Origin: Anaerolineales bacterium
Lineage (GTDB): Bacteria > Chloroflexota > Anaerolineae > Anaerolineales > UBA4823
Direction: 5' to 3'
DNA: 64,000 nucleotides
Assembly: GCA_034434515.1 (NCBI GenBank)
Contig: DAOTZA010000110.1
Span: 20,429-84,428 of the forward strand
In this document: positions 1-64,000 of the stretch, in pieces
Position numbering within the stretch: position 1 is the first letter of the stretch
Layout: every line of letters starts with the position of its first letter
Position numbers and translations under genes: made by a program
The notes under the pieces: model-generated
Databases searched by the model: none
The model's input: the letters and a program-made list of their open reading frames with translations, nothing else
Told to the model about the DNA's origin: nothing

Positions 1-153
1 GCGTTTGCAGCTGGCTTGATTGCAGCGATTGTAAAAGGAAATAACCTTTATGAAGCCTGTTTACAAGGAAATGCCTGTGGGGCAAAAGTTGTTCAGGAGC
101 TTGGTACCATAAGTTACTGGGAGAAACAACTGCAGGAAGAAATGAAAGATTAA
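1..153 (+). CDS. PfkB/ribokinase-family sugar kinase, C-terminal fragment (5' part outside the window)
   Basis: Frame 1 is open from the window edge to TAA at 151-153. The translation AFAAGLIAAIVKGNNLYEACLQGNACGAKVVQELG resembles the C-terminal end of PfkB kinases. Only 50 codons are visible. Confidence 0.4.
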   Translation, partial: AFAAGLIAAIVKGNNLYEACLQGNACGAKVVQELGTISYWEKQLQEEMKD

Positions 154-231
154 AGATTTATGAGGTGATTGTTTGGGCTTTGTGATGTTGTGTTCTTGAA
201 ACAATATTGCGCATAGCCATTAAATAAAACC

Positions 232-960
232 ATGAAACCTAACTTAACAAAAAACAACAAACAAACAAAACTACTCATCACTATCACAATCACAGCCATC
301 GCCTGCCAGACATCCCTACCAGGACTCATAGCTACGGACACTCCACTCAAAAATGAAGAACAGATAACACCAACAGCCTTCTTTCTCCTACTTACCCCCA
401 CAGCACCAAAAATAACGCCAAGTTCATTAACCCCATTGGAAATCCCCAATACAGTGGGCGAGGGGGAGGGGGTATTCACCGAGAGAGAGCAAACACCCAC
501 GCCACTTTCGACTTTTTCCCCCACATCCACCCCACAGACAATCCTGATCTATCTACAACCACAATCGCCTGTTTATCTTGTCAATTTCCTGCACCCTGAA
601 CTGGGTTGCACATGGTCAGGAGTAGCCGGACAAATTTTCAACCGTGCTGGAGAACCTGTTAATGGTTTGATTGTGGAAATCAACGGTGAATTGGATGGCA
701 ATCCATTTCTCGGTCTGGGTTTGACCGGAACGTCGCTTCCTATTGGACCAGGAGGATATGAGATTCAGCTCTCGAATAAACCACTCAAATCTAATCACTC
801 TCTACATTTACGCATTTTTGACCAACAGGGTAATCAATTGAATGAAACCCTTCCATTAGTTACGTATAATGACTGTCAGAAAAATTTAATCATAATCAAC
901 TTTACTTTTTTAAATGAGCCCCTCAAAGAAAAGACTTATTTCCCTCTCATATTTCGATAA
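232..960 (+). CDS. hypothetical membrane-anchored/exported protein with a Thr/Pro-rich linker
   Basis: 242-aa ORF with an N-terminal hydrophobic segment (LLITITITAIA), a T/P-rich low-complexity stretch, then a globular C-terminal part. No recognisable catalytic motif. Confidence 0.5.
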   Translation: MKPNLTKNNKQTKLLITITITAIACQTSLPGLIATDTPLKNEEQITPTAFFLLLTPTAPKITPSSLTPLEIPNTVGEGEGVFTEREQTPTPLSTFSPTSTPQTILIYLQPQSPVYLVNFLHPELGCTWSGVAGQIFNRAGEPVNGLIVEINGELDGNPFLGLGLTGTSLPIGPGGYEIQLSNKPLKSNHSLHLRIFDQQGNQLNETLPLVTYNDCQKNLIIINFTFLNEPLKEKTYFPLIFR

Positions 961-966
961 GCAGAC

Positions 967-1539
967 ATGGCGTTTAGGTTTTCTTTTAATCACTTTGACT
1001 GGATCGCTCCTATATACGATCGCCTCATTCCTGGATCAAACATTGAGCTGCTAATCCATCACGGAAACTTTCCATGTGATGGTAAAGTATTAGATGTGGG
1101 GGGAGGTACAGGAAGAGTAACCCGTGAACTGCTTAATATCCAACCCAACGTCATCCTTGTAGATAGCAGTCTTGGAATGTTAAGAGTAGCCAACCAAAAC
1201 CTGAGAATCAATCTTACTCTCTGTATGGCAGAGAAATTGCCCTTCTTGTCTGACAGCTTTGAAAGGGTGATTCTGATTGACACATTGCACCATGTATTGG
1301 ATGCATCCATTGCCTTGAGAGAATGCCTGCGTGTCCTCAAAGACGATGGGCTGCTAATCATCCAAGAGCCAGATATCGAACAGTGGGGTGGAAAACTTAT
1401 AGCTCTGTTTGAAAAATTACTCCTTATGCGCAGCCATTTATTAAGCATCAAAGAGGTACAAAATTTCCTTGTGCCGTTTGCAAAAGAAATTATGGTCGAG
1501 CGTGGTTATCAACAATATTGGATTGTGTGTCGCAAATGA
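967..1539 (+). CDS. class I SAM-dependent methyltransferase
   Basis: Motif I VLDVGGGTGR and the downstream acidic loop LVDSS are typical of Methyltransf_11/25-type enzymes. Confidence 0.8.
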   Translation: MAFRFSFNHFDWIAPIYDRLIPGSNIELLIHHGNFPCDGKVLDVGGGTGRVTRELLNIQPNVILVDSSLGMLRVANQNLRINLTLCMAEKLPFLSDSFERVILIDTLHHVLDASIALRECLRVLKDDGLLIIQEPDIEQWGGKLIALFEKLLLMRSHLLSIKEVQNFLVPFAKEIMVERGYQQYWIVCRK

Positions 1540-1541
1540 TC

Positions 1542-2630
1542 TCAACAAATCCGGGGCAACAATTCTCCAGACAGCATGTCAATGAGACGTGTACTGCCCA
1601 TGGTCGTTTTGAGTAGCACTTTTTTAGGATGTTCTGCGACGACTTGACCGATTACTGTAGCTTGATTGCCGTATTTGTTAGCTTGAATGGCTTTCAAGAC
1701 CCGATCTGTGCCGGTTGGATCGACAAAAAACACACATTTCCCCTCGTTTGCCATATAGAGTGGGTCAAAACCTAACATCTCACAAACGGAAACCACCGTC
1801 TCTTTAACCGGAATAACAGCCTCATCAACGATGATCCCTACATTAGATTGGCGGGCTATCTCATTAAGGGTTGTTGCCAATCCTCCACGGGTTGGGTCTC
1901 GCATGGCATGAATTGCATTGCCTTGCCCCTGTTCGCCTGCTTCCAGAGCCTCTGCAATTAAGTGGTTAAGCGGAGCAACATCGCTTTCCAAATCGGATAG
2001 AAAACCCAAATCTCCCCGCGCCTGCAATACAGCTACACCATGCTCGCCTAGTGGACCGGACAAAATGATCTGATCACCAACTTTGGCATTGCGTCCACTA
2101 ATTTGAAGAGCTCTAGGACGAACACCAATTCCACTCGTGTTAATAAATATTCCATCCCCTTTACCCCGTTCGACAACCTTCGTGTCTCCAGCAACAATGG
2201 CAACCCCAGCTTCTTTGGCAGACATTGCCATGGAAGAGACGATGTACTCCAGCACCTCGACTTGGAGACCCTCCTCTAAGATAAAGCCAGCTGTCAGATA
2301 CAAGGGTCTTGCACCCATCACTGCGACATCGTTTACTGTCCCACAAACAGCCAGCTTACCAATGTCACCACCCGGAAAGAAAATAGGTGAGATTACATGC
2401 GAATCGGTACTGACGACAATTTCCGACTCGCGCTCGATAGCCGGCAATGCAACACCATCATCGCCCTGGTCAAGCAACGGATTAGTGAAATGGGTTGCAA
2501 AAACTCTTTGAATGAGGTCATAAGTCAATCTTCCTCCACTGCCATGTCCGATGACAATCTGTTCGGAATGGGTGAGGGGCAGGGGACAGTATGCTCCTAA
2601 AAAATCTATCGTTTGATGTTCGTCAGACAT
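1542..2630 (-). CDS. hypE: hydrogenase maturation protein HypE (carbamoyl dehydratase)
   Basis: 362 aa with AIR-synthase-like repeats and the diagnostic C-terminal PRIC tail. Its start overlaps the hypD stop by 8 nt. Confidence 0.95.
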
Positions 2631-3741
2631 GATTTATTTCAGGAGACTTAAGAGACCGTGAATACTGATAATAGGCTGCACAAGCGCCTTCTGAGGAGAC
2701 CATGGTTGCCCCCAGGGGATTTTGGGGGGTACAGAGCGTACCAAAGGCAGAACACTCATAGGGCTTCTTGAGCCCTTGCAAAACTAAGCCGGCAATGCAC
2801 AAGGGCGATTCTTGCGCTTCAATCTCCTGAGTATCAAAGCGAAGTTCTGCATCATATTTCCTGTATGCATCCCGCAACTTCCAACCGCTTTTTGGAATCG
2901 TTCCGATTCCACGCCACTTTCGATCACACACCTCAAAAACCCGTGTTATCACCTTTTGGGCTGCCTGATTTCCTTCACAGGTAACCAACCGAGAATAAGC
3001 ATTTTCCACCTCGAACGTTCCGTTCTCAAGCTGTCGCACTACCCGATAGACACCCTCCAAAATGTCTAAAGGTTCAAAGCCTGTGACGACAATCGGGACG
3101 CGGTACTCTTGCGCAATCGGTAAGTACTCCCAATATCCCATCACGGTACAGACATGTCCGGCAGCGAGAAAACCTTGCACGCGATTGCTTGGCGATCCAA
3201 GAATAGCTCGCATTGCTGGCGGAACACAGACATGCGAAACCAGCAGACTGAAATTTTCAATCCCCATCGCTTCAGCTTGCAATACACTCATCGCATTAGC
3301 AGGGGCAGTTGTTTCAAACCCAATGGCAAAAAAGACAACCTCTTTCTGGGGATTCTCCTGAGCGATCTTCAAGCTATCCAGGGGAGAATAAACAACCCGC
3401 ACATCGCCGCCGTTTGCCTTCACGCTAAACAAATCACCCTTCGAACCAGGTACGCGCAACATGTCCCCATAGGAGGTAAATATGACATTCGGCAGTGAGG
3501 CAATCTGAAGCGCTTTGTCAACCAGCTCCAATGAAGTTACACAAATCGGACAACCTGGCCCATGAATAAACTCAATCTCCGGTGGCAATAACTGGTCGAG
3601 TCCAAATTTCTTTATCGCATGAGTTTGACCGCCACAAATCTCCATAATTGCCCAGGGGCGTGTTACCAGCTTTTCAATCTGGCGGAGCTTAGCCTGGACA
3701 AGTCTGGCATCTCGAAAACCATAACGAAGCTTGGTATCCAT
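2623..3741 (-). CDS. hypD: hydrogenase maturation protein HypD
   Basis: 372 aa with the CGGQTH and GPGCPICVT motifs characteristic of HypD. Lies in a hyp gene string. Confidence 0.95.
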
Positions 3742-3744
3742 ACG

Positions 3745-3996
3745 TTAGTCCTGTCTGGGTAATTCCTCTTCCAGGTTGACGATTTCGTTTAGCAAAGCGA
3801 GGGTTTCATTTGCCTCCTCTTCACTAATTACATTCAGCGCAAAGCCCACATGAACTAGCACATATTCCCCCACCTGTGCTTCAGGCACGTAGGTAAGGCA
3901 AGCCTCACGTACGACACCACCAAAATCAATTTTGCCCATGGTAAGGCCATTGGTTTCATATATCTCCACAATCTTTCCTGGCACACCTAAACACAT
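3745..3996 (-). CDS. hypC: hydrogenase maturation chaperone HypC
   Basis: The MCLGVPGKIVEI N-terminus is HypC-type, with the essential Cys directly after Met. AGGAGA lies 7 nt upstream of ATG 3996. The ORF-track start at 4044 would add 16 aa and overlap hypF. Confidence 0.9.
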   Translation of the reverse strand: MCLGVPGKIVEIYETNGLTMGKIDFGGVVREACLTYVPEAQVGEYVLVHVGFALNVISEEEANETLALLNEIVNLEEELPRQD

Positions 3997-4018
3997 CTCA
4001 CACTCTCCTGTAAATTCT

Positions 4019-6355
4019 TTAATGACCGAAAACTTTTGCTGCAATAGCTACCTGCCCTACTGAAATGCCACCGTCGTTCGCCGGAACATCTCGATGAGTC
4101 AATACCTGAAACCCTGCTTCTTTCAACAACTCAAAAGCCTGTTCCAATAGCGTTATATTTTGCCACACTCCACCACTCAGGGCAATCGATTGAATACCAG
4201 TCTCTTTGCGGATCATCTGACAGACCTCCAAAACAATCTCCGCTATAGTGCGATGAAAACGCCCTGAAATGATTGCCGGCGAAACACCATTAAGAAAATC
4301 ACTTAAAATCGATTGAATCGTCTTGACTACACTGATTTGGACAGGTAACTTGAACCCGTCTTGAGCAAATAGCAAGTCATAAGGATATGGAATTTTTCTC
4401 TCTTTTGAATAAATTGCTTCCAATTCGATAGCCGCTTGCGCTTCGTAATTGATTGACTGACGCACGCCAATCAGGGAAGCAACTAGATCAAACATTCTGC
4501 CCATACTGGAGGTGTTGACTAGGTTAATCTTATGATGTAATTGGGAATGAAGCAGTTGGCGTTCATCGGCGCAAAGGGCTTGAATAGGCGGAAGGTTCTC
4601 TGGAGTTTCTATTCCAAAATATTCAAGATAAGCCAAGGCAATCCGGGCCGGAAACCGGATTGAACGGTCTCCGCCTGGCAGAGGGAAATATTGCAGATGA
4701 GCTGCTCGTGTATAAGTATGATAAGAGGCAATCAAAAACTCTCCACCCCAAATTGCTCCATCATCACCATACCCTGTACCGTCGAATGAAACGCCGATGA
4801 TTGGGTCATCTGTTTGCCAATCATTATCAGCTAAACAACTGGCAATATGGGCGTGATGGTGTTGAATGGCCATGCAGGGGATTTGCTCTTGTTGTGAGCG
4901 CTCAAGAGCATAGCGAGTAGATAAATAGTTTGGATGCTTGTCGTGTGCTATGACTTCCGGTCGGATGCGGAATAAAGTTTGATAATGCTCGATTCCCTCC
5001 TCAAAAGATTGGTACGTTTCGTAATTCTCCAAATCACCAATATGATGGCTGAGGAAGGCATATTCATCCCGAGTCAGGCAAAAGGTATTTTTTAATTCTG
5101 CACCAACTGCTAGGATTTGAGGAACTTTCCAGGGCAGACGTAGCGGATTCGGAGCATAACCACGCGATCTTCGAACGGGGTAAAAATGAGGCTCATTACC
5201 AAGTGAAATTGAACGGACAACCGAATCATCACAGCGGACGTGAATCGGTCGGTTGTGTAGCAAAAACGCATCTGCAAGGGGTGCTAATTGAGCCAGCGCC
5301 TGATCGTTATCGATGGCAATCGGCTCTTCGGAAAGATTTCCACTGGTGAGAACGATCGCTTCCACAGGATATTCATGGTAAGCCTGCTGGTCAAAATTAT
5401 AGAACAACAAATAGTGCAATGGGCTGTAGGGTAGCATAACGCCCAGGAAATTCTGCTTCGGAGCTGTGCCAGGGACAATGGATGAACCTGGTCTTTTCGG
5501 CAATAAAACAATTGGACGTTCTCTGGAGGTCAATAACTGCATCGCGGCTGGGGTGAGAAAACAATGCCGCTCAACAACTTCCAGATCGGGCATCATCAGT
5601 GCAAAGGGTTTATCCACCCTACGCTTACGTTCACGTAATGTGGCAACTGCCTCAGGGTTTTGGGCATCACAGGCGAGGTGAAAGCCACCAATGCCCTTGA
5701 TTGCCACAACACGACCAGCTTTGAGCAGTTTTTGAACCGCGCGAATTAGATCAACATCCGCGCTGTTTGTGACTTCTTGCCCGCCGATCACCAGGCTCAG
5801 GTGAGGCCCACAGACTGCACAAGCTACCGGTTGAGCATGAAAGCGCCGATTTTCCGGGTCGTGGTATTCAGCAGCGCAATCTGGACATAATGGAAAGCCT
5901 GCCATGGTAGTATTCGGACGGTCATAGGGGATCGTCTTTGTTATCGTAAAACGCGGGCCGCAGTTTGTGCAGTTGATAAAGGGGTAGAGATATCTGCGAT
6001 TTTGCGGGTCAAAAAGTTCCTGTAAACAATCTGCACAGATCGAGATGTCGGGAGAAATAGGAATAAAAGCCGTCTCGATATCTTGGGACTCGATGATTTC
6101 AAACTTAGTGAAATGATTCTCGGCGACAGGCGTAATTTCGATTTGATCAATCCGAGAAAGCGGTGGTGCTTCCACACTTAGCCGGTCGATAAAATGGGCA
6201 ATAGCCTCTTCTTGTCCTTCAACGAGAATCTCAACCCCTGCGCTGGTATTTTTAACCCAGCCAAGCAAATTTTCCTGATGAGCTAATTTATAAACAAAAG
6301 GCCGAAAACCAACACCTTGAACAATACCAGTAATACGAATATACCTACCAGCCAT
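4019..6355 (-). CDS. hypF: carbamoyltransferase HypF
   Basis: 778 aa with an acylphosphatase-like N-terminus (RITGIVQGVGFRPFVY), two CxxC-x18-CxxC zinc-finger pairs, and YrdC-like and Kae1-like domains. Confidence 0.95.
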   Translation of the reverse strand: MAGRYIRITGIVQGVGFRPFVYKLAHQENLLGWVKNTSAGVEILVEGQEEAIAHFIDRLSVEAPPLSRIDQIEITPVAENHFTKFEIIESQDIETAFIPISPDISICADCLQELFDPQNRRYLYPFINCTNCGPRFTITKTIPYDRPNTTMAGFPLCPDCAAEYHDPENRRFHAQPVACAVCGPHLSLVIGGQEVTNSADVDLIRAVQKLLKAGRVVAIKGIGGFHLACDAQNPEAVATLRERKRRVDKPFALMMPDLEVVERHCFLTPAAMQLLTSRERPIVLLPKRPGSSIVPGTAPKQNFLGVMLPYSPLHYLLFYNFDQQAYHEYPVEAIVLTSGNLSEEPIAIDNDQALAQLAPLADAFLLHNRPIHVRCDDSVVRSISLGNEPHFYPVRRSRGYAPNPLRLPWKVPQILAVGAELKNTFCLTRDEYAFLSHHIGDLENYETYQSFEEGIEHYQTLFRIRPEVIAHDKHPNYLSTRYALERSQQEQIPCMAIQHHHAHIASCLADNDWQTDDPIIGVSFDGTGYGDDGAIWGGEFLIASYHTYTRAAHLQYFPLPGGDRSIRFPARIALAYLEYFGIETPENLPPIQALCADERQLLHSQLHHKINLVNTSSMGRMFDLVASLIGVRQSINYEAQAAIELEAIYSKERKIPYPYDLLFAQDGFKLPVQISVVKTIQSILSDFLNGVSPAIISGRFHRTIAEIVLEVCQMIRKETGIQSIALSGGVWQNITLLEQAFELLKEAGFQVLTHRDVPANDGGISVGQVAIAAKVFGH

Positions 6356-6374
6356 GTCATTTAAGCCCGTTCCG

Positions 6375-7043
6375 TTAACCTTCTCGATATTCGCCGATAT
6401 TATTCTTCAGCCATTGAAACCAGTTATCTAATCCTTCACCACTTCGACAAGAGACTAAAACCAATTCTACGGCAGGATTAAGCGCTTGCAAACCTTTACG
6501 GAAGAAATCGATATCAAAATCTACATAGGGTAATAAATCGATCTTATTTAACAGGACATAATCAACCCCACGATACATGGATGGGTATTTATGAGGTTTA
6601 TCGTGACCTTCTGGGACAGAAGCCACAAGCACATTGCAAGATGTTCCAAGTTCGAAGCTTGCCGGGCAGACCAGATTCCCTACATTTTCGACAATTAATA
6701 AATCATACTGGCTCAAGTCAGCTTGAATTAAAGCTTTGTTGAGCATCACGGCGTCCAAATGGCAATCGCCACCGGTGTTAATTTGGATCGCAGCCGCTCC
6801 GGCCGCAATGGCTCGATCGGCATCAAAGGTTGTGGCGATATCCCCATCAATGACCAGAATGCGATAGTCCTGTGAAAGCTTCTTTACGGTTTGCTCAATG
6901 AGAGAAGTTTTCCCAGCACCTGGAGCGGCCATCAAGTTGATTGAAAAGAGTCGTGCCTCTTGGAGCAAATGGCGATTTTGCTCGGCAATGGCATCATTGG
7001 CGCTGAGGATGTTTTGTATTATTTGGATGCGTTGTTCACTCAT
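6375..7043 (-). CDS. hypB: hydrogenase nickel-incorporation GTPase HypB
   Basis: P-loop GAPGAGKTSL, a CH motif (GGDCHLDA) and NKIDL. 4-nt overlap with hypA. Confidence 0.93.
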   Translation of the reverse strand: MSEQRIQIIQNILSANDAIAEQNRHLLQEARLFSINLMAAPGAGKTSLIEQTVKKLSQDYRILVIDGDIATTFDADRAIAAGAAAIQINTGGDCHLDAVMLNKALIQADLSQYDLLIVENVGNLVCPASFELGTSCNVLVASVPEGHDKPHKYPSMYRGVDYVLLNKIDLLPYVDFDIDFFRKGLQALNPAVELVLVSCRSGEGLDNWFQWLKNNIGEYREG

Positions 7044-7384
7044 GTTTCTATGTCGATCGCTTCTAAGTAGAATTCTTCACCACTGAGGATTTTGATACGA
7101 GTACTGCCACAAGAAGGGCAATAGATCACGTTACCATCCAACTGATAGACGGTGCTACAATCCAGACACTCAAAGGACGCTGAAACTCGCCGAAAGATCA
7201 ATTCTGCTTGTTCTGCTGGAGTATTTTTGGCAATAATCTCCCAGTAAAATTGAACAGATTCATCCACAATCGAGGAAAGTTCGCCGATAACCAGATAGAT
7301 CTTGGTAACTTTCGCGGCGTTTGCTTTTCCAGCATGATCGAGAACTATGTTCAGAATGCTTTGGGTTACCGCGAGTTCATGCAT
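7040..7384 (-). CDS. hypA: hydrogenase nickel-insertion protein HypA
   Basis: MHE N-terminus and the zinc motif CLDC...CPSCGS. 114 aa. Confidence 0.9.
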   Translation of the reverse strand: MHELAVTQSILNIVLDHAGKANAAKVTKIYLVIGELSSIVDESVQFYWEIIAKNTPAEQAELIFRRVSASFECLDCSTVYQLDGNVIYCPSCGSTRIKILSGEEFYLEAIDIET

Positions 7385-7415
7385 CCATAGCGCTCAGAGA
7401 TTACTTACTAAAGGG

Positions 7416-7619
7416 TTATTCTTTGCTCGCTTCAGGTTTCTCGACTGCTTCGGTTTTCTTTTCGGTTGTTTCCTCCGTAGAAGATTGCAAACCTTCTTTG
7501 AAGGCGCGAATCCCTTTTCCAAATTCACCGGCTACTTTACTGATTCGCCCGACGCCAAATAGTAAGATGACAATGAAAAGGATGATCAGTAACTCAGCAC
7601 CTTGAGGTAAATTAAACAT
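7416..7619 (-). CDS. tatA: twin-arginine translocase subunit TatA/E
   Basis: 67 aa with one TM helix followed by FG...KVAGEFGKGIRAFKEG, the amphipathic helix typical of TatA. Confidence 0.85.
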   Translation of the reverse strand: MFNLPQGAELLIILFIVILLFGVGRISKVAGEFGKGIRAFKEGLQSSTEETTEKKTEAVEKPEASKE

Positions 7620-7647
7620 AGAGGTACTCCTTCATCATTAGTATTAT

Positions 7648-7676
7648 TTGAAGATTAGGTTGATTTCAATTATACT
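7648..7676 (+). promoter_or_regulatory. sigma-70-type promoter of trmFO (TTGAAG-17-TATACT), placed for a leaderless mRNA
   Basis: TTGAAG at 7648-7653, a 17-nt spacer, and TATACT at 7671-7676. The trmFO ATG at 7685 is only 8 nt past the -10, and there is no Shine-Dalgarno. Confidence 0.5.
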
Positions 7677-7684
7677 ACGCAAAT

Positions 7685-9040
7685 ATGAAAGAACCTGAGC
7701 TGGTTGTAGTTGGTGGTGGTTTAGCGGGTTGTGAAGCTGCATGGCAGGCTGCACAACGGGGCGTTCGAGTGTGTCTGTACGAAATGCGACCATTGGTGAG
7801 TACCGGGGCGCATGGTACCGATCGGTTGGCTGAACTTATTTGTTCTAACTCACTTGGTGCAAACCAAATTGACCGCGCAACCGGCTTATTGCTCCATGAA
7901 CTGCGCCTGTTGGGTTCGTTGCTTATCCGCTGTGCCGATGAGACCGCCATTCCAGCCGGTAGAGCTTTAGCCGTTGATCGGGAAAAGTTTTCCTTAGCGG
8001 TGACTCAAGCTATTCTCTCACACTCAAACATTGTGGTTGTACGAGAAGAGATCAAGGCAATCCCCCAAAACCCCGCCATCATTGCCTCTGGGCCTCTAAC
8101 TTCCCCAAGCCTTTCAACTGCAATCGCCCACTTTCTGGGACAATCAAATCTGTATTTCTACGATGCTATCTCGCCGATTGTCGAGGCTGATACGATTGAC
8201 ATGAAGATTGCCTTCCGAGCAAGCCGCTATGATCAGGAAGGGGAGGGAGATTACATCAATTGTCCCATGAACAAAGAAGAGTATGAGCGCTTTGTCGAGG
8301 AATTGATCAAGGCTGAACGAATCCCCTTGCGCTCTTTTGAAGAACAAATTGAAAGCGGGGTAACAAGTGGCAAAGGACCATTTTTCGAAGCTTGTTTGCC
8401 GATTGAAATTTTAGCCAGGCGTGGTAAAGATGCCCTTGCATTTGGGCCACTTAGACCGGTCGGCTTAAGAGACCCAAAAACCGGTAAACGCCCCTATGCG
8501 GTGGTACAGTTGCGTCAGGACAATCTTGCTGGCACGCTTTACAACATGGTTGGCTTTCAAACTAATCTTACCTTCCCAGAGCAAAAAAGAGTTTTTCGTT
8601 TGATTCCCGGCCTGGAACATGCCGAATTCAGCCGTTTCGGTCAGATGCATCGCAATACCTACGTATTTGCTCCACAAGCCCTTAAGCCAACTCTTCAGAC
8701 CATACGGCGGCCCGATCTATTTCTTGCCGGACAACTGATCGGCGTCGAGGGCTATGCCGGAAACATCGCCAGCGGTTGGTTAGCAGGCATCAATGCAGCT
8801 CGTTTTCTCAGAGGGAAACCGCTCCTAGAATTGCCGCGAGAAACAATGTTCGGCAGCTTGATGTATTACATCACCCATGCTAACGAAAAGGACTTTCAGC
8901 CCATGAAAGCTAATTTTGGTCTTCTTCCTTGCAATGAAAGTGAACGGTTACGGAACAAAAAAGAGCGGCATCAATATTTTGCCCAGAGAGCTCACAATAT
9001 CCTTGAACGATGGTGGAGAGAATTCGGTGATTCGAGATAA
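7685..9040 (+). CDS. trmFO: methylenetetrahydrofolate--tRNA-(uracil54-C5)-methyltransferase TrmFO
   Basis: FAD fold [16 protein letters not shown], followed by CSNSLG and GQLIGVEGY motifs typical of TrmFO/Gid. Confidence 0.93.
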
Positions 9041-9041
9041 A

Positions 9042-9923
9042 TTGCGTATAGGTATATTTTTGGCCCTAATCCTGTTGTTGACAACGGGGGGTGGTTGTAA
9101 TTCCCGCCAGGCTGAAGTTTTCCATGCGAATCAAGTCTCTCAAGTTGAACAAGACTTGTCATTTCAAGTAAACTGTGGTCCAAGAACACCTGGCTCTACA
9201 TGTCATCAGCGCATTCAAGATTGGATCGCGTTAAGCCTTAAGGAGCAGAACTGGCAAGTTGAACCCCAATCCTTTTCGGTTGGTCAAATTCGGGGCACGA
9301 ATATCATTGGAAAGTATGGAAATGGAGCAAAATTCATTATCATTGGCGCCCACTATGATTCGCGATTTACATCCGACCAGGAGAAACAAGCTGAACTTCG
9401 CGAGCAGCCCGTGCCTGGGGCTAATGATGGCGCTTCTGGAGTTGCGTTGTTACTGTTGTTATCCAGAGAAATCCCACGACAAATTCCTCCTGCTGAGCAA
9501 ACTATCTGGCTGGTATTTTTTGACTTAGAGGATAATGGGAATTACCCTGGATGGGATTGGATCTTAGGTTCTACAGCCTTCGCCAGTTCCCTTACCGAAA
9601 CCCCATCTGCTGTTATTGTCGCTGACATGATCGGCGATCGAGACTTGAATATTTTCATGGAACACAACTCAACCGATGAGCTGAATCAGGAAATATGGCA
9701 AACAGCGCATCAGCTTGGCTATGAAGAATTTTTCATTTCTCAGCTAAAATATCGGATGATAGACGACCATATACCCTTTGTCCAACGCGGTTTCCCAACC
9801 ACTCTGCTGATTGACTTCGATTATCCCTATTGGCATACCACCCAAGATACATTGGATAAGGTTTCCGCTCAAAGTATTCTCATTGTCTATGATACACTTA
9901 TTAACTGGATAAGAAAGCAATGA
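9042..9923 (+). CDS. M28-family metallopeptidase / glutaminyl-cyclase-like lipoprotein
   Basis: GANDGASGVALLLLLSR, DLEDNG and HTTQDTLDKV are M28 metal-ligand motifs. The start is taken at TTG 9042, just after the trmFO stop, which gives a signal/lipobox-like LLLTTGGGC. The ORF-track start at 8916 would overlap trmFO by 125 nt. Confidence 0.72.
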   Translation: MRIGIFLALILLLTTGGGCNSRQAEVFHANQVSQVEQDLSFQVNCGPRTPGSTCHQRIQDWIALSLKEQNWQVEPQSFSVGQIRGTNIIGKYGNGAKFIIIGAHYDSRFTSDQEKQAELREQPVPGANDGASGVALLLLLSREIPRQIPPAEQTIWLVFFDLEDNGNYPGWDWILGSTAFASSLTETPSAVIVADMIGDRDLNIFMEHNSTDELNQEIWQTAHQLGYEEFFISQLKYRMIDDHIPFVQRGFPTTLLIDFDYPYWHTTQDTLDKVSAQSILIVYDTLINWIRKQ

Positions 9924-9924
9924 G

Positions 9925-11202
9925 ATGAGTGAAGAAAAACCAGTAACCTCACCAGCTCTCGTCAAGATAGTTAAAGATCTTCGGGAGTTTTTGCCTGAGA
10001 TCACAGAGCAGTTAACCAAGTCTTCTGGCATTCGCCCATCCCTTGAGAAACAATTGCTCTCCCTTTTGAGCGCATTGGAGGAAACTGCTCTTTTGCAGGA
10101 ATATTCCACCCTCGACCAAGTCTTAATGAATTGGGTTGCCCAATATACTGAAGCTGATATCCCTCAGGTGATTTTAGACCTGAGTGACTTCCTTCATTCT
10201 ATCCAGACAGCCTGTCAACAGGTCATCCAGAATCATCCAGAGACATTTGACTTTGCAGAGCGAAATTTTTCTTTTGAAATTTCCGAACTGTTTTTCCACA
10301 CTCAGAAGCGGTTAATACGAATCGGGTTCGAGAAATATGTCGATCAGCAATCAAGAACTGCTACTGAGATTCAAGCCATGCTAGAGAAATTAGACCAGAG
10401 TAAATCGAACTTTATTTCCATCGCTGCCCATGAGTTGAAGACCCCGTTGACGATCATTGAAGGGTATTCGATGATGCTGGGAGAGCTGCTCTTTGGCAAC
10501 GAAGGTTTTAAAACCTACTCACCTTACCTAGATGGAATTAAAAAGGGAACAGAAAGGTTAAAGCAAATCATCCAAGATATGATCGATGTCTCATTGATTG
10601 ATTCGCGGATGCTTCTATTGACCTTTCAACCTTGTCTGATCAATCGGTTAATCGAAACGGTTGTTGAAGATATGAAAAAGAGAGCGATGGATCGTGATTT
10701 GTTGATTCAATTTCGTCCGATAAAAGGTATGAACGAGCTAATCTATCTGGATGAAATTCGTCTCTCTCAAGCCCTGCGAAATATTATCGAAAACGCCATC
10801 AAATTTACTCCAGATGGGGGAAAGATAGAAGTGTATGGAAGAAAGCTCAGCGGATTTATCGAAATCATGGTGGAAGATACTGGCATCGGTGTAGACCCAG
10901 ATGATCAGCCACTGATTTTCGAGAAATTCTCGCAATTAGGACAGGTATCTTTGCATTCATCAGGTAGATCAAAGTTCAAGGGTGGGGGTGCTGGTTTGGG
11001 CTTGCCCATTGCTAAGGGAATTCTCGAAGCTCATGGTGGCACAATTTGGATGGAATCAGAAGGTTACGATGAAATCCGCTGTCCGGGATCGATATTTCAC
11101 CTGATGGTGCCAATTTATACCCAACCTCCTCAACCTTCAGCACAAATCTTCTCTGAGCTGCGGCACCAAAATCGTAATCGTCATCGAGCGAAAAATGGTT
11201 AG
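9925..11202 (+). CDS. cytoplasmic sensor histidine kinase (no adjacent response regulator)
   Basis: H-box SIAAHELKTPLT, N-box NIIENAIKFTP, and G-boxes EDTGIGV and GGAGLGLPIAKGI. No obvious TM segment. Confidence 0.85.
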   Translation: MSEEKPVTSPALVKIVKDLREFLPEITEQLTKSSGIRPSLEKQLLSLLSALEETALLQEYSTLDQVLMNWVAQYTEADIPQVILDLSDFLHSIQTACQQVIQNHPETFDFAERNFSFEISELFFHTQKRLIRIGFEKYVDQQSRTATEIQAMLEKLDQSKSNFISIAAHELKTPLTIIEGYSMMLGELLFGNEGFKTYSPYLDGIKKGTERLKQIIQDMIDVSLIDSRMLLLTFQPCLINRLIETVVEDMKKRAMDRDLLIQFRPIKGMNELIYLDEIRLSQALRNIIENAIKFTPDGGKIEVYGRKLSGFIEIMVEDTGIGVDPDDQPLIFEKFSQLGQVSLHSSGRSKFKGGGAGLGLPIAKGILEAHGGTIWMESEGYDEIRCPGSIFHLMVPIYTQPPQPSAQIFSELRHQNRNRHRAKNG

Positions 11203-12538
11203 GAAAATTGTTCCCGTTGTCGATTCGTATCAGGAAAGAGGCGTTGCCGTAGGGGTGGAAATCGGCAAGCCCAAATCAGACTTTACGCTTGAAGACTCAT
11301 TGAATGAATTATGTCTCTTAGCCCAGACAGCCGGCATTGAGGTCATCGCCACTCTTACCCAGAGACTAGAGAAGCCCAATCCCCAGACTTATATTGGTGC
11401 AGGCAAGCTCGAAGAGCTAAAAGCAGTCGTCAATGAGTTAGGCGCTAATATTATACTGTTTGATGATGAACTCTCCCCTCGCCATCTCCGAGAGCTTGAG
11501 AAACATTTTGACGAAAACATGCGCATCATCGACCGCACAGCATTGATCCTGGACATCTTTGCTCAACATGCAGCCACCCGTGAAGGTGCTCTGCAAGTCG
11601 AACTGGCTCAGTATGAATACCGTTTACCTCGCTTAACCAGGGCGTGGACACACCTTGCCAGGCAGGCTGGAGGTGGCGGCGGCAGAGCAGGAAGCGTTGG
11701 GGGAGTAGGTCTGCGCGGTCCGGGCGAAACACAACTGGAAGTGGACAGACGTGATATTCGCCGTCGTATCGCACATCTTAAGGAGGAGTTAGAAAAGGTT
11801 AAATCGCATCGCCGTCAATACCGCCGCCGGCGAAAAAAGAGCGGAATTCCAGTAGTTGCACTCATCGGATATACCAATGCTGGTAAATCCACCTTGCTGA
11901 ATGCACTTTCAAACGCCAATGTTTATGTAGCCGACCAGTTATTTGCGACCTTAGATCCGACAACAAGGCGTGTTCTCTTGTCCGACCATCATGAAATTCT
12001 GCTAACCGATACGGTCGGCTTTATTCAGAAACTTCCTACCCATTTGATTGCCGCCTTTCGGGCTACCTTAGAGGAGATTGCCGAGGCTGATGTTTTGCTG
12101 CACGTGCTCGACATCTCCCAACCAACAGCTCAACAACAAGCCCAAGCCGTTTTTCAAACCTTAAAAGAAATCGAGGCTGATCATTTGCCGATTTTTACTG
12201 TCTTAAATAAAATTGATTTGCTTAAAGATTCCCAACAAACCGTAAATATCCTTGAGCAATATCCAAATTCGGTAGCCATTTCAGCTCTGAAGGGTTTAGG
12301 TATCGATGACTTAATGCGAAAATTAGAAGACTTTCTTTTTACTCGCCAGCACCCTCTCACGATAGAATTACCCCAAAGGGAAACTTACCTTTTTCAATTG
12401 TTTTCAAGAGAAGGGGTCGTTGATAAAATTGAATATTCCGGGAATCAGATCATTCTTCAAGGGAAAATCCCTGGCCGGCATTTGGCGAAATTCACCCCTT
12501 ATCTATATAAAACTCCTCTGCGAGAATTGATCCAATGA
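11195..12538 (+). CDS. hflX: GTPase HflX
   Basis: HflX N-domain (LQVELAQYEYRLPRL), a Gly-rich linker, and G-domain motifs GYTNAGKSTLLNAL, DTVGF and NKID. Confidence 0.93.
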   Translation: MVRKIVPVVDSYQERGVAVGVEIGKPKSDFTLEDSLNELCLLAQTAGIEVIATLTQRLEKPNPQTYIGAGKLEELKAVVNELGANIILFDDELSPRHLRELEKHFDENMRIIDRTALILDIFAQHAATREGALQVELAQYEYRLPRLTRAWTHLARQAGGGGGRAGSVGGVGLRGPGETQLEVDRRDIRRRIAHLKEELEKVKSHRRQYRRRRKKSGIPVVALIGYTNAGKSTLLNALSNANVYVADQLFATLDPTTRRVLLSDHHEILLTDTVGFIQKLPTHLIAAFRATLEEIAEADVLLHVLDISQPTAQQQAQAVFQTLKEIEADHLPIFTVLNKIDLLKDSQQTVNILEQYPNSVAISALKGLGIDDLMRKLEDFLFTRQHPLTIELPQRETYLFQLFSREGVVDKIEYSGNQIILQGKIPGRHLAKFTPYLYKTPLRELIQ

Positions 12539-12750
12539 AAGAATCTCTGAATCGTGCTCTCGATCGACTAGCAAATTTTTTCGCCCACCGCAAAGGATTG
12601 CTTCCTCTGGTAGGGCTGGTTTTGATCTTTATCAACGGTTTGCTTCAGTTTCTTCCTATCGACAACTTATCATTAATCGAAAAAAACATCTTCCTTCATA
12701 TTGGCTTAATTCTTGCTATTCTCGGATTCCTCTTGGCGTGGTCTCTATAA
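12535..12750 (+). CDS. small two-TM membrane protein, function unknown
   Basis: 71-aa ORF joined to the hflX stop by an ATGA overlap, with two hydrophobic helices. No homology recognised. Confidence 0.45.
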   Translation: MKESLNRALDRLANFFAHRKGLLPLVGLVLIFINGLLQFLPIDNLSLIEKNIFLHIGLILAILGFLLAWSL

Positions 12751-14400
12751 GTCTAGTTTAGGCCCTCCCGCTCGAATTTCAGCGGGAAAACGATCTTCAA
12801 ACTTCTTGAAATTGTCAACGAATCTCGAAGCAAGACTTTTATAACGCTTATAATACGCTTCCTCACTGACCCAGGCGGTTGAAGGGGTTAAGATTGTTTC
12901 TGGCACACCAGGACAATTTTGGGGGACTTCAAAACCAAACACTTCATCTTGTTTGGATTCAACACCCATCAATTCATCATTCAAGGCCGCATTCAATATA
13001 CGCCGAGTATATTCAATACTGATCCGCTTCCCAACTCCATACGGGCCTCCAACCCAGCCGGTATTGAGTAGCCAACAATTCACTCCATACCGCATAATTT
13101 TTTGACCCAACAGATTGGCATAGGTGACTGGGTGATAAACCATAAATGGCCCACCAAAGCATGGGCTAAAAGTGATCTCTGGCTCCTCGCGGAGTCCGAT
13201 TTCAGTTCCAGCTACTTTGGCGGTATATCCGGATATGAAGTGATACAAAGCCTGTTCAGGGGTGAGACGGGCAATCGGAGGCATGACCCCGGAGGCATCG
13301 CAGGTCAGAAAAACGATATTTTTTGGGTGGGGTCCCCGTTTTTCAGTTAATGCATTCTCGATATACTCCAGCGGATAGGAAGCACGCGTGTTTTCGGTTA
13401 TCGAATCATCGTCCAAATCGATGTGCCGAAAGACCGGGTCATAAACCACATTTTCAAGAATGGTTCCAAACCGTTTGGTACAGGCGTAAATTTGCGGTTC
13501 TGCGGTCGGAGAAAGTCCAATCACTTTAGCGTAACAGCCCCCCTCAAAATTGAAAATTCCATCATCTGACCATCCATGTTCATCATCACCGATCAGATAA
13601 CGGTTAGGGTCAGCCGAAAGGGTCGTTTTACCCGTGCCTGATAAACCAAAAAACAGAGCAACATCCCCCTGTTTACCCATGTTTGCCGCGCAGTGCATGG
13701 GCAGGATACCCGCTTGAGGTAACAAGTAATTCATAATCGTGAAGGCAGATTTCTTGATTTCCCCCGCATAACCAGAGTTACCGATGATACAAAGTTTTTG
13801 CTCAAAATTTATTGCGATAATGGTATTCCTGGCTGTCGAATCAATTGAAGGAAAAGATTTAAAGGACGGCACGGCAATCAGAGTAAATTCAGGGACATGT
13901 TGGCGATAAGTTTCTCGGTCTGCAGGGGTTAGAAACATGTTGCGAGAAAAGAGACTGTGCCAGGCTTTTTCGGTAATGACCCGTATGGGCAAGCGACAAG
14001 CAGGGTCTGACCCGACATAGCAATCTTGAACAAAGACATCTTTTCCTTGCAGATATCCCTGAACTCGGATAAATAAATCGTGAAACTGCTGAGGATCATA
14101 CGGACGGTTATACTGTCCCCACCAAACCGATTCTTCGGTTTCGCTATCCTTAACAATAACTTTGTCGTCAGCAGCCCGGGCTGTATGTTGGCCGGTACTG
14201 ACGACTAGCGCTCCTCCAAGTGTTATTTGCCCTTCGGCGCGAAAGAGGCTCTCTTCATAGAGCGCTTCAATAGGCAAATTCCAGTAAACCTTGCGCAGGT
14301 TTCCCAAGCCTTGAAAGGTCAGGTCGTACTCTGCTTTAAGTTCACCAGCTATAGGCTCCGCAGGCGTGCGAATGTTTAATAAGTTATTATTCATAGCCAA
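12745..14400 (-). CDS. pckA: phosphoenolpyruvate carboxykinase (ATP)
   Basis: 551 aa with kinase-1a GLSGTGKTTLS and DDEHGW, typical of ATP-dependent PEPCK. Confidence 0.95.
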   Translation of the reverse strand: MAMNNNLLNIRTPAEPIAGELKAEYDLTFQGLGNLRKVYWNLPIEALYEESLFRAEGQITLGGALVVSTGQHTARAADDKVIVKDSETEESVWWGQYNRPYDPQQFHDLFIRVQGYLQGKDVFVQDCYVGSDPACRLPIRVITEKAWHSLFSRNMFLTPADRETYRQHVPEFTLIAVPSFKSFPSIDSTARNTIIAINFEQKLCIIGNSGYAGEIKKSAFTIMNYLLPQAGILPMHCAANMGKQGDVALFFGLSGTGKTTLSADPNRYLIGDDEHGWSDDGIFNFEGGCYAKVIGLSPTAEPQIYACTKRFGTILENVVYDPVFRHIDLDDDSITENTRASYPLEYIENALTEKRGPHPKNIVFLTCDASGVMPPIARLTPEQALYHFISGYTAKVAGTEIGLREEPEITFSPCFGGPFMVYHPVTYANLLGQKIMRYGVNCWLLNTGWVGGPYGVGKRISIEYTRRILNAALNDELMGVESKQDEVFGFEVPQNCPGVPETILTPSTAWVSEEAYYKRYKSLASRFVDNFKKFEDRFPAEIRAGGPKLDL

Positions 14401-15608
14401 TCCCTCAACATGCGCCGATCGCCAATATAAATTTCAGATGGAGCGTTCGGGTCAAGCGCCCATCGAATGCGCTCAATTCCTGTCATGATGTCTTTGACAC
14501 TGCCGGCAAAACTCAGCCGTAAATGACCCTCCATACCAAACTCTTTTCCCGGCACAGTGACAACAAATGCTTTGCGCAACAAAAAGTTTGCCAATTCCAC
14601 CGAGTTATTTGAATAGGCGCGAAAATCCGGTAAACAGTAGAATGTTCCATCCGGTGGCATGACTCGAATGCCATTTACGGTTTTCAGCTCCTGCAGGATG
14701 ATATTGCGATTATTTTCAATCGTCAGCCTAAGGCTTTCTACAACCGATTGCATACCGTTTAATGCGCCTTCTGCAGCGGCTTGAAGGACAACCGAAGGGC
14801 AGGATTCGGTTTGAGCCTGAATGTTATGCAGAACCGAAACCAATCTGCGATTGGTTACCACCCACCCAATTCGGAAGCCGGTCATCCCATAAAGCTTTGA
14901 TACTCCATTCACCACAATAATTTTGGTATTTTCGATATCCTTTGTAGTGAATTGATAGGGTGAAGGACATTTTTTATGATCAAAGACCAGCTTGTGATAG
15001 ATGTCATCCATGACCAGATAAATGCCCTTGCGTTCGCAGTAATCCACGATCTGAGCGATGAAATCTTCGCGATAAAGCACTCCTGAAGGGTTATTTGGGC
15101 TATTGACGATAATGGCTTTTGTGTATGGAGTGACCGCTTTTTCAATGTCTTCAAAACGAGGATGAAACGTGCCATCTTCGGGTGTAACGATGACGGGAAT
15201 CCCATTAACCATCTTGATAATTTCCGGATAACTAACCCAATAGGGAGCCAGCAGAATGACTTCATCCTGGGGATCGATCAAAGAATAAAATAAGTTGTAC
15301 AAAGAAAATTTCGCACCAGAAGAGACAGCGATATTCTCTGGTGCAACATAACGTCCATAATTTTCTTCGGTATAGCGAATGATGGCCTTTTTCAAAGATG
15401 GGGTTCCATCAGGGGGGGAATATTTGATGTCCCCAGAGCTAATCTTGGCTGCAGCCGATAAGATAGCTGTGATCGGAGCTTTGTTTTTTGGTTCGCCAAT
15501 TCCTAAATGAATCACCGACTCGCCCCGTTCACGCAAAAAGCGGGCTTCTTCATTCAACTTTAGAGTTGGGGATTCGGCGATCGCCCTCGCCAAATGACTA
15601 ATGGTCAT
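14391..15608 (-). CDS. AspC-type class I pyridoxal-phosphate aminotransferase
   Basis: NSPNNPSG and the lysine motif VSKLYGMTGFRIGW. 405 aa. 10-nt overlap with pckA. Confidence 0.88.
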   Translation of the reverse strand: MTISHLARAIAESPTLKLNEEARFLRERGESVIHLGIGEPKNKAPITAILSAAAKISSGDIKYSPPDGTPSLKKAIIRYTEENYGRYVAPENIAVSSGAKFSLYNLFYSLIDPQDEVILLAPYWVSYPEIIKMVNGIPVIVTPEDGTFHPRFEDIEKAVTPYTKAIIVNSPNNPSGVLYREDFIAQIVDYCERKGIYLVMDDIYHKLVFDHKKCPSPYQFTTKDIENTKIIVVNGVSKLYGMTGFRIGWVVTNRRLVSVLHNIQAQTESCPSVVLQAAAEGALNGMQSVVESLRLTIENNRNIILQELKTVNGIRVMPPDGTFYCLPDFRAYSNNSVELANFLLRKAFVVTVPGKEFGMEGHLRLSFAGSVKDIMTGIERIRWALDPNAPSEIYIGDRRMLRDWL

Positions 15609-15669
15609 TCTTTTTAGCCCTCCATCTTCCTACTCGAATATCCAATTATCTTTCTGAATAAAAACCTGA

Positions 15670-16791
15670 CTAACGGACTAAAGCTAATAGAACTCCACCT
15701 GCGATCACACTGGCAATTTGACCCGCTGTATTAGTCGCCATGGCTTGCATAATAATAAAATTATCCGGGTTTTCCTCATTGGCCGTGCGCGCCGCCAGCC
15801 TGCCTGCCATTGGAAAGGCGCTAATCCCGGCTGCTCCAATCAGGGGGTTTATCTTTCCTTTCGTTGCCCAATAGGCAAGTTTTCCGAATAACAGTCCAAC
15901 AAAAGTATCTAACCCAAATGCAAGCAAACCTAAAATCAAAACAATCAAGGTATCCAATCGAACGAAACTTTCAGCTTTCATGGTAGAGCCAATCGCTAAA
16001 CCCAGGAAAAGCGTAGAAACGTTAATGATCTCATTTTGCACCGATTGGCTCAATCTATCTACGACACCACTCTCTCGTAGCAGGTTGCCTAACATGAGCA
16101 TGCTGATCAAAGGAGCAGCCTCTGGAACGAGGATCGACACCAGTATTGTAACGCCAATCGGGAAAATAACCCGCATGGTTTTGGAGACAGGTTTGTCGAT
16201 ATAAGCCATCGTTGCCGCCCGCTCTTTCCGATTGGTTACAAGTCGCATGATGGGGGGTTGAATAATCGGAATAAGGCTCATATAAGAATACGCAGCAACT
16301 GCAATTGGAGCCAGAAGCTCCGGAGCTAATTTTGTGGCAACGTAGATAGCTGTCGGCCCGTCAATCGCTCCAATAGCCCCAATGGAAGCTGCTTGGGGTA
16401 GGCGATACCCCAGTAGGGTCGCCAAGATTAATGTACCGAAAATCCCAAACTGACCGGCTGCACCAAAAACCAGGAGCGAGGGTCTGGACAATAATGGGCT
16501 AAAATCAATCATTGCCCCGACCCCAACAAAGATCAATAAGGGAAATAATTCGGTTACAATTCCGGTTTGATAAAGCAAGGTAAGAAAACCATGCTCTCCC
16601 GTTAATGCCGAGAAGGGAAGGTTTGTCAAAATACAACCGAAACCAATCGGCAAGAGCAAAACTGGTTCATATTCCTTAACAATAGCGAGGTAAATCAGGA
16701 CCAAGCCGGCAATGATCATCAAGATTTTTGCCGGGCTAAGATCTTGGAAACCCTTAAATAACTCTAAAACACCCAACCAGGACGGGTTCAT
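15670..16791 (-). CDS. sodium-ion-translocating decarboxylase, beta (membrane pump) subunit
   Basis: 373-aa polytopic membrane protein of the OadB/MmdB/GcdB type (GAIDGPTAIY, NLLRESGV). Confidence 0.9.
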   Translation of the reverse strand: MNPSWLGVLELFKGFQDLSPAKILMIIAGLVLIYLAIVKEYEPVLLLPIGFGCILTNLPFSALTGEHGFLTLLYQTGIVTELFPLLIFVGVGAMIDFSPLLSRPSLLVFGAAGQFGIFGTLILATLLGYRLPQAASIGAIGAIDGPTAIYVATKLAPELLAPIAVAAYSYMSLIPIIQPPIMRLVTNRKERAATMAYIDKPVSKTMRVIFPIGVTILVSILVPEAAPLISMLMLGNLLRESGVVDRLSQSVQNEIINVSTLFLGLAIGSTMKAESFVRLDTLIVLILGLLAFGLDTFVGLLFGKLAYWATKGKINPLIGAAGISAFPMAGRLAARTANEENPDNFIIMQAMATNTAGQIASVIAGGVLLALVR

Positions 16792-17231
16792 TCTGTTTTG
16801 GAACCCCCTTCAAATTCAATCAGGACTTCGTTGTGTCGAACGTGTTTGCCGACCTGGATTGGAATAAACTTGATCACGCCGCTGCGTGGAGAACGAATGG
16901 TGTTTTTCATTTTCATGGCCTCAATAACACAGAGAGGGTCACCTTCTTGAACCTCTTGTCCGACATTCACTTCGATGCTGGTCACTACACCAGGAATAGG
17001 GGATTTCACTGTATTAAGGGCATTTGTCCCAACAGTTTTGGACACAGTCACAGCAGGTTGCGTTGAAACCGTGCTTGCATTCGTACCTCGTTTCGGAAGT
17101 TTTTCGATTTTTTCTTCAACCGGGTAGACCTCATAGGTATAACCATCGACGGTAGCTATAATAGGGCGTTGATCAATGTTTTCAATTTCAACTTCAAATA
17201 GTTTGTCATGAATTTTTACTTTGTACTTCAT
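16788..17231 (-). CDS. biotin carboxyl-carrier subunit of the decarboxylase
   Basis: C-terminal biotinyl domain with the EAMKM biotinylation motif. 4-nt overlaps on both sides. Confidence 0.85.
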   Translation of the reverse strand: MKYKVKIHDKLFEVEIENIDQRPIIATVDGYTYEVYPVEEKIEKLPKRGTNASTVSTQPAVTVSKTVGTNALNTVKSPIPGVVTSIEVNVGQEVQEGDPLCVIEAMKMKNTIRSPRSGVIKFIPIQVGKHVRHNEVLIEFEGGSKTE

Positions 17232-17560
17232 CTGATCACCCCTCTTTTACTCAAAATCTGACTACGCAAAACAGCCTGCCAGGCGGATACAATCGCCGTA
17301 GGCGGTAATGGAAATCGGCCGGGGCCGGCTGAAATTCTTTGATGGATCGCCGTGCTGACCGCAATAGCGACAGCATGTTGTCTCATTAACTCCTGGTTTT
17401 CCTCTTGATCAGAATTTTCCTCTAATTTGGGAGCTTTCTCTTGCGCCTTCGCTAAAACAAATACAAACAGGGAAAGTAAGGTCCATAACAAGACCATGGC
17501 AACACAGATCAAGAACATACCAAGGACAGTGATTTGGAGAGCAAGAATAAGATCATTCAT
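17228..17560 (-). CDS. small membrane anchor subunit (OadG/MmdD-like) of the decarboxylase
   Basis: 110 aa with a single N-terminal TM helix. Its position between the carboxyltransferase and the biotin carrier matches known operons. Sequence alone is weakly diagnostic. Confidence 0.6.
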   Translation of the reverse strand: MNDLILALQITVLGMFLICVAMVLLWTLLSLFVFVLAKAQEKAPKLEENSDQEENQELMRQHAVAIAVSTAIHQRISAGPGRFPLPPTAIVSAWQAVLRSQILSKRGVIR

Positions 17561-17576
17561 TTGTCACCTCGGTGGA

Positions 17577-19163
17577 TCACATCGGTATGTTGCCATGTTT
17601 TCGCGGCGGCGCTGAAGAGAATTTATCGCGCAATGCAGCTAGGGAGGCAATAACCTTTGGACGCGTTTCGCGGGGTTCGATGACATCATCGACATAACCA
17701 GCCTTGGCGGCATAATAAGGATTGTTAAACTGAGCACGATATTGTTCAACCAATCTAGCTCGTTCTGCAACGGGATCTGCAGCTTTTTCAATTACTTTGC
17801 GGTACAGAATATTTACAGCCCCTTCTGCGCCCATGACCGCAATTTCAGCACTCGGCCAAGCATAGGTGACATCTGTACCAAGATATTTGCTGCTCATCAC
17901 GACATACGCACCACCATACGCCTTGCGGGTAATCACGGTAATCTTTGGAACCGTGGCTTCAGAATATGCGTAGAGGACCTTTGCCCCATGGCGTATGATG
18001 CCGCTATGCTCCTGTTCAATTCCTGGCAAAAACCCGGGTGAATCGACAAAAGTAATAATGGGCACGTTGAAGCAATCGCACATGCGGACGAATCGAGCAA
18101 TTTTATCAGAAGCATCGATGTCAATAATGCCAGCCATTTCGCTGGGTTCCTGAGCCACAATGCCAACGCTATGACCTCCCATGCGTGCAAATCCAATTAT
18201 TGCATTTCTAGCCCAGCCCGGTTGAATCTCGAGGAATTCACCATCATCTACCACGTGAGCAATGACGTCATGCATCCGATAGGGTTGAGTGGGATCCAAT
18301 GGGACAATAGCGTTTAGTTCCTCGTCCATCCGAAGTGGATCATCTTTCGGGGGAAGGTATGGAGGATTTTCGACGTTGTTCGAAGGGAGATAACCTAAGA
18401 CCTGCTTGGTTAACCAGAGCGCTTCTTCTTCGTCTGAAGCCACTAAATGACAGGTGCCGGTGATTGACATATGCACTTCAGCACCACCCAAGGTCTCTGG
18501 GTCAACGATTTCACCGGTAACCGCTTTGATCACCTCTGGCCCGGTAATAAACATGAAGGACTTTTTCTCCACCATAATAATCAAATCGGTCAGAGCAGGT
18601 GAGTAGGCGGCTCCGCCAGCACAAGGACCCAACATAACACTGATTTGTGGAATAACCCCCGAGTATTGAGCATTACGGCGGAAAATTTCTGCGTAACCTC
18701 CAAGGCTTCGTACACCTTCCTGGATGCGAGCCCCACCGGAGTCAATCAAACCAATAATCGGCACGCCATTTCGCATCGCTAGATCCATTACACGACAGAT
18801 CTTGTGACTCTGCATTGCCGATAGAGTCCCACCATATACGGTAAAATCTTGGGCGTAGACGTAAACGGTGCGGCCATCAATCTGGCCGTATCCGGTGACA
18901 ACGCCATCTCCCAGATATTGTTCCGATGCCATGCCCATTTCATCGGGTAAATTGGTAATAAAGGGTTCCAATTCGTTGAAGGTGCCCTTATCGAGCAAAA
19001 TATCCAATCGCTCGCGTGCAGTTAGCTTCCCTTTAGCGTGCTGAGTGACAATGCGCTCAGGTCCGCCGCCTAGGCGTGCTTTCTCGCGCAAGGCTCTGAG
19101 TTCTGCAATTCTAGGATCTTCACTTGTCATAGGTTCGACTCCATCCTTTTTCATCATACTCAA
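17577..19163 (-). CDS. acyl-CoA carboxyltransferase, alpha subunit (methylmalonyl-CoA decarboxylase / propionyl-CoA carboxylase beta family)
   Basis: 528 aa with two crotonase-like halves and DSGGARIQEG and FGGAYVVMSSK-type motifs. The true start may be an internal Met. Confidence 0.9.
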   Translation of the reverse strand: MSMMKKDGVEPMTSEDPRIAELRALREKARLGGGPERIVTQHAKGKLTARERLDILLDKGTFNELEPFITNLPDEMGMASEQYLGDGVVTGYGQIDGRTVYVYAQDFTVYGGTLSAMQSHKICRVMDLAMRNGVPIIGLIDSGGARIQEGVRSLGGYAEIFRRNAQYSGVIPQISVMLGPCAGGAAYSPALTDLIIMVEKKSFMFITGPEVIKAVTGEIVDPETLGGAEVHMSITGTCHLVASDEEEALWLTKQVLGYLPSNNVENPPYLPPKDDPLRMDEELNAIVPLDPTQPYRMHDVIAHVVDDGEFLEIQPGWARNAIIGFARMGGHSVGIVAQEPSEMAGIIDIDASDKIARFVRMCDCFNVPIITFVDSPGFLPGIEQEHSGIIRHGAKVLYAYSEATVPKITVITRKAYGGAYVVMSSKYLGTDVTYAWPSAEIAVMGAEGAVNILYRKVIEKAADPVAERARLVEQYRAQFNNPYYAAKAGYVDDVIEPRETRPKVIASLAALRDKFSSAPPRKHGNIPM

Positions 19164-19296
19164 GACTCACTTTGAGGTTTAGTGATAGATTTCACATAGA
19201 CGTCATCGAATTTAATGGTGCAATACTATCAAAAGGTATCTTCTTTTATGACATCCTTCACAATGCAAGAAGGCTTCACTCCTCAACATTCGGTTG

Positions 19297-20280
19297 TTAA
19301 GGTTGGTTGAAAATCTCATGATAACCGCGGTCCAACTCATCATCCGAAAGGTGAGCATAGCGTTGAGTTACAGTGATCGATTTATGCCGAGCCAATTCTT
19401 GAGCCAGTTTGATATTTCCACCCGATCCCAATAAGACCGCAGTTACAAAATAATGGCGAAAAGAATGAGGGGTAATCGTTTCCGATGCTTCATCTCCCAA
19501 AGCTATCTTTACATGCTGGTCTATGATTTGTCGCCCGGTGGTAGTTGAAATAGGCTTAATTTTTTTACCAGCCCCACGATCGTGACGGGCAAAAACGGGC
19601 AATGCGCCAATAGGCTTACCCGAAGCTCCATCGAACGGAGAACGCTCGGTCAGATATTCTTTGATTGCCTGCAAGCAACGCGTCGAGAAGCGGACAACAG
19701 CTTGCTGATCGCCTTTCCCGATAATGATAGCCTTTTGTTCTGCCCAGTCGAGATCACCGCGGCGCAAATTACAAGCCTCATGAATGCGCAAACCAGTATC
19801 AGCAAGCGTAAGGATCAGCGCCCGATCCCGTAAGAGCCGCAATCGCTCATTGGTTTTTTGAGGTAACAGTGATGTAAGATTTATTGCATATTCTATTATT
19901 TTCTCTATATATTTTCTGGGAAACTGGGGTAGGCGCTGGCCTGAACGACGTGACCGCTGTCGGATCAGAAGACGTAGATTGGGCAAATTAATCTCAATAA
20001 GTTGCGAAGCAGCCAAAAATTCGTAGAAGCGATAAATCGCTGTCAAATACAATTTTTCGGTAGCTGGGGTATAGGTACGCAGATCATCCAAGCAATCCAG
20101 GATAGCGTCTGGTTTTAGCGATGAGATTGGTGGATCTTGGAGTTTTGATTTATCCTGGATAGTTTTTTGAAAGAAGGATAGGGCATTGGCATAACTGCGG
20201 TAGGTATTTTGGCTTCTTGAGCGCTGAATCATCGCCAGGAAGTCATTCACTGCTTCTGAAAATTTAATCACTTCACTCAT
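19297..20280 (-). CDS. tyrosine recombinase / phage-type integrase
   Basis: Catalytic signature ADTGLRIHE (Arg), HSFRHYF (His-x-x-Arg) and ARHKSITVTQRYAH (His, Tyr). Start taken at MSEVIKF (ATG 20280). The longer ORF-track N-terminus is hydrophobic junk. Confidence 0.85.
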   Translation of the reverse strand: MSEVIKFSEAVNDFLAMIQRSRSQNTYRSYANALSFFQKTIQDKSKLQDPPISSLKPDAILDCLDDLRTYTPATEKLYLTAIYRFYEFLAASQLIEINLPNLRLLIRQRSRRSGQRLPQFPRKYIEKIIEYAINLTSLLPQKTNERLRLLRDRALILTLADTGLRIHEACNLRRGDLDWAEQKAIIIGKGDQQAVVRFSTRCLQAIKEYLTERSPFDGASGKPIGALPVFARHDRGAGKKIKPISTTTGRQIIDQHVKIALGDEASETITPHSFRHYFVTAVLLGSGGNIKLAQELARHKSITVTQRYAHLSDDELDRGYHEIFNQP

Positions 20281-20308
20281 TTTGCTTCTTGATTGAGAAA
20301 AATTTATA

Positions 20309-20334
20309 CTTATGATAATGATAGTTATCATAAG
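20309..20334. repeat. perfect 10-bp inverted repeat (CTTATGATAA-N6-TTATCATAAG) 29 nt upstream of the integrase start
   Basis: Read directly: arms at 20309-20318 and 20325-20334 are exact reverse complements. Lies in the AT-rich intergenic region between the integrase and the 138-aa ORF. Confidence 0.7.
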
Positions 20335-20394
20335 CATAAAGCGTAATTCTGTCAAGCGGGAAATTACTTACTTCCCTATAGGATTTTGCAGTTC

Positions 20395-20811
20395 TCATCC
20401 AAATCTTTTTTGAAACTGCAGATAAGAACCCGAATAGTCAACCCCCTTTCTGACCTTAACCATCCCTTCTAAAACTTTTCTATTTTTTCGTAACGCTTCA
20501 AACACCTCCCCCACTTTTTGAGCATCTTTTTGTTTAATTGCTTCGACAAGTTGATTTTTCGCCTTTCCTACCCAGCTCCATTCCGCTCTAAATTGATCTG
20601 CCTTCACCCAGTAATCTTTTTTCTCCCATACAGACGTCGTCTCTTGGATACTCTGTTCGATTTCATCTAGGGACAATGCAATAAAAGATGCTATATTTAT
20701 ATATTCTTCATTGCTAATTGCCTTTTCACACTCAATGATCGCTCTTCCAAGTAGCTTGAGGGCTCTTTCTCGCATTTGATAGCCGTTTTGTGTCTTTATA
20801 ATCCTGCTCAC
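20395..20811 (-). CDS. hypothetical protein (138 aa, helical, Lys/Glu-rich)
   Basis: Clean ORF co-oriented with and upstream of the integrase. No motif recognised. AT-richer than the surrounding genes by eye. Confidence 0.5.
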   Translation of the reverse strand: MSRIIKTQNGYQMRERALKLLGRAIIECEKAISNEEYINIASFIALSLDEIEQSIQETTSVWEKKDYWVKADQFRAEWSWVGKAKNQLVEAIKQKDAQKVGEVFEALRKNRKVLEGMVKVRKGVDYSGSYLQFQKRFG

Positions 20812-20848
20812 GTCATTTTCCTTGTATCGAAGGTTGGTTGGTTTTTTA

Positions 20849-20877
20849 TTGACGGAAATGCAACCCTTGCTTATAAT
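20849..20877 (+). promoter_or_regulatory. sigma-70-type promoter of tRNA-Leu (TTGACG-17-TATAAT)
   Basis: TTGACG at 20849-20854, a 17-nt spacer, and TATAAT at 20872-20877. The mature tRNA 5' end lies 12 nt downstream. Confidence 0.6.
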
Positions 20878-20888
20878 TTATTTTGCAT

Positions 20889-20970
20889 GGGGAAGTGCTG
20901 GAATTGGCAGACAGGCATGACTTAGGATCATGTGCCGCAAGGCGTGCGGGTTCAAGTCCCGCCTTCCCCA
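20889..20970 (+). tRNA. tRNA-Leu (anticodon UAG), class II with long variable arm, CCA not encoded
   Basis: Manual cloverleaf: acceptor GGGGAAG/CTTCCCC, anticodon stem CATGA/TCATG with loop CTTAGGA, a 13-nt variable arm, T arm GCGGG-TTCAAGT-CCCGC, and discriminator A. Confidence 0.9.
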
Positions 20971-21086
20971 TCTCTCTGGCGGTATCAGACGTTGCCACCC
21001 CACCCTATCGGGTCGTTTTGGAGGTGGCAAATGTGCGTCAGGAATTCATTATACATGACTGCTGATCATTTCAGCGGTTTTGACAG

Positions 21087-21284
21087 TTGACAAATGTTGC
21101 TCAATCCTTGCTCAATGATCGCCTTTTAAGTGGGTTAGCAGTAAACACTGTCAAGTACTACCACTCCAGTTTAGCAAAATTCACCAACAATTGCAAGGCT
21201 AAAACTTGTCCGACTCTCAAGTTTTTGGGTTGTCTTTCCCGATGGAGAAACACACAAAATCACTTTTTTATTCTCTTGATATAA
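21087..21284 (+). pseudogene. possible remnant of an integrase N-terminal (SAM-like) domain
   Basis: 65-aa TTG-initiated ORF just 3' of tRNA-Leu. The stretch LSGLAVNTVKYYHSSLAKF resembles the core-binding domain of tyrosine recombinases. No catalytic domain follows. Weak call. Confidence 0.25.
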
Positions 21285-21371
21285 TTTATACATTCCGTTA
21301 ATCGACGCATGATATAATCATGCGAACAGTGTAAAACCAATCTGATATCCTAGCTGAAGGTAAGATAAGCC

Positions 21372-22823
21372 TTGAAAGTTGAAACTACGCCCTTAGAAAA
21401 CCGAGTATTAAAAGTGGTGGTCGAAGCCACCCCTGAAGAAACAGAAACCGCTCGCCGCACTGCAGCCCTTAAACTAGGGAAGAAAGTTCGTGTTCCCGGT
21501 TTTCGGCCCGGAAAAGCGCCTTATCCGATACTTCTCAAACATCTCGATCCATTCCTTCTTCAGGAAGAAACCATCGAAGTTTTCATTGATAAAGCATATC
21601 CGGAGATCCTGAAGCAGGAAAAGATTGAACCTTTTGATCAGGGCAGATTGGAATCCATCCTTGAGCTCGATCCTCTGAAATTAGAGATACATATTCCTCT
21701 CAAGCCTCTGGTTGATCTGGGAGATTATCGTTCTATTCGGATTCCCTATGAACCGCCAGTAGTCACCGATGAGGATGTAGACAAAGAATTGGATCGATTG
21801 CGGCAACAAAATCCTCTCATTGAACCGGTGGAGCGCCCCATCCAAGAAGGTGATGTCGTTTTTGTTGACCTGATTAGCTATCGCAAAGAAAATGGAGAGA
21901 TTACCGATCAAATCATTCTAGACCAAAAGGACATCCCGCTCCAAGTGTTTCCTGAAAACAAAAAAGACTTTTGGGAGTATCCATTCCAGGGATTTAGCAA
22001 AGTATTAATTGGCAAACAAGCCCACGACCAGTTTAGTATTGATTACCATTTTCCAGAAGATTCCCCCAGCTTTTCCTTCAAAGGGATGGATGTTCATTTT
22101 GAGGTCACCATCAAACAAGTCAAAGCTCAAATCTTACCCGACCTAGACGATGAGTTTGCTCAATCGGTCGGGGAATATTCCTCAATTAATGAGTTAAGAA
22201 CCGCTGTCCGTTCGCTTCTTGAGCAACAAGCCAAAGAAGAATATCTAGAGGAGTTTGATTCAAAAGTTATGCAAGAAGTAATCAATTGCTCCACCTTTGA
22301 ATATCCACTGGAAATATTTGAAAGCGAGCGGAATGCTTACCTTGACGAATTAAGAAAGCGTTTAGAGAAACTCAAAATAGATCTTGATCTTTATAAAAAA
22401 ATCCGAGGCCTTACTGAGGAGCAGTTTGAGGAAGAGCTAAAAGAAGTCGTAGACCGCCGCATAAAATCCTCATTGGCTTTATTAGAAATTGCTAAGAAAG
22501 AAGATGTTAACATTGATCCGTACAAAGCTCTTGAGAACACCCAAAAGGCAATGCAAATTTTTCTCGAAAATCCCAAAGATACGCATATCCCTAAACAACT
22601 GTTAGAAGAGCTTGCCCATCGACTCTCCCAACGAAATTTGATCGATCAAGTATACAATAGCGCTGTTGAAAGACTGAGACAGATCGCTAAGGGTGAAATA
22701 CATAATGAAGAAATTCTGTCCAAACCAGATGACTCAGGGAGCGAAGAAATTCGTGAATCGGAAATAGCGGCTGAAAATGTGCCCCAAGAAAATTTTGCCA
22801 ATGACAAATCCGGTTTGGAATAA
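21372..22823 (+). CDS. tig: trigger factor
   Basis: TTG start. The N-terminal ribosome-binding motif region (GFRPGKAP) and a long acidic C-terminus are typical. Sits immediately upstream of clpP, as in many bacteria. Confidence 0.93.
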   Translation: MKVETTPLENRVLKVVVEATPEETETARRTAALKLGKKVRVPGFRPGKAPYPILLKHLDPFLLQEETIEVFIDKAYPEILKQEKIEPFDQGRLESILELDPLKLEIHIPLKPLVDLGDYRSIRIPYEPPVVTDEDVDKELDRLRQQNPLIEPVERPIQEGDVVFVDLISYRKENGEITDQIILDQKDIPLQVFPENKKDFWEYPFQGFSKVLIGKQAHDQFSIDYHFPEDSPSFSFKGMDVHFEVTIKQVKAQILPDLDDEFAQSVGEYSSINELRTAVRSLLEQQAKEEYLEEFDSKVMQEVINCSTFEYPLEIFESERNAYLDELRKRLEKLKIDLDLYKKIRGLTEEQFEEELKEVVDRRIKSSLALLEIAKKEDVNIDPYKALENTQKAMQIFLENPKDTHIPKQLLEELAHRLSQRNLIDQVYNSAVERLRQIAKGEIHNEEILSKPDDSGSEEIRESEIAAENVPQENFANDKSGLE

Positions 22824-22874
22824 TTAAATCTATGGAACGTTTATAAAATTCGAATTGGTAGAAGGACAGGAAAA

Positions 22875-23507
22875 ATGACAAAAATACTCTCCCCTACATC
22901 CTTAATTCCGATGGTTATCGAAACCTCCGGTCATGGTGAGCGGGCTTACGACATCTATTCTTTACTGCTTAAAAATCGCATCGTCTTTCTGGGGACACCG
23001 ATCAACGATCAGGTTTCTAATCTGATTGTTGCCCAATTGCTTTATCTGAGCAGCGAAGATCCCGAAAGCCCTATCCAGATGTATATTAACTCGCCAGGTG
23101 GTCAAGTGTACGCCGGTATGGCTATTTACGACACAATGCAAATGATACCCAATCCAATCAGCACTCTGGCAGTGGGAATGACTGCTTCGTTCGGCACAGT
23201 TCTGCTAACAGCCGGCACAAAGGGGCAGCGCTATGCCCTACCCCATGCTACGATCCATATGCATCAACCGTTGGGTGGCGCGCAGGGACAGGCATCTGAC
23301 ATCGAGATTCAAGCGAAAGAGATTCTGCGTCTGAAATCTCGTTTGAATGAAATCTTGTCATTGCATACCGGTCAAAGCATTGAAACGATTGAGAAGGACA
23401 CCGAGCGTGATTTCTATCTGACAGCCCAACAGGCCGTTGAGTATGGCATAGTCGATCAAGTCATGGAGATTCCTGAAGCAAAGCGGTTAGTCCCGCAACC
23501 GAAATAA
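22875..23507 (+). CDS. clpP: ATP-dependent Clp protease proteolytic subunit
   Basis: Catalytic Ser context GMTASFG and the His context IHMHQPLGG. The overall sequence is highly canonical. Confidence 0.96.
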
Positions 23508-23550
23508 GTTGTTCAAATTCAACAAATGAAACATAGAGACCTGACCTTGA

Positions 23551-23586
23551 GAGAGCGGTGAACGAAACCTTGTGTCACCGGCTCTC
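23551..23586 (+). terminator. 11-bp (one bulge) hairpin after clpP, possible terminator without a clean U-tract
   Basis: GAGAGCGGTGA (23551-23561) pairs with TCACCGGCTCTC (23575-23586). It is followed by a C/T-rich run, not a pure T run. Confidence 0.35.
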
Positions 23587-23619
23587 TCTCACCATCTCTC
23601 ACTCTCAGCGGAACAGACG

Positions 23620-24420
23620 ATGAACCTACCCAAAAAGAATTCCATTAAAGCCCTAATTGTTGACATGGACGGAGTTTTATGGCGTCAATCTCAACCGATT
23701 GGAAATCTGGCGCGTATCTTCGATAAGATCAACGCCAAAGGTTTAAAGATAACTTTAGCCACCAATAACGCTACCCTGACCGTTGAACAATACCTCCAAA
23801 AATTAGCTTCATTTGGGGTCGCCCTGTCGCCTGATCAAATCGTCAACTCACCTCAAGCGGCAGCGATGTACATGGTAAAACATTTTCCTCCTGGTAGCCC
23901 TATCTACTTGATCGGTAGAGATGGATTACGTCAAGAAATGCTCAAACACGGATATCAGATTGCTAACGGGCAAGAAAATCAAGCTGTTGTAGCAGTCGTC
24001 GTTGGAATGGACTGGGAATTGAGATTTGAACAGCTATGCCAGGCAACACTACTACTGCGAGCTGGTGCAGAATTCATTGCCACAAACGGCGATCGCACCT
24101 TTCCAACTCCACAGGGTCTTGTTCCAGGCGTTGGAGCAATTTTGGCTTTACTAGAAACAGCCAGTGAGAAAAAACCGGTTATTGTTGGAAAACCCGATCC
24201 TCTCATGTACCAGATTGCTCTTGAAAGAATGAATGTTCAGCCATCCGAATGTTTGGTGGTTGGCGATCGTCTGGAAACGGATATTCTCGGTGGGCATCAA
24301 CTTGGTTCTCAAACTGCGCTGGTTCTTTCTGGAGTATCCACACTCGAACAAGCCAAAGCATGGTATCCACCACCCCATCATATCTGTCAGACTTTTGAAG
24401 AAGTGATCGACCAACTCTAA
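23620..24420 (+). CDS. HAD-IIA family hydrolase (NagD/sugar-phosphatase-like)
   Basis: Motif I IVDMDGVLW and motif IV VGDRLETDI. Start taken at ATG 23620, because the GTG at 23572 lies inside the preceding hairpin. Confidence 0.8.
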   Translation: MNLPKKNSIKALIVDMDGVLWRQSQPIGNLARIFDKINAKGLKITLATNNATLTVEQYLQKLASFGVALSPDQIVNSPQAAAMYMVKHFPPGSPIYLIGRDGLRQEMLKHGYQIANGQENQAVVAVVVGMDWELRFEQLCQATLLLRAGAEFIATNGDRTFPTPQGLVPGVGAILALLETASEKKPVIVGKPDPLMYQIALERMNVQPSECLVVGDRLETDILGGHQLGSQTALVLSGVSTLEQAKAWYPPPHHICQTFEEVIDQL

Positions 24421-24427
24421 AAAGTAT

Positions 24428-25483
24428 ATGAGGGATAAACGACCCTTAATCTTTGACCTTTCTCACAAAGAGTTAAGCAATATTTTTGAAGAATGGGGCG
24501 AACCAAGCTATCGGGTAAGGCAACTCTGGGATGGACTGTATCGTAACCTCTGGAATAATGCAGAGCAATTTACCGTTTTTCCAAGACCTCTGCGCAAAAA
24601 GCTTGGCAGCTATTTTGCATTTGAATCGATATTTGCTGAGAAAGAATCAATTGCCGACAATAAAAAAACCAGAAAAATTCTCTTCCACACCCCTCTAGGG
24701 AATCCTATCGAGGCAGTTTTACTGCAGACTTTAGACCGATATACGTTATGCATTTCATCCCAATCGGGGTGCGGTATGGGATGTGTCTTCTGCGCTACAG
24801 GTCAAATGGGGTTTATAGCAAATCTCAGCAGCGGTCAAATCATTGAGCAGGTGCTGCATTTTGCTCGTTTATTGAATCAAGACCATAAAACGTTGTCCAA
24901 TATCGTTGTGATGGGTATGGGGGAACCATTTCTCAATTTTGAGAACGTAATCAGAGCCCTTGCTCAATTAAATGACCCGACCGGTTTCAACTTTGGCGAG
25001 CGGCGTTTTACCATTTCGACCGTTGGAGTTGTACCAGTGATCCGCAAATTTGCCGCCTTAAAACGGCAGATCAACCTGGCGATTTCTCTCCACGCTGCAG
25101 ACGACGAACTGCGTTCCGAACTATTGCCAATCAATCGCAAATACCCCCTAAATACGCTATTGGAAGCATGCCGCGAATATGTACATTTAACAAAACGCCG
25201 CCTCAGCTTTGAGTGGGTGATGATTAAGAATGTAAATGATTCGGTCGAACAAGCTTATCGTTTGTCAAAATTGCTTAAGGGTTTGCTCTGCCATGTAAAC
25301 CTCATCCCGCTTAACCCGACGGAGGGTTACAGCGGCCAGGCTCCAGCGAAACAGCGAATCAAGGAATTTAAAGCTATTCTGGAACAACAGAATATTCCCT
25401 GCACCATACGCATACCTCGAGGCATTTCCATTCATGCCGGCTGTGGGCAACTTGCCGGTTTTCATCAAAGACAAAGTCATTAA
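24428..25483 (+). CDS. rlmN: 23S rRNA/tRNA adenine-C2 methyltransferase RlmN (radical SAM)
   Basis: SSQSGCGMGCVFCATG radical-SAM cluster motif, and the C-terminal GISIHAGCGQL with the second catalytic Cys. Confidence 0.93.
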   Translation: MRDKRPLIFDLSHKELSNIFEEWGEPSYRVRQLWDGLYRNLWNNAEQFTVFPRPLRKKLGSYFAFESIFAEKESIADNKKTRKILFHTPLGNPIEAVLLQTLDRYTLCISSQSGCGMGCVFCATGQMGFIANLSSGQIIEQVLHFARLLNQDHKTLSNIVVMGMGEPFLNFENVIRALAQLNDPTGFNFGERRFTISTVGVVPVIRKFAALKRQINLAISLHAADDELRSELLPINRKYPLNTLLEACREYVHLTKRRLSFEWVMIKNVNDSVEQAYRLSKLLKGLLCHVNLIPLNPTEGYSGQAPAKQRIKEFKAILEQQNIPCTIRIPRGISIHAGCGQLAGFHQRQSH

Positions 25484-25611
25484 CCTTGTGCTAAAATGTT
25501 GATACCTTTATCAGGATAAGAAGAGCGGTAAAAATTTTGCCGTTCACCGCTTTCAATTGTGTTTCCGCTTTTCTCGGGTTATACTTGGTAATAAAGAAAT
25601 ATGGAGGCAGC

Positions 25612-25845
25612 ATGAGTACACATCAACTGGTGAGACTCATTTATCCACCCAATCTTCTCCGTGTTCCGGTGATCAATCAATTAATTAAGGAGTTTGACAT
25701 CACGGTAAATATCCTGCGCGCTCAAATCGATAACCAAAACGGTTGGATAGAAATCCAACTCAGTGGAAACATTCACGTCATCGAAGAAGCGATTCAATGG
25801 TTGATGCAGCAAGGCATCAAAGTAGAATTTATAAAGGACACCTGA
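25612..25845 (+). CDS. NIL-domain protein (stand-alone, 77 aa)
   Basis: The sequence PVINQLIKEFDITVNILRAQI...GWIEIQLSG resembles the NIL domain at the C-terminus of MetN-type ABC ATPases. GGAGG lies 7 nt before ATG 25612. Confidence 0.65.
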   Translation: MSTHQLVRLIYPPNLLRVPVINQLIKEFDITVNILRAQIDNQNGWIEIQLSGNIHVIEEAIQWLMQQGIKVEFIKDT

Positions 25846-25872
25846 TACCCTCCTCGTGAATGATTCTAGTTT

Positions 25873-26586
25873 ATGGAAGTCCAAATAGCGGTTTCGAAAA
25901 TTCCCAAGTTCGGCATCCGTGAAAGCGGTGATACAGTAGAGGTTATCGAACGTCCACAGGGTGGAATTTCGGTTGTGCTGTCCGACGGACAGACTTCGGG
26001 GCGGGGTGCGAAATCCGTGTCAAACCTGGTCGTTCGGAAAGTGATCTCCTTGCTGGCTGAAGGAGTCCGAGATGGAGCAGCAGCCAGAGCAGCTTCAGAT
26101 TATCTCTATACGCACCGAGAAGGGAAAGTATCTGCAACCCTTAATATCTGCTCTGTTGACCTGGTAACGAAAACACTTGTAATTACCCGCAACAATCCAG
26201 CGCCGGTGATTCTTTTCGACAATCAGCAGCTCCGAATCTTCGATGAAGAGAGCAAACCGGTTGGCATCTATCGAGACACCAGGCCCGTCATTGTTGAGGT
26301 GAGTCTTGCGGTTGGATTATGTGCCATTATTTTCTCCGATGGCTTGACACATGCTGGATCAAGAAATGGTAACCTCATTGACCTCTTTTCTGTGTTAAAC
26401 CAATTCGGCAATAATCCGCATGATCCACCTCAGGTTATCGCCGATAATCTCCTTCAAAAAGCTATCCAACAGGATGAAGGCAAACCTTCTGATGATATCA
26501 GCATTGTGGTTATTAAAGTGTTTCCTTACCAAGGAGATCAAACTCGACGAATGCTTGTCCGATTACCCCTGAATAACGGTGGATAG
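25873..26586 (+). CDS. SpoIIE/PP2C-like serine phosphatase family protein
   Basis: SGD..V....GG..VVLSDGQTSGRGA and the later FSDGLTHAG match the metal-binding Asp-Gly motifs of SpoIIE-type PPM phosphatases. Confidence 0.65.
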   Translation: MEVQIAVSKIPKFGIRESGDTVEVIERPQGGISVVLSDGQTSGRGAKSVSNLVVRKVISLLAEGVRDGAAARAASDYLYTHREGKVSATLNICSVDLVTKTLVITRNNPAPVILFDNQQLRIFDEESKPVGIYRDTRPVIVEVSLAVGLCAIIFSDGLTHAGSRNGNLIDLFSVLNQFGNNPHDPPQVIADNLLQKAIQQDEGKPSDDISIVVIKVFPYQGDQTRRMLVRLPLNNGG

Positions 26587-26600
26587 CCCAATAAACTGGC

Positions 26601-26960
26601 ATGATGAGCGTTTGCATTGGCGTCGTAGGACCCTGTGCGGCTGGCAAAACTACTTTGGTAAAAAAATTAAGGGAATTAGGTTATAACGTCCGACATATTG
26701 CCCAAGAACACTCATATGTTCCGGATATGTGGAAGCAAATTACTAACCCGGATATCTTGATTTTCCTTGACGTCAATTACCCCAATACCCTCCTTCGCAA
26801 AAAACTCGGTTGGACTCTGCAAGAATATCGAGAGCAACTCCAACGCCTAGCTCATGCCCGCCAGCATGCGGATCTCATTATCGATACCAATTCACTTACC
26901 GAAGACGAAGTATCCCAGCTTGCAATCAATTTTATTGAGAATTGGAAAAGAGAAAGATAG
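26601..26960 (+). CDS. small P-loop NTPase/kinase-like protein (119 aa)
   Basis: Walker A GPCAAGKTTL at the N-terminus and a Walker-B-like ILIFLD. No further assignment possible. Confidence 0.6.
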   Translation: MMSVCIGVVGPCAAGKTTLVKKLRELGYNVRHIAQEHSYVPDMWKQITNPDILIFLDVNYPNTLLRKKLGWTLQEYREQLQRLAHARQHADLIIDTNSLTEDEVSQLAINFIENWKRER

Positions 26961-26996
26961 ACGCGTTCAGAAAATAGGAGTATAATCGCCCTGCTA

Positions 26997-27038
26997 GCCA
27001 GCCAGAGGCGCGCCAGGGCAATGGCTGGCATTTGTTTG
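26997..27038 (+). terminator. hairpin plus T-rich tail after the P-loop gene
   Basis: GCCAGCC (26997-27003) pairs with GGCTGGC (27023-27029), followed by ATTTGTTT. A competing pairing GCCCTG (26988-26993) / CAGGGC (27014-27019) also exists. Confidence 0.45.
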
Positions 27039-27058
27039 AATATGGAGGTCCCGACTTT

Positions 27059-28420
27059 ATGACCAGAAACACAACCATATCCTTGATTGTCATTTTTGCC
27101 ATATTGATTCCTGCAATTTATCTCGTCTTACCGACCACCAATTCTTTCTTAGGGCGGACTATCGTAACCAAGCTAGGATTAGATCTGGTTGGTGGACAAC
27201 AAATTGTCTTGCAAGTCGATTTACCCGAAGATACCATTCCCGATCGCGATCTATTAGTTAAAGCCAGTCAGATTGTCGAAAGCCGTGTAAACGGTTTGGG
27301 GGTGGCAGAAGCAGTGGTACAGATCGCCGGAAATCGTTTCATCAATGTTGAATTACCGGCTGTCAAGGATGCAACGGAGAGTATAAATGCTATTAAACAA
27401 ACAGGCGTCCTTGAATTTGTGGATATGTCCCAATTGAGCGATGAAGAAGCCTTTGCCCTGGTTGACCAGACGATTCGCACCGATCTTCAAGAGACTTTGG
27501 GAGGTTCTGTCACGACGCCGATTACGGCAACTGGCGCATTGACCGAAACCGTATTCCACACAATTATGACGGGCTCCATGCTGGAATCGGTACAAACTAC
27601 TACCAACCAAGTCGGTCAACCGGTGGTCTCCTTTCGCCTGACCTCTGAAGGGGCAAAGATATTCGCCGATTACACCAGACAACATCAGGGAAAAATTCTT
27701 GCCATCGTATTGGATAAAAAAGTCATTTCCGCCCCACGCATTCGGGAACCCATCGAAAGTGGAGAGGGGATTATCGAAGGGAATTTCACTGTGGAAAGCG
27801 CCAATGCCCTGACCGTTCAGCTTCGGTATGGTTCTCTACCCGTTCCTCTGAAAGTCGCTGAAACGCGCACGATCGGGCCGACATTAGGAGAGGATTCTTT
27901 ACGGAAAAGCCTGATCGCCGGCGCCATCGGTTTTTCCATCGTTATTATGTTCATGATACTCTATTACCGCTTACCGGGAGCTGTAGCGATTACGGCGATT
28001 CTCACTTATGCAGTTATCACCTTTGCCATCTTTCGCACGATTCCGGTAACATTAACCCTTCCCGGCATTGCCGGCTTTTTGCTCAGTACCGGATCGGCGC
28101 TGGATGCCAACATTCTGATCTTTGAACGGTTAAAAGAAGAATTACGAAGTGGTCGAAAATTAGGCTTAGCGATCGATATTGGGTGGAAAAGAGCGTGGCC
28201 TTCCATTCGAGACTCTAATATTGCTACAATTCTCACCTCCTTAATTCTTTTTTGGTTCGGGAGCACTTTTGGAGCAACGATTGTAAAAGGCTTCTCCCTG
28301 ACGCTCATGCTTGGTGTCATGGTCAGCTTGTTTTCCGCAATCGTGGTCACCCGAACTTTCCTGAACGTTCTCTTTACCTTTTTTCAACCTTCAAACTATT
28401 CAAAATGGTTTGGCCTATAA
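27059..28420 (+). CDS. secD: protein translocase subunit SecD
   Basis: N-terminal TM, a large periplasmic domain, and C-terminal six-TM RND-like block (DANILIFERLKEE). GGAGG lies upstream of ATG 27059. Confidence 0.9.
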   Translation: MTRNTTISLIVIFAILIPAIYLVLPTTNSFLGRTIVTKLGLDLVGGQQIVLQVDLPEDTIPDRDLLVKASQIVESRVNGLGVAEAVVQIAGNRFINVELPAVKDATESINAIKQTGVLEFVDMSQLSDEEAFALVDQTIRTDLQETLGGSVTTPITATGALTETVFHTIMTGSMLESVQTTTNQVGQPVVSFRLTSEGAKIFADYTRQHQGKILAIVLDKKVISAPRIREPIESGEGIIEGNFTVESANALTVQLRYGSLPVPLKVAETRTIGPTLGEDSLRKSLIAGAIGFSIVIMFMILYYRLPGAVAITAILTYAVITFAIFRTIPVTLTLPGIAGFLLSTGSALDANILIFERLKEELRSGRKLGLAIDIGWKRAWPSIRDSNIATILTSLILFWFGSTFGATIVKGFSLTLMLGVMVSLFSAIVVTRTFLNVLFTFFQPSNYSKWFGL

Positions 28421-28430
28421 AGGTGCTAAG

Positions 28431-29357
28431 ATGATCAATATACTTGGAAAACGATATTTCTTCTTTCTCCTTTCCTTACTGATCATTATTCCCGGCATGG
28501 TTGTGCTTGGGATTTGGAAACTGCCCCTGGCAATTGACTTTACAGGTGGCTCATATCTGGAGTTCAAATTTGACAATCGGCAACCTCCACCGCCAGCAGA
28601 GATTGTGCTTCTATTTACCGACTTAGGGATCAAAGACGTTCAAGTTCTAACCACCGAACAGCAAACCATCATTGCCAAATCCAGTTTTCTTGATGAGACT
28701 ACCCAAACAGAGTTGTTAAAGTCAATGGCAGAACGATTCCAAGACACCATCACCGTATTACGCTTCGATAGCGTTGGTCCAACCATCGGGCAACAGGTAA
28801 CCCAAAGGGCAGCCATCGCTTTAGCTATCGCAGCCCTAGCGGTGATTCTTTACATCACCTTTGCTTTTCGGGGTGTGGAACACGCTTTTCGCTACGGATT
28901 GTGCGCCATTATTGCAATGGTGCATGACGTGGCTGTTGTGATTAGTATCGTTGCTATTGGCGGTAAATTCTTCGGCTGGCAGTTCGATTCGTTAACCTTA
29001 ACCGCGTTGCTCACCGTAATAGGCTTTTCGGTACAAGATAAAATTGTGGTATTTGACCGCATTCGAGAAAATAGCGCCATCCTAAAACGACTTCCATTTG
29101 AAACTTTGGTCAATCACTCAATAGTCCAAACCTTACAGCGTTCCATCAATACCCAATTAATGACGGTCGAATTTATGTTGCTCGCCCTGGCTCTCTTCGG
29201 TGGAGTAACCTTGAGAGAATTTTCCACCATTCTCCTGATCGGTTTGTTCATGGGTACGTATTCCTCAATTTTTATTGCCGCTCCGATTCTGGTTGTCTGG
29301 GAAAACCGTGAGTGGCAGCAGTGGTTTAAACCCCGCACCAGTAACAGCGCAGCTTGA
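28431..29357 (+). CDS. secF: protein translocase subunit SecF
   Basis: IDFTGGS motif followed by a six-TM block (VFDRIREN). Directly follows secD. Confidence 0.9.
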   Translation: MINILGKRYFFFLLSLLIIIPGMVVLGIWKLPLAIDFTGGSYLEFKFDNRQPPPPAEIVLLFTDLGIKDVQVLTTEQQTIIAKSSFLDETTQTELLKSMAERFQDTITVLRFDSVGPTIGQQVTQRAAIALAIAALAVILYITFAFRGVEHAFRYGLCAIIAMVHDVAVVISIVAIGGKFFGWQFDSLTLTALLTVIGFSVQDKIVVFDRIRENSAILKRLPFETLVNHSIVQTLQRSINTQLMTVEFMLLALALFGGVTLREFSTILLIGLFMGTYSSIFIAAPILVVWENREWQQWFKPRTSNSAA

Positions 29358-29364
29358 GGATTGA

Positions 29365-30102
29365 TTACGGACGAACAAGGTAAAGGAGGGCAAACGCGCC
29401 TAATATCAGAAATGGAGCATACGGGATAGCCAAATCCGAACGATATTGTTTTCTAACCATCAAGCGGGCAACCAGCACAAAACTAAACAACCCTGCCGAA
29501 AATACCGCAATCCATAGCGCTACGAAAATTGCTGGAAATCCTAGTAAAAGTCCTAAAATAGCCAACAAGTTGACATCCCCAAAGCCTAAAGCCTCCTCTT
29601 CCAAAGCGGAGGCTTTTTTTCTGATTTTAAGCACGAACCTCCCCAGCCAATATAGCCCGAACATGACCAAAAAACCCATAACCCCACCCAACAGAGTGGA
29701 GATAAATCCATGACGGGCAATGCCAATGGCTAAAAAAATACCTCCGCCCGCAAGCACGGTTTCGAACAATACAACCCGATACTCAATATCTATCACTGTA
29801 ATTACGCCAAAAACGACAAATACCAACCAGGAGAGCCAAAAATCTAGTCGCACCGGATAGCTCTGTATCCAATAAACCATTAATACACTAAATACATATA
29901 CGAATACATAACGCCAGCGGCGGCGCAGGTTGCAGTTCGAACATTGTTGAAGGGTAAGGTACTGAGCATAGGATAGGCTCTTGCCACAATGATTGCAAAG
30001 CGGCTTTGTGAGACGCCGTTGATGAGGTAAACAATCGGCCAGATAATTTATCAGAAAGCCACCGAGCGTTCCAGTAAGCAGGCTGATCAGAAGAATCGCC
30101 AT
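29365..30102 (-). CDS. prepilin peptidase (A24 family)
   Basis: N-terminal CxxC...CxxC zinc motif (CNHCGKSL...CSNC) and the catalytic Asp context GFGDVNLLAILG. Polytopic membrane protein. Confidence 0.85.
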   Translation of the reverse strand: MAILLISLLTGTLGGFLINYLADCLPHQRRLTKPLCNHCGKSLSYAQYLTLQQCSNCNLRRRWRYVFVYVFSVLMVYWIQSYPVRLDFWLSWLVFVVFGVITVIDIEYRVVLFETVLAGGGIFLAIGIARHGFISTLLGGVMGFLVMFGLYWLGRFVLKIRKKASALEEEALGFGDVNLLAILGLLLGFPAIFVALWIAVFSAGLFSFVLVARLMVRKQYRSDLAIPYAPFLILGAFALLYLVRP

Positions 30103-30179
30103 AGACCCATTATAATTGGCTGGAACGCTGTGAACCAGTCCATCACCTAACAAAACCTTAAGGAGTAAACAATACGATC

Positions 30180-31475
30180 ATGGAAAAATTCATCATACAT
30201 GGCGGTACCCCTTTGTCGGGAACCATACAACCATCCGGGAACAAAAATGCCGCCCTTCCCTTACTTGCTGCAACAACATTAACCGATGAACCGGTCATCT
30301 TACACAACGTTCCTCAAATTCGTGATGTCGAATCCATGCGTAAATTGCTTGAAAGTTTGGGGGTTCTGATTACCCAAATTGATCACCATTCATGGAAAGT
30401 CCATGCCAAGCAAGTATATATCCAGGACCTCGACCCCGATATTTGTCGCAGCATCCGTGCCTCAATCCTGCTGGCCGGTCCTGTTTTGGCTCGATGTGGT
30501 GAAATTTATTTACCACCGCCTGGTGGAGATGTAATCGGCCGGCGCCGTGTGGATACCCACCTTCTCGCCCTGAACGCCCTTGGTGCGGTTACAGATTACG
30601 ATCGGACACAAAAACGTTTTAATTTCAAAGCCAAGCAGCTTAGTGGCGCGAATATATTACTAGATGAAGCCAGTGTAACCGCAACCGAAAACGCTATTAT
30701 GGCTGCTGTAACCGCAACCGGAACAACGATCATTCGCAATGCCGCCTCTGAACCCCATGTTCAAGAGCTTTGCCATTTTCTCAATCATCTTGGGGCAAGG
30801 ATATCGAATATCGGTTCGAATACTTTGACGATTGAAGGGGTTAGCAAATTGAAAGGAGGAGAATTTACAATCGGTCCAGATTATCTCGAAGTAGTCAGTT
30901 TTATTGGTGCAGCCGCAGTTACCAAAGGTTCTATTCGGATTGTCGGCGCCGGACCTCAATATTTGGATATGATCGCCATTGTCTTTCGCCGTTTAGGGGT
31001 CGAATGGTACGTAGAAGGTAATGACGTCATCGTTCCGCAGCAACAGCGCCTGGAAATCCAGCCTGACCTCGGCGATGCAATTCCAGAAATTAGCGTAATG
31101 CCCTGGCCAGCTTTTCCAACCGACTTGATGAGCATTGCGATTGTCATTGCCACGCAGGCTAAAGGAAGCGTCTTGTTTCATGATTGGATGTACCCATCAC
31201 GTATGTTTTTTATCGATAAATTGGTCAGTATGGGAGCACAGATCGTACTTTGCGATCCACATCGGTGTATTGTCCAAGGACCCACCCAGCTTTTCGGCGA
31301 AAATTTAGAAAGCCCAGATATACGTGCCGGGATGGCCCTTGTGTTAGCCGCGCTGGCTGCTGAAGGCAAGTCAATCATTCGGAACATTGGTCAAATTGAT
31401 CGCGGTTATGAAAAAGTGGATGAAAAACTCCGCGCTCTGGGAGCGCGGATTGAACGGGTAAGTATGGAATCCTAA
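30180..31475 (+). CDS. murA: UDP-N-acetylglucosamine 1-carboxyvinyltransferase
   Basis: 431 aa with the GNKNAALP N-terminal motif and PGGDVIGRR loop typical of MurA. The loop has Asp where E. coli MurA has Cys115, as read in the sequence. Confidence 0.95.
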
Positions 31476-31489
31476 ACCACCTATCCCAT

Positions 31490-31834
31490 CTAGGCTGAGT
31501 TTGTCACCTTTAGAAATTCATTGACTACGTCACGTAACATTGGCTCGGGTAAAGCCCCAACCTGTCGATGGACGACTTTTCCATTAAAGACAAATAACAT
31601 TGTCGGAATACCCTGAACGCCAAATTTCATCGCCCACTCCGGATTTTCATCGGTGTTTACTTTGGCAATCAGCACTTTTCCTGCCAACTCTTTAGCAAGT
31701 TTGTCCAGTATCGGGGCAACCATTTTACATGGACCACACCAAGGCGCCCAGAAATCGACAATCACCGGGATTGGGGATTGCATAATAGTTTTTTCAAAAG
31801 CAGCATCTGTAACGTGAATAGGTTCATCAATCAT
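31490..31834 (-). CDS. trxA: thioredoxin
   Basis: Active site WAPWCGPCK. AGGAGA precedes the ATGTATATG start region (start at 31834 or 31840). The ORF-track start at 31975 adds 45 aa of non-thioredoxin sequence. Confidence 0.9.
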   Translation of the reverse strand: MIDEPIHVTDAAFEKTIMQSPIPVIVDFWAPWCGPCKMVAPILDKLAKELAGKVLIAKVNTDENPEWAMKFGVQGIPTMLFVFNGKVVHRQVGALPEPMLRDVVNEFLKVTNSA

Positions 31835-31905
31835 ATACATTCTCCTAAGTTTTTTCGGATGAAGTATAGCACGATCGCCTGAAAATGTCAGGTATAATTT
31901 CGCCA

Positions 31906-32685
31906 ATGTCAATCGGATTTTTCTCGAAAAGAGCTGTTCAGTATCAAGTTCAAACCCCGCTCTATCAGGGGCCATTGGACTTATTACTGCATTTGATTGA
32001 GAAAGCCGAATTAGATATTACTCAGTTAGCGCTAGCCCAAGTGACCGATCAATTCTTGGCTTATCTCCAAACGCTTGATCACCTAGAAACTGAAGAGCTT
32101 TCGTATTTTATTGTTATTGCGACAAAATTGCTGTATATCAAATCCCAAATGCTTCTACCTCAATCTTCTCTTGACCTTTCGACTGAAGAGGAAAACAGTG
32201 AAGACTTGGTCAGACAATTGAAAGAATACAAGAAATTTCGCCAAATTGCGACCTGGCTAGGGGAAAGGGAGTCCCAAGGACTCAAGACTTATTTACGGCT
32301 TGCTCCTCCTCCAAAAGTCGAAAGTTTAGTTGATCTGAGTGATCTCGATTTGCAAACCTTTTTGCTTGCTGCTCAGAATGTATTTCGCAATGTTGAAAAC
32401 TCGTCTGAAGTCCATCGCACAATCATCAAACCCAGATATTCAATCAAAGAACAAATTTACAGGATTGTTCAGGTATTGAAGGAAACAGGCCGCACTTCTT
32501 TTCGAACTCTGACACGCTCCTTCCATTCGCGCGCCGAAGTCATTACGCTGTTTCTGGCATTATTAGAGCTGATCAAACAGCAACAAATCGAAATTCAACA
32601 AGCTGCCCTATTTGATGATATCGAAATCTTCCCAACAACTGAAATGTTCGAGAGTGAAACCTTGGAAAGCGAGTTTGAGAACTAA
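31906..32685 (+). CDS. scpA: segregation and condensation protein A
   Basis: [20 protein letters not shown]-terminal kleisin motif. TATAAT (31893-31898) sits 7 nt before ATG 31906. Confidence 0.85.
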
Positions 32686-32686
32686 A

Positions 32687-34699
32687 ATGCCAAACCGATT
32701 AATATCTTCCAATTCCCCTTATTTACTCCAACATGCGCATAACCCCGTAGATTGGTACCCTTGGGGAGATGAAGCCTTTCAAAAAGCCAAACAGGAAGAC
32801 AAACCAATTTTTCTTAGTATAGGTTACGCTTCATGTCATTGGTGCCATGTGATGGCGCATGAATCCTTCGAGAACGAGCAAGTAGCTGAGTTTCTAAACC
32901 GGCATTTTGTCCCAATCAAGGTTGACCGCGAAGAGAGGCCAGACGTAGATTCCGTATATATGAACGCAGTAGTGGCCCTAACCGGACACGGTGGTTGGCC
33001 GTTATCGGTCTTTCTAACTCCAGAGGGCAAACCTTTTTTTGGCGGAACATATTATCCCCTGGTTGCGCGCTACCGCTTGCCTGGTTTTCTGGATGTCTTG
33101 CGCGCCATCCAGGATGCCTGGACGACCAAACGGCAACAAATCGAAGAGGCGACCGCCCAAATTTATAACGCCCTGAAACTGCAATATAACATCCGCAATC
33201 AACAACGCCCCTTCGATGCTACGGATTTAGAAACAGCCACAAATCTTTTGCTACAAACCTATGACTGGGACTATGGTGGCTGGGGAAAGGCTCCCAAATT
33301 CCCCCAACCCATTGCGCTCGAATTTTTGCTACACCGCTACACCCAGAACCCCCACCTATCCCGCGTGGGCGAATTGATTGAACACGTCCTGCAAAAGATG
33401 TCTCAAGGCGGGATGTACGATTTGCTGGAAGGCGGCTTTTGTCGTTATAGCACCGATCAACGCTGGATGATCCCCCACTTCGAAAAGATGTTATACGATA
33501 ACGCCCAACTGGGCCTTGTATATCTATACGCAACTATTTGCACAAAAAATGAGCATTTCAAATCCATTGTTGAAGAAATCATCGCATTTTTACTCCAATC
33601 TTTACGCGATCCAGATGGACTGTTCTACTCCAGTCTAGATGCAGATTCGGAAGGTGAGGAGGGAAAGTACTACACATTTACCCTGGATGAACTGAGAACA
33701 ACGCTGACAGCAGAAGAATACGAGTTTTTCTCTAACTCACATCATCTTTCCCCTTTGGAATCAAATCCGCAATACATGGTTTTTCAACTTGTTGAAAATT
33801 TGAACCTGGTTGAAAATTCAGTTATGCTGGACACAATTTACGATAAATTGCGTCAACTTCGAGCAAAAAAAGTCCGTCCAAATATCGATGACAAATGCAT
33901 CTTGAGTTGGAATGCTCTAACCTTGCGATTTTTTGCAGAGGCGAGTAAATACTTACAATCTGAACGATTCCTGGACGTAGCCAAATCGCTGGCTAAGGCA
34001 ATCAAGCAGTGGTACATAACGGAAAATTCTCTGTTTCGTATCAAACGAGGTGAGGTTGTGGCTACGCCAGCTTTATTGGAAGATTACGCCAGCACCATTA
34101 TTGGCTTGCTCTCCCTGTACGAAGTTACTGGAGATGTAGAATGGTTTGGGCTGAGCAAAAGACTTGCCAATCAGATGGTTGAAAAGTTCAACGATCCTCA
34201 AGGTGGTTTTTTTGATGTCTCCAGGGAACATGACCATTTAATTTTATTGCCCAAGGAACTTCAAGACACATCCATTCCTTCAGCAAATGCCCTCGCCCAT
34301 CAAGCGCTATTGAAGCTTGCCAGTTATGAAGGCACTTTAATGGAGTGGTTTGACCAAGCTACCCCATTCATTCAATTGGTCACCGAAAATGCCTTGAAGT
34401 ATCCATTATCCTTTTCCTCATGGTTAATCTTGATCAATACAATACTGTCTGAACCGAAAGAGGTTGTGCTAGTTGGCTCTCAACAAGAGCTCAACCCGTT
34501 TTTTAGGGTACTCTGGTCTAACCCCAGATTCGATTACGTTATTTGTCATTCAGATATGCCTATACCGCCAAACGCGCCGGCAATTCTACAGGATCGAACG
34601 AAAATCAATCAAAAACCAACAGCCTACCTGTGTTATTTAGGGGTTTGTAAAAAACCAACGACAGATTATCAAGAGTTTGATAAAATGCTTCGCGAGTGA
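32687..34699 (+). CDS. thioredoxin-domain protein of the YyaL/DUF255 (SSP411-like) family
   Basis: [18 protein letters not shown] and [11 protein letters not shown] at the N-terminus, followed by a six-hairpin glycosidase-like region. Confidence 0.88.
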
Positions 34700-34747
34700 T
34701 CAGTTGGGATAACTCAACTGCCACCTTGACCTTCAGGAGAACAGATC

Positions 34748-36037
34748 ATGAAGCAGGTAATTTCAGCCATTAAAGGCACCCGCGATTTCTATCCAGAAAA
34801 TATGGCCGTACGAACATGGCTGTATGACACTATCAAAAAGATTTCGCAGAGATATGGTTATCAAGAATATGAAGGGCCTTTTCTAGAGCCAATCGACCTT
34901 TATGCTGCAAAATCGGGCGAGGAGCTTGTGAAAGAACAGTCCTTTGTTTTCCCTGATCGAGGTGGCGATTTGATTACGCTGCGCCCAGAGCTAACCCCCA
35001 CCCTGGCTCGCATGGTTGCTCAAAAACAAAATCAATTAGTTTTTCCGCTCCGCTGGTGGTCCTTCGGTCCATTCTGGCGATATGAAAAACCTCAGAAAGG
35101 GCGCTCGCGTGAGTTCTTTCAATGGAATATTGATCTGATCGGCCTCAACACCCCCGAAGCAGATGCTGAATTACTATCGGTGATTGTCTCATTTCTTCGG
35201 TCAGTTAATTTGTCCTCTACCCAAGTAAAAATATTTATTAATGACCGCAAACTGATGGAAAACTGTCTAAATCATTTGGGCATCCCTGCTGAAAGGCGGT
35301 CGGTCGTCTTTCGCCTGATCGATCGTAAGGAGAAAATGGAATTCCAGGAATGGCAAAATTATGCCCGAGACGAGGGGCTAAACACATCCCAAATTAATGG
35401 AATTGTAAACTTGTTGCAAAACACCGAACTCTGGAGAGAGTCACCGAATTTAATCCGTATCTTTCAAGCCTTAGAAAACGAATCGGCCAGCGAGTTTGTC
35501 GAATTCGATCCGAATATAATTCGCGGTTTGGATTATTACACCTCTACGGTATTTGAAGCTAAAGACATTGGCGGAACCGTAAGAAGATCTATTCTCGGTG
35601 GAGGTCGTTACGATGATTTATTAGCTGCAGTTGGCGGTGATCCATTACCAGCGGTAGGATTTGCGATGGGTGATGTTGTCATCTCACTAATTCTGCAGGA
35701 GTATGGCTGTATCCCGCCTGATATCTATTCCCATCCGGCAAAAGTTCTTGTTACGACATTCTCGAATGAATCTTTGCCTTTCTCAATCAAGCTTGCCCAT
35801 CAACTGAGGGAGAAAGGAATAAACGTGATTACCTATCCCGAGGCAGCCAGCTTGAATAAGCAATTAAGATATGCGGATCGAATGAAAATTCCTTTTGCAA
35901 TCCTTCTCGGCCCTGATGAAATTGCCAGTAATACGATCACCCTAAAATCGCTAAGCAGTGGTGAGCAGACCAAAATAAAAAACTCTGAGATTGATAAAAA
36001 ATTGCTACCGCTCCTTGTCGGTGAAGCAAAGTCATGA
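34748..36037 (+). CDS. hisS: histidine--tRNA ligase
   Basis: Class II motifs LRPELT, FWRYEKPQKGRSREFFQ and GGGRYDDL, plus a C-terminal anticodon-binding domain. Confidence 0.95.
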   Translation: MKQVISAIKGTRDFYPENMAVRTWLYDTIKKISQRYGYQEYEGPFLEPIDLYAAKSGEELVKEQSFVFPDRGGDLITLRPELTPTLARMVAQKQNQLVFPLRWWSFGPFWRYEKPQKGRSREFFQWNIDLIGLNTPEADAELLSVIVSFLRSVNLSSTQVKIFINDRKLMENCLNHLGIPAERRSVVFRLIDRKEKMEFQEWQNYARDEGLNTSQINGIVNLLQNTELWRESPNLIRIFQALENESASEFVEFDPNIIRGLDYYTSTVFEAKDIGGTVRRSILGGGRYDDLLAAVGGDPLPAVGFAMGDVVISLILQEYGCIPPDIYSHPAKVLVTTFSNESLPFSIKLAHQLREKGINVITYPEAASLNKQLRYADRMKIPFAILLGPDEIASNTITLKSLSSGEQTKIKNSEIDKKLLPLLVGEAKS

Positions 36038-36060
36038 TAAAATGGCTTTACAAAAATTAC

Positions 36061-36137
36061 GGTGCCAGTAGCTCAATTGGCAGAGCATCGCACTGTGGAT
36101 GCGAGGGTTGTGGGTTCGAGACCCATCTGGCACCCCA
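36061..36137 (+). tRNA. tRNA-His (anticodon GUG) with encoded G-1 and 3' CCA
   Basis: Manual cloverleaf: G-1 plus GTGCCAG/CTGGCAC, D arm GCTC/GAGC, anticodon stem TCGCA/TGCGA with loop CTGTGGA, T arm GTGGG-TTCGAGA-CCCAT, C73, and CCA. Confidence 0.92.
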
Positions 36138-36153
36138 AGATACGGTTACCCCC

Positions 36154-36180
36154 ATCCCTCTATAGAGGGATTTTTTATTT
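36154..36180 (+). terminator. rho-independent terminator after tRNA-His
   Basis: ATCCCTC-TATA-GAGGGAT hairpin followed by TTTTTTATTT. The T-run overlaps the stop codon of the convergent gene. Confidence 0.7.
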
Positions 36181-37062
36181 CATTTCAAAGAAAAGTGCCT
36201 GGCGCATCTCGTGGATATGCTGCGGTGAGCTACCGCAACAAGCTCCAATTAACTTTGCCCCGAGATGACGCACGCTTTGGGCATGTTCCGCCATGACCTC
36301 TGGCAAACCATCATAAACCACTTTTCCATCCACTAGTTTAGGTATTCCGGCGTTAGCTTTAGAGATAATGGGTTTTTGACAACCTGCTTTGTGCATGCGA
36401 TCAATGACCGCTTCTAATTCTTGAGGTCCTTTGCCACAATTTGCCCCAACAGCACTCAACTCGAGCTCGTTGGCGAGTTGAACCAATTGCTCAGGCGTGA
36501 CACCCATCATCGTCCGCCCTTTGCTCTCAAAGGTCATGGTTACAGTAATCGGAAGGCGGGTGACCAATCGCGCCCCCTGAACAGCCGCTTTTACTTCTTG
36601 CAGGTCGGCCATTGTTTCAATCCAAATCACATCCACTCCGCCGCTGGACAATCCTGCAGCCTGCTCTGCGAACGCTTGAACTGCCGCTTCATAGGTCAAT
36701 TTTCCAAGCGGCGCCATCAGTTCGCCGGTCGGCCCCATTGATCCCGCAACAATAACGTTTGGATATTCATCGGCTACTGCGCGGGCTAATTCGGCTGCAG
36801 CAAGATTAATGTCGCGCACGCGGTCATCTAACCCATGTCTGCTCAGGCGGAAACGATTACCTCCAAATGTATTGGTTAGGATAACATTGGCCCCAGCCTC
36901 GATATACGCGCGATGAATTTCTTTCACCACCTCCGGATGCTCAAGATTCATCTTTTCAGGAGCTTGTCCGGCTTCCATGCCTTTTGACATCAACATCGTA
37001 CCCATTGCCCCATCCAGAAGTATCACTGTGGCTTCGGATAATAATTTTTCAAATTTATTCAT
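36175..37062 (-). CDS. homocysteine S-methyltransferase-domain protein (stand-alone MetH N-terminal-like)
   Basis: 295 aa. MGT...L, the GANVILTNTFG motif, and the zinc ligands GANCG and GACCGSSP are typical of the Hcy-binding S-methyltransferase domain. Confidence 0.8.
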   Translation of the reverse strand: MNKFEKLLSEATVILLDGAMGTMLMSKGMEAGQAPEKMNLEHPEVVKEIHRAYIEAGANVILTNTFGGNRFRLSRHGLDDRVRDINLAAAELARAVADEYPNVIVAGSMGPTGELMAPLGKLTYEAAVQAFAEQAAGLSSGGVDVIWIETMADLQEVKAAVQGARLVTRLPITVTMTFESKGRTMMGVTPEQLVQLANELELSAVGANCGKGPQELEAVIDRMHKAGCQKPIISKANAGIPKLVDGKVVYDGLPEVMAEHAQSVRHLGAKLIGACCGSSPQHIHEMRQALFFEMK

Positions 37063-37111
37063 CTTACACCTTCAAAGGACAGATGATGGAGAACAAATCA
37101 TTAAATAAAAA

Positions 37112-37183
37112 TGGCGAGGGTGGGATTTGAACCCACAACCAAGGGCTTATGAGTCCCCTGCTCCACCATTGAGCTACCTCGCC
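37112..37183 (-). tRNA. tRNA with CAU anticodon (elongator Met or Ile2; not initiator), CCA not encoded
   Basis: Reverse complement folds as GGCGAGG / TA / GCTC-AATGGTG-GAGC / A / GGGGA-CTCATAA-GCCCT / TGGTT / GTGGG-TTCAAAT-CCCAC / CCTCGCC / A. The G1-C72 pair argues against a bacterial initiator. Positions 31-39 are an A/G mismatch. Confidence 0.82.
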
Positions 37184-37323
37184 CTAAAAACCCAATATCT
37201 GGGGTTTTCCGCCCATGTCAACCATATAAGGGGATTTTTCACATTCCGTTTTTTTTAAGATACGTCTGATCTGTGTTTGTATTGCAATTATAATCTAAAG
37301 TCGCCCTATTGCAAGGGAATATT

Positions 37324-38745
37324 TCAACTATTTGGCACAATTAATTCGTGAATAGCCCGCACAGCCCTTTGTTCATCAGCGCGATCGATGACCAGGGAAA
37401 TGGATACCTCCGATGAACCCTGAGCAATTGCAATGACATTGATCCCATTTGCACCTAATTTGCCGAAGATCCGTCCGGCAATGCCAGGTGTGCTGCGCAT
37501 CGCAGCCCCAACAATCGTAACAATCACGACCTCGTCGGTTGCCCAGATGCGATCAATGTCTCTGGTCGCCAATTCCCGGCTAAAAGCTTCATTCAAGGAT
37601 CGCAAAACAGTTTCAACAGACTTTTGCGGAACCGCAAAGCAAATCGATTGTTCTGAGGAGGCTTGCGTAATCAAGGGAACGCTCGTCCCGGTAGCTGCAA
37701 CAGCGCCAAAAGCTCGTGCGGCAACTCCGGGTACCCCTAGCATACCACGCCCCTCGATGGTCACCAGAGATTGCCCCTTGATTGAAGTTACCGCTTTGAT
37801 TACGCCATTGGTTTGCTTATCGTTCTCCACGGTCAAGAGAGTACCTGGATGCGAAGGGTTAAAGGTGTTCTTTACTCGAATAAGAATCCCGGCATCAATC
37901 AAGGGTTGCATGGTCTTGGGATGAACAACCTTTGCCCCATAGTAAGCCAGCTCACCGATTTCCCGAAAAGTCAACACATCAATGGTGGTTGCCTCTGGAA
38001 CAATCCGCGGATCGGCTGTCATCACACCATCGACATCCGTCCAAATCCAAACCTCCCTGGCCGGTAAACAGGCGCCCAATAAAGCTGCCGAGTAGTCACT
38101 GCCTCCGCGTCCAAGCGTAGTGGTAGTTCCATCCTCAGTCGCTGCAATGAAACCTGTCACAACCGGCACAATTTTGGAGCTTATTACAGGTAACAGCATT
38201 TCTTTGACTTTACGCTCCGTTTTTTCTCGAATCGGGTGAGCAGCTTGATAGGCGCTATCGGTCACAATCAACTTTGTAGCGTCCATAGACCTGGCTGAGA
38301 TTCCGCTAGCGTTTAAGTATTCAGCGAAAATGCGCACACACAGCATTTCACCAATCCCAGCGATCGCATCCAGGACGCGTGGCGTAGCTTCTCCAATGAT
38401 ATCAATCGCCCGACAGTATTCAGCAAACATGCTGATCAACTGATCGATTTGTTGCTTAACAAAGACTTTCCGTTCGGTCTCTTTAATTAGATCGTCCACT
38501 ACTTGATAATGTCGAGTAGTCAGGGCGCCGGCAATTTGTAAAACCTGATCATAGCGGCGATTTTTTGCCATTTCCGTGGAGCGAAGCAAATCATCGGTGA
38601 CTCCGGACATGGCTGATAAAACCACTACTGGCATCCATCCTTCCTTGATAGTGTTCTCTACAATACCTTTGACACCTGTCATTGCCTCGCTACTGCCAAC
38701 CGATGTACCCCCGAATTTCATTATTAGAAGTGGCTTATCTTTCAT
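37324..38745 (-). CDS. aspartate kinase (monofunctional, two C-terminal ACT domains)
   Basis: KFGGTSVG N-terminus, GRGGSDYSAALL, and WTDVDGVMTADPR. The ATG overlaps the upstream stop as ATGA. Confidence 0.93.
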   Translation of the reverse strand: MKDKPLLIMKFGGTSVGSSEAMTGVKGIVENTIKEGWMPVVVLSAMSGVTDDLLRSTEMAKNRRYDQVLQIAGALTTRHYQVVDDLIKETERKVFVKQQIDQLISMFAEYCRAIDIIGEATPRVLDAIAGIGEMLCVRIFAEYLNASGISARSMDATKLIVTDSAYQAAHPIREKTERKVKEMLLPVISSKIVPVVTGFIAATEDGTTTTLGRGGSDYSAALLGACLPAREVWIWTDVDGVMTADPRIVPEATTIDVLTFREIGELAYYGAKVVHPKTMQPLIDAGILIRVKNTFNPSHPGTLLTVENDKQTNGVIKAVTSIKGQSLVTIEGRGMLGVPGVAARAFGAVAATGTSVPLITQASSEQSICFAVPQKSVETVLRSLNEAFSRELATRDIDRIWATDEVVIVTIVGAAMRSTPGIAGRIFGKLGANGINVIAIAQGSSEVSISLVIDRADEQRAVRAIHELIVPNS

Positions 38746-41621
38746 CGTTCGTTCTCCTTGACAGAAATTACTGTTTGTCCTTCAAGTCGCCTGGCAAAAG
38801 CGGATAAAACCTCGTAGTAAGGCTTTATGCTGGGAATATAGTGTTTTTCGTTATACCCATGAGGATCAATACCACTCTGACCCCACACAACTCCCTGACC
38901 CGCTGGCGCAAAACGAGCGCTTGTAGCAGGTAATTTTTTGCCTATCCTGGGCGGCTCTTTGGCAACCTCTTGATACGCCTCCAGTAAAATCCGTAAATAG
39001 GGGTTTTCCGGACTGCAACGTATCCCTTTTTCGCATACCTTCAAGTGAAATTCCAGTTCATTTTGACGACATAGTTCTTCAAGATTCTTTACCAGTTCAT
39101 CGACATTTTCTTCAGGGATTGGGCGAACCTCTACACCCATAATAGCAAACTCTGGTGAGACATTGTACAAGCCCTCTTCCCCAATGCGCACAAAAGGTAT
39201 TTGAAATTGAGAATTCCACCGATCCGGGTTAGAAAGCTGGAGACTGCGCTGGAAAAGCTCAATCATTTTCTGCCGGAAGTCAAACAACTTGGCAGGCAGG
39301 TCTGCCTTTACCAGACTTCCAACAGAAGTTTGGCTCGTATGCGCCCGTGTGCCCCGCGCAATAATGTCAAACCGCATGATCCCTCGGTTGGAGGTACAGA
39401 TCTCACCCAGCAATTCATCGCCTTTTTCGCCAGTTCGCTCACCAGCAATAAATAACTCCGGTAAGGGGTATCCTTCGTTGCCAATCTGAGCCAAAACATG
39501 AGGTGTCCCCATCGGTTCAAACTCGCCATTTTCTTCATTGCCAACCAATAAAAGATTTACGGCTGGGTATGGTTCACTCTGCATTAGGCGGTCTTTGAAC
39601 CACACCAGATAAGTGGCTACCACTGTTTTCATATCCGCTGCCCCTCTACCGATAAGATAGTCTCCCTCTAAACGAGGCTGGAATTGAGATTCATCTGGAG
39701 CAGGTTGCACAACATCGAAATGTCCACTTAAAGTAACCGGGACATAAAGATGACCGGGGAATCCGATCAGTAAGGCAGGATATTTGTGTTTGTTGAAATA
39801 GCGAACTTCCAGGCCACTTCTTTCAGCATAGTTACAAATAAACGAAGCAGCAGAAGCCACATCTTCCAATCTCTCATTCGTACAGGCAGTTACGGATGGA
39901 ATTTGGATGAGTTGCATGGCAAGGTCAACGATTTCTGAGGTCTTATCAGCATAAACTTTGATGACTTGTAGCGGTCGCACCGGCTTAAATGAGATGGGAA
40001 TATTGGGGTATTGACGATACTCATCGCGACCGCGTTGGATCAGGTTCTCCAATTTATTTACCTCATTCCCCAAACGATAGAGTTCACCTTGGATCGTGGC
40101 GATATCGTTCTTGACCGCTTCTTCACGCTCTTCGGCTAATCTCTGTAAATACTCAAGGGGGATCTCGTCGACCTCGCCCAGTTCCTGCAAAACACGCCGA
40201 CGGATCTTCTGGGAGGTATTGGGTGCACCCTTTGACATTTCGACCAAGGGGTTAAGGAATGAAGTCATTTCTAACCCCTCTGCCAGTGGCGTGACTTCTT
40301 CCAAAACCCATCCCAAAAATTCCCGCACTCTGATGGGTTTCCCACTGAGAGGATTTTCGATTTCGGCATCTAGGCCATGGCGAGCAGCTTTTTCTTCATT
40401 GCGCCTAGCGCGCTCAATATCTTCTGTATCATACCGAAAGCTCACCGCAAAGGATGGATCGCTATAAAAACGGAGCAATAGAAGATATTTTAGAGTCAGA
40501 TTTGCCAAATCCGTCTCCATGTCATGTCCCCCCTCGTCACAGCGTACCTCAACCCTGGACATCGGGATATTAATCCGTGCCAGGAGATTCTGTTTTTCAA
40601 TTTCTCTTGCCATTTCTTCAGCTTGATCGTCTTTGCTAGCGGTGTAAAGACCTCGTGCATATAATTGGCGCAATTGGTCGGAGGTGATCGCGATCAAGCG
40701 CTCTACCGGTTCAGAAAAGGAACGCGCCCGAACCGGAGTCCAGTTGTTATTTCCAAATCGAATCCCTTTACGAACCAACTCATAAGAAATGCGCAAATAG
40801 TCCTCATATGAGCGATATAGGCCAGGCAAATCCAACAAAATGGGATTCGGAAAGGTCATGTTGCGAACCGAATCGGCTTTGGCGAGAACAATTACCTGCT
40901 TTCCGTTGCGATACTGGCTGACAAAGGGCGTCGAAGCGGTTGTCGCAATGAAAAGGGCTGCAAAAGCTCTGAGCAGTCGCGTGGAGCGGATATACACATA
41001 ATTTTTATATTCGTCGAGATGCTGAAAAGGTTGACTGATATGGTTGGCTAAATTTTGATTTTGGTGGACAAAATCCCAGGAGAGCAAAGTTTCTGGTAAA
41101 GAAAGATTTGTATGGATTCCCGCTGTCGCTAAGGCTGCTCCATATAAATCCACACATCGCTCAAGGTAACGTCGTTTGGCTAAATTCCATGAACCTGGGA
41201 TACAATCCTTGCCAAACTGGGGTTGAAAGAGCAAGTTTCCATGCCAGTAATAAAACCTTTCGCCAAATTTTTCGCTGGCTTGATGTAGGGCATTAATTAA
41301 GACCGCCTCCAATATTCTTGACTCATATACAGCTCCAATCAAATGATAATAGGGTCGCGTTGCCCACTCGATCATCCAGTGATAGACCTCTAATTGAGAT
41401 AGGGATCGGAAGGAAGGCGGTAGAATTTCATCACGCAGATAATCCACAAACGAAATCCGTTCCGGGCCTGACCCAACTGTCAATAGCGGCCAGAGACGCG
41501 AGTCGAGCATATTCCACTCTAGCTCATAACCGCAGATGCCGCTTTGTGGATTGGTCTGCTCTGCTACTTCTAGAGCATGACGAAATTTTTCCACAAACAA
41601 ATTTGGCTGATAATCACTCAT
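38742..41621 (-). CDS. fusion protein: GshA-like ATP-dependent carboxylate-amine ligase (N-terminal ~560 aa) + M20 metallo-amidohydrolase (C-terminal ~400 aa)
   Basis: N-terminal landmarks are GYELEWNML, MIEWATRP, AGIHTNLSLPE, NNNWTPVRARSF and RVEVRCDEGG, compared by memory with E. coli gamma-glutamylcysteine ligase. C-terminal M20 metal motifs are SGHFDVV, GRGAADMK and GNEENGE. Start at ATG 41621 behind GGAGG, overlapping the aminotransferase stop (ATGA). Confidence 0.75.
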   Translation of the reverse strand: MSDYQPNLFVEKFRHALEVAEQTNPQSGICGYELEWNMLDSRLWPLLTVGSGPERISFVDYLRDEILPPSFRSLSQLEVYHWMIEWATRPYYHLIGAVYESRILEAVLINALHQASEKFGERFYYWHGNLLFQPQFGKDCIPGSWNLAKRRYLERCVDLYGAALATAGIHTNLSLPETLLSWDFVHQNQNLANHISQPFQHLDEYKNYVYIRSTRLLRAFAALFIATTASTPFVSQYRNGKQVIVLAKADSVRNMTFPNPILLDLPGLYRSYEDYLRISYELVRKGIRFGNNNWTPVRARSFSEPVERLIAITSDQLRQLYARGLYTASKDDQAEEMAREIEKQNLLARINIPMSRVEVRCDEGGHDMETDLANLTLKYLLLLRFYSDPSFAVSFRYDTEDIERARRNEEKAARHGLDAEIENPLSGKPIRVREFLGWVLEEVTPLAEGLEMTSFLNPLVEMSKGAPNTSQKIRRRVLQELGEVDEIPLEYLQRLAEEREEAVKNDIATIQGELYRLGNEVNKLENLIQRGRDEYRQYPNIPISFKPVRPLQVIKVYADKTSEIVDLAMQLIQIPSVTACTNERLEDVASAASFICNYAERSGLEVRYFNKHKYPALLIGFPGHLYVPVTLSGHFDVVQPAPDESQFQPRLEGDYLIGRGAADMKTVVATYLVWFKDRLMQSEPYPAVNLLLVGNEENGEFEPMGTPHVLAQIGNEGYPLPELFIAGERTGEKGDELLGEICTSNRGIMRFDIIARGTRAHTSQTSVGSLVKADLPAKLFDFRQKMIELFQRSLQLSNPDRWNSQFQIPFVRIGEEGLYNVSPEFAIMGVEVRPIPEENVDELVKNLEELCRQNELEFHLKVCEKGIRCSPENPYLRILLEAYQEVAKEPPRIGKKLPATSARFAPAGQGVVWGQSGIDPHGYNEKHYIPSIKPYYEVLSAFARRLEGQTVISVKENER

Positions 41622-42934
41622 AAGGCCTCCAGGCTCTTCAAACCTTGAACCAGGCGTTCCAAAGCGCCTAACGTTCTTTCTACTGGTGTCGCATAAGAGA
41701 AGCGGATCCATTCTCCGCCATAAGCAGAGAAGAACGCACCCGGTACCACCGCTAAACCAAATTCTTCAGCAAAATACTGGCCCATCGGTTCTGTATCTGT
41801 CCACCCCTTTGCTTTCAACCACGCTCCAACATGGATAAAAGCATAATAACCTTTCCCCAGTATGTACTTGAACTGATGTTTATCCAGGAATTCTTTTAAA
41901 GCCTTGCGGCTGGCATTGGTAGGCTCGACAATGGGTTTGGAAGCTTTATCATACCCCATCTGATAAGCTGCCATAGCTACCGCCAAAGAAAAATACGGTG
42001 GCATGACCGTATGCGATGCCCGCGAAACGATGAACTTAATCACTTCTTCTGAAGCAATTAAATGACTATTGCGGATATTCGAACCACCCAGGCTTTTGGT
42101 TATTCCATCCAAAAATATTAACCGCTTTCGTTCCTCTTTTGTAAAATATTGTAAGAAGGAATTAAGATCCATGGGCTGTTCATCCGTCACGTAATGGTAC
42201 ATCCAATCAAACAACACGAATGCCACCCCAATCTCTAAAGCTTTCTTTGCCAGGCTGACTTGCCTTTCAACCGATAATGTCAATCCGGTTGGATTATCAG
42301 GATTGGTAATAACCAAACAAGCAACCTTGCGTCCCAGTTTGGCTGCATAATCCACACATTCCTGAATGCTCTCCTCAGTATATGCCCAGCCATTTTCTGG
42401 TTCTCCAGGGGCATAAAGGACATTTGCGCCAATTCCATAAGGTCCCCAATTGTAGGAAATCCAAGGCACTCTGGAAACGATGATCACGTCGCCAATGCGG
42501 CCGTATCCAAGCGATAGCATCGCTTGATAGGCTTTTACCAAAGCATCTCGCCCCCCGGCTGTACCAACTACATTGGCCGGCGTAATTCCCAACGGAGAAT
42601 CAAGTTTCCAGTAATCTTCAATCACCGAACGACGGAAATCATCTGTCCCGTAGGGCATATCGTAGGATGTCCCATGTTTGATTTGCATTTCGGCGGCTTT
42701 TTCTAGGATTTCTGGCAGGACTCCAGGCAAGCTGGCGCCTCCATCTCCTTGAGACGCATCGAAAATGGGCTGTCCGGGATATTTCTCTTGAAAAACCTTC
42801 AAAGATTTATTAATCAGGAACATTCGCGAGGGAGGAATGTCCATCATTTTTCTCAAATAATCATTGACTGGGATTAAGTTCTCCTGAGGAACTGCGAAGA
42901 CCGGTTGATCAAGGGGGGCAAGATTTTCCATCAT
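41618..42934 (-). CDS. divergent class I/II pyridoxal-phosphate aminotransferase, substrate unknown
   Basis: TNPDNPTG and the Lys motif GITKSLGGSNIRNS. An unusual N-terminal FDASQGDGGASLPG replaces the usual GEPDF motif. Confidence 0.85.
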   Translation of the reverse strand: MMENLAPLDQPVFAVPQENLIPVNDYLRKMMDIPPSRMFLINKSLKVFQEKYPGQPIFDASQGDGGASLPGVLPEILEKAAEMQIKHGTSYDMPYGTDDFRRSVIEDYWKLDSPLGITPANVVGTAGGRDALVKAYQAMLSLGYGRIGDVIIVSRVPWISYNWGPYGIGANVLYAPGEPENGWAYTEESIQECVDYAAKLGRKVACLVITNPDNPTGLTLSVERQVSLAKKALEIGVAFVLFDWMYHYVTDEQPMDLNSFLQYFTKEERKRLIFLDGITKSLGGSNIRNSHLIASEEVIKFIVSRASHTVMPPYFSLAVAMAAYQMGYDKASKPIVEPTNASRKALKEFLDKHQFKYILGKGYYAFIHVGAWLKAKGWTDTEPMGQYFAEEFGLAVVPGAFFSAYGGEWIRFSYATPVERTLGALERLVQGLKSLEAL

Positions 42935-42960
42935 TCACTCCTTTTCGTTTTCTTTATGAT

Positions 42961-42985
42961 AAAAAAACGCCCCAGATGGGGCGTT
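42961..42985 (-). terminator. intrinsic terminator / attenuator hairpin (AACGCCCC-ATCT-GGGGCGTT + U7) 26 nt upstream of the aminotransferase start
   Basis: Read on the minus strand: an 8-bp GC-rich stem, a 4-nt loop, and seven T. Located inside the 5' leader of the operon. Confidence 0.75.
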
Positions 42986-43014
42986 TTGGTTAATCGGTTT
43001 TCTTCACTAGCCAA

Positions 43015-43092
43015 TTAAGCGCGAACGCCCCACCGGTTTGGGTAGGTAGTGGTGGTCATCGTATTGGTGGTGGTCGCGCAGTCTGACATCAT
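43015..43092 (-). CDS. 25-codon Thr-rich leader peptide MMSDCATTTNTMTTTTYPNRWGVRA
   Basis: ATGATG at 43092 through TAA at 43017-43015. Eight of 25 codons are Thr (ACC x6, ACG, ACT), in two runs. Too short for the ORF track. Positioned between a promoter and a terminator hairpin. Confidence 0.6.
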   Translation of the reverse strand: MMSDCATTTNTMTTTTYPNRWGVRA

Positions 43093-43102
43093 ATTGGGCG
43101 CT

Positions 43103-43131
43103 AATATATCACCTGAAAAACAATCCGTCAA
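43103..43131 (-). promoter_or_regulatory. sigma-70-type promoter (TTGACG-17-TATATT) of the leader/aspartokinase operon
   Basis: Minus strand: TTGACG at 43131-43126, a 17-nt spacer, and TATATT at 43108-43103. The leader ATG is 10 nt downstream. Confidence 0.6.
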
Positions 43132-43151
43132 GGGATAAATTGCCAAAAAAA

Positions 43152-44111
43152 TTAAATGTGCCGCAAGATTACATATTCTGACAGTTCTTTGAGGGCTTTT
43201 TGTTCTTCACACGCAGGACGGTCTTCTAAAATTTCAACTGCTTGACGAATATAATCGCGAGCAATTTGAAAAGCGTCCTGAACAGCTCCACTTTCCCGAA
43301 TATCTGTGACTAGTTTGTCGATATTAGCTTTTTCGCCTCCAAGAACCGCCTGGACTTCTTGATCTTCTGGATACTTTTCTAAGTAACAGATAAAAGGCAA
43401 AGTAATCAGACCTTGTCGCAAATCATTTGCGACCGGTTTACCGACCGTTTCTTGAGCACCGGTAAAATCGAGGATGTCATCCACAATCTGAAATGCCATT
43501 CCCAACGCATAACCAAATTGACGCATCGATTCGACTTCGGCATCAGAGATATCGCTTAAATGCGCCGCCGCACTCGAAGCCAACTCAAATAATGAAGCCG
43601 TTTTAGCGTAAATTCTCTTGAAGTATTCTTCCCGAGTCGAATATCGATGAGTAGAAAACAACTGATCGATTTCCCCATTGACAATAATTGCCAGGGTTTT
43701 GGCAAACTGCTTCATCAAATATACGGACTCGGTTTCTGCAGCGCAACGAGCAGCTTGAGCAAAGATATAGTCACCGGTTAAAACAGTTGCCGCAGGAGAC
43801 CATTTAGCATTTAACGTAGCGATACCTCGGCGTAGTAAAGCGCCGTCAATCAAATCGTCATGAACCAACGTTGCGGTGTGGAGCAATTCGATGGCAGCGC
43901 TCAAGGAAACTAACTTTTGAATATCACCCTGATACATCCGGCCAGTCAGTAGAGCTACGGCTGGACGTATGCGTTTGCCACCCGAAGATAATAAATGTTC
44001 AAGCGCATTGGACAACTCTTGATGATGATGGTCATCCAAAGCGCGCATTCGGTTTTCGACTTTGGACAAGTCAGAAAGAATTGGAGCGAGAAAATTTTGT
44101 GGTGGATTCAC
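43152..44111 (-). CDS. polyprenyl diphosphate synthase (long-chain, hepta/octaprenyl type)
   Basis: First and second Asp-rich motifs LVHDDLID and QIVDDILDF. Confidence 0.9.
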   Translation of the reverse strand: MNPPQNFLAPILSDLSKVENRMRALDDHHHQELSNALEHLLSSGGKRIRPAVALLTGRMYQGDIQKLVSLSAAIELLHTATLVHDDLIDGALLRRGIATLNAKWSPAATVLTGDYIFAQAARCAAETESVYLMKQFAKTLAIIVNGEIDQLFSTHRYSTREEYFKRIYAKTASLFELASSAAAHLSDISDAEVESMRQFGYALGMAFQIVDDILDFTGAQETVGKPVANDLRQGLITLPFICYLEKYPEDQEVQAVLGGEKANIDKLVTDIRESGAVQDAFQIARDYIRQAVEILEDRPACEEQKALKELSEYVILRHI

Positions 44112-44112
44112 G

Positions 44113-44910
44113 TCAATCTATTCCAAAAAGATTTTGAGCATTAAATGTTGTCACATTGGCGAGAGATTCCATCGAATTGCCCGTTAAATTTACCATCTCT
44201 TGCAGAGTGTAATTGAGATAAGCCGGTTCATTTCGCTTCCCGCGTTGAGGTTGAGGGCTCAGATACGGCGCATCTGTTTCCAGGAGTAGAAACTGCGGGG
44301 GAACACCCATAACTACTTCTTTGACCTTATGCGCCTTGGGAAACGTGACTACTCCGCTTATCCCAATCGAGAAACCCAGATCAATCATCCGTTGCGCCCA
44401 CCCAACATCCTCGGAAAAAGAATGCAGAACGCCTATCCGCTTTTTGTTTGCTTGCAGGACTGTTGTTTGCGCTTCAGCCCATTTTTTCAGGATTGGATAC
44501 ATTTCCTCTATAGCATTGCGATTGTGAATGATCACCGGTAAACCTGCTTCCGAAGCCAGTTCCAATTGCCGTTGCAGGCGAGTTTTTTGCTCAGCTAATG
44601 AAACGTACCCGCGATAGGTATCCAAACCAATCTCGCCTACTGCAAGTACTTTCGGATGAAATAACAACTCCTGAATCTGTCTCAACTCTTCATCAATATT
44701 TAATACCTGGCTGTTTGGATGAATTCCTACAGCGGCGTAAATCTCTGTGTATAGCTCCGCTAAATGAATTGTTTGTCGGCTGGTTTCCGCATCAATCCCA
44801 ACAACAATCATCCCCGTGACTTGATTGTCAATAGCACGCCCAATCACTTCAGCTAGGTCTGCTTTAAATTCAGGCAAATATAAGTGGCAATGCGTATCAA
44901 TCAGCACCAT
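44113..44910 (-). CDS. tatD: TatD-family metal-dependent hydrolase
   Basis: IDTHCHL N-terminal motif, EIGLD, and HSF...D motifs. Confidence 0.9.
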   Translation of the reverse strand: MVLIDTHCHLYLPEFKADLAEVIGRAIDNQVTGMIVVGIDAETSRQTIHLAELYTEIYAAVGIHPNSQVLNIDEELRQIQELLFHPKVLAVGEIGLDTYRGYVSLAEQKTRLQRQLELASEAGLPVIIHNRNAIEEMYPILKKWAEAQTTVLQANKKRIGVLHSFSEDVGWAQRMIDLGFSIGISGVVTFPKAHKVKEVVMGVPPQFLLLETDAPYLSPQPQRGKRNEPAYLNYTLQEMVNLTGNSMESLANVTTFNAQNLFGID

Positions 44911-44913
44911 GCG

Positions 44914-46332
44914 TCACCGCACACCCGCAATTTTCAATCCATCCTGGAGAATTTGATCAACTCGATCCGCATAGGTCGTTTCAGTATACACGCGAATAAT
45001 TGGTTCTGTTCCAGAGAACCGAATCAGCAACCATCCACCATCTTCCAATGAGAATTTGAAGCCATCGGTCGTATCCAGGCTGGTTACAGCGAGTCCCCCA
45101 ATCGAGGGAGGATTTGCCGTGAGGATCTTTTCCTCGTACTCCTTTCGGTTGCCATCAAATGGAGTGTCGATCCGAGAATAATAGTGTGCACCGACAACAC
45201 GAAACAGTAAATCAACCAGTTGCGAGGGCTTCTTCCCAAGTTCAACCATCATATCCAGAAGGTAAAGAGCTGCCAAAATGCCGTCTCTTTCAGGTACATG
45301 CCCATGAAAGGCATAGCCACCGGATTCTTCGCCTCCGATCATGGCATGGGTTTCCAGCATCTTTGGCGCTACATATTTAAACCCGACTCCGGTTTCATAG
45401 ACCGGAACACCATAAATTTTGCCCAGTTTGTTCAACATGGTTGTTGTCGAAAGGGTTTTCACAATCGGTCCTCGTTCCCCTTTCACTTCCAGAAGATAAT
45501 AAGCTAATAATCCAAATACCCTCAATTGATCAATAAAAACACCTTTTTCATCTCCAACACCAACCCGATCAGCATCTCCATCGGTGATGATCAAAACGTC
45601 CGATTGAGTGTCCAGGACGGCTTTTAATCCCTCGTTGATGTTGGGTGGAATAGGTTCTGGTCGCTTCATGCCGGGAAAGATAGGATTGCGTTGATTGTGT
45701 ATTTCAATTACAGTGGTCGTTCCACCTTCAAGTAAACGGGGAAACCAGCCAATACCGTTGCCCCACATTGGATCGACACATATTCGTAAACCAGAACGAC
45801 GGATTTTTTCAAGATCGACCAGACTGTGAAGTTGCTGAATGTAAGCGGGAGCCGGATCAAATAGGCGGATCTTACCGGCCTGATGGCCTTGTTCAAAAGG
45901 CATTCGGTTAATGCCAACCTCGTCCTGCGGGATTCGATTTTCAATCTCTACCAGATTTTTCGGATCAATCGCGCCTCCGAATTCATTGCGCACTTTAAAG
46001 CCATTGTCGGTCGGCGGATTATGAGAAGCAGTGATATTAATTCCGCCGGCTGCACCCTTTTCGACTATTGAATAAGCGATCACTGGCGTTGGGGTTGCTG
46101 TTTCTGTCAACCAGACTCCAAATCCATTGCCGGCCATCACCTCTGCCGCGGCTGCGGCAAAATTTTCTGAATGAAACCGACGATCATATCCGATAACGAC
46201 ATCCTCACCTTTATAACCAAAATCTTTCAAAAAATTAGCAAATCCCTGAGCGCAACGCCTCACATTCAAAAAGGTATAATCTTCGGCAATTACACCACGC
46301 CAACCATCAGTCCCGAACTTGATTTGAATCAT
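44914..46332 (-). CDS. phosphoglucomutase/phosphomannomutase family protein
   Basis: FGTDGWRG, active-site [13 protein letters not shown], Mg loop DGDADR, and GEESGG. GGAGG lies 5 nt before ATG 46332. Confidence 0.9.
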
Positions 46333-46434
46333 GTTATCCTCCAATGCGATATTTCTACACCAATTATATCAAGGTAGAGATTAGTTCTTCGCTGCACAAT
46401 CAATGAGTCTATCACATTCCGATGTTTTTTCGCA

Positions 46435-46464
46435 TTGGAGCAACCAACCTAATTAGGATATAAT
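46435..46464 (+). promoter_or_regulatory. candidate promoter (TTGGAG-18-TATAAT) of the cysteine desulfurase gene
   Basis: TTGGAG at 46435-46440 and TATAAT at 46459-46464. GTG 46472 is 7 nt and ATG 46478 is 13 nt past the -10. No Shine-Dalgarno. Confidence 0.45.
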
Positions 46465-46477
46465 TACTCCAGTGACC

Positions 46478-47632
46478 ATGAGAACGGATCGAGTATATTT
46501 GGATTATTCTGCTACAACACCGATGGCGGAAGAAGCCATCGACGCAATGTTGCCATTTTTTCGGCAAGAATTTGGCAATCCATCATCCATCCATCGCTTC
46601 GGCCAACACGCGGAAGCAGCTCTAGAAGAAGCTCGCGAAGTCATTGCCACGCACTTAAACTGTTCTGTTGAAGAGATTATCTTTACTTCAGGGGGCACCG
46701 AAAGCGATAACCTGGCTTTACGAGGGGTAGCATTCGCGCGCCGCGAAAAAAGTGGAGCGAATCATATCCTGATCAGCGCCGTTGAACATCATGCCATCTC
46801 TCATACTGCCGCACAATTAGCCAAAACCTTTGGCTTTGACCTCGAAATTTTATCCGTTGATTCGTATGGAAGGGTGGATCCTGACCTTGTTCGCCAGCAC
46901 CTGCGATCAAACACAGCTCTGGTGTCAGTGATTTACGCCAATAACGAAATTGGCACCATCAATCCTATTCGAGAAATCGGTGAAATCTGCCGCGAGAACG
47001 GTATCCCATTCCACACAGACGCCGTTCAGGCAACACCTTATTTAACGCTGGATGTTCAAGACCTTAATGTCGATCTGCTCTCGCTCGGCGCTCATAAGTT
47101 CTATGGACCAAAAGGAATTGGTGTCCTCTATGTCCGTAGAGGAACGCCTATCCTACCCTGTCAAACTGGTGGAGGACAAGAAGGAGGATTGCGCTCAGGA
47201 ACGCAGAATGTGCCTTATGTCGTAGGCATGAGTCATGCCTTGAAATTCGTTCAAAAGAATCAAGCCCAATGGAATGCCAGTTTGCCAATCCTGCGAGATC
47301 GACTGATTGAACAGGTATGTCAGAAAATCCCCAACAGCGCCTTGACCGGTCATCCCACTCAACGCTTACCCAACCATGCCAGTTTTGTCTTCGAGGCTGT
47401 AGACAGCCAAAAACTGCTGACTCTATTAGATATAGAAGGTTTTGCCTGTTCATCGGGATCAGCATGTAAAACCGGCAGCCCTTCTCCGTCCGAAGTTCTC
47501 TTAGCGCTCGGCTTATCGCCCAATTTAGCCTTAAGTTCTCTCCGAGTCACCCTTGGGAAAGATACAACCGCCGAACACTTAGAGAGCTTTTTCGGTTGTC
47601 TGATCGAAAAGATTGAAATCTTGAGAGGCTAG
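46478..47632 (+). CDS. cysteine desulfurase (NifS/IscS type)
   Basis: YLDYSATTP N-terminus, the PLP Lys context SLGAHKFYGPKG, and the catalytic Cys loop SSGSACK. Confidence 0.9.
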   Translation: MRTDRVYLDYSATTPMAEEAIDAMLPFFRQEFGNPSSIHRFGQHAEAALEEAREVIATHLNCSVEEIIFTSGGTESDNLALRGVAFARREKSGANHILISAVEHHAISHTAAQLAKTFGFDLEILSVDSYGRVDPDLVRQHLRSNTALVSVIYANNEIGTINPIREIGEICRENGIPFHTDAVQATPYLTLDVQDLNVDLLSLGAHKFYGPKGIGVLYVRRGTPILPCQTGGGQEGGLRSGTQNVPYVVGMSHALKFVQKNQAQWNASLPILRDRLIEQVCQKIPNSALTGHPTQRLPNHASFVFEAVDSQKLLTLLDIEGFACSSGSACKTGSPSPSEVLLALGLSPNLALSSLRVTLGKDTTAEHLESFFGCLIEKIEILRG

Positions 47633-47650
47633 AGCGGACCTCTGTAGCTT

Positions 47651-48730
47651 ATGATGGGAAAAACGGTTGTTGTTGGTATGAGTGGTGGCGTTGATAGCTC
47701 TGTAGCTGCTGTCTTACTACAGAAACAAGGCTACAACGTAATCGGTGTCATGATGAACTTATGGAGTGAGAGCGGTAAAGCGTCGGTTAATCGTTGCTGC
47801 ACACCTGATTCGATGCGGTTAGCAAAAAAAGTGGCAGCCAGGCTGGATATCCCCTTTTACACCTTAGACGTCCGGGAACAGTTTTATCGTCAGATTGTCA
47901 CCTATTTTATCGAAGGTTACCAGCAGGGAATAACCCCTAATCCCTGTATTCAGTGCAATCGATTGATCCGCTGGGGAGCATTGCTCGAGTTTGCTCTTTC
48001 TTTGGGAGCTGACTATTTCGCCACCGGCCATTACACTCGAAAAGTCCTCGATCATCAAGGTGTTTTTCACCTCCTGCGCGCCAAGGATATCAACAAAGAT
48101 CAATCTTATGTGCTTCACATTCTCACCCAAGCTGATTTAGCTCGCACGCTATTCCCCCTGGGAGAATTTACCAAAGCAGAAGTTCGCCAAATGGCAAGCG
48201 ATTTTCAGCTCCCGGTAGCCCATCGACCCGAAAGCCAGGATCTCTGTTTTTTGGGTGGCGAGGACTATCGTTCATTTTTAGTGCGACATCTGGAAAATCC
48301 ACCTTCTCCAGGACCGATCATCGACACTCGTGGAAAATCCCTCGGTCAACACCGTGGCTTGCCCTTTTATACCATTGGTCAACGAAAGGGATTAGGGGTC
48401 AGTGTTGGCCAACCCATCTACGTTATTGATAAGGATATCATCAATAATACGCTCATCGTCGGTTCTAAAGAGGAGACGCGCAAAAAGAATTTTATCGTTA
48501 CCAGAATTAACTGGATTCAAGGCGCACCCCCAGCAAAGGAATTTGAATTAGCAGTAAAAGTTCGCTATCTTTCACCCTTCCTGGATGCGCACCTGAAAGT
48601 TTTGGAAGATGGTTCTTGTCTAGTAGAATTATCGCAACCCTATTGGGATATCACCCCAGGACAGTCAGCCGTATTTTATCAGGCAGAGGAGTGCCTGGGT
48701 GGTGGTATGATTCAACAAGTCCAATCTTGA
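47651..48730 (+). CDS. mnmA: tRNA 2-thiouridine(34) synthase MnmA
   Basis: PP-loop GMSGGVDSS, catalytic Cys context NPCIQCN, and DQSY. Follows the cysteine desulfurase. Confidence 0.93.
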   Translation: MMGKTVVVGMSGGVDSSVAAVLLQKQGYNVIGVMMNLWSESGKASVNRCCTPDSMRLAKKVAARLDIPFYTLDVREQFYRQIVTYFIEGYQQGITPNPCIQCNRLIRWGALLEFALSLGADYFATGHYTRKVLDHQGVFHLLRAKDINKDQSYVLHILTQADLARTLFPLGEFTKAEVRQMASDFQLPVAHRPESQDLCFLGGEDYRSFLVRHLENPPSPGPIIDTRGKSLGQHRGLPFYTIGQRKGLGVSVGQPIYVIDKDIINNTLIVGSKEETRKKNFIVTRINWIQGAPPAKEFELAVKVRYLSPFLDAHLKVLEDGSCLVELSQPYWDITPGQSAVFYQAEECLGGGMIQQVQS

Positions 48731-48744
48731 TCCTGGGAAATCTT

Positions 48745-49014
48745 ATGTCTTTCGTAAGCTTTCTGTTTGGATTGATCCTATCAACCTTATATGGTAGCCT
48801 GTTTCATCTCTGGCGCGGTGGTGGATTGGGTAGATTGATCTTCTACATCTCACTAAGCTGGATCGGGTTTTGGGTCGGGCATTGGGCAGGAACGTCTTTC
48901 AACCTTACTTTTGGAAAGATTGGGACTTTACAGGTTGGCTCTGCTACTTTTGGTGCAGTCGGGTGTCTTTTTATTGGTTACTGGCTTAGTCTGATCCGCA
49001 TTCCAAACCAATAG
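48745..49014 (+). CDS. small three-TM membrane protein, unknown function
   Basis: 89 aa from ATG 48745, entirely hydrophobic helices. The longer ORF-track version overlaps the mnmA 3' end. Confidence 0.45.
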   Translation: MSFVSFLFGLILSTLYGSLFHLWRGGGLGRLIFYISLSWIGFWVGHWAGTSFNLTFGKIGTLQVGSATFGAVGCLFIGYWLSLIRIPNQ

Positions 49015-49023
49015 GTATATCGA

Positions 49024-49878
49024 ATGGATGGTCACAACTCCTCATCCACTTTTACATCGGTCGGTGACCTGGCGCAACTGGTGAGCCCGACAAACAAAAA
49101 AATATTCGTTCGCCTAACACCCGGATCACATATTCACACCCATCGTGGTGTGGTCTCTCATGATCAATTGATTGGTATTCCATGGGGGAGTGAAGTCTAC
49201 AGCCACACCGGCAGCTCATACGTCCTGCTAAAACCCACTCTTCACGATTTGCTCATAGAGACAAAACGCAATACCCAAATTCTATACCCGAAAGATATTG
49301 GCTATATCCTTTTGAAGTTAGGTATCGGAGAGGGACAAACGATCCTCGAAGCTGGTACCGGTTCTGGAGCGCTTACCACCGCTTTCGCCTGGTACGTTGG
49401 CAAAAGTGGCCGCGTCATCTCTTATGACCTGCGCGCCGATATCCAAAATTTAGCCCGCAAAAATCTCCAACAACTGGGTCTGGAAGAACGCGTTACCCTC
49501 AAGACCAAAGACATTGGAGAAGGTTTTGATGAAAATGAGGCAGATGCCTTATTCTTAGATTTACCTAATCCATTTGAGTACATCGAACAAGTTGCTAAAG
49601 CATTAAAACCTGGCGGCAATTTTGGGGCAATCCTCCCTACCACCAATCAAGTCCAGAAGTTGCTTTCTGCCCTGAGCCATCATCATTTCGGGTTTCTCGA
49701 AGTATGTGAGATACTCATTCGCTATTATCGTCCATTTGCAGATAAGTTGCGTCCCACTGACCGCATGGTAGCTCACACCGGTTACCTGGTTTTTGCCAGA
49801 CCAACCCTTGCTGGATTATTTTCAACCAGTTTACCAGCGAATGCCGCTGAACCAGAAGAACTTACCTCTGATGAGTAG
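49024..49878 (+). CDS. trmI: tRNA (adenine58-N1)-methyltransferase TrmI (GCD14 family)
   Basis: RNTQILYPKD and the SAM motif ILEAGTGSGALT, with DLPNP downstream. Confidence 0.85.
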   Translation: MDGHNSSSTFTSVGDLAQLVSPTNKKIFVRLTPGSHIHTHRGVVSHDQLIGIPWGSEVYSHTGSSYVLLKPTLHDLLIETKRNTQILYPKDIGYILLKLGIGEGQTILEAGTGSGALTTAFAWYVGKSGRVISYDLRADIQNLARKNLQQLGLEERVTLKTKDIGEGFDENEADALFLDLPNPFEYIEQVAKALKPGGNFGAILPTTNQVQKLLSALSHHHFGFLEVCEILIRYYRPFADKLRPTDRMVAHTGYLVFARPTLAGLFSTSLPANAAEPEELTSDE

Positions 49879-50523
49879 ATGGACATCCTGAACCGCTACT
49901 CAAAAACCGAATTGAGTAAGTTTTTACAGAATGTTTTCAAATCCTGTGAGCCAATTTCCCCCATTTTTGACCGCAATTTTCGCTTTCCAGCACCCGCGGT
50001 GAAAGCCGCAATTTTAGTACCTTTTGTATTTGTAAGGAAACAATGGAGTTTGTTGTTTATTCGGCGAAGCGTAGCCAATGACCCACACAGCGGGCAGGTG
50101 GCTTTTCCAGGGGGAAGGATCGAACCCGGAGATACTTCCCCTGAAACCACTTCATTACGTGAAGCCCAGGAGGAAATCGGGCTATCCCCTGAGGATGTTG
50201 AAGTTGTTGGCAAACTTCCTCCTCTGCTCACTGTCACAAATTATGAAATTCACCCCATTGTGGGGATCATCCCTTATCCCTACCCTTTCCATCCTTCCCA
50301 AAGTGAAGTCCAAAAAATTTTTACCATCCCGCTTAATTGGTTAGCCGATTCCGCAAACTACTGGATCGAAGAAAGGCATTTACCCCCTCCGGTTGTCAAG
50401 ATACCCACCATCTATTATCGACCGTATGATGGGGAAATCCTTTGGGGAGCATCAGCTCAAATTGTACAGACGATGCTGAGATTAATAAACGCTCAAGCCC
50501 CATCCATTCTGGATGAGGCTTGA
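49879..50523 (+). CDS. NUDIX hydrolase (CoA pyrophosphatase-like)
   Basis: Nudix box GGRIEPGDTSPETTSLREAQEEIGL. Confidence 0.8.
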   Translation: MDILNRYSKTELSKFLQNVFKSCEPISPIFDRNFRFPAPAVKAAILVPFVFVRKQWSLLFIRRSVANDPHSGQVAFPGGRIEPGDTSPETTSLREAQEEIGLSPEDVEVVGKLPPLLTVTNYEIHPIVGIIPYPYPFHPSQSEVQKIFTIPLNWLADSANYWIEERHLPPPVVKIPTIYYRPYDGEILWGASAQIVQTMLRLINAQAPSILDEA

Positions 50524-50553
50524 TGAAGCTCGCATACGAAGGTCAGAATAAAT

Positions 50554-51189
50554 TTAGAAATCTGCCTCTTCTTTCTTGCCTTTCTCGATTACCTCGGGTT
50601 CAAACCCTTCGCCGACTTCAACCTCGATTTCCTCTCCTTCCGGAGCAGTGATAAGAACGACCATCTCGTCGCCTTCGCTTAGCACCTCAATACCCGGAGG
50701 CAGAACCAGATCCTTGACGTAGATGCCATCCCCGATCTTTGCGAGTCTGGATAAGTCAACGGTTATCTTCTCCGGCAGATCCTTTGGTAAACACTCAACC
50801 TCAATCTCCTCTAAGCCAGTAACAACAACACCGCCAAAGTCCTTTACCGCCGGAGCTTCACCTTCCAGTTCGATGGGAACAAATGCACGCAAAGCTTCAG
50901 TCATGGAAACGGCTAAAAAATCAACGTGCATCATATTGCCGGTAAGGGAATGATGTTGACGCTCCCGCACTAAAACCGGAACCTTTTGTCCTTCAAGATT
51001 GAGCTCAATTAATTGGGAACTGGAGATTCCCGTTAAAGTGCGGCTTGCCTGCCGATAGTCAAGCAGGATTGGTTGTGGGGGAAACTGATGTCCATACACC
51101 ACAGCCGGCAGCTTTCCTTGTCTGCGGAGGGCTTTGACTTTTTTTCCAAAAACATCTCGCCTGGTAGCTTCAAGCACAATATTTTCCAT
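50554..51189 (-). CDS. rplY: 50S ribosomal protein L25 / general stress protein Ctc
   Basis: LEATRRDVFGKKVKALRRQGKLPAVVYG N-terminus and an acidic C-terminal extension. GGAAGG precedes ATG 51189. Confidence 0.9.
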   Translation of the reverse strand: MENIVLEATRRDVFGKKVKALRRQGKLPAVVYGHQFPPQPILLDYRQASRTLTGISSSQLIELNLEGQKVPVLVRERQHHSLTGNMMHVDFLAVSMTEALRAFVPIELEGEAPAVKDFGGVVVTGLEEIEVECLPKDLPEKITVDLSRLAKIGDGIYVKDLVLPPGIEVLSEGDEMVVLITAPEGEEIEVEVGEGFEPEVIEKGKKEEADF

Positions 51190-51284
51190 ATTAACCTTCC
51201 TTCGGGCGCCTCTCACCCATGAGTGTAGCTTGATGGATTACCTTCGCCTTTACGGACTTTGTAAATCCTAAGTTGCAGGGTGCG

Positions 51285-51313
51285 ATTGTATCTGTTCAAC
51301 CGAAATTCGTCAA
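51285..51313 (-). promoter_or_regulatory. sigma-70-type promoter (TTGACG-17-TACAAT) upstream of rplY/ctc
   Basis: Minus strand: TTGACG at 51313-51308, a 17-nt spacer, and TACAAT at 51290-51285. This predicts a ~90-nt 5' leader. Confidence 0.5.
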
Positions 51314-51381
51314 CCCTTTTCTTAAATTATAGATTGATAAGAACTGCGTTAGAAAAATCCTAATCCTGTTTACCCGGTCGG

Positions 51382-52524
51382 TTATAGAGCTTTTTCTAAA
51401 ATAGCTATCATCTCCTCTTTGGTTAACGGTACCGGGTTTCCCTTCATACTGCTTGCCCTGGCGGCTTTTTCGGTAATTAACTCAAAATCTTCAGCTTTCA
51501 CTCCAAGGATTCCCAACGAGGGAATCTTCAATTCGGCAATCAGGTTACGTGCCCACGCAACCAGAGTTTTTTCCTCAGGCAGAGATAAGATCTGAGCAAG
51601 TTCCCGGTAACGAGCCAGATATGGACTGTCGGGCAACCGTTCATTTATAGCTTTCAGATTGGCCTCCATAACCGCTGGTAGCAGAGCAGCGCAAACTGCC
51701 CCGTGTGGTGCTCCGTACATTCCACCCAGAACGCCAGCAAAACCATGCACTGCACCCAATTTGGCATTAGCTAACGCAATCCCGCTAAACAAACTGGCAA
51801 TTGCCATGTCTTTGCGGGCTTCCCGATCATCTGGACATTGGTATACTCTGGGCAACGCATGGGCAGCCCGTCGAATACCATCGCGACATAGGGCATCGAC
51901 AATCTCATTCGGTTGGTTACTGACAAAGGGTTCAATCAACTGAGTAAGAGCATCCATGCCACTTTGAGCTGTCACTTCCGGAGGATTCGTATAGGTCAAT
52001 TCAGGATCAATCAATGCCACCTTGGGACAGATGAGTGGACTACGTAAACTTACTTTAACTTTCTGATTTGGGTCTCCAATTACCGCGTTTTTGGTGACCT
52101 CTGTACCAGTTCCCGCTGTGGTTGGGATGGCAACATAAGGCAAGGCTGGTTTTACCAGGCTCTGACCTCGTCCAATCACCTCGAGATAATCATAGAGTTC
52201 CCCCTCATTAGTGATCAACCCAGAGACAGCCTTAGCGGTATCCAAAACACTACCACCACCAATTCCTACAACAACATCTACTTGATTCTGCTTCCCATAC
52301 GCGAGAGCTTGTCTGACAACCTCAACCGTTGGTTCGCCAGCAACTGGATAATAGAGAAATGAGACCGCGGGTTTTAAGAAATCAGCCAGGATATCCTTGA
52401 AGCGCTCGGTTGGACTGCCAAAGACCAATGCCTTTGAACCAAAAGCCATCACAATTTCCCCCAGTTTTTTCACCGCACCTTCCCCTAAGATGATTTTGGT
52501 CGGAAGAAAAAACTCAGCAATCAT
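51382..52524 (-). CDS. iron-containing (group III) alcohol dehydrogenase
   Basis: GGGSVLDTAKA and His-rich metal-site motifs (AVHGFAGVLGGMYGAPHG). Confidence 0.88.
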   Translation of the reverse strand: MIAEFFLPTKIILGEGAVKKLGEIVMAFGSKALVFGSPTERFKDILADFLKPAVSFLYYPVAGEPTVEVVRQALAYGKQNQVDVVVGIGGGSVLDTAKAVSGLITNEGELYDYLEVIGRGQSLVKPALPYVAIPTTAGTGTEVTKNAVIGDPNQKVKVSLRSPLICPKVALIDPELTYTNPPEVTAQSGMDALTQLIEPFVSNQPNEIVDALCRDGIRRAAHALPRVYQCPDDREARKDMAIASLFSGIALANAKLGAVHGFAGVLGGMYGAPHGAVCAALLPAVMEANLKAINERLPDSPYLARYRELAQILSLPEEKTLVAWARNLIAELKIPSLGILGVKAEDFELITEKAARASSMKGNPVPLTKEEMIAILEKAL

Positions 52525-52617
52525 CTTTCATTAACCCTCAAAAGCAATAGTTTGATGTATGATTAAGTATTGTTTCTCAGTCATAAACTTCACAACATTG
52601 ATTATAACCTGAACACC

Positions 52618-53523
52618 ATGAACCAATTGAGGCAAAATCAAACAACTGTTCCGAAATACCGCAATCCAAACCGAAAGCAGAGTACGCGGCGTTCCTCAAC
52701 AATATTCACTTGTGGGACACTGCTCCTGCTGAGCTTGTGCTGTTTATCTGGGCTGATTTTTTACTCCATTGTTCCCATCAAGACCACCGTATTATTTTTA
52801 GGCATCGATTACGCACCGCACAAGAGTTTTGTTGGCCGTAGTGATACGATTGTTTTGATCCATTTCAACACCCTTCGCCCATATATTGGGATTTTGTCCA
52901 TCCCAAGAGATCTTTGGGTATCGATTCCCGGCTATGGGGAGAACCGCATAAACACTGCCCATTTCTTCGCTGAAAGTCAGCAGGCTGGTAGTGGTCCGTT
53001 TGCAACCATTGAGACGATCAAGGCAAATTTCGGGGTCAAGCCAGACTATTACGTACGTATCCGCTTTGATGGGGTCAGAGAGATTGTTAACGCGATGGGG
53101 GGTGTGACAATCAAACTTGACAAACCAATTGGCGGCTATCAAGCCGGTGTTCATCAATTGTCAGGAGAAAAAGCCTTGGGTTTTGCCCGCCGCAGACAAG
53201 GAGCGGATGACTTTTTCCGCATGGAGCAAGGCCAAATTTTGATTAAATCAATCTTACTCGATCTCCTCAAACCAACGAAGTGGTTGAAGATACCTGCAGT
53301 CTTGATGACTACTTCACGAGTCGTCGAAACCAACCTCCCCCTCTGGCAGTTGCCGAGATTAGGCATCTTAATCCTTAGAATCGGCATCGAGAAAATTGAC
53401 GCACGAATCATTGACAGAACAATGGTAAACCCCTATACTACCGATCAAGGCGCAAGCGTTTTGCTACCGAAATGGGAGCAGATCCATCCGCTTATTGAGG
53501 AAATCTTTCACCAGCCGTATTAG
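52618..53523 (+). CDS. LytR-CpsA-Psr (LCP) family cell-envelope phosphotransferase
   Basis: N-terminal TM followed by GIDY...RSDTIVL....SIPRDLWV and ALGFARRR motifs. Confidence 0.85.
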   Translation: MNQLRQNQTTVPKYRNPNRKQSTRRSSTIFTCGTLLLLSLCCLSGLIFYSIVPIKTTVLFLGIDYAPHKSFVGRSDTIVLIHFNTLRPYIGILSIPRDLWVSIPGYGENRINTAHFFAESQQAGSGPFATIETIKANFGVKPDYYVRIRFDGVREIVNAMGGVTIKLDKPIGGYQAGVHQLSGEKALGFARRRQGADDFFRMEQGQILIKSILLDLLKPTKWLKIPAVLMTTSRVVETNLPLWQLPRLGILILRIGIEKIDARIIDRTMVNPYTTDQGASVLLPKWEQIHPLIEEIFHQPY

Positions 53524-53532
53524 AAGTAACCT

Positions 53533-53982
53533 ATGAGCATCAAAATCGTTGCCCGCAACCGTAAAGCGAATTTTGAATACTTCCTGCTTGATCGTTTTGA
53601 AGCTGGAATTGAGCTGCGCGGTAGTGAGATCAAATCAGTACGCAACGGTCAAATTAGCATTAATGAAGCTTATGTCGAAACCAACGGAAAAGAAGCGTGG
53701 CTCGTAGAGTGTCATATTGCACCGTATGAGCAAGCCAGTCATTTTCAACACGACCCAAAAAGGCCCAAAAGGTTGCTATTGCACAAACGAGAAATCCGTC
53801 AATTATGGAACGAATCGCGCAAGAAGGGGGTCACGATTGTCCCCGTTTCGGTTTACCTGAAAGATGGCCGGGCAAAAGTAGAAATCGCTTTGGCAAAAGG
53901 GAAGAAACTCTATGATAAACGGCAAACAATAGCAAAAAGGGATGCTCAAAGAGAGATAGAAAGACAAGAGCGAATCCGATGA
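53533..53982 (+). CDS. smpB: SsrA-binding protein SmpB
   Basis: NRKANFEYFLLDRFEAGIELRGSEIKS and the C-terminal basic tail are canonical. Confidence 0.95.
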   Translation: MSIKIVARNRKANFEYFLLDRFEAGIELRGSEIKSVRNGQISINEAYVETNGKEAWLVECHIAPYEQASHFQHDPKRPKRLLLHKREIRQLWNESRKKGVTIVPVSVYLKDGRAKVEIALAKGKKLYDKRQTIAKRDAQREIERQERIR

Positions 53983-54770
53983 ATCTAAAGGCATACAACA
54001 TATTTTCTGTGAATCAATTATCCGAGGCGGAAAAACGGTCTATCTACACGCGCTTGATTCCCAAAGAGCTTTTTGATCGTTTTAACTTGCCAGAAAATCT
54101 AATTGACTCGCAAGGCAATGACTTGGTTAAGTTAGTGTGTCCATCCGGTTCAAGCACAGCCGAAATGGAGTTGCGCCACAGGATCGATTTTATCGATCCG
54201 ATCCTCTACGGACATATCACGGATACTACCAATGGACAAATCCATGTCTTGCTATATACCTTACTAGACCCCGACTCGCCGCGCTTTGATGTCGATCGTT
54301 TACCTGACGGTACAAAGACTGTATTTGGAATTAAGTATAGAAACCTTGAAGCCGAAAAAGCTGCCATGGAATATGGACTCGCCCCTGGTCAAATCCGAAG
54401 AGGATTGCGACTTCTGGGAGCAGCGATTCAAGGGTTTGAAATTTTCGTCCAAAGTTTAGGGCAGGAATTGTATTTTGCCGAACCTTTGTTTTATCATAAC
54501 GCAGTCATCTTTGAACGATACGGGTTTACCTATGCAAAAGGGCGCAAATTGATGGAAAGAATTCAACAAGGATTTTCTGAGAAGGGAGATTTGTTGAAGA
54601 AGCTGGACAACTCAACTCCTTTCCGCAGACCTGAAGCTGCTCAAAGCATTCGTTTGCGATCCTGGGCTATCCACGATGGCATTCTTGGAGAGCCATTCAA
54701 TAATGTGACGATGTACAAATACGTCGGCAAATCCGCAGCCATTAATACCTGTGGGGAATGTCCGTGGTAA
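53979..54770 (+). CDS. conserved-looking hypothetical protein (263 aa), translationally coupled to smpB
   Basis: ATGA overlap with the smpB stop. The C-terminal half (YHNAVIFERYGFTYAKG) is faintly GNAT-like. Ends in CGECPW. No firm assignment. Confidence 0.55.
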   Translation: MNLKAYNIFSVNQLSEAEKRSIYTRLIPKELFDRFNLPENLIDSQGNDLVKLVCPSGSSTAEMELRHRIDFIDPILYGHITDTTNGQIHVLLYTLLDPDSPRFDVDRLPDGTKTVFGIKYRNLEAEKAAMEYGLAPGQIRRGLRLLGAAIQGFEIFVQSLGQELYFAEPLFYHNAVIFERYGFTYAKGRKLMERIQQGFSEKGDLLKKLDNSTPFRRPEAAQSIRLRSWAIHDGILGEPFNNVTMYKYVGKSAAINTCGECPW

Positions 54771-54782
54771 GGATAGAATTGC

Positions 54783-55394
54783 TCAACGACCACGCAGAAA
54801 GCTGATCAAAGCTCCAAACAAACCGATGATCCCAAAACCAACAATTGCTAACCCCATCGGGAAACGCGCTCCAGCGCTTTGAGGAACGGTAAAGGTTGGA
54901 TAGACAATCGGCTGAGGCGGAGTGAAAGTAGGTAATCGGGTGGGAGGGATTTCAATCAAATATTGGGCGGCCAGGGTTGGGTTGACGGTTGGAGTGGTTT
55001 TCGGAGTGGGAGTTGGGGGCGGTTCGACCAAAGGAAGTGAACCTTCGACGGTCACTAATGGCGCATATACCCAGGCTGTTCCTCCAGGGACACCAGGATA
55101 AACGATCTTGATCCAGTTTCCTCCCACAGTACGACCCAATGCTGGCACACGCTGCCCCGCAATCAGAACACCTACAATGGGATATTCGGTGTCTGGACCA
55201 GCTCGTACATTAATTTGCTCTTGCTCCATGGTAACCACAATGGTTGCTAAACTGGGTGAACTGGTCACTGTTGGAATAGCAACGGTGGGGATTTGATCAA
55301 TCGCTTTAGCGGAGGTAAAAAGAAGTCCTTTAGAAGTTAATAAAAGCAAAAAGAGTACTCCCCAAAAGCCGAGCAAAATTTTTATCTTTTTCAA
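54783..55394 (-). CDS. bacterial SH3-domain protein with N-terminal signal/TM and C-terminal TM anchor
   Basis: INVRAGPDTEYPIVGVLIAGQRVPALGR...WIKIVY is SH3b-like. A Pro/Thr linker is followed by a hydrophobic C-terminus ending in RGR. Confidence 0.6.
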   Translation of the reverse strand: MKKIKILLGFWGVLFLLLLTSKGLLFTSAKAIDQIPTVAIPTVTSSPSLATIVVTMEQEQINVRAGPDTEYPIVGVLIAGQRVPALGRTVGGNWIKIVYPGVPGGTAWVYAPLVTVEGSLPLVEPPPTPTPKTTPTVNPTLAAQYLIEIPPTRLPTFTPPQPIVYPTFTVPQSAGARFPMGLAIVGFGIIGLFGALISFLRGR

Positions 55395-55506
55395 TCGTTT
55401 GATACTCCATGAATGAGATTTTATGTCTGCTTAAATCAATGTCCTAAATTATAATCAATTTGAAACGTTTCCCTGTGGATTTCGTAAATTGTCATAGGTA
55501 GAATAT

Positions 55507-56097
55507 ATGGAAACCAAGTACTATCATGGACAGATTACTCCCCAGCAGATAGCCCAGGCGTTAGTCTCTACCTTCAACCACGGTCCGCTGCGCGCTCAAA
55601 TTGTAGGGGCAGAGGACCATCTTGTTGTTCAAATTGCTACTCATCCAGGCGCACCATCGGGTGGTTATACAGCAATAGGAGTGAGAATCGATGCAATTGA
55701 AGACGGGGTAGCGGTTAATATCGGACAACAAGAATGGTTGGGAATTGCAGCGAGTTTGGGTAAAACCGCTTTATCTGCCTGGAAAAATCCCCTTTCTTTG
55801 CTAGGAAGATTAGATGACCTGGCTCAAGATCTGGAAAACATCCAACTGGTCAATAAAATCTGGAAAACCATCGAAGACACCATTCGAAAAGCTGATGCGT
55901 CTTTTGAGCTAAGCGAAAAACTGCGTCGTATCCAATGTCCATATTGCCGTACGGCCAATCCTGCAGGCGAATCACATTGTATAGCCTGTGGAGCACCGCT
56001 AGGAAACGTTCAACCACGAACTTGCTTAAGATGTGGTTTTGTTGTAACCACCGAAACTACCTGCCCAAATTGCGGTCAACCACTCGCCATCGGTTAA
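55507..56097 (+). CDS. hypothetical protein with C-terminal double zinc ribbon
   Basis: CPYC...CIAC and CLRC...CPNC pairs in the last 60 aa. The N-terminal domain is unassigned. Confidence 0.55.
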   Translation: METKYYHGQITPQQIAQALVSTFNHGPLRAQIVGAEDHLVVQIATHPGAPSGGYTAIGVRIDAIEDGVAVNIGQQEWLGIAASLGKTALSAWKNPLSLLGRLDDLAQDLENIQLVNKIWKTIEDTIRKADASFELSEKLRRIQCPYCRTANPAGESHCIACGAPLGNVQPRTCLRCGFVVTTETTCPNCGQPLAIG

Positions 56098-56129
56098 AAA
56101 TTTTTCGCCAGCTTTGAGAAAATGTCTTT

Positions 56130-57593
56130 TTAAGGGTTCCGCCACTTCCGTCCATCCCGTTGAATAAACTCATCTACCCCGCTCGGACCCCACGTTCCGG
56201 CTTCATAGACGGGCAGGTTCTTTACTCCGGCCTTTTCCCACGCCTCTAGAATGTTGGTAGTAAATCTCCAGGCTGCTTCAACCTCATCGGCTCTGGTAAA
56301 AAGAGTGGCATCTCCCATCATTACATCCAGAAGCAACCGCTCATAAGCTTCTGGCGGTTCGCTACCAAAGGTCGAGACATAATCAAACGACATATTGACC
56401 GGAGCGATCTGATTAATCGGGCCAGGTGCTTTTGCCCCAAACGTCAAGGTGATCCCCTCATCCGGTTGGATGCAGAGGATCAATTGATTGGGAGCATCCC
56501 CTGCCATATTCCGCCAACCGAATAAAGAGAGAGGCACTTGTTTATACTGAATGACAATTTCGGTCACGCTCTTTGGCAGTCTTTTCCCAGAACGGATATA
56601 AAATGGCACTCCTGCCCATCGCCAATTATCGATAAACAGTCGCATGGCAAGAAATGTCTCGGTAGTAGAATCGATTGCCACTCCTTTCTCGTCCTTATAT
56701 CCGATAACCCGTTTTCCATCAATCAATCCGGAGACATACTGTCCACGGAAAGTATTCAGGAGGGCGTCTTCACCTTTATAAGGGCGGAGCGCTTGTAGCA
56801 CTTTAATTTTTTCATCCCGCACTGCATCAGCCGTAAAGGATACTGGCGCTTCCATTGCGGTTAGGGTAAGCAATTGTAAGAGATGATTTTGAAAAATGTC
56901 GCGGATTACGCCCGCCTGTTCATAATAGCCCGCTCGATTGCCAACCCCAGCGGTCTCCGCCATGAGGATTTGGACATGATCGACATAGCGGCGATTCCAC
57001 AAGGGCTCGAAAATGCCATTCGCGAATCGAAAGACTAAGATATTCTGGACCGTTTCTTTCCCTAAGTAGTGATCTATGCGAAAGATTTGATCCTCCTCAA
57101 AAACTTCATGGACTTTTTCATCGAGAATCATTGCAGAAGCCAAATCCCGTCCATAAGGTTTCTCAATGACCACTCGTACCCATCCTCCAAAATCGCGCCT
57201 AAGGTCTGCAGTTTTGATTCCCTGCAAGATTTGCAAATAAGCATCCGGTGGCGCAGCAAAATAATACAGCACATTGACGATCTGTTTTTCCTTGAGGATT
57301 TGCTTTAGCTTAAGATAACCTTCCCAATTCTGAAAATCAGATTGAATATAAAAGCAATTCTCTAATACAGATAGCTCCTTCCCCGGTTCATTCTCATCTT
57401 CTGCTTGCCGAACCGACTCCATTAACTTTTGACGTAAGATTTCATCCGTCCATTCCCGTCGTGCAAAACCAATGATAGAGAAAGGTTTCGGTAAACGGTC
57501 GTTTCGATGCAGGTGATCTAAGGCGGGTATCAATTTGCGCGCTGTCAAATCTCCCGTTACTCCAAAAATTACGATAGCCGTCGAGTTTTCCAT
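56130..57593 (-). CDS. zwf: glucose-6-phosphate 1-dehydrogenase
   Basis: [15 protein letters not shown] motif, the RIDHYLGKE active-site nonapeptide, and EKP motif. Confidence 0.93.
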
Positions 57594-57836
57594 GGTTAGT
57601 TTTTATTTTCAATCAAAATTGTTTTGTTATGTATGTCAAAATAGCTTTATGCTATTTGTAACTGTGCAATTCTACTATTCTTTTCTATACTACTTAGTGT
57701 TTATTGAGCGGTATTGTCGTATTTTATCTTAATAGTTGTTCCTTGCACGAGCGATGATCATACGCCAAGTTTCAATCCCATATTCAGCAAGCCAGATGTC
57801 TTGCCATAATCCACAAAACCCAGAAGGAGGTGCTCA

Positions 57837-58424
57837 TTGTCATCCGTAAGCGTTTCTCCAACTCAGGAAGGGAGCCGGCAAAAAACGTTTCTCGAAGAGG
57901 TCATCGAAAACACCCCAGGAGATTGCCACTTGCTTAATTGTATTCAATGTGGCACTTGTGGGGGCTCTTGCCCCTCCGGTCAGGATATGGATCACACCCC
58001 GCGGGCGCTTTTTGCGATGATCTCCGCCGGGCTCAAGAAAGAAGTCCTAAAGAGCAATACCCCCTGGTATTGCGTGTCGTGCTATTACTGCACCGTACGT
58101 TGCCCTCAGTCGGTTCATATCACTGACATCATGTATACTCTCAAACGCTTAGCCGTCAAGGAAAGAGTCTATGACGACTCAAAAGCTCCAGACTTCTCAA
58201 AAACCTTTATCGATTGGGTCGAGAATTACGGTCGGGCTTTTGAGCTCGGTTTGATGTCTATGCATATGATTAAGCATAATCCATTTGGCGTTTTCAAGAT
58301 GGCCGGCATGGGGATGGGAATGATTTCTAAGGGGCGCATGGCATTTACCCCTACCCGGATTAAGGGCATAGATAGCCTAAAAGCCATATTGAACAAAGCC
58401 AAAGAATTGGAGGCAATGGCATGA
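57837..58424 (+). CDS. hdrC: heterodisulfide reductase subunit C-like (2x[4Fe-4S])
   Basis: CIQCGTCGGSCP and CVSCYYCTVRCP cluster motifs. TTG start 7 nt after GGAGG. Confidence 0.85.
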   Translation: MSSVSVSPTQEGSRQKTFLEEVIENTPGDCHLLNCIQCGTCGGSCPSGQDMDHTPRALFAMISAGLKKEVLKSNTPWYCVSCYYCTVRCPQSVHITDIMYTLKRLAVKERVYDDSKAPDFSKTFIDWVENYGRAFELGLMSMHMIKHNPFGVFKMAGMGMGMISKGRMAFTPTRIKGIDSLKAILNKAKELEAMA

Positions 58425-59389
58425 AATATAGCTACTTTCCCGGTTGTTCATTAGAACGTAACGCATCGGCATACCATATCTCCGCCATGGCGATTGCGGA
58501 GCCGCTTGGCATGGAATTTGTCGAGGTCGAAGACTGGAACTGCTGTGGAGCAACAGAATACGTCTCATTAAATCTCACTGCTTCCTATGCGCTAATTGCC
58601 CGCAATCTGGCTCAAGCGGCAAAAGAGACCAGTACAAGACAACTGGTGGCTCCCTGCAGTGCTTGTTACCTAAATCTCAAAAAGTGCGATTCTTACATGG
58701 AGGAAAGCCCCTCCCTTGAGGAAAAAATCAATACGGCTTTAGCTGCCGGCGGCTTATCCTATAAAGGTGGAACATTAAAAGTTCGCCATTTATTGGATGT
58801 AGTCGTCAACGATGTAGGCTATGAGGCAATTGCCGCAAAGGTGACCAAACCATTAAAGGGATTGCGAGTGGCTCCCTACTACGGATGCATGATTGTCCGT
58901 CCGAAACTGGGCGAAAACGGCACTTTCGACAACCCCGAATATCCGACAACGCTGGATAAACTTCTGAAAGTGCTTGGCGCCACGGTTATTGACTTTCCTC
59001 TAAAAGCTCATTGTTGCGGCGGTCACATGACCCAAATCAGTGAGGGTACCGGATTTGAACTCATCCGGCGACTCATTAAAGGCGCAACAGACTATAAGGC
59101 AGATCTCATCGTAACCCTATGTCCTATGTGCCAGCTCAACCTGGATGCCTTCCAAGGGGCAATGAATTCGCATTTCAACACAAACTATCACATGCCTGTC
59201 CTGTACTTTACCCAGATGATTGGCTTAGCCTTTGGTATGGACGCGGCTAGCTTAGGCATCGGAACAGAGCTGGTCGATGCTCGGGATGCCCTATCGAAAA
59301 TCGGTGTTGAAGTGCCAGAAGCGGAATTGGTGGTAAAGAAACCCCCCAAAGAAGCGCTCCCCATGCCATCTCTGCCGGAGGAGAAATAA
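58421..59389 (+). CDS. hdrB: heterodisulfide reductase subunit B-like (two CCG domains)
   Basis: YFPGCS...NCCGA and YYGC...HCCGGH...CPMCQ, the duplicated CCG motif. ATGA overlap with hdrC. Confidence 0.88.
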   Translation: MKYSYFPGCSLERNASAYHISAMAIAEPLGMEFVEVEDWNCCGATEYVSLNLTASYALIARNLAQAAKETSTRQLVAPCSACYLNLKKCDSYMEESPSLEEKINTALAAGGLSYKGGTLKVRHLLDVVVNDVGYEAIAAKVTKPLKGLRVAPYYGCMIVRPKLGENGTFDNPEYPTTLDKLLKVLGATVIDFPLKAHCCGGHMTQISEGTGFELIRRLIKGATDYKADLIVTLCPMCQLNLDAFQGAMNSHFNTNYHMPVLYFTQMIGLAFGMDAASLGIGTELVDARDALSKIGVEVPEAELVVKKPPKEALPMPSLPEEK

Positions 59390-59392
59390 GCC

Positions 59393-61402
59393 ATGGAAAA
59401 AGAACGAATTGGAGTTTATATTTGTCACTGTGGTAGCAATATCGCTGGAACGGTAGATGTTGCCGAGGTATCTCGCTGGGCAGGTGAAGCCCTCAAAGAT
59501 CGCGGTGTCGTCGTCTCGCGCGATTACAAATTCATGTGCTCCAGCCTTGGGCAGGAGCTAATCCAGAAAGACATCAAGGAGCAGGGGTTGACTCGGGTGG
59601 TGGTTGCGGCCTGTTCCCCACACCTTCACGAGCAAACTTTCCGGAATGCCTGTAAAGAAGGTGGACTCAATCCCTACTTATGCGAGTTAGTGTCGATCCG
59701 TGAGCAATGCTCCTGGATTCACCCAGACAAAGCGGTTGGCACTGAGAAAGCCAAGGCAATCGTCTCAGGTGGCGTCGAAAAAGTCATTTGGGATGAACCT
59801 CTGGAGCCTTTACGCGTTCCGATTAATCCGGTCACGCTGGTAGTCGGTGGAGGCATCGCCGGCATTCAGGCTGCTCTTGAAGTTGCCAATGCAGGTTATC
59901 CGGTAATTATGGTCGAAAGAGAACCATCAATCGGTGGACATATGGCTCAATTCGACAAAACCTTCCCCACTTTGGATTGCTCAGCCTGTATTTTGACACC
60001 GCGCATGGTCGAAGTTGGTTCTCATCCAAACGTTAAGCTATTTAGCTACGCAGAGGTAACCAACGTCAGCGGTTACGTCGGCAACTTCCAGGTCACCATC
60101 AAGCAAAAAGCACGCTCGGTCAACACGGACCTTTGCACCGGTTGCGGCATCTGTCAGGAAAAATGTCCAAAGAAAGTTATCGACCCCGTCTTTGAAGCTG
60201 GCTTAGGATATCGAAAGGCCGTTTACACGCCTTTCCCACAAGCCGTGCCAAAGTACCCGGTGATCGATCGGGAAAATTGCACTTACTTCATAAAGGGTAC
60301 TTGCAGAGCCTGTGAGAAGTTCTGCCCGACCGGAGCAATTGATTTTACCCAGGAAGACGAATTCTTTACCTTTGATGTAGGGCAAATCATTCTTGCAACC
60401 GGCTGGGATCTATTCGATGCCCGCCGCATTCCTCAGTATGGCTACGGACGTCTCGCAAACGTCTTTACCAGCCTTGAGTTTGAACGGCTCTCCAATGCCG
60501 CCGGTCCCACGGGCGGAAAAATTGTCTTACGGGACGGGGTGACCGTGCCGAAATCTGTGGCGATCATTCACTGCGTAGGCAGCCGCGACAAAAATTACAA
60601 CCCCTATTGTTCAGCGATCTGCTGTATGCAGAGTTTGAAGTTCGCTCACCTGGTGCATGAACGTACCGGTGCAGAAGTTTATAACTTTTATATTGATATG
60701 CGCACCCCAGCTAAGGGCTACGAAGAATTCTATCAGCGGCTACTGGAAGAGGGAACGCATTTCATCCGGGGTAAAGTGGCTGAAATCACCGATGCAGCCC
60801 GATATCCCGGTGAGGAAGGAAAACTGATTGTTCAGGCTGAGAATACCCTGTTTGGGAAACAAATGCGCGTGCCAGTAGATATGGTCATCCTTTCTGCAGC
60901 CCTTGAACCTCGGCATGACTTTAAGGAAGTAGCAAGACTTTTTGGCATTTCCTGCAGCGAGGAAGGTTGGCTTATTGAGCGCCATCCCAAGCTCGATCCG
61001 GTGGCAACCATGACAGAAGGAATTTACATTGCCGGTTGCGCCCAAGGTCCAAAAGACATCCCCGCCAGTGTTGCCCAAGGTGCCGCAGCAGCCGCTCGTG
61101 TTGTGGGCAAAATTCAACAAAAAGAGATTACTATGGAGCCAATTCGGGCCTCGATCGATCAAGATAAATGCTCTGGTTGTCGCATCTGTAATAACCTGTG
61201 TCCATTCAATGCCATTAGCTTCATTGAAGATCGGATGGTTTCTGAAGTGAATCCTGCCCTATGTCAAGGCTGCGGTACCTGTGTAGCTGCGTGTCCAGCA
61301 GGTGCAATTTCCGGAACGGTCTTTAGCGATCAGGCTATCTTGGCTCAATTAGATGGCTTACTACTTAACAATGTCAAAGCCATTGACCTGACGCCCGCAT
61401 AA
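59393..61402 (+). CDS. hdrA: heterodisulfide reductase subunit A-like flavoprotein
   Basis: N-terminal CHCGSNI cluster motif, FAD fold VVGGGIAGIQAALE, and inserted and C-terminal ferredoxin motifs (CTGCGICQEKCP, CSGCRICNNLCP, CQGCGTCVAACP). Confidence 0.9.
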   Translation: MEKERIGVYICHCGSNIAGTVDVAEVSRWAGEALKDRGVVVSRDYKFMCSSLGQELIQKDIKEQGLTRVVVAACSPHLHEQTFRNACKEGGLNPYLCELVSIREQCSWIHPDKAVGTEKAKAIVSGGVEKVIWDEPLEPLRVPINPVTLVVGGGIAGIQAALEVANAGYPVIMVEREPSIGGHMAQFDKTFPTLDCSACILTPRMVEVGSHPNVKLFSYAEVTNVSGYVGNFQVTIKQKARSVNTDLCTGCGICQEKCPKKVIDPVFEAGLGYRKAVYTPFPQAVPKYPVIDRENCTYFIKGTCRACEKFCPTGAIDFTQEDEFFTFDVGQIILATGWDLFDARRIPQYGYGRLANVFTSLEFERLSNAAGPTGGKIVLRDGVTVPKSVAIIHCVGSRDKNYNPYCSAICCMQSLKFAHLVHERTGAEVYNFYIDMRTPAKGYEEFYQRLLEEGTHFIRGKVAEITDAARYPGEEGKLIVQAENTLFGKQMRVPVDMVILSAALEPRHDFKEVARLFGISCSEEGWLIERHPKLDPVATMTEGIYIAGCAQGPKDIPASVAQGAAAAARVVGKIQQKEITMEPIRASIDQDKCSGCRICNNLCPFNAISFIEDRMVSEVNPALCQGCGTCVAACPAGAISGTVFSDQAILAQLDGLLLNNVKAIDLTPA

Positions 61403-61419
61403 TTGTGAGGAGGATAGGA

Positions 61420-61887
61420 ATGAGTGAACAATTTGAACCTGTGATCATCGGTTTCACCTGCAACTGGTGTAGTTATCGCGCCGCAGATATGGCCGGCATG
61501 GGGCGGATCAAGTACGCCCCCAATGTCCGTTTGATTCGCCTGATGTGTTCGGGACGGCTTGACCCAACCTTTGTAATCAAGGCTTTTGCTGGCGGCGCCG
61601 ATGGCGTTTTGGTATCTGGTTGCCATCCAGGAGACTGCCATTATATTGAGCAAAATTACAAAGCAATGCGTCGCTTCTATTTGCTGAAAAAACTGCTCAC
61701 CCAAATGGGCATTGAACCAGGCCGATTAAAACTCCTCTGGGCAAGTGCTGCAGAAGGGCAAATCTTTGCCGATGAAGTAACAAGATTCACCGAAGAAGTG
61801 CGCGCCTTGGGTCCGCTTCACTGGAATCCAACAGCCGCCCTGGAAGCTGAACTAAAAATCCACGAACCAGCGGAGGTGGTAGCATGA
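61420..61887 (+). CDS. mvhD: MvhD-type iron-sulfur subunit (methyl-viologen-reducing hydrogenase delta)
   Basis: IIGFTCNWCSY...RLMCSGR...SGCHPGDCHY is the MvhD/FlpD signature. GGAGG precedes ATG 61420. Confidence 0.88.
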   Translation: MSEQFEPVIIGFTCNWCSYRAADMAGMGRIKYAPNVRLIRLMCSGRLDPTFVIKAFAGGADGVLVSGCHPGDCHYIEQNYKAMRRFYLLKKLLTQMGIEPGRLKLLWASAAEGQIFADEVTRFTEEVRALGPLHWNPTAALEAELKIHEPAEVVA

Positions 61888-62873
61888 CCTCGAACGGTAA
61901 ACCAAAATTTGCCATGTACTGGGCAGCCTCATGCGGCGGCTGCGAGATCGCCGTCTTGAATATTCATGAAAAAATTCTGGATGTAGATGCAAACTTTGAG
62001 GTGGTCTTCTGGCCGGTTGCCATGGACGCCAAATACAAAGATGTCGAAGCCATGGAAGATGGCTCAATCCTGCTCACTTTATTCAACGGAGCCATTCGCA
62101 ACGACGAGAATGAACATATCGCCAAACTGTTACGGAAGAAATCTCAAATCCTGGTAGCTTTTGGCTCCTGTGCAACCGAAGGTTGTATGCCAGCTTTAGC
62201 GAATCTAACTCCAATCGAAGAGGTATTTGAAACTGCTTATTCAACGATCTCAACCGACAATCCTCAAAAAATCCATCCCCAGCCGGTCTATCAGGCTGCT
62301 GAGGGCGAACTTACGATCCCCAAACTCTATCCGATTGTGCGCACACTGGATCAGGTAGTGGATGTGGATTACTATATGCCGGGTTGTCCACCTGAATCTC
62401 ATCAAATTGCGGCTGTGATCGACTTAGTTATCGATGTCTTACAAGGTAAAGCAGTCTTGCCCCCTAAGGGCTCAACCATCGGCGCGGGCGGTTCTACTGT
62501 CTGTGACGATTGTCCGCGCAAGCGAGATGTCAAGAAAATCCGCGAGTTCAAACGCATTCAGGACATCATGCTTGATCCCGAAATCTGCATCCTGGAGCAA
62601 GGTGTGATTTGCAGTGGGCCCGCAACTCGCAATGGTTGTGGCGCTTTGTGCCCCAAAGCTGGCTCACCCTGCATCGGCTGCTATGGACCGGCGGAAGGGG
62701 TTCTGGATTACGGCGCAAGATTGCTGACGGCTGTTGCTTCGGTCATCGATAGCAACGATCCCGACGAAATTGAGCGCATCATCGAGGGCATCCCCGATCC
62801 GGCTGGAATGTTTTATCGTTTCAACCTGGGTGGCTCGTTACTCCGAGCCAGTAAAGCTGCCTGGGCAAAATAA
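61884..62873 (+). CDS. mvhG: [NiFe] hydrogenase small subunit, cytoplasmic MvhG-like
   Basis: AASCGGCE proximal-cluster motif, GSCA, and the later CPR/CxxC groups. No twin-arginine signal at the N-terminus. Confidence 0.85.
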   Translation: MTSNGKPKFAMYWAASCGGCEIAVLNIHEKILDVDANFEVVFWPVAMDAKYKDVEAMEDGSILLTLFNGAIRNDENEHIAKLLRKKSQILVAFGSCATEGCMPALANLTPIEEVFETAYSTISTDNPQKIHPQPVYQAAEGELTIPKLYPIVRTLDQVVDVDYYMPGCPPESHQIAAVIDLVIDVLQGKAVLPPKGSTIGAGGSTVCDDCPRKRDVKKIREFKRIQDIMLDPEICILEQGVICSGPATRNGCGALCPKAGSPCIGCYGPAEGVLDYGARLLTAVASVIDSNDPDEIERIIEGIPDPAGMFYRFNLGGSLLRASKAAWAK

Positions 62874-62883
62874 GGAGGTACAC

Positions 62884-64000
62884 ATGCAACGAATTACAAT
62901 TGATCCAATCACCCGCCTGGAAGGGCACGGCAAAATCGAAATCTTCCTTGATGAACAAGGCAATGTTGCCAACTCGTACTTCCAAATCCCAGAGCTGCGC
63001 GGCTTTGAGAGATTTTGTGTCGGCAGGCAAGTGGAAGAAATCCCGATCTTGACCAACCGAATTTGTGGCGTGTGCCCGGAAGCGCACCACATGGCAGGAG
63101 CCAAAGCCGTGGACGCAGTCTATCATGTTGACCCACCGAGAACGGCCAAAATGCTACGCGAATTGCTCTACAGCGCATTCTATGTCACCGATCACACGAC
63201 TCACTTTTACGCCCTTGCCGGACCAGACTTTGTCATGGGGCCAGACGCTCCCGTAGCAGAAAGGAACATCCTGGGTGTTATACATAAAGTTGGTCTAGAG
63301 ATTGGTGGAAAGGTCATTCAAGCCCGCAAATATGGTCATACGGTCGTCGAGATGATTGGTGGTCGGAAAGTTCACCCCTGCACCTCGATTCCAGGCGGTT
63401 TGACTAAAGGGATTACCGAAGAACAACGACAACAAATTGAGGAAATGGGGCGCTGGGCGGTAGATTTTGCTCTCTTTTCCTTAAAACTTTTCGATGAGAT
63501 TGTCCTCAAGAATTCCACCTATCTTGATTTGATCTTAGGAGATATCTACACTCATCGTACCTACTATATTGGTCTGGTCGATGAAAATAACAAAGTCAAT
63601 TTCTATGATGGCAAGGTGAGTGTCGTTGATCCTGAGGGCAACCGCATCGGTAAATATGCTCCCCACGAATACACCGAATGGATTGCTGAACATGTTGAGC
63701 CATGGACGTATCTCAAGTTCCCATACCTTAAGAAGGTGGGTTGGAAAGGCTTCGTTGACGGCAAGGAATCAGGGGTGTATATTGCGACTCCGCTTTCTCG
63801 TCTAAATGCCTCAGATGGCATGGCAACTCCCCGTGCCCAGGAAGAATACGAAAAATTCTACCAGACTTTGGGCGGTAAACCTGTGCATCAACGACTGGCA
63901 ACCCACTGGGCTCGCCTGATTGAATTGCTCTATGCAGCCGAACGGTGGGTGGAGTTAGCGACAGACCCCGAGATCACCAGCGATAATTTCCGTACTATTC
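62884..64000 (+). CDS. mvhA: [NiFe] hydrogenase large subunit, MvhA-like (3' end outside the window)
   Basis: Not in the ORF track because it runs off the window. I translated frame 62884 by hand: MQRITIDPITRLEGHGKIEI...NRICGVCPEAHH (RxEGH and L1 RxCGxCxxxH motifs). No stop occurs through position 64000. Confidence 0.9.
   Translation, partial: MQRITIDPITRLEGHGKIEIFLDEQGNVANSYFQIPELRGFERFCVGRQVEEIPILTNRICGVCPEAHHMAGAKAVDAVYHVDPPRTAKMLRELLYSAFYVTDHTTHFYALAGPDFVMGPDAPVAERNILGVIHKVGLEIGGKVIQARKYGHTVVEMIGGRKVHPCTSIPGGLTKGITEEQRQQIEEMGRWAVDFALFSLKLFDEIVLKNSTYLDLILGDIYTHRTYYIGLVDENNKVNFYDGKVSVVDPEGNRIGKYAPHEYTEWIAEHVEPWTYLKFPYLKKVGWKGFVDGKESGVYIATPLSRLNASDGMATPRAQEEYEKFYQTLGGKPVHQRLATHWARLIELLYAAERWVELATDPEITSDNFRTI

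Follow-up and report, generated by a model that had tools for sequence, protein, structure and literature searches.

A ligase-M20 hydrolase fusion belongs to a conserved three-enzyme module that probably acts in aspartate-family amino-acid metabolism

Why would a bacterium join, in a single polypeptide, an enzyme that makes an amide bond and one that hydrolyses amide bonds? This question is raised by an open reading frame of 959 aa in the window (the whole stretch of 64,000 nucleotides of Anaerolineales DNA analysed here). The initial annotation placed it at positions 38742-41621, and both the coordinates and the length stand; the strand, which it did not give, is the minus strand, the plus strand across this interval containing many stops. 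Although the mechanical frame extends to 41711 (989 aa), translation most sensibly begins at 41621 (MSDYQ...): this start has a GGAGG ribosome-binding site, overlaps the stop codon of the preceding aminotransferase gene (ATGA) and gives a protein of 959 aa, against 935-965 aa in the homologues. The protein is divided into three parts:

40167..41621, minus strand: ATP-dependent carboxylate-amine ligase domain of the GCL/GCS2 superfamily, residues 1-~485 (profiles, Foldseek, motif alignment)
40017..40157, minus strand: linker, a single long charged alpha-helix of ~47 residues, residues 489-535 (AlphaFold model)
38742..39956, minus strand: M20 amidohydrolase (DapE/ArgE/CPG2-type, dinuclear-metal) with its dimerisation domain, residues ~556-959 (profiles, structure search, motifs)

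The fusion gene is real and widely conserved in bacteria. Stand-alone ligase and M20 genes are known in other phyla, and two such genes might have been joined here by an assembly chimera or a frameshift; we give this explanation a negligible probability, because there are more than 1,500 collinear fusion homologues overall, in 180 species genomes from the Anaerolineales and the Holophagaceae (cultured Geothrix among them). More than 120 of the matches listed are full-length (935-966 aa) and collinear with 97-100% of the query, they come from many independent assemblies, and the fusion is also present in isolate genomes of three Geothrix species. Together with the conservation of the linker helix among the homologues, this refutes a chimera or frameshift, and the GC content is uniform over the domain junction, with no compositional break. 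The family is narrow (141 clusters among 1.84 billion representatives), and we found no literature on this fusion or on the module described below.

Both halves keep the residues expected of active enzymes. Pfam gave no match (E <= 0.01) for the N-terminal domain of the window protein, and its NCBIfam matches are weak, mutually consistent and far under the cut-offs (gshA_cyano 1e-6, GshF 1e-6, YbdK 7e-5). Pfam GCS2 is annotated in most homologues, and the top Foldseek matches to the model of this domain are exclusively GCL-superfamily structures: YbdK (1tt4/1r8g), GshF (3ln7), GshA (3nzt/1v4g/2d32) and plant GCL (2gwc). When aligned by MAFFT with E. coli GshA and YbdK, E33/E35 correspond to GLERE of GshA, E85 to LLEF, H170-x-N172 to GVHYNFSLP, WTPVR298 to YAPIR and E358-V-R360 to IEVR; all five motif pairs that had been matched by eye to E. 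coli GshA do align, and E33, E35, E85, H170, N172, R298, R300, E358 and R360 are invariant. The proposal of a GshA-like ATP-dependent ligase at the N-terminus is thus borne out. The stand-alone ligases (555-590 aa) also have C-terminal sequence past the catalytic core. The charged, heptad-like linker noted earlier is predicted to form the helix given above. In the C-terminal part, Peptidase_M20 matches residues 631-944 (E 2.5e-14, 54 bits for a cut-off of 24.6) and M20_dimer falls just under its threshold (20.4 versus 21). The three metal motifs (SGHFDVV, GRGAADMK and GNEENGE) are all present, the metal ligands and the general base are invariant (H634, D636, D663, E696 and E697 of these motifs in 32 homologues), as are E728, H921/H927 and the dimerisation-domain motif G757-x3-H761, and the domain is complete, as had been claimed. 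The ligase-M20 architecture itself is therefore upheld by HMMs, structure prediction, fold search, motif alignment and the collinear homologues, and so is its distinction from GshF, since neither Pfam nor NCBIfam profile searches detected an ATP-grasp domain in the fusion.

What the two activities have to do with one another becomes clearer from the surrounding genes. The fusion lies in an operon with the order aminotransferase-fusion-aspartate kinase, in which ATGA overlaps flank it on both sides:

43103..43131, minus strand: sigma-70-type operon promoter, TTGACG / 17 nt spacer / TATATT (read from sequence)
43015..43092, minus strand: leader peptide ORF, MMSDCATTTNTMTTTTYPNRWGVRA (read from sequence)
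42961..42987, minus strand: intrinsic terminator of the attenuator, AAACGCCCCA-UCUG-GGGGCGUUUUUUU (minimum-free-energy fold)
41618..42934, minus strand: class-I/II PLP aminotransferase, 438 aa (Pfam Aminotran_1_2, E 2e-20)
37324..38745, minus strand: aspartate kinase with a pair of ACT domains; an ATGA overlap couples its translation to that of the fusion (TIGR00657, 411 bits for a cut-off of 209; Pfam AA_kinase and ACT)

Neither the aminotransferase partner nor the leader peptide appeared in the initial annotation.

Two of the three members of a conserved triad (ligase, aminotransferase and M20 hydrolase) make up the fusion; the triad occurs in at least four independent arrangements: (i) aminotransferase-[ligase-M20] in the Anaerolineales and the Holophagaceae; (ii) the same order again in a clade only 27-31% identical; (iii) ligase-aminotransferase-M20 in candidate division WOR-3, where each of the three is a gene of its own next to the others; and (iv) aminotransferase-ligase-M20, again as separate adjacent genes, in a Peregrinibacteria-type clade. 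The aminotransferase immediately precedes the fusion (gene position -1) in 66 loci, and the three parts have diverged in step, the window and WOR-3 versions being 27-39% identical. This constancy bears on the idea that the two domains make and break one and the same bond under reciprocal regulation, and so control how much of a gamma-glutamyl dipeptide or a thiol (gamma-Glu-Cys, for example) is present, with the aminotransferase only loosely connected. The GCL-superfamily fold and motifs would suit such a role, every enzyme of this superfamily whose activity is known to us makes gamma-Glu-Cys, and E. coli glutathionylspermidine synthetase/amidase is a precedent for a ligase/amidase fusion acting on one bond. 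We nevertheless hold it to be very improbable: the aminotransferase accompanies every split version and co-diverges with the other two parts, glutathione-synthetase and cysteine-metabolism genes do not recur beside the module, and control by Thr/Asn codons (see below) is unconnected to thiol metabolism.

Our best reading, which we hold tentatively, is that the module carries out an ATP-driven cycle of ligation, transamination and hydrolysis that supplies aspartate. The fusion would provide the first and last enzymes and the upstream class-I aminotransferase the middle one: the ligase domain would use ATP to form an amide conjugate, most likely a gamma-glutamyl amide by family precedent; the aminotransferase would transaminate this conjugate; and the M20 domain would hydrolyse the transformed amide, recycling the handle. 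Transamination would thereby become ATP-driven and effectively irreversible, with aspartate made from scarce oxaloacetate as its most likely product. We infer this scheme from anatomy and regulation, and know of no enzyme in which a GCL ligase and an M20 hydrolase couple transamination to ATP. The nearest solved structures to the aminotransferase are the Thermus and Thermotoga aspartate aminotransferases, and it matches AspAT models (E 1e-22 to 1e-17) better than DapL/DapC models (1e-11 to 1e-9). Three residues are conserved in all triad aminotransferases: the lysine for PLP, the arginine for the alpha-carboxylate and, where the Thermus enzyme uses K109 for the distal carboxylate, an invariant Arg; the model preference and this Arg would fit aspartate. 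One split clade has its closest named relatives in Candidatus Peregrinibacteria, whose published Peribacter genomes encode few amino-acid pathways but do have PEP carboxylase, with 'scant' uses for oxaloacetate (PMC4736985).

Judging from its sequence, the operon is under leader-peptide attenuator control and would be turned on when threonine or asparagine is short. The leader contains 8 Thr, 2 Asn, 1 Asp, 3 Met (start codon counted) and no Lys. The minimum-free-energy fold of 42955-43095 (minus strand) forms the 1:2 and 3:4 hairpins (z = -3.8), with the Thr codons within the 5' arm of 1:2, and the 5' arm of the terminator can alternatively pair with GGUGGGGCGUU, at the end of the leader ORF, to give an antiterminator by the 2:3 complementarity that we read there. 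Leaders rich in Thr/Asn stand at the equivalent place in at least 37 related loci, and the cTTGACg...ggTAT layout also precedes the leader in related loci. The 37 Anaerolineales-type leaders (Thr 21%, Asn 10.5%, Lys 2.2%) include operons without aspartate kinase, and a pure TTTTT leader precedes the separate aspartate kinase of L030. In WOR-3, a MRDNKNKD leader (Lys codons included) is conserved, together with a terminator. In a blind scan of ~1.6 Mb, 32 of the 48 leader-like sites lay ahead of a triad aminotransferase. The Geothrix and Peregrinibacteria-type loci examined yielded no leader peptide.

The gene neighbourhoods point in the same direction. Aspartate kinase follows the fusion in 14 loci, E. 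coli ThrA matches the DNA of 17, and elsewhere most neighbourhoods of the module concern aspartate, with examples in unrelated lineages: asparaginase upstream and homoserine dehydrogenase downstream of the triad; nadA; purB, purE, purC and purA; and pyrC, pyrD, pyrE, pyrF, pyrB and carA in the 27-31% identical clade. The earlier hint at aspartate-family intermediates fits with the aspartate kinase in the operon and the Thr/Asn-codon attenuator. In the Holophagaceae, the gene upstream resembles proA by eye, with no aspartate involvement.

These data also bear on two other explanations. The first, which we consider improbable, is an amidotransferase-like arrangement, in which the M20 domain would cleave a donor amide and the ligase would at once couple the ammonia or amine set free to the carboxylate of a side chain; the aminotransferase might, for instance, provide aspartate, which would be converted through an acyl-phosphate to asparagine, and the operon would make both. 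Asn codons indeed rank second in enrichment among the leaders and dominate some (L056, L045), asparaginase adjoins the triad in L115, consecutive steps are often catalysed by fused domains, and GCL and glutamine-synthetase chemistry are related. However, the strict retention of the aminotransferase would be left unexplained, the gene order in WOR-3 is ligase-aminotransferase-M20, and we know of neither an M20 enzyme serving as the ammonia-generating half of an amidotransferase nor an ADP-forming asparagine synthetase.

The second, and the main rival to aspartate supply although unlikely, would make the module a fifth form of the diaminopimelate pathway, a gamma-glutamyl version of the acyl-diaminopimelate branch. 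With ATP, the ligase would gamma-glutamylate the amino group of ring-opened tetrahydrodipicolinate, replacing the succinyl- or acetyl-CoA transfer of DapD/DapH; the aminotransferase would give N-gamma-glutamyl-LL-diaminopimelate, and the M20 domain would remove glutamate as DapE removes succinate. The trio of ligase, class-I aminotransferase and M20 deacylase mirrors exactly, step for step, the established logic of the acyl branch, and the nearest characterised M20 relatives are DapE enzymes (NCBIfam E 7e-24; PDB profile; Foldseek); both points weigh against the aspartate reading. A class-I aminotransferase would require an alpha-keto-acid end, and 2-amino-6-oxopimelate would be the sole common metabolite we can name with both an alpha-amino and an alpha-keto-acid end. 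The aspartate kinase in the operon, the LysE-family exporters downstream in some loci and the Lys codons of the WOR-3 leader would suit this variant as well. On the other hand, the Anaerolineales-type leaders are poor in Lys, no lysine riboswitch is present, the +/-10 kb around about 95 loci contain no dapA, dapB, asd, dapF, lysA or dapD, the neighbourhoods of other lineages use aspartate rather than diaminopimelate, the aminotransferase prefers AspAT models, and the M20 domain widely misses the DapE equivalog cut-off (84.7 versus 284 bits). The Thr bias of the window leader could come in part from the co-transcribed aspartate kinase, and the lack of a leader in the Geothrix and Peregrinibacteria-type loci examined and the proA-like neighbour in the Holophagaceae would also speak against aspartate. 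The initial idea of a transient protection and deprotection cycle hence gains support, because a class-I aminotransferase invariably neighbours the fusion and the three activities also occur as separate adjacent genes in WOR-3 and the Peregrinibacteria-type clade, but regulation and neighbourhoods favour aspartate supply over protection of the diaminopimelate/lysine type.

The module resembles several known systems and differs from each of them: (i) In the acyl diaminopimelate branches (DapD-DapC/ArgD-DapE; DapH-PatA-YkuR) an amine is likewise acylated, transaminated and deacylated by an M20 enzyme, and the aminotransferase here shares its fold class with PatA and actinobacterial DapC; those branches, however, acylate with an acyl-CoA transferase rather than an ATP-dependent GCL-type ligase, whereas the module has ligase and deacylase in one polypeptide, no dap/lys gene linkage and Thr/Asn-codon rather than lysine regulation. 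(ii) In the LysW/ArgW carrier pathways (LysX, LysJ, LysK) an amino acid is attached with ATP to a gamma-glutamyl carboxylate, and the conjugate is transaminated and then released by an M20 hydrolase, but through an ATP-grasp ligase, a carrier protein, a kinase, a reductase and a class-III aminotransferase; the module has a GCL-type ligase and a class I aminotransferase, and no carrier protein gene was seen here. (iii) GshF and the YbdK/GCS2 ligases have the N-domain fold and the Mg/ATP-binding motifs in common with the fusion, which lies far under their family cut-offs and has a hydrolase as partner where GshF carries an ATP-grasp glutathione synthetase. (iv) Glutathionylspermidine synthetase/amidase also joins an ATP-dependent amide-forming ligase to an amidase, but its folds are unrelated (ATP-grasp, CHAP), it has no aminotransferase partner and its role is redox-regulatory. 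(v) The attenuator shares with those of the thr/trp type a short ORF whose run of regulatory codons lies in hairpin arm 1, a choice between 2:3 and 3:4 pairing, and a Rho-independent terminator; here it controls an aminotransferase/ligase-hydrolase operon, and the codons are Thr and Asn (plus Asp and Met) in the Anaerolineales and Asp/Asn/Lys in WOR-3. (vi) In the glutamine transaminase and omega-amidase system ('glutaminase II'; MtnE-MtnU in Bacillus) an amide-bearing donor is transaminated and the keto-amide hydrolysed, which makes the reaction irreversible; the two genes are adjacent, and the whole is ATP-driven if glutamine synthetase is counted. Its amidase is of the nitrilase family, and its ligase is the general glutamine synthetase, not a dedicated fused enzyme. 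We hypothesise that the conjugate made by the module may serve as the amino donor.

The module probably belongs to a three-step route of aspartate-family amino-acid metabolism that has not been described before. In the genome of the window, the aspartate supplied would pass to the aspartate kinase of the same operon, and transcription would proceed only upon ribosome stalling at the Thr/Asn (and Asp) codons of the leader.

The fusion gene lies on the minus strand. The initial annotation had its coordinates, 38742-41621, right and left the strand unstated; the plus-strand translation of this interval was rejected, as it contains stops throughout. The minus-strand ORF extends to 38742 from either 41711 or 41621, and the first of these starts, which would give 989 aa, was discarded because it runs into the aminotransferase gene and because homologues are shorter (935-966 aa among the fused ones). 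The genuine version is the 959-aa protein from 41621 (MSDYQPN...), whose start has a GGAGG ribosome-binding site and whose ATG shares the sequence ATGA with the TGA of the upstream aminotransferase gene, and at the other end the TGA of the fusion and the ATG of the next gene, for aspartate kinase, overlap likewise. The operon reads:

41618..42934, minus strand: class-I aminotransferase
38742-41621, minus strand: ligase-M20 fusion
37324..38745, minus strand: aspartate kinase

A chimeric assembly, which had been a concern at first, can be set aside: there are more than 1,500 fusion homologues (among 120 listed, most are full-length and collinear), 180 genomes carry it in a scan that took one per species, and there is no GC shift at the domain junction. 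Carriers are chiefly MAGs of Anaerolineales and other Chloroflexota, and Holophagaceae also have the fusion, including three cultured Geothrix species (57% identity); examples are the closed MAG CP070639.1 and isolates of Geothrix oryzisoli, G. fuzhouensis and G. campi. The family is narrow: among 1.84 billion representatives it accounts for 141 clusters (50% identity). Neither the fusion nor the triad, the attenuator or the protein family turned up in full-text literature searches; the initial annotation knew of no described GshA-M20 fusion. One homologue in the public collection, P0185 (907 aa), is no divergent family member: a high-GC copy of the gene was translated mostly out of frame, giving an Arg/Ala/Pro-rich product, and the entry is an artefact of gene calling.

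Sequence and profile searches with the N-terminal half gave weak results: (i) neither GCS2 nor any other Pfam family matched it at E <= 0.01; (ii) its NCBIfam matches, to cyanobacterial GshA, GshF and YbdK, are weak but concordant, and score far below cut-off (gshA_cyano, 27.9 vs 249 bits; GshF, 27.1 vs 425); (iii) comparison with PDB chains, by single sequence and by profile, returned just coiled-coil noise and a marginal YbdK match; and (iv) against E. coli GshA and YbdK, each as a single sequence, hhalign found short local matches and nothing more. We therefore used fold search and motif alignment instead. With the full-length model, all of the best 50 Foldseek matches listed were M20 structures, and a separate N-domain model was made for this reason; its ranks 1-13 all belong to the GCL superfamily (YbdK, GshF, GshA and plant GCL, probability 0.90-1.00). 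With a pLDDT of 67 this model is moderately good, below the full-length one, in which the same domain reaches 80-95 over most blocks. When aligned by MAFFT with GshA and YbdK of E. coli, the fusion matches them at each of the five motif pairs that the initial annotation had put forward. GshA residues E27, E29, E67 and H150 and the IEVR motif, which serve in Mg-ATP and acyl-phosphate binding, have E33, E35, E85, H170, E358 and R360 as their counterparts in the fusion, all unchanged across 32 homologues, and hhalign independently matched the H170 segment to the GshA H150 segment. Moreover, most fusion homologues have a precomputed GCS2 match, and distant stand-alone relatives of the ligase exceed the Pfam GCS2 cut-off (26-28 bits vs 21). 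Apart from the absent Pfam match, the evidence from profiles, relatives, fold search and alignment consistently places the N-terminal half in the GCL superfamily; the kinship first proposed is borne out, and the protein's own profile matches stay under the family cut-offs. The genomic context of the module has no link to thiol metabolism. For the heptad-like linker described initially, the model predicts a single 47-residue helix that joins the two domains.

The C-terminal half passes Pfam Peptidase_M20 (54.1 bits vs a gathering score of 24.6) and narrowly misses M20_dimer (20.4 bits; cut-off, 21). The fusion model has an alpha/beta insertion at 741-864, a candidate for the M20 dimerisation domain with its catalytic His, and the dimerisation-domain motif G757-x3-H761 is unchanged in 32 homologues. 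So are H634, D663, E696/E697, E728 and H921/H927, the metal ligands and general-base Glu, whose correspondence to DapE residues we take from motif position. The complete M20 domain of the initial annotation is supported, three of its motifs having been named there:

Fusion, minus strand: M20 active-site motifs SGHFDVV, GRGAADMK, GNEENGE and GERTGE, by sequence

An ATP-grasp domain of the GshF type was found by none of Pfam, NCBIfam, PDB-sequence and Foldseek comparison, all of which return M20 for this half, as the contrast drawn earlier with GshF had implied; this sets the protein apart from GshF-type bifunctional glutathione synthetases. In NCBIfam, among PDB sequences and by Foldseek, the half is most like enzymes of the DapE/ArgE type and 2RB7, an uncharacterised protein. 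Since the DapE equivalog cut-offs are missed by far (84.7 vs 284 bits for PRK13009; 63 vs 362 for TIGR01246), the 'DapE' names given to the family in databases are unjustified.

The fusion has a constant partner. In 66 loci, which differ in their wider surroundings, the gene directly 5' of it and in the same orientation encodes a class-I aminotransferase, and the three components recur in more distant relatives, fused or separate:

Clade 27-31% identical to the window protein: aminotransferase, then fused ligase-M20
Candidate division WOR-3: ligase, aminotransferase, M20, as three genes
Clade with Candidatus Peregrinibacteria as named members: aminotransferase, ligase, M20

Between the window and WOR-3 the components have diverged in parallel (ligase, 27% identity; aminotransferase and M20, 36-39% each). 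This is strong evidence that ligase, aminotransferase and M20 act together, and makes ligation, transamination and hydrolysis, in that sequence, their natural reading. The aminotransferase is nearer to aspartate aminotransferase models than to those of DapL and DapC, and all triad aminotransferases have Arg in place of Lys109 of Thermus AspAT, the residue that serves the distal carboxylate there. In the Peregrinibacteria-type triads, the separate M20 proteins are much longer (515-710 aa) than in WOR-3 (388) or than the fused domain (~400), and contain insertions:

L091, 11655-13202: long separate M20 gene
L112, 11680-13311: long separate M20 gene
L115, 11709-13841: long separate M20 gene

A stand-alone ligase homologue of 458 aa, which shares 43% identity with the WOR-3 type and scores above the Pfam GCS2 cut-off, is encoded at 3961-5337 of another locus (L008), with no aminotransferase or M20 gene nearby; its contig has a phage-like look, with many short same-strand ORFs and a Macro-domain gene.

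The leader region of the window operon is a textbook attenuator. A promoter (TTGACG-17-TATATT) precedes a 25-codon leader ORF, MMSDCATTTNTMTTTTYPNRWGVRA, which is followed by an intrinsic terminator ahead of the aminotransferase gene. In the RNA fold (z = -3.8) the Ala-Thr-Thr-Thr codons pair with GGUGGGGCGUUCGCGC as hairpin 1:2, and hairpin 3:4, the terminator, forms in the same fold; the 3' arm of 1:2 is complementary, as judged by eye, to the terminator 5' arm at 10/11 bases, giving antiterminator 2:3. This layout was found in at least 37 related loci, whose leaders contain 21% Thr, 10.5% Asn, 4% Asp and 2.2% Lys, figures that include some selection, the leaders having been chosen by eye from search outputs. 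An unbiased scan of ~1.6 Mb, for terminators with a preceding short ORF bearing a residue run and a following long ORF, returned 48 sites, 32 of them before the triad aminotransferase, two before the WOR-3 ligase and one before aspartate kinase. WOR-3 loci have a conserved leader, MRDNKNKDPGFLL, and terminator in common. Thr/Asn-rich leaders persist in operons without aspartate kinase, e.g. DANSTTTITRTR and NVTNTNTNRN. In L030, a related locus where the aspartate kinase lies outside the aminotransferase-fusion operon, the latter has the leader NNVNTTRNTT and the unlinked kinase has a leader of pure TTTTT:

L030, ~20006-20090, minus strand: aspartate kinase leader MNLLERGTTTTTSPTQRG and terminator, a pure Thr attenuator

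An Rfam search of the window and seven distant loci returned nothing relevant to riboswitch or T-box control. From leaders rich in Thr and Asn and poor in Lys, the module is predicted to be induced by scarcity of aspartate-derived aminoacyl-tRNAs, lysine scarcity not being the expected inducer in Anaerolineales. No convincing leader peptide was seen in the Geothrix or Peregrinibacteria-type loci examined, and, given that Geothrix loci have no evident Thr/Asn leader, regulation in Holophagaceae seems to differ. At these loci (L072, L079, L088 and other Geothrix) a GC-rich hairpin with Us after it is conserved (GTCGCCCC...GGGGCGACATTTTCGTATC):

Holophagaceae, ~100 nt upstream of the aminotransferase start: hairpin between the proA-like gene and the aminotransferase gene

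In one WOR-3 locus (L092), a cobalamin riboswitch at 7534-7743, before a TonB-dependent receptor gene, lies just 5' of the triad. The riboswitch has nothing to do with the three genes, whose promoter, leader and terminator are their own.

Most enzymes in the neighbourhoods make or use aspartate. Aspartate kinase follows the fusion in 14 loci, directly or past a LysE-family gene, and E. coli ThrA matches DNA in 17. One Peregrinibacteria genome has the order asparaginase, aminotransferase, ligase, M20, small membrane protein, homoserine dehydrogenase; in other Peregrinibacteria-type relatives the triad is near nadA, or amid purB, purE, purC and purA. In the 27-31% fused clade it sits amid pyrC, pyrD, pyrE and pyrF, beside carA and an OTCace-family gene read as pyrB. 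Just upstream of the aminotransferase in Holophagaceae ends a gene whose C-terminal sequence resembles proA by eye. This had prompted a reading in which ornithine is made from glutamate semialdehyde, rejected as the main one because aldehydes normally require a class-III aminotransferase and because the regulation does not fit. Other genes recur nearby. A LysE/RhtB- or EamA-family exporter gene is often found 3' of the fusion on the same strand (nine loci), sometimes between it and the aspartate kinase, which hints at export of an amino acid of the pathway. A homocysteine S-methyltransferase gene, downstream of the window aspartate kinase and flanked by two tRNA genes, is again near the module in L003, L012, L013 and L015. 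Farther off, a window cluster is akin to a heterodisulfide-reductase/hydrogenase-type electron-transfer module.

L001, 12863-13450: exporter gene after the fusion
L003, 13049-13966: exporter gene after the fusion
Window 37112-37183, minus strand: tRNA gene
Window 36175-37062, minus strand: homocysteine S-methyltransferase
Window 36062-36134, plus strand: tRNA gene
Window 58421-62873, plus strand: CCG-domain protein, large FAD/4Fe-4S protein and NiFe-hydrogenase small-subunit homologue (Oxidored_q6)

The main rival to a route supplying aspartate is a gamma-glutamyl variant of the acyl-DAP branch, which in chemical terms is the neatest reading; regulation, neighbourhoods and aminotransferase affinities all oppose it, and we consider it improbable. 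No dapA, dapB, asd, dapF, lysA or dapD was found by tblastn with E. coli proteins within +/-10 kb in ~95 loci, aspartate kinase and one thrB being the sole matches in the search for dap, lys and thr linkage. The absence of linkage to dapA, dapB, dapF and lysA goes with the absence of a lysine riboswitch from the window and seven distant loci and with the low Lys content of the leaders.

We rank first, tentatively, an ATP-coupled cycle of ligation, transamination and hydrolysis that would supply aspartate. Shown are the ORF, both domains with intact active-site residues, the conserved fusion and triad, the operon, the attenuator with its codon bias and the pattern of neighbours; in what order the reactions run, which bond is made, what is used and what is produced are what we infer. 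By precedent in its family, the ligase would form a gamma-glutamyl amide. In one variant of the cycle, the amino group would come from the gamma-glutamyl conjugate, and the resulting 2-oxoglutaryl amide would be destroyed by the M20 domain; in the other, oxaloacetate itself would be carried as the amide; in both, ATP would render transamination irreversible. A more specific proposal, which we hold to be somewhat unlikely, is that the triad is an 'ATP-driven transaminase': the GCL-type ligase would load glutamate (or oxaloacetate) onto a recyclable handle, the dedicated aminotransferase would shift the amino group on the conjugate, and the fused M20 would then destroy it, producing an irreversible pull to aspartate from very low oxaloacetate. 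Peribacter genomes, not necessarily triad carriers, are reported to have few amino-acid pathways, an aspartate aminotransferase, and a PEP carboxylase leading to oxaloacetate with few apparent uses (PMC4736985). The logic nearest to that of the module is that of glutamine transaminase with omega-amidase, and the nearest known enzymes are those of the acyl-DAP and LysW systems. An amidotransferase-like arrangement, forming asparagine, seems very unlikely, and a synthetase/amidase pair setting the level of a gamma-glutamyl compound slightly more so; about a fifth of our expectation is kept for some reading outside those named.

If the aspartate-supplying cycle is true, it would represent an unrecognised ATP-driven way to a central amino acid in Anaerolineales, Holophagaceae, WOR-3 and relatives of Peregrinibacteria (CPR). 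The module places three enzymes in the attenuator-controlled core amino-acid metabolism of several large, mostly uncultured bacterial groups. Among these are organisms that abound in anaerobic digesters, hot springs and groundwater, as well as bacteria of the candidate-phyla-radiation type, usually credited with little biosynthetic capacity. Source databases call the family 'M20 peptidase' or 'succinyl-diaminopimelate desuccinylase', and metabolic reconstructions built on these names would take over the error. The textbook aspartate family would gain a new step either way: a new ATP-dependent route to aspartate, or a fifth variant of the diaminopimelate pathway.

What the first reader, a model, noticed from the sequence alone, without database searches (positions are those of the whole stretch)
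37324..42934. ATGA-coupled operon (aminotransferase, ligase::M20 fusion, aspartokinase) that resembles a protect-transform-deprotect amino acid pathway
Gene coupling. The three genes are joined by ATGA stop/start overlaps at 41618-41621 and 38742-38745. They share the Thr-leader-controlled promoter, so co-expression in fixed stoichiometry is very likely.

Why the content is suggestive. The set contains:
- an amino-acid-kinase-family enzyme (aspartokinase)
- a PLP aminotransferase with an atypical N-terminal motif (FDASQGDGGASLPG)
- an ATP-dependent amide ligase
- an M20 deacylase

This parallels pathways in which an alpha-amino group is masked, the side chain is activated and transaminated, and the mask is then removed by an M20 enzyme. 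Examples are the acylated diaminopimelate routes (DapD/DapC/DapE), ArgB-E, and LysW/LysX/LysZ/LysJ/LysK.

Hypotheses, which are inference only:
1. A variant aspartate-family branch, for example a diaminopimelate or diaminobutyrate-type route, that uses a gamma-glutamyl mask in place of a succinyl or acetyl group.
2. An aspartate-derived compatible solute or dipeptide.

A gap. No reductase (asd-like) is present in the operon.
Basis: inference. Interest (0 to 1): 0.8.

Follow-up and report, generated by a model that had tools for sequence, protein, structure and literature searches.

The report
Aminotransferase–ligase–hydrolase module under Thr/Asn attenuator
A widespread, uncharacterised trio of enzymes (an aminotransferase, an ATP-dependent amide ligase and an amide hydrolase) is switched on by a leader peptide that senses threonine and asparagine shortage, so it probably marks an unrecognised step in aspartate-family amino acid metabolism.

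Summary
On the minus strand, a promoter, a Thr-rich leader ORF and a terminator precede three genes joined by ATGA overlaps. These are a class I aminotransferase (AT), a 959-aa fusion of a glutamate-cysteine-ligase-fold ligase with an M20 hydrolase, and an aspartokinase.

It is AT + ligase + M20.
- AT lies upstream of the fusion in 55 of 57 loci from Chloroflexota, Acidobacteriota and others.
- A relative at about 20-30% identity keeps the same three enzymes as separate, adjacent genes. Named records are Peregrinibacteria/Peribacteria.
- Aspartokinase follows in only 3 of 55 related loci.

The leader is a classical attenuator rich in Thr and Asn codons, with almost no Lys codons. Occasional neighbours are asparaginase, homoserine dehydrogenase, Asd, ArgG/H and PEP carboxylase with AspC.

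I therefore favour a ligate-transaminate-hydrolyse module tied to the aspartate pool, that is, an ATP-driven "ratchet" transamination (confidence about 0.35).

Substrates are not established. I found no description of the module in the held literature. Interest is moderately high.

The parts
43103..43131 (-). Sigma-70-type promoter, TTGACG-17-TATATT, with TG before the -10 box.
   Evidence: 10 of 12 matches, and the only such site upstream of the operon. The same arrangement is seen in L001 and L002.
43015..43092 (-). Leader peptide ORF, MMSDCATTTNTMTTTTYPNRWGVRA. It has 8 Thr, 2 Asn and 1 internal Met in the regulatory run. It starts about 10 nt after the -10 box.
   Evidence: Homologous Thr/Asn-rich leaders occur in 28 other loci. 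A scan of all loci and the window found such leader-plus-terminator units only at this position.
42957..42987 (-). Intrinsic terminator of the attenuator, AAAACGCCCC-ATCT-GGGGCGTTTT, followed by a T run.
   Evidence: It is conserved, with a compensatory CG-to-UA change in L006 and L032. An upstream segment, ACGGGRCGTTGGT, is complementary to its 5' half and would act as antiterminator.
41618..42934 (-). Class I PLP aminotransferase, 438 aa, of a divergent subfamily.
   Evidence: PF00155, E = 2e-20. It is below every NCBIfam equivalog cutoff. The best solved relative is Thermus AspAT at 71 bits. Invariant residues are K280 (PLP lysine), R411, N214, D243, Y246 and R129 (at the position of Thermus K109), plus the motif D59-S61-G63-D64.
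40002..41621 (-). N-terminal domain of the fusion (residues 1 to about 540): an ATP-dependent carboxylate-amine ligase with the glutamate-cysteine-ligase fold.
   Evidence: AlphaFold model with pLDDT 87.7 and pTM 0.91. Foldseek matches: GshA 3nzt at E = 2e-10; YbdK 1r8g and 1tt4 at target TM 0.72-0.77; E. coli and plant GCL; PafA. A sequence profile hits only YbdK, at 4e-7. E33, E35, E85, H170, R253, R298, R356, E358 and R360 are invariant, including in relatives at about 20-30% identity.
38742..39956 (-). C-terminal domain of the fusion (residues about 556-959): an M20 metallo-amidohydrolase of the ArgE/DapE type, with a lid/dimerisation domain.
   Evidence: PF01546 and PF07687. Foldseek matches 2rb7 at E = 9e-22, then DapE, ArgE and CPG2. 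H634, D636, D663, E696, E697, E728, H761, H921 and H927 are invariant. It scores 84.7 bits against the DapE model, whose cutoff is 284.
37324..38745 (-). Monofunctional aspartokinase with two ACT domains. It is a facultative member of the operon.
   Evidence: It is present after the fusion only in the window, L002, L028 and L062.

Best explanation
Shown
- The functional unit is a three-enzyme module, in the order: class I aminotransferase, glutamate-cysteine-ligase-fold ATP-dependent amide ligase, M20 amide hydrolase. The last two are usually fused.
- In Anaerolineales it is transcribed from a promoter followed by a ribosome-mediated attenuator whose leader peptide is rich in Thr and Asn codons.
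- Aspartokinase has joined the operon in a few lineages, including this window.

Inferred mechanism of regulation
- When Thr-tRNA or Asn-tRNA is scarce, the ribosome stalls in the leader.
- The segment ACGGGRCGTTGGT then pairs with the 5' half of the terminator, and transcription reads through.

Inferred mechanism of the enzymes
- The ligase spends ATP to join a carboxylate to the amino group of a carrier amino acid. The carboxylate is most simply the gamma-carboxylate of Glu; alternatively it is the distal carboxylate of oxaloacetate.
- The aminotransferase acts on the alpha-amino or alpha-keto end of that acyl part.
- The M20 domain then hydrolyses the amide and releases the carrier.
- The net reaction is a transamination made irreversible by ATP, a "ratchet" like glutamine synthetase + glutamine transaminase + omega-amidase.
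- I propose its product is aspartate, to refill the pool that feeds Thr, Asn, Arg and nucleotides when oxaloacetate or aspartate is limiting.
- The identity of the substrates is not established.
For: Module conservation
- AT lies upstream on the same strand in 55 of 57 eligible loci from several phyla.
- AT (54-75% identity) is better conserved than the fusion (44-62%).
- Relatives at about 20-30% identity keep AT, ligase and M20 as three separate abutting genes in L068, L083, L084/85, L086/87, L088, L089 and L090.
- Fusion, split forms and constant order argue for consecutive steps on a shared intermediate.
- Both domains keep their catalytic residues, and so does AT.
- A GCL-type product (N-acyl amino acid) is the substrate class of M20 enzymes. 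This rests on established knowledge of DapE, ArgE, LysK and CPG2.

Regulation
- Thr makes up 160 and Asn 87 of 966 leader residues.
- The regulatory runs hold 3-8 Thr and 1-5 Asn, and 1 Lys in 29 runs.
- Leader-plus-terminator units of this kind were found only upstream of AT, across all fetched loci and the window.
- The terminator covaries.
- Met codons appear in the run in 4 of 4 operons with aspartokinase, against 2 of 25 without. Leader content therefore tracks operon content.

Aspartate context
- Asparaginase lies directly upstream in L068 and L086/87; homoserine dehydrogenase lies downstream in L086/87.
- PEP carboxylase and AspC lie next to L068.
- AK-Asd-ArgG-ArgH follow the fusion in L028, and AK-Asd in L062.
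- Peribacteria have almost no amino acid biosynthesis but make nucleotides, and have PEP carboxylase, asparaginase and AspAT (PMC4736985).
- AT's nearest solved relatives are AspATs, and it keeps a basic residue (R129) at the position of Thermus AspAT Lys109. From my recollection of the literature, not checked here, that lysine binds the distal carboxylate of acidic substrates.

Precedent
- The ketoglutaramate ratchet is described in PMC6302742.
Against: - No substrate is known, and nothing here distinguishes which side of the amide is transaminated.
- AT shows no special similarity to known glutamine transaminases.
- If the module supplies aspartate, Met, Lys and Ile codons might also be expected in the leader, and they are not.
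- EamA or LysE exporters directly downstream in at least five loci are not explained by a recycling carrier.
- Three loci (L062, L064, L066) have AT plus M20 but no ligase within 10 kb. The ligase is therefore dispensable or replaceable there.
- L068 already has an ordinary AspC nearby.
- A ligase fused to a hydrolase of its own product class risks a futile cycle unless the aminotransferase step is fast or channelled.
Confidence: 0.35

Rival explanations
1. One reading: a variant acyl-diaminopimelate branch.
- The ligase replaces DapD by attaching a carboxylate (for example gamma-glutamyl) to ring-opened tetrahydrodipicolinate, using ATP.
- AT acts as DapC on the 6-oxo group.
- The M20 domain acts as DapE.
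For: - Only a substrate with two alpha-centres, such as 2-amino-6-oxopimelate, lets a class I aminotransferase act on the amine-side partner of the amide (inference).
- M20's best family-level matches are DapE and ArgE.
- The order AT, acylating enzyme, M20 is the same as in genuine dapC-dapD-dapE clusters of Betaproteobacteria, seen in L078 and others.
- AK and Asd follow the module in L028 and L062. L062, L064 and L066 lack the ligase, as would be expected if an ordinary DapD served there.
- A LysE-family exporter is present in L002.
Against: - The attenuator carries Thr/Asn (and Met) codons and essentially no Lys. Inducing a diaminopimelate branch under Thr starvation would drain aspartate semialdehyde away from Thr.
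- No L-box or other known riboswitch was found.
- AT scores 38-41 bits and M20 85 bits against DapC and DapE models with cutoffs of 284-593. Genuine enzymes score 537-569.
- The module occurs next to asparaginase in Peribacteria/Peregrinibacteria records. Ca. Peribacter riflensis genomes are reported to have few amino-acid biosynthesis genes (PMC4736985).
- L028 carries LysX/Y/Z-type genes, which suggest a non-diaminopimelate lysine or arginine route.
Confidence: 0.15
2. The module makes, and controls the level of, a stable aspartate-derived amide. Candidates are asparagine via an amidated keto acid, a beta-aspartyl or gamma-glutamyl dipeptide, or a compatible solute. The M20 domain would be the opposing turnover activity, as in bifunctional glutathionylspermidine synthetase/amidase.
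For: - Asn codons in the leader.
- Asparaginase adjacent in L068 and L086/87.
- EamA or LysE exporters directly downstream in several loci would fit an exported or overflow product.
- A fusion of opposing activities has a precedent. This rests on established knowledge of E. coli Gss.
Against: - Induction by Thr starvation is not explained.
- M20 enzymes are not known to release ammonia from Asn-type side-chain amides.
- A housekeeping-like, single-copy distribution with tight aminotransferase linkage fits a biosynthetic step better than a solute.
Confidence: 0.15
3. Salvage or catabolism. An imported N-acyl, gamma-glutamyl or beta-aspartyl amino acid (or a peptidoglycan-derived peptide) is hydrolysed by M20 and its parts are transaminated to yield aspartate-family amino acids. 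The ligase re-activates or re-routes one fragment, as gamma-glutamylation does in the Puu pathway.
For: - Induction under amino acid shortage.
- Transporters are adjacent.
- Hosts are largely fermentative scavengers and CPR symbionts that rely on external amino acids (PMC4736985).
Against: - EamA and LysE families are mainly exporters.
- An ATP-consuming ligase fused to the hydrolase is hard to place in a simple salvage route.
- No binding-protein or ABC importer is conserved nearby.
Confidence: 0.1
4. No shared pathway. AT is simply this lineage's aspartate aminotransferase. The fusion has an unrelated role, for example thiol or gamma-glutamyl-cysteine metabolism, and is merely co-regulated.
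For: - AT's nearest solved relatives are AspATs.
- The ligase fold is that of glutamate-cysteine ligase, and M20 includes Cys-Gly dipeptidases (plus established knowledge).
Against: - Adjacency holds in 55 of 57 loci, and order is conserved in relatives at about 20-30% identity with split genes.
- AT is only about 25% identical to real AspATs and is below all equivalog cutoffs.
- L068 has a separate AspC.
- The regulatory run of the leaders is not enriched in Cys codons.
Confidence: 0.1

Closest known systems
DapC-DapD-DapE (succinylase branch of diaminopimelate synthesis)
   Same: - The logic is the same: acylate an amine, transaminate an alpha-keto acid with a class I aminotransferase, then deacylate with an M20 enzyme.
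- The gene order (AT, acylating enzyme, M20) is the same as in Betaproteobacteria loci L071-L078.
- Both belong to the aspartate family.
   Different: - The acylating enzyme here is an ATP-dependent GCL-fold ligase, not a CoA-dependent hexapeptide acyltransferase.
- AT and M20 fall far below the DapC and DapE model cutoffs.
- Regulation is by Thr/Asn, not Lys.
- Ligase and hydrolase are fused.
LysW/LysX/LysZ/LysY/LysJ/LysK and ArgB-E (amino-group protection in Lys and Arg synthesis)
   Same: - A gamma-glutamyl-type amide is formed with ATP and later removed by an M20 hydrolase (LysK, ArgE).
- A transamination occurs in between.
- An amino-acid-kinase-family enzyme is sometimes in the operon.
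   Different: - The ligase is GCL fold, not ATP-grasp.
- There is no room for a LysW carrier gene in the operon.
- The aminotransferase is class I (alpha-keto acids), not class III (semialdehydes).
- The kinase is a true ACT-domain aspartokinase and is usually absent.
Glutamine synthetase + glutamine transaminase + omega-amidase (ketoglutaramate ratchet; PMC6302742)
   Same: - An ATP-dependent ligase of the GS/GCL superfamily makes an amide.
- A class I aminotransferase uses the amidated amino acid.
- A hydrolase removes the amide from the keto product, which makes the transamination irreversible.
   Different: - The hydrolase is M20, not nitrilase-superfamily.
- AT is not specifically related to KAT/GTK enzymes.
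- The three genes are clustered or fused here, whereas GS is separate there.
- The amine partner is probably an amino acid rather than ammonia (inference from M20 chemistry).
E. coli thr operon attenuator (thrL)
   Same: - A short leader ORF with a run of Thr codons.
- A terminator with an alternative antiterminator pairing.
- Control of an aspartokinase-containing operon.
   Different: - There is no Rfam match.
- The second regulatory amino acid is Asn (and Met when aspartokinase is present), not Ile.
- The leader ORF starts about 10 nt after the -10 box.
- The main regulated genes are AT and the fusion, not thrABC.
PuuA/PuuD-type gamma-glutamylation pathways and bifunctional glutathionylspermidine synthetase/amidase
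   Same: - ATP-dependent gamma-glutamyl or amide tagging, followed by transformation and hydrolytic removal (Puu).
- A ligase and a hydrolase for the same bond type in one polypeptide (Gss).
   Different: - Different folds: PuuA is GS type I, PuuD is a class I amidotransferase-like hydrolase, and Gss is ATP-grasp plus CHAP.
- Those systems are catabolic or redox-buffering, not attenuator-controlled amino acid metabolism.

Membership tests
DapE (succinyl-diaminopimelate desuccinylase) | Scores at or above the equivalog model cutoff (NF009557: 284 bits; TIGR01246: 361.8 bits). | tested here: not met
   84.7 and 63 bits. A genuine DapE in L078 scores 537.5 and 509.3 bits.
DapE (succinyl-diaminopimelate desuccinylase) | M20 fold with di-metal ligands, a catalytic Glu and a lid-domain His. 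| tested here: met
   Foldseek matches to DapE structures at E about 1e-19. H634, D663, E696/E697, E728, H761 and H921/H927 are invariant. The assignment of residues to roles is by motif and is an inference.
DapC (N-succinyldiaminopimelate aminotransferase) / DapL | Scores at or above the equivalog cutoffs (355-593 bits). | tested here: not met
   38-41 bits. A genuine DapC in L078 scores 568.6 bits.
Acyl-diaminopimelate pathway as a system | Lys- or diaminopimelate-responsive control, or linkage to dapA/dapB. | tested here: not met
   1 Lys codon in 29 leader runs. No lysine riboswitch. No dapA or dapB was noticed among the annotated neighbours, though not every neighbour was annotated.
Acyl-diaminopimelate pathway as a system | Acts on tetrahydrodipicolinate / N-acyl-2-amino-6-oxopimelate. 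| not testable with these tools
   Needs enzyme assays or complementation of dap mutants.
LysW-type amino-group carrier pathways (LysX/Z/Y/J/K) | ATP-grasp ligase, small LysW carrier and class III aminotransferase. | tested here: not met
   The ligase has the GCL fold. The genes overlap or abut, so no carrier ORF fits between them. The aminotransferase is PF00155, class I/II.
Glutamate-cysteine ligase superfamily (GshA / GCS2 / YbdK) | GCL fold. | tested here: met
   Foldseek: 3nzt at 2e-10; 1tt4 and 1r8g at target TM 0.72-0.77; 1v4g; 2gwc. The sequence profile hits YbdK at 4e-7.
Glutamate-cysteine ligase superfamily (GshA / GCS2 / YbdK) | Pfam GCS2 (PF04107) match above the gathering score. 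| tested here: inconclusive
   The window protein has no hit at E <= 0.01. Many homologues have precomputed hits, some weak.
Glutamate-cysteine ligase superfamily (GshA / GCS2 / YbdK) | Conserved metal/ATP-binding acidic, His and Arg residues. | tested here: met
   E33, E35, E85, H170, R253, R298, R356, E358 and R360 are invariant across 31 sequences down to 19% identity. Mapping them onto GshA residues is an inference.
Glutamate-cysteine ligase superfamily (GshA / GCS2 / YbdK) | Forms gamma-glutamylcysteine. | not testable with these tools
   Substrates are unknown. The family is a small isolated clade: 141 clusters at 50% identity among 1.8 billion proteins.
Glutamine transaminase / omega-amidase ratchet | KAT/GTK-type aminotransferase and nitrilase-family omega-amidase. 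| tested here: not met
   No KAT/GTK entry appears by name among the 34 solved relatives of AT. The hydrolase is M20. Only the logic is shared.
Ribosome-mediated transcription attenuator | A short ORF with a run of regulatory codons, an intrinsic terminator, and an alternative pairing that excludes the terminator. | tested here: met
   Leader and terminator. They are conserved in 29 loci. Segment ACGGGRCGTTGGT is complementary to the terminator's 5' half, and the terminator covaries. The response to Thr or Asn has not been tested.
Rfam Thr leader and other described leaders or riboswitches | A match at the gathering score. | tested here: not met
   Only tRNAs were found in the window. Nothing was found upstream of AT in 14 other loci.
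Aspartokinase | AA_kinase domain plus ACT domains; TIGR00657 at or above its cutoff. | tested here: met
   411 bits against 208.7. It is below the equivalog cutoff of PRK06291 (480.5 against 528).

The most novel reading that the evidence does not exclude
The AT-ligase-M20 module is a previously unrecognised, ATP-driven biosynthetic route in the aspartate family. It would run through an amide-linked (gamma-glutamyl or beta-aspartyl) intermediate. It would replace or supplement a canonical step (AspAT-type aspartate formation, or DapD/C/E) in Anaerolineae, Acidobacteriota and some CPR bacteria. It would be controlled by a new Thr/Asn-sensing attenuator class.
Probability: 0.35. Interest if true: 0.8.

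Novelty: new variant of a known kind. Interest (0 to 1): 0.65.

Why it matters
- Pathway gaps. If the module is a real pathway step, it would fill a gap in amino acid metabolism for large, mostly uncultured groups (Anaerolineae, Thermoanaerobaculia/Holophagae, Peregrinibacteria) that are abundant in sediments, digesters and wastewater. It would also change auxotrophy predictions made from their genomes.
- New enzyme roles. It would add a new use for the glutamate-cysteine-ligase fold and a new ligase::M20 fusion. It could be a second natural example of making a transamination irreversible with ATP.
- Regulation. The Thr/Asn attenuator is a described-nowhere regulatory element, with no Rfam match. 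Its codon content tracks the operon's gene content.
- Testability. All of this can be tested directly with two recombinant proteins and standard E. coli auxotrophs.

Tried and rejected
1. Sequence search of the ligase domain against solved structures gave only coiled-coil noise. The fold was recovered only after structure prediction of the domain with an alignment. The full-length model returned only M20 hits.
2. I considered that the Thr/Asn/Arg codons reflect ANN codons read by t6A-modified tRNAs. Rejected: 83 of 88 Arg codons are CGN.
3. I considered Arg as a third sensed amino acid. Left open: many Arg codons lie in the conserved GRW segment that forms the antiterminator, so they may be structural.
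4. The recurrent downstream neighbours c2 and c3 looked, from their sequences, like a histidine phosphatase and RarA (not run against Pfam), on the opposite strand. I take this as lineage synteny, not part of the system.
5. Genes inserted between AT and the fusion in some loci are unrelated: a methyltransferase, a WD40 protein, an ATPase, or ORFs with no hits.
6. No known riboswitch lies upstream of AT in other phyla.
7. Window genes from 21 to 62 kb hold no other aspartate-family enzymes.
8. Literature searches found no description of the module. The terms covered Chloroflexi leader peptides, carboxylate-amine ligase + M20 + aminotransferase, and novel diaminopimelate routes. GapMind 2026 does not mention it.
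10. The "559 relatives" include ordinary DapE genes (L069-L082), so that number is not used as a count of the fusion.

Full report
**1. What is in the window**

On the minus strand, three ORFs lie at 41618-42934 (438 aa), 38742-41621 (959 aa) and 37324-38745 (473 aa). The longest ORF of the middle gene begins at 41711. Homologues of 959 aa align from the ATG at 41621, so that is the real start.

Upstream lie three control elements:
- a TTGACG-17-TATATT promoter at 43131-43103;
- a 25-codon ORF, MMSDCATTTNTMTTTTYPNRWGVRA, at 43092-43015;
- a strong terminator at 42987-42964.

The leader RNA folds better than all 200 shuffles, with z = -3.8. Downstream of the aspartokinase come a tRNA-Met with its own promoter-like sites and a homocysteine S-methyltransferase. 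Window G+C is about 46%. The closest relatives are Anaerolineales metagenome-assembled genomes.

**2. The proteins**

*Aspartokinase.* The third gene is an ordinary monofunctional aspartokinase with ACT domains.

*Aminotransferase.* The first gene is a class I/II PLP aminotransferase. It reaches no NCBIfam equivalog cutoff; the best scores are 87 and 79 bits against cutoffs of 415-550. Its nearest solved relatives are Thermus and Thermotoga AspATs, at only 61-71 bits. The alignment shows the PLP lysine (K280), the carboxylate-binding Arg (R411), N214, D243 and Y246. An Arg (R129) lies where Thermus AspAT has Lys109, which, from my recollection of the literature and not checked here, binds the distal carboxylate of acidic substrates.

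*Fusion, C-terminal part.* The middle protein has a C-terminal M20 domain. Its best structural matches are 2rb7, DapE, ArgE and CPG2. The metal ligands, the catalytic Glu pair and the lid His are invariant. It scores 85 bits against a DapE model whose cutoff is 284.

*Fusion, N-terminal part.* The N-terminal 540 residues have no Pfam hit in the window protein and no solved relative by sequence. A domain model (pLDDT 87.7, pTM 0.91) matches glutamate-cysteine ligases, YbdK and PafA. A profile hits YbdK at 4e-7. E33, E35, E85, H170, R253, R298, R356, E358 and R360 are invariant across 31 sequences down to 19% identity. This fits an active acyl-phosphate-forming ligase. The domain family is small and isolated: 141 clusters at 50% identity among 1.8 billion proteins.

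**3. What is conserved around it**

A scan of GTDB species genomes returned 65 loci with a close relative (44-63% identity). The record titles name Chloroflexota, Acidobacteriota (Thermoanaerobaculia, Holophagae, Aminicenantes), Methylomirabilota and Phycisphaerae. The remaining loci are ordinary DapE genes.

| Feature | Count |
|---|---|
| AT upstream of the fusion, same strand | 55 of 57 loci with enough upstream DNA |
| ...of those, within 160 nt | 42 |
| Aspartokinase after the fusion | 3 of 55 loci, plus the window |
| Asd after that aspartokinase | L028 and L062 |

L028 continues with ArgG, ArgH and LysX/LysY/LysZ-type genes. EamA or LysE exporters follow the fusion directly in L001, L002, L008 and L045, and c61, the same cluster as the L008 EamA, follows one small ORF later in L065. 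Three loci (L062, L064, L066) have AT plus an M20-only protein and no ligase within reach. L053 and L063 appear to have the ligase and M20 as separate ORFs.

A second, distant family has AT at about 20-23% identity and the ligase at about 22-30%. The named records are Peregrinibacteria or Peribacteria. It keeps AT, ligase (about 560 aa) and M20 (500-710 aa) as three abutting genes in L068, L083, L084/85, L086/87, L088, L089 and L090. L091 has AT plus ligase only. Extra neighbours there point to aspartate:
- asparaginase directly upstream in L068 and L086/87;
- homoserine dehydrogenase downstream in L086/87;
- archaeal-type PEP carboxylase and an AspC-type aminotransferase beside L068.

Published Ca. 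Peribacter genomes have almost no amino acid biosynthesis. They do have nucleotide synthesis, PEP carboxylase, asparaginase and AspAT (PMC4736985).

**4. The regulatory element**

Leaders homologous to the window's are found upstream of AT in 28 further loci, mostly labelled Anaerolineales or Chloroflexota.
- Thr is 160 and Asn 87 of 966 residues.
- The densest 14-residue runs contain 3-8 Thr and 1-5 Asn. Lys occurs once in 29 runs.
- A blind scan of all fetched loci and the window, on both strands, looked for a short ORF with a Thr/Asn run followed by a terminator. It gave 20 hits, all at this position.
- The terminator is conserved, with a compensatory CG-to-UA change in two loci.
- The codons for (T/A)-G-R-W (ACGGGRCGTTGGT) are complementary to the terminator's 5' half, ACCAAACGCCCCG. 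This is the classic 2:3 antiterminator.
- Arg codons are CGN and partly belong to these pairing segments, so I do not count Arg as sensed.
- Met codons sit in the run in all four operons that contain aspartokinase, and in 2 of 25 that do not. Fisher p = 6e-4, but the lineages are not independent. Leader content therefore follows operon content, and AT plus fusion by themselves go with Thr and Asn.
- No Rfam family matches.
- Other phyla also have terminators upstream of AT, without Thr/Asn leaders.

**5. How it most likely works**

*Shown.* Three catalytically intact enzymes are kept together, in fixed order, through fusion and fission and across about 20% sequence identity. In Anaerolineales they are controlled by Thr and Asn supply. 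Their occasional partners are aspartate-family enzymes.

*Inferred.* The product class of a GCL-type ligase (an N-acyl amino acid) is the substrate class of M20 hydrolases. The simplest reading is therefore that the ligase makes an amide, the aminotransferase changes one partner, and M20 splits the amide. A class I aminotransferase works on alpha-amino or alpha-keto acid centres, which leaves two cases.

- (a) It acts on the acyl partner: gamma-Glu-X to 2-oxoglutaryl-X, or oxaloacetyl-X to beta-Asp-X. X is recycled, and the net result is an ATP-driven, irreversible transamination. This is formally like glutamine synthetase + glutamine transaminase + omega-amidase (PMC6302742).
- (b) It acts on the amine partner, which must then carry a second alpha-centre. 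In primary metabolism that means 2-amino-6-oxopimelate.

The Thr/Asn (not Lys) attenuator favours (a), with aspartate as the product. So do the asparagine, oxaloacetate and homoserine neighbours, the occurrence in Peregrinibacteria/Peribacteria records, a group reported (for Ca. Peribacter) to have few amino-acid biosynthesis genes, and the failure of the DapC and DapE membership tests. I give (a) about 0.35.

Case (b) keeps about 0.15, for these reasons:
- the gene order mirrors genuine dapC-dapD-dapE clusters;
- AK and Asd sometimes follow the module;
- ligase-less AT-M20 pairs exist.

The exporters and the absence of Met and Lys codons are not explained by (a). The substrates remain unknown.

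**6. Verdict**

The protect-transform-deprotect logic and the aspartate-family link hold. However, the conserved unit is AT + ligase + M20, not the trio with aspartokinase, and the diaminopimelate and diaminobutyrate readings fit the evidence poorly.

I found no description of the module or the attenuator in the held literature or in Rfam. It is best classed as a new variant of known pathway logic built from known folds. It is widespread in uncultured phyla and directly testable.

Noticed in passing
window 43092-43108 (minus strand); L001 about 6500-6520; L002 about 6480-6495: The leader ORF starts only about 10 nt after the -10 box, with no Shine-Dalgarno motif. The sequence GCCCAATATG is conserved there. 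The leader peptide is therefore probably translated from a leaderless or near-leaderless transcript.
   Followed up: partly
Leader runs in the window, L002, L028 and L062 versus 25 other loci: Met codons lie inside the Thr/Asn run in 4 of 4 operons that include aspartokinase, but in only 2 of 25 without it. Leader codon content seems to be tuned to operon content. The lineages are not independent.
   Followed up: partly
L025 about 8480-8570; L026 about 8440-8530; L067 about 8570-8670: Acidobacteriota/Holophagae loci have a 5' element and terminator upstream of AT that is conserved between L026 and L067. It has no Thr/Asn leader and no Rfam match. It may be an undescribed attenuator or riboswitch for the same module.
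   Followed up: no
L001 11049-11966; L008 12940-13827; L045 10061-10984; L002 10862-11479; L065 1238-2173: EamA-family exporters (L001, L008, L045), a LysE-family exporter (L002) and, in L065, c61, the same cluster as the L008 EamA, lie on the same strand just downstream of the fusion (one small ORF intervenes in L065), in loci labelled Chloroflexia/Anaerolineales and Thermoanaerobaculia (L001 and L002 are unlabelled metagenome contigs). They are unexplained by the favoured model.
   Followed up: partly
L062 331-5729; L064 8745-11281; L066 about 8681-11173: Some Chloroflexota keep AT next to an M20-only protein (388-394 aa) with no ligase domain within about 10 kb. In L062 the order is leader, AT, M20, AK, Asd.
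   Followed up: partly
window 36175-37062 (minus strand) and tRNA-Met 37112-37183; L001 13161-14054: A 295-aa homocysteine S-methyltransferase lies just downstream of the operon, behind a tRNA-Met. It scores 362.9 bits against the betaine-homocysteine methyltransferase model, above the cutoff of 338. The same family lies near the fusion in L001, beside formate-tetrahydrofolate ligase and corrinoid-protein genes.
   Followed up: no
L028 7455-13511: After AT, fusion, AK and Asd, this locus continues with ArgG, ArgH, a LysX-type ATP-grasp ligase, an ArgC/LysY-type reductase and an ArgB/LysZ-type kinase. This suggests a carrier-protein-type arginine or lysine route in this Anaerolineaceae genome.
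   Followed up: no
L071-L078 (for example L078 7138-11173): The pattern scan also pulled in genuine dapC-dapD-dapE clusters of Betaproteobacteria. They have the same order (aminotransferase, acylating enzyme, M20) as the module under study.
   Followed up: yes
L068 12931-17316: A 1461-aa protein with a C-terminal transglutaminase-like core follows the M20 gene in a Peribacteria genome.
   Followed up: no
L003 and L022 record titles: Close relatives (57-59% identity) sit in bins labelled Bacteroidota and Aminicenantes. AT there is about 70% identical to the window's. This could be misbinning or recent transfer, so taxonomic breadth should be read with care.
   Followed up: no

What the first reader, a model, noticed from the sequence alone, without database searches (positions are those of the whole stretch)
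42961..43131. Unannotated threonine-rich leader peptide with competing terminator and antiterminator upstream of the aspartokinase operon
Location: minus strand, between the polyprenyl synthase stop (43152) and the aminotransferase start (42934).

What the sequence shows, in order:
- A near-consensus promoter, TTGACG-17-TATATT (43131-43103).
- Ten nt later, ATGATG opens a 25-codon ORF, MMSDCATTTNTMTTTTYPNRWGVRA (43092-43015). It carries 8 Thr codons in two runs (ACC ACC ACC AAT ACG ATG ACC ACC ACT ACC).
- The last sense codons, TGG GGC GTT, contain GGGGCGTT (43031-43024).
- Downstream lies the hairpin AACGCCCC-ATCT-GGGGCGTT followed by seven U (42985-42961).

Why it looks like an attenuator: the GGGGCGTT inside the ORF is an exact copy of the 3' arm of the hairpin. 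The ORF-internal copy can therefore pair with the 5' arm AACGCCCC and preclude the terminator. The 38 nt between them can fold on themselves (TTAATTGG/CCGATTAA, with one G-U pair).

Proposed mechanism: a ribosome that reaches the TAA would mask the ORF-internal copy and allow termination. A ribosome stalled on the Thr codons would leave it free, allowing read-through. This is the logic of the enterobacterial thr leader, and the controlled operon ends in an aspartokinase. The other residues inside the Thr runs, Asn and Met, are also aspartate-family amino acids.

Open points: I am not aware of this element being described for this kind of organism. The leader ORF has no Shine-Dalgarno, so it would have to be translated from a (nearly) leaderless transcript.
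Basis: partly seen in the sequence, partly recalled or inferred. Interest (0 to 1): 0.8.

Follow-up and report, generated by a model that had tools for sequence, protein, structure and literature searches.

The report
Leaderless threonine/asparagine attenuator in Anaerolineae
A short, threonine- and asparagine-rich mini-gene with a built-in "stop or go" RNA switch sits in front of an aspartate-family operon in this Chloroflexota bacterium and about 145 relatives, which extends the classic amino-acid-sensing attenuator to a new phylum and points to an uncharacterised pathway.

Summary
These are the promoter TTGACG-17-TG-n-TATATT, an ATG 10 nt later, a 25-codon ORF with 8 Thr codons, an internal GGGGCGTT copy and a terminator hairpin. 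The window comes from an Anaerolineales (Chloroflexota) genome.

The element is conserved upstream of the same aminotransferase gene in 64 genome loci and 81 further distinct metagenome leaders.
- The promoter-to-ATG spacing is fixed at 8 or 10 nt with no Shine-Dalgarno, so the leader is probably leaderless.
- Only one frame is open. It holds 23-24% Thr and 13-18% Asn.
- GGGGCGTT is read in different frames in different clades, so it is conserved as RNA, not as peptide.
- Terminator and antiterminator both covary. This includes three-way compensated changes (G/C/G to A/T/A and T/A/T).
- A covariance model built without the window's clade finds this site alone in the 64 kb (E about 5e-9).
- No Rfam family matches.

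- The sensor codons are Thr plus Asn (and some Asp), not Thr alone.
- The conserved target is the aminotransferase plus a GCS2-like/DapE-like fusion protein. The aspartokinase is attached only in some clades.
- A region 1:2 helix also exists.

Verdict: a ribosome-mediated attenuator, a new variant of a known kind. No experiment has tested it.

The parts
43126..43131 (-). -35 hexamer TTGACG
   Evidence: TTGAC(G) with a 17-nt spacer is present in 63 of the 65 genome leaders for which a promoter plus ATG was found and in all 81 metagenome leaders.
43103..43111 (-). Extended -10 element, TG-A-TATATT
   Evidence: TGnTAnnnT is conserved in the relatives.
43015..43092 (-). Leader ORF of 25 codons plus TAA, MMSDCATTTNTMTTTTYPNRWGVRA. 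The ATG lies 10 nt after the -10 and there is no Shine-Dalgarno, so translation is probably leaderless or nearly so.
   Evidence: Across the family, frame 0 is open while the other two frames hold 51 and 97 stops.
43045..43074 (-). Regulatory codon cluster, codons 7-16 (TTTNTMTTTT): 8 Thr and 1 Asn.
   Evidence: Family composition is Thr 23-24% and Asn 13-18%. Close relatives show synonymous ACC/ACT/ACA/ACG changes.
43066..43079 (-). Region 1 (GCGCGACCACCACC), which covers the first Thr run. It pairs with region 2 as an anti-antiterminator (protector) helix.
   Evidence: It forms in the minimum-free-energy fold. The 13 pairs are kept in the window and L001-L005, with one compensatory G-C to A-T change in L003. 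Statistics across the whole family are weak.
43019..43034 (-). Region 2 (GGTGGGGCGTTCGCGC), the 5' strand of the antiterminator. It contains the internal GGGGCGTT, and the leader stop codon follows directly after it.
   Evidence: It is read in a different frame in other clades (G R W instead of W G V), so it is conserved as RNA.
42990..43018 (-). Middle hairpin (TTAATTGG ... CCGATTAA), which caps the antiterminator stem.
   Evidence: A hairpin sits at the same place in relatives with different sequences.
42978..42987 (-). Region 3 (AAAACGCCCC), shared by the antiterminator (pairing with region 2) and the terminator (pairing with region 4).
42961..42973 (-). Region 4 (GGGGCGTT) and the U-tract: the 3' arm and tail of the intrinsic terminator.
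41618..42934 (-). First regulated gene: a class I/II aminotransferase (438 aa) with an AAGGAG Shine-Dalgarno.
   Evidence: The closest solved structures are aspartate aminotransferases, at only about 71 bits.
38742..41621 (-). Second gene: a 959-aa fusion of an N-terminal GCS2-like carboxylate-amine ligase domain and a C-terminal DapE-like M20 hydrolase. Its start overlaps the aminotransferase stop (ATGA).
37324..38745 (-). Third gene: aspartokinase with two ACT domains. Its start overlaps the fusion gene's stop (ATGA).
   Evidence: The closest solved structure is the Methanocaldococcus jannaschii aspartokinase 3C1M (E = 3e-98).

Best explanation
This is a ribosome-mediated (leader-peptide) transcription attenuator of the trp/his/thr type. 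It uses a leaderless or nearly leaderless leader ORF and Thr plus Asn (and some Asp) sensor codons.

How it most likely works:
1. Transcription starts a few nucleotides before the ATG at 43092 (inferred from promoter spacing).
2. A ribosome initiates on the 5'-terminal AUG (inferred).
3. When Thr-tRNA and Asn-tRNA are well charged, the ribosome runs to the stop codon and covers region 2 (43034-43019). Region 3 (42987-42978) then pairs with region 4 (42973-42964) and the terminator releases the transcript at the U-tract.
4. When Thr or Asn charging is low, the ribosome stalls on codons 7-16. This melts the region 1:2 helix and leaves region 2 free. Region 2 pairs with region 3 before region 4 is made, the terminator cannot form, and RNA polymerase reads into the translationally coupled aminotransferase, fusion-protein and aspartokinase genes.
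5. With no ribosome at all, the 1:2 helix would favour termination (inferred).

Shown in silico: the anatomy, its conservation, the covariation of both helices, and the geometry of ribosome masking. Inferred: the transcription start, leaderless translation, and the response to amino-acid supply.
For: Anatomy: present in the window as described.

Conservation: found in 64 Anaerolineae genome loci and 81 further distinct metagenome leaders, always just upstream of the same aminotransferase gene whatever lies further upstream.

Coding signal:
- Frame 0 is open, with Thr 24.1% and Asn 13.3% (22.9% and 18.4% in metagenomes).
- The other two frames hold 51 and 97 stops.
- Thr codons change synonymously between close relatives.

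Leaderless design: TTGACG, a 17-nt spacer and TGnTAnnnT, with the ATG 8 nt (69 of 81) or 10 nt downstream and no Shine-Dalgarno. The aminotransferase gene does have AAGGAG.

RNA-level constraint: GGGGCGTT is read as W-G-V in the window clade and as G-R-W in the main clade.

Terminator: 94.3% of cells paired, with 30 double-change cells against 6.1 in shuffles (0 of 500 shuffles reach this).

Antiterminator:
- 88.2% of cells paired, with 19 double-change cells against 5.2 in shuffles (0 of 500).
- Three-way compensated states across regions 2, 3 and 4: A/T/A in 5 sequences and T/A/T in 3.
- Region 2:3 duplex energies are mostly -15 to -28 kcal/mol, against about -10 +/- 2.5 for shuffles.
- RNAalifold recovers the 2:3 helix on its own in two clades when region 4 is left out.

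Masked folds: on transcripts cut before region 4, the 2:3 helix forms with a ribosome on the Thr codons and is abolished with a ribosome at the stop.

Specificity:
- The hairpin pattern occurs only at this site in about 800 kb of loci and in the 64-kb window.
- A covariance model built without the window clade hits the window once, at 42958-43035 on the minus strand, with 32.5 bits and E about 5e-9.

Operon structure: ATGA overlaps link the three genes.
Against: - There is no experimental evidence of any kind: no mapped 5' or 3' ends, no proof of translation and no physiology.
- The full-length minimum-free-energy fold always keeps the terminator, whatever ribosome mask is applied. The model therefore needs the usual kinetic (co-transcriptional) argument.
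- About half the family has an A-C mismatch in the antiterminator, where region 2 reads GGGACGTT (pair 93/168 is unpaired in 34 of 64).
- The core helices are so conserved that only 3-5 pairs show double changes.
- The 1:2 helix has weak statistics outside the window clade, with a mean z of -1.4.
- Part of the ACC-AAY (Thr-Asn) enrichment could reflect the need for region 1 to mimic region 3 (ACCAA) rather than amino-acid sensing.
- The function of the two conserved regulated genes is unknown, so the physiological logic for Thr and Asn cannot be checked.
- Five loci kept the promoter and hairpin but lost the ORF.
Confidence: 0.85

Rival explanations
1. The hairpin is only the intrinsic terminator of the upstream polyprenyl synthase gene, followed or preceded by an independent promoter. 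The Thr-rich ORF and the internal GGGGCGTT copy are chance.
For: The hairpin lies 165 nt downstream of the polyprenyl synthase stop on the same strand. Some relatives without the leader have a plain terminator at that position (L008, L031, L052, L071).
Against: - The promoter sits between the synthase stop and the hairpin.
- The whole element travels with the aminotransferase in clades where no polyprenyl synthase lies upstream.
- The ORF frame, the codon bias and region 2 are conserved, and region 2 covaries with region 3.
- The hairpin sequence is unique to this site.
Confidence: 0.03
2. The small ORF encodes a functional peptide, for example a scaffold or carrier peptide (RiPP-like or LysW-like) acted on by the downstream ligase, aminotransferase and M20 hydrolase. 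On this reading the RNA structures are incidental or only terminate its transcript.
For: From memory, not tested here: a ligase, an aminotransferase and an M20 deacylase resemble the enzyme set of amino-group-carrier-protein pathways (LysX, LysJ, LysK). The main clade shows apparent peptide conservation, for example MFSQFIVDTNTN..TGRWWLSGEQQQVH.
Against: - The C-terminal part is read in different frames in different clades and the stop position varies by 40 nt.
- The conserved 'GRWW' is explained by the RNA pairing of region 2.
- Only the Thr/Asn-rich composition is shared family-wide.
- Three-way covariation shows selection on mutually exclusive RNA helices.
- No conserved C-terminal acidic handle is present.
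Confidence: 0.04
3. The element is a translation-independent riboregulator. A metabolite, a tRNA (as in a T-box) or a protein would bind the leader RNA and choose between the antiterminator and the terminator. The ORF would be a by-product.
For: The terminator/antiterminator pair alone would fit any riboswitch-like attenuator. From memory, T-boxes occur in Chloroflexota.
Against: - No Rfam family, T-box included, matches here or in 10 relatives.
- The segment upstream of region 2 is variable in sequence and conserved only in reading frame and codon composition, which is unlike an aptamer.
- The start codon keeps a fixed distance from the -10.
Confidence: 0.05

Closest known systems
Enterobacterial thr operon leader (thrL; Rfam RF00506 Thr_leader)
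   Same: - A short leader ORF with runs of Thr codons.
- A terminator and antiterminator that share a strand.
- A stalled ribosome favours read-through.
- The regulated operon contains an aspartokinase.
   Different: - It is not homologous: 19.7 bits against a gathering score of 55.
- From memory, thrL is translated from a Shine-Dalgarno and mixes Thr with Ile codons. Here there is no Shine-Dalgarno, the ATG lies 8-10 nt from the -10, and Thr is mixed with Asn and Asp.
- The conserved targets are an aminotransferase and a GCS2-like/M20 fusion, not thrABC.
- The phylum is Chloroflexota.
Leaderless leader-peptide attenuators of Actinobacteria: mycobacterial polycysteine short ORFs (bioRxiv 10.1101/834739) and the Corynebacterium glutamicum ilvBNC attenuator (PMC11857589)
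   Same: The sensor ORF is the first cistron of a leaderless transcript. Amino-acid-specific codon clusters control expression of the downstream operon.
   Different: - The amino acids differ (Cys, or branched-chain).
- The phylum differs and there is no sequence relationship.
- In those systems the transcription start was mapped. Here it is only inferred from promoter spacing.
T-box riboswitches (tRNA-sensing terminator/antiterminator leaders)
   Same: They sense aminoacyl-tRNA status and act through mutually exclusive terminator and antiterminator helices upstream of amino-acid genes.
   Different: There is no T-box match in Rfam and no specifier-loop architecture. Here the signal is read by a translating ribosome on a conserved ORF.

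Membership tests
Ribosome-mediated (leader-peptide) transcription attenuators | A short ORF just upstream of the operon with clustered codons for the sensed amino acid(s) | tested here: met
   The window ORF has 8 Thr in 25 codons. Across the family, frame 0 has Thr 23-24% and Asn 13-18%, and the other two frames are closed by 51 and 97 stops.
Ribosome-mediated (leader-peptide) transcription attenuators | An intrinsic terminator (G+C-rich hairpin plus U-tract) between the leader ORF and the first structural gene | tested here: met
   94.3% of cells are paired across 64 sequences, with covariation above the controls.
Ribosome-mediated (leader-peptide) transcription attenuators | An antiterminator helix that uses the terminator's 5' arm and a strand inside or next to the ORF, mutually exclusive with the terminator | tested here: met
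   Duplex energies are well below shuffles. 88.2% of cells are paired, with 19 double-change cells against 5.2 in shuffles. Three-way compensated changes occur. RNAalifold recovers the helix.
Ribosome-mediated (leader-peptide) transcription attenuators | Geometry: a ribosome at the stop codon masks the antiterminator strand, and a ribosome stalled on the sensor codons leaves it free | tested here: met
   Masked folds of the window and of L042. The stop lies inside or just after region 2 in the window clade, or just before region 3 in the main clade. This is an in silico test only.
Ribosome-mediated (leader-peptide) transcription attenuators | An anti-antiterminator (1:2) helix that forms when the leader is not translated | tested here: inconclusive
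   A 13-bp helix is conserved in the window clade, with one compensatory change. Family-wide, the duplex z-score averages only -1.4.
Ribosome-mediated (leader-peptide) transcription attenuators | The leader is translated and read-through rises on starvation for the sensed amino acid | not testable with these tools
   This needs 5'/3' end mapping, ribosome profiling and reporter assays.
Rfam RF00506 Thr_leader | A covariance-model score at or above the gathering threshold of 55 bits | tested here: not met
   19.7 bits, E = 1.1.
Leaderless leader-peptide attenuators (actinobacterial type) | The start codon lies at or within a few nucleotides of the transcription start, with no Shine-Dalgarno | tested here: inconclusive
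   The spacing from the -10 to the ATG is 8 nt in 69 of 81 metagenome leaders and 10 nt in the window, and no Shine-Dalgarno is present. The transcription start has not been mapped.
T-box riboswitch | A match to the T-box model (specifier loop and T-box sequence) | tested here: not met
   There is no T-box hit in the window or in 10 related loci.
Anaerolineae Thr/Asn leader family (defined here) | Recognised by a covariance model built from other clades only | tested here: met
   Model R1 was built from 47 sequences with the window clade excluded. It gives one hit in the window, at 42958-43035 on the minus strand, with 32.5 bits, E about 5e-9 and a full-length match.

The most novel reading that the evidence does not exclude
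The attenuator may flag an uncharacterised aspartate-family pathway. The two genes it always controls are a divergent class I aminotransferase and a fusion of an ATP-dependent carboxylate-amine ligase with a DapE-like deacylase. Together they could form a new 'ligate, transaminate, hydrolyse' route. Candidates are a gamma-glutamyl-protected variant of the diaminopimelate pathway, or a new route feeding Asn and Thr. Expression would be set by combined Thr-tRNA and Asn-tRNA charging through a leaderless sensor ORF. To my knowledge, Asn-codon sensing by an attenuator has not been described.
Probability: 0.25. Interest if true: 0.75.

Novelty: new variant of a known kind. Interest (0 to 1): 0.55.

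Why it matters
Leader-peptide attenuation is a textbook mechanism, documented mainly in Proteobacteria and Actinobacteria. I found no description of it for Chloroflexota or Anaerolineae in the searchable literature or in Rfam 15.

- This family has about 145 distinct members. It offers a clean natural data set of three-way covariation between mutually exclusive helices.
- It is a second, independent phylum in which the sensor ORF appears to be leaderless.
- It appears to be an attenuator that reads Asn together with Thr.
- In practice it is a regulatory label. It says that an aminotransferase and a very widespread but unnamed GCS2-like/M20 fusion protein (more than 1,500 homologues) belong to aspartate-family amino-acid supply. 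That makes the function of these genes testable.
- It also gives a covariance model that can be used to annotate Anaerolineae genomes.

Tried and rejected
- Rfam scans of the window and of 10 related loci found no family. Thr_leader, Phe_leader and Trp_leader gave only sub-threshold hits driven by the terminator.
- Full-length folds with ribosome masks were uninformative, because the local terminator hairpin always wins thermodynamically. I replaced them with folds of transcripts cut before region 4.
- The family-wide test of the 1:2 helix by duplex energy against shuffles was weak, because the ACC-rich leader pairs with GGU-rich RNA anyway. I kept only the window-clade evidence.
- The metagenome pattern scan returned about 20 unrelated terminators from other organisms that share the AACGCCCCGA/TCGGGGCGTT stem. 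They have no promoter or ORF and were discarded.
- The function of the aminotransferase and the fusion protein could not be resolved. Pfam, NCBIfam, PDB sequence and profile searches, homologue names and gene neighbourhoods gave only family-level hints.
- A lysine (DAP) assignment is suggested by the DapE-like and DapC-like similarities. However, Lys codons make up only about 1.8% of the leaders, so I did not adopt it.
- The carrier-peptide or RiPP reading was considered and rejected because the reading frames differ between clades.
- Literature searches for attenuators in Chloroflexi or Anaerolinea found nothing. The 2010 survey by Lopatovskaya et al. is not in the library and could not be checked.
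- A scan of the window for other promoter-proximal short ORFs with skewed composition found none.

Full report
**Observation**

- TTGACG lies at 43131-43126. Seventeen nucleotides later comes TG-A-TATATT, with the -10 hexamer at 43108-43103.
- Ten nucleotides after that comes ATGATG, starting at 43092.
- The ORF has 25 codons and encodes MMSDCATTTNTMTTTTYPNRWGVRA. Its TAA stop is at 43017-43015.
- GGGGCGTT lies at 43031-43024.
- The TTAATTGG/CCGATTAA hairpin follows.
- The terminator is AACGCCCC-ATCT-GGGGCGTT plus a T-run (42985-42961).
- An AAGGAG Shine-Dalgarno then precedes the aminotransferase start at 42934.

The consensus scans recover the promoter (10/12 matches plus TG) and the terminator (10 pairs). 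The region folds better than shuffles, with z = -3.1. Three of the six GGGGCGTT copies in the 64 kb lie in this 70-nt stretch, against 1.9 copies expected in the whole window. This is the only promoter-proximal short ORF in the window with a strong residue bias.

**Context**

The downstream genes are a class I/II aminotransferase (41618-42934), a long fusion protein and an aspartokinase with two ACT domains (37324-38745).
- Homologues show that the fusion protein starts at 41621 (959 aa). Both gene junctions are ATGA overlaps, so the three genes form one translationally coupled unit.
- Upstream on the same strand are phosphoglucomutase, TatD and polyprenyl synthase genes.
- The closest relatives of the aminotransferase are all from Anaerolineae/Anaerolineales metagenome-assembled genomes, at 70-92% identity.

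**Comparative test**

I fetched 80 orthologous loci and examined the region upstream of the aminotransferase.
- Sixty-four non-redundant loci carry the same element. It consists of TTGAC(G), a 17-nt spacer, TGnTAnnnT, an ATG (in L026 and L030 a GTG) 7-13 nt later, an ORF of 23-45 codons, a copy of (A)CGGG(G/A)CGTTGG starting 49-72 nt after the ATG, and the terminator AACGCCCC(GA)-loop-(TC)GGGGCGTT followed by a U-tract.
- A metagenome scan for the region 2-3-4 pattern added 81 further distinct leaders with the same promoter. The ATG lies 8 nt after the -10 in 69 of them and 10 nt after it in 10.
- The element follows the aminotransferase gene, not the polyprenyl synthase gene. Most clades have different upstream neighbours.
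- The hairpin pattern occurs nowhere else in about 800 kb of loci or in the window.

**Evidence that the ORF is read**

Between the start codon and region 2, frame 0 contains 24.1% Thr, 13.3% Asn and 5.5% Asp.
- Frame 0 has eight stops, which come from miscalled starts such as L026/L030 and from ORFs that end before region 2. The other two frames have 51 and 97 stops.
- The metagenome set gives 22.9% Thr, 18.4% Asn and 7.0% Asp.
- Close relatives change Thr codons synonymously among ACC, ACT, ACA and ACG.
Lys is about 1.8%.
- The fixed short distance from a strongly conserved extended -10 to the ATG, with no Shine-Dalgarno in an organism that uses AAGGAG on the next gene, argues for leaderless or nearly leaderless initiation. 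This is an inference, because no transcription start has been mapped.
- A low percentage of leaderless genes has been predicted in Chloroflexi (PMC3160421).

**Evidence that the RNA switch is real**

- GGGGCGTT is read as W-G-V in the window clade and as G-R-W in most others. The ORF stops inside region 2 (L006, L007), 8 nt after the GGGGCGTT (window clade), or 35-45 nt later just before region 3 (main clade). The motif is therefore conserved as RNA, not as peptide.
- On a 64-sequence alignment the terminator is 94.3% paired, with 30 double-change cells against 6.1 in shuffles. Slid controls fall to 27-60% paired.
- The 9-bp antiterminator core is 88.2% paired, with 19 double-change cells against 5.2 in shuffles. 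Slid controls fall to 33-50% paired.
- At the most variable position the three strands change together. G/C/G (44 sequences) becomes A/T/A (5 sequences) or T/A/T (3 sequences).
- Region 2:3 duplex energies are mostly -15 to -28 kcal/mol, against about -10 for shuffles.
- RNAalifold predicts the 2:3 helix on its own in the window clade and in the main clade when region 4 is left out.
- A covariance model built from 47 sequences, with the window clade excluded, finds one site in the window. It lies at 42958-43035 on the minus strand, with 32.5 bits and E about 5e-9.

**Mechanism**

I folded transcripts cut just before region 4.
- The 2:3 stem, capped by the middle hairpin, forms when a ribosome is placed on Thr codons 7-16. 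It disappears when the ribosome sits at the stop codon. The same holds for a main-clade representative, L042.
- In the full-length RNA the terminator is always the thermodynamic winner. As in classical attenuators, the choice must therefore be kinetic.
- The free minimum-free-energy fold pairs region 1 (GCGCGACCACCACC, the first Thr run) with region 2. These 13 pairs are kept in the window clade, with one compensatory G-C to A-T change in L003.
- Elsewhere the predicted 1:2 pairing again involves the Thr/Asn codons (ACCAAY with RTTGGT, CCCGC with GCGGG), but the statistics are weak.
- Part of the Thr-Asn codon bias may therefore serve this mimicry of region 3.

**What is regulated**

The conserved targets are the aminotransferase and the fusion protein.
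- The aspartokinase is adjacent in the window clade, in L014, L017 and L022, and in L081, where a LysE/RhtB-type exporter is inserted before it.
- The aminotransferase is only distantly related to solved aspartate aminotransferases (71 bits).
- The fusion protein has a DapE-like M20 domain and an N-terminal domain that Pfam recognises as GCS2 in many homologues. More than 1,500 homologues exist, none with a meaningful name.
- The aspartokinase is closest to the Methanocaldococcus jannaschii enzyme (3C1M), which from memory is threonine-sensitive.
- Thr, Asn and Asp all derive from aspartate. The simplest reading is that the operon supports aspartate-family supply, but the chemistry of the two core enzymes is unknown.

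**Comparison with known systems**

The logic matches that of the enterobacterial thr leader, but the element is not a member of that family (19.7 bits against a cut-off of 55).
- The leaderless arrangement has precedents in Actinobacteria: mycobacterial polycysteine short ORFs (bioRxiv 10.1101/834739) and C. glutamicum ilvBNC (PMC11857589).
- No Rfam family matches the element in the window or in ten relatives.
- Literature searches found no attenuator described for Chloroflexi or Anaerolineae. One older survey could not be read.

**Verdict**

It is a new variant of a known kind of regulator. It is of moderate interest in itself, and of more interest as a pointer to an unknown aspartate-family pathway.

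Noticed in passing
window 38742-41621 (-), with homologues P0001-P0120: The second gene is a 959-aa fusion of a GCS2-like carboxylate-amine ligase domain and a DapE-like M20 hydrolase. It has more than 1,500 homologues, apparently all in Anaerolineae-type contigs, annotated only as 'succinyl-diaminopimelate desuccinylase' or 'M20 peptidase'. The longest ORF (989 aa, from 41711) over-extends the true start by 30 codons.
   Followed up: partly
window 41618-41621 and 38742-38745: Both gene junctions (aminotransferase to fusion, fusion to aspartokinase) are ATGA start/stop overlaps, which implies translational coupling of the three genes.
   Followed up: yes
L012, L016, L025, L027, L046 (about 90 nt upstream of the aminotransferase start): These loci keep the promoter (TTGAC-17-TATAAC) and the region 3/4 hairpin but have lost the leader ORF and region 2, and the U-tract is weakened (GGGGCGTTTTGG). 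They look like a deregulated derivative of the attenuator.
   Followed up: partly
L134:5285-5387 (-) and L136:1077-1182 (-): These are genuine family members (61-65 bits with model R1). Their leaders are Asn/Asp-rich with little Thr (MELTSYLFCTDNNDDNRNRIISMTGRWCIR). They precede a 330-aa membrane-anchored protein with no Pfam hit rather than the usual aminotransferase. A different class I/II aminotransferase domain lies further downstream in L134.
   Followed up: partly
Between the -10 and the ATG in most leaders (for example TGCGCGCA); window 43093-43102 (AGCGCCCAAT): The discriminator between the -10 and the start codon is conserved and G+C-rich. From memory, this is typical of promoters that are negatively controlled by the stringent response. 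That would be unexpected for an amino-acid biosynthetic promoter.
   Followed up: no
window 37112-37183 (-), 36175-37062 (-), 36062-36137 (+): A tRNA with a CAT anticodon (called Met) lies directly after the aspartokinase. It is followed by a homocysteine S-methyltransferase gene, and a tRNA-His lies on the other strand. Whether the tRNA is co-transcribed with the attenuated operon is unknown.
   Followed up: no
L081:12862-13479: In one clade a LysE/RhtB-family amino-acid exporter gene is inserted between the fusion gene and the aspartokinase.
   Followed up: no
L040, L044, L057, L060, L080 (leaders ending ..SSWDGGQWK or ..SSWDRVPWR): This divergent subgroup has the same promoter and terminator but a different region 2 (TGGGATGGCGGCC). 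It pairs poorly with region 3 in my duplex test (-7 to -13 kcal/mol, no better than shuffles). Its antiterminator may be organised differently.
   Followed up: no
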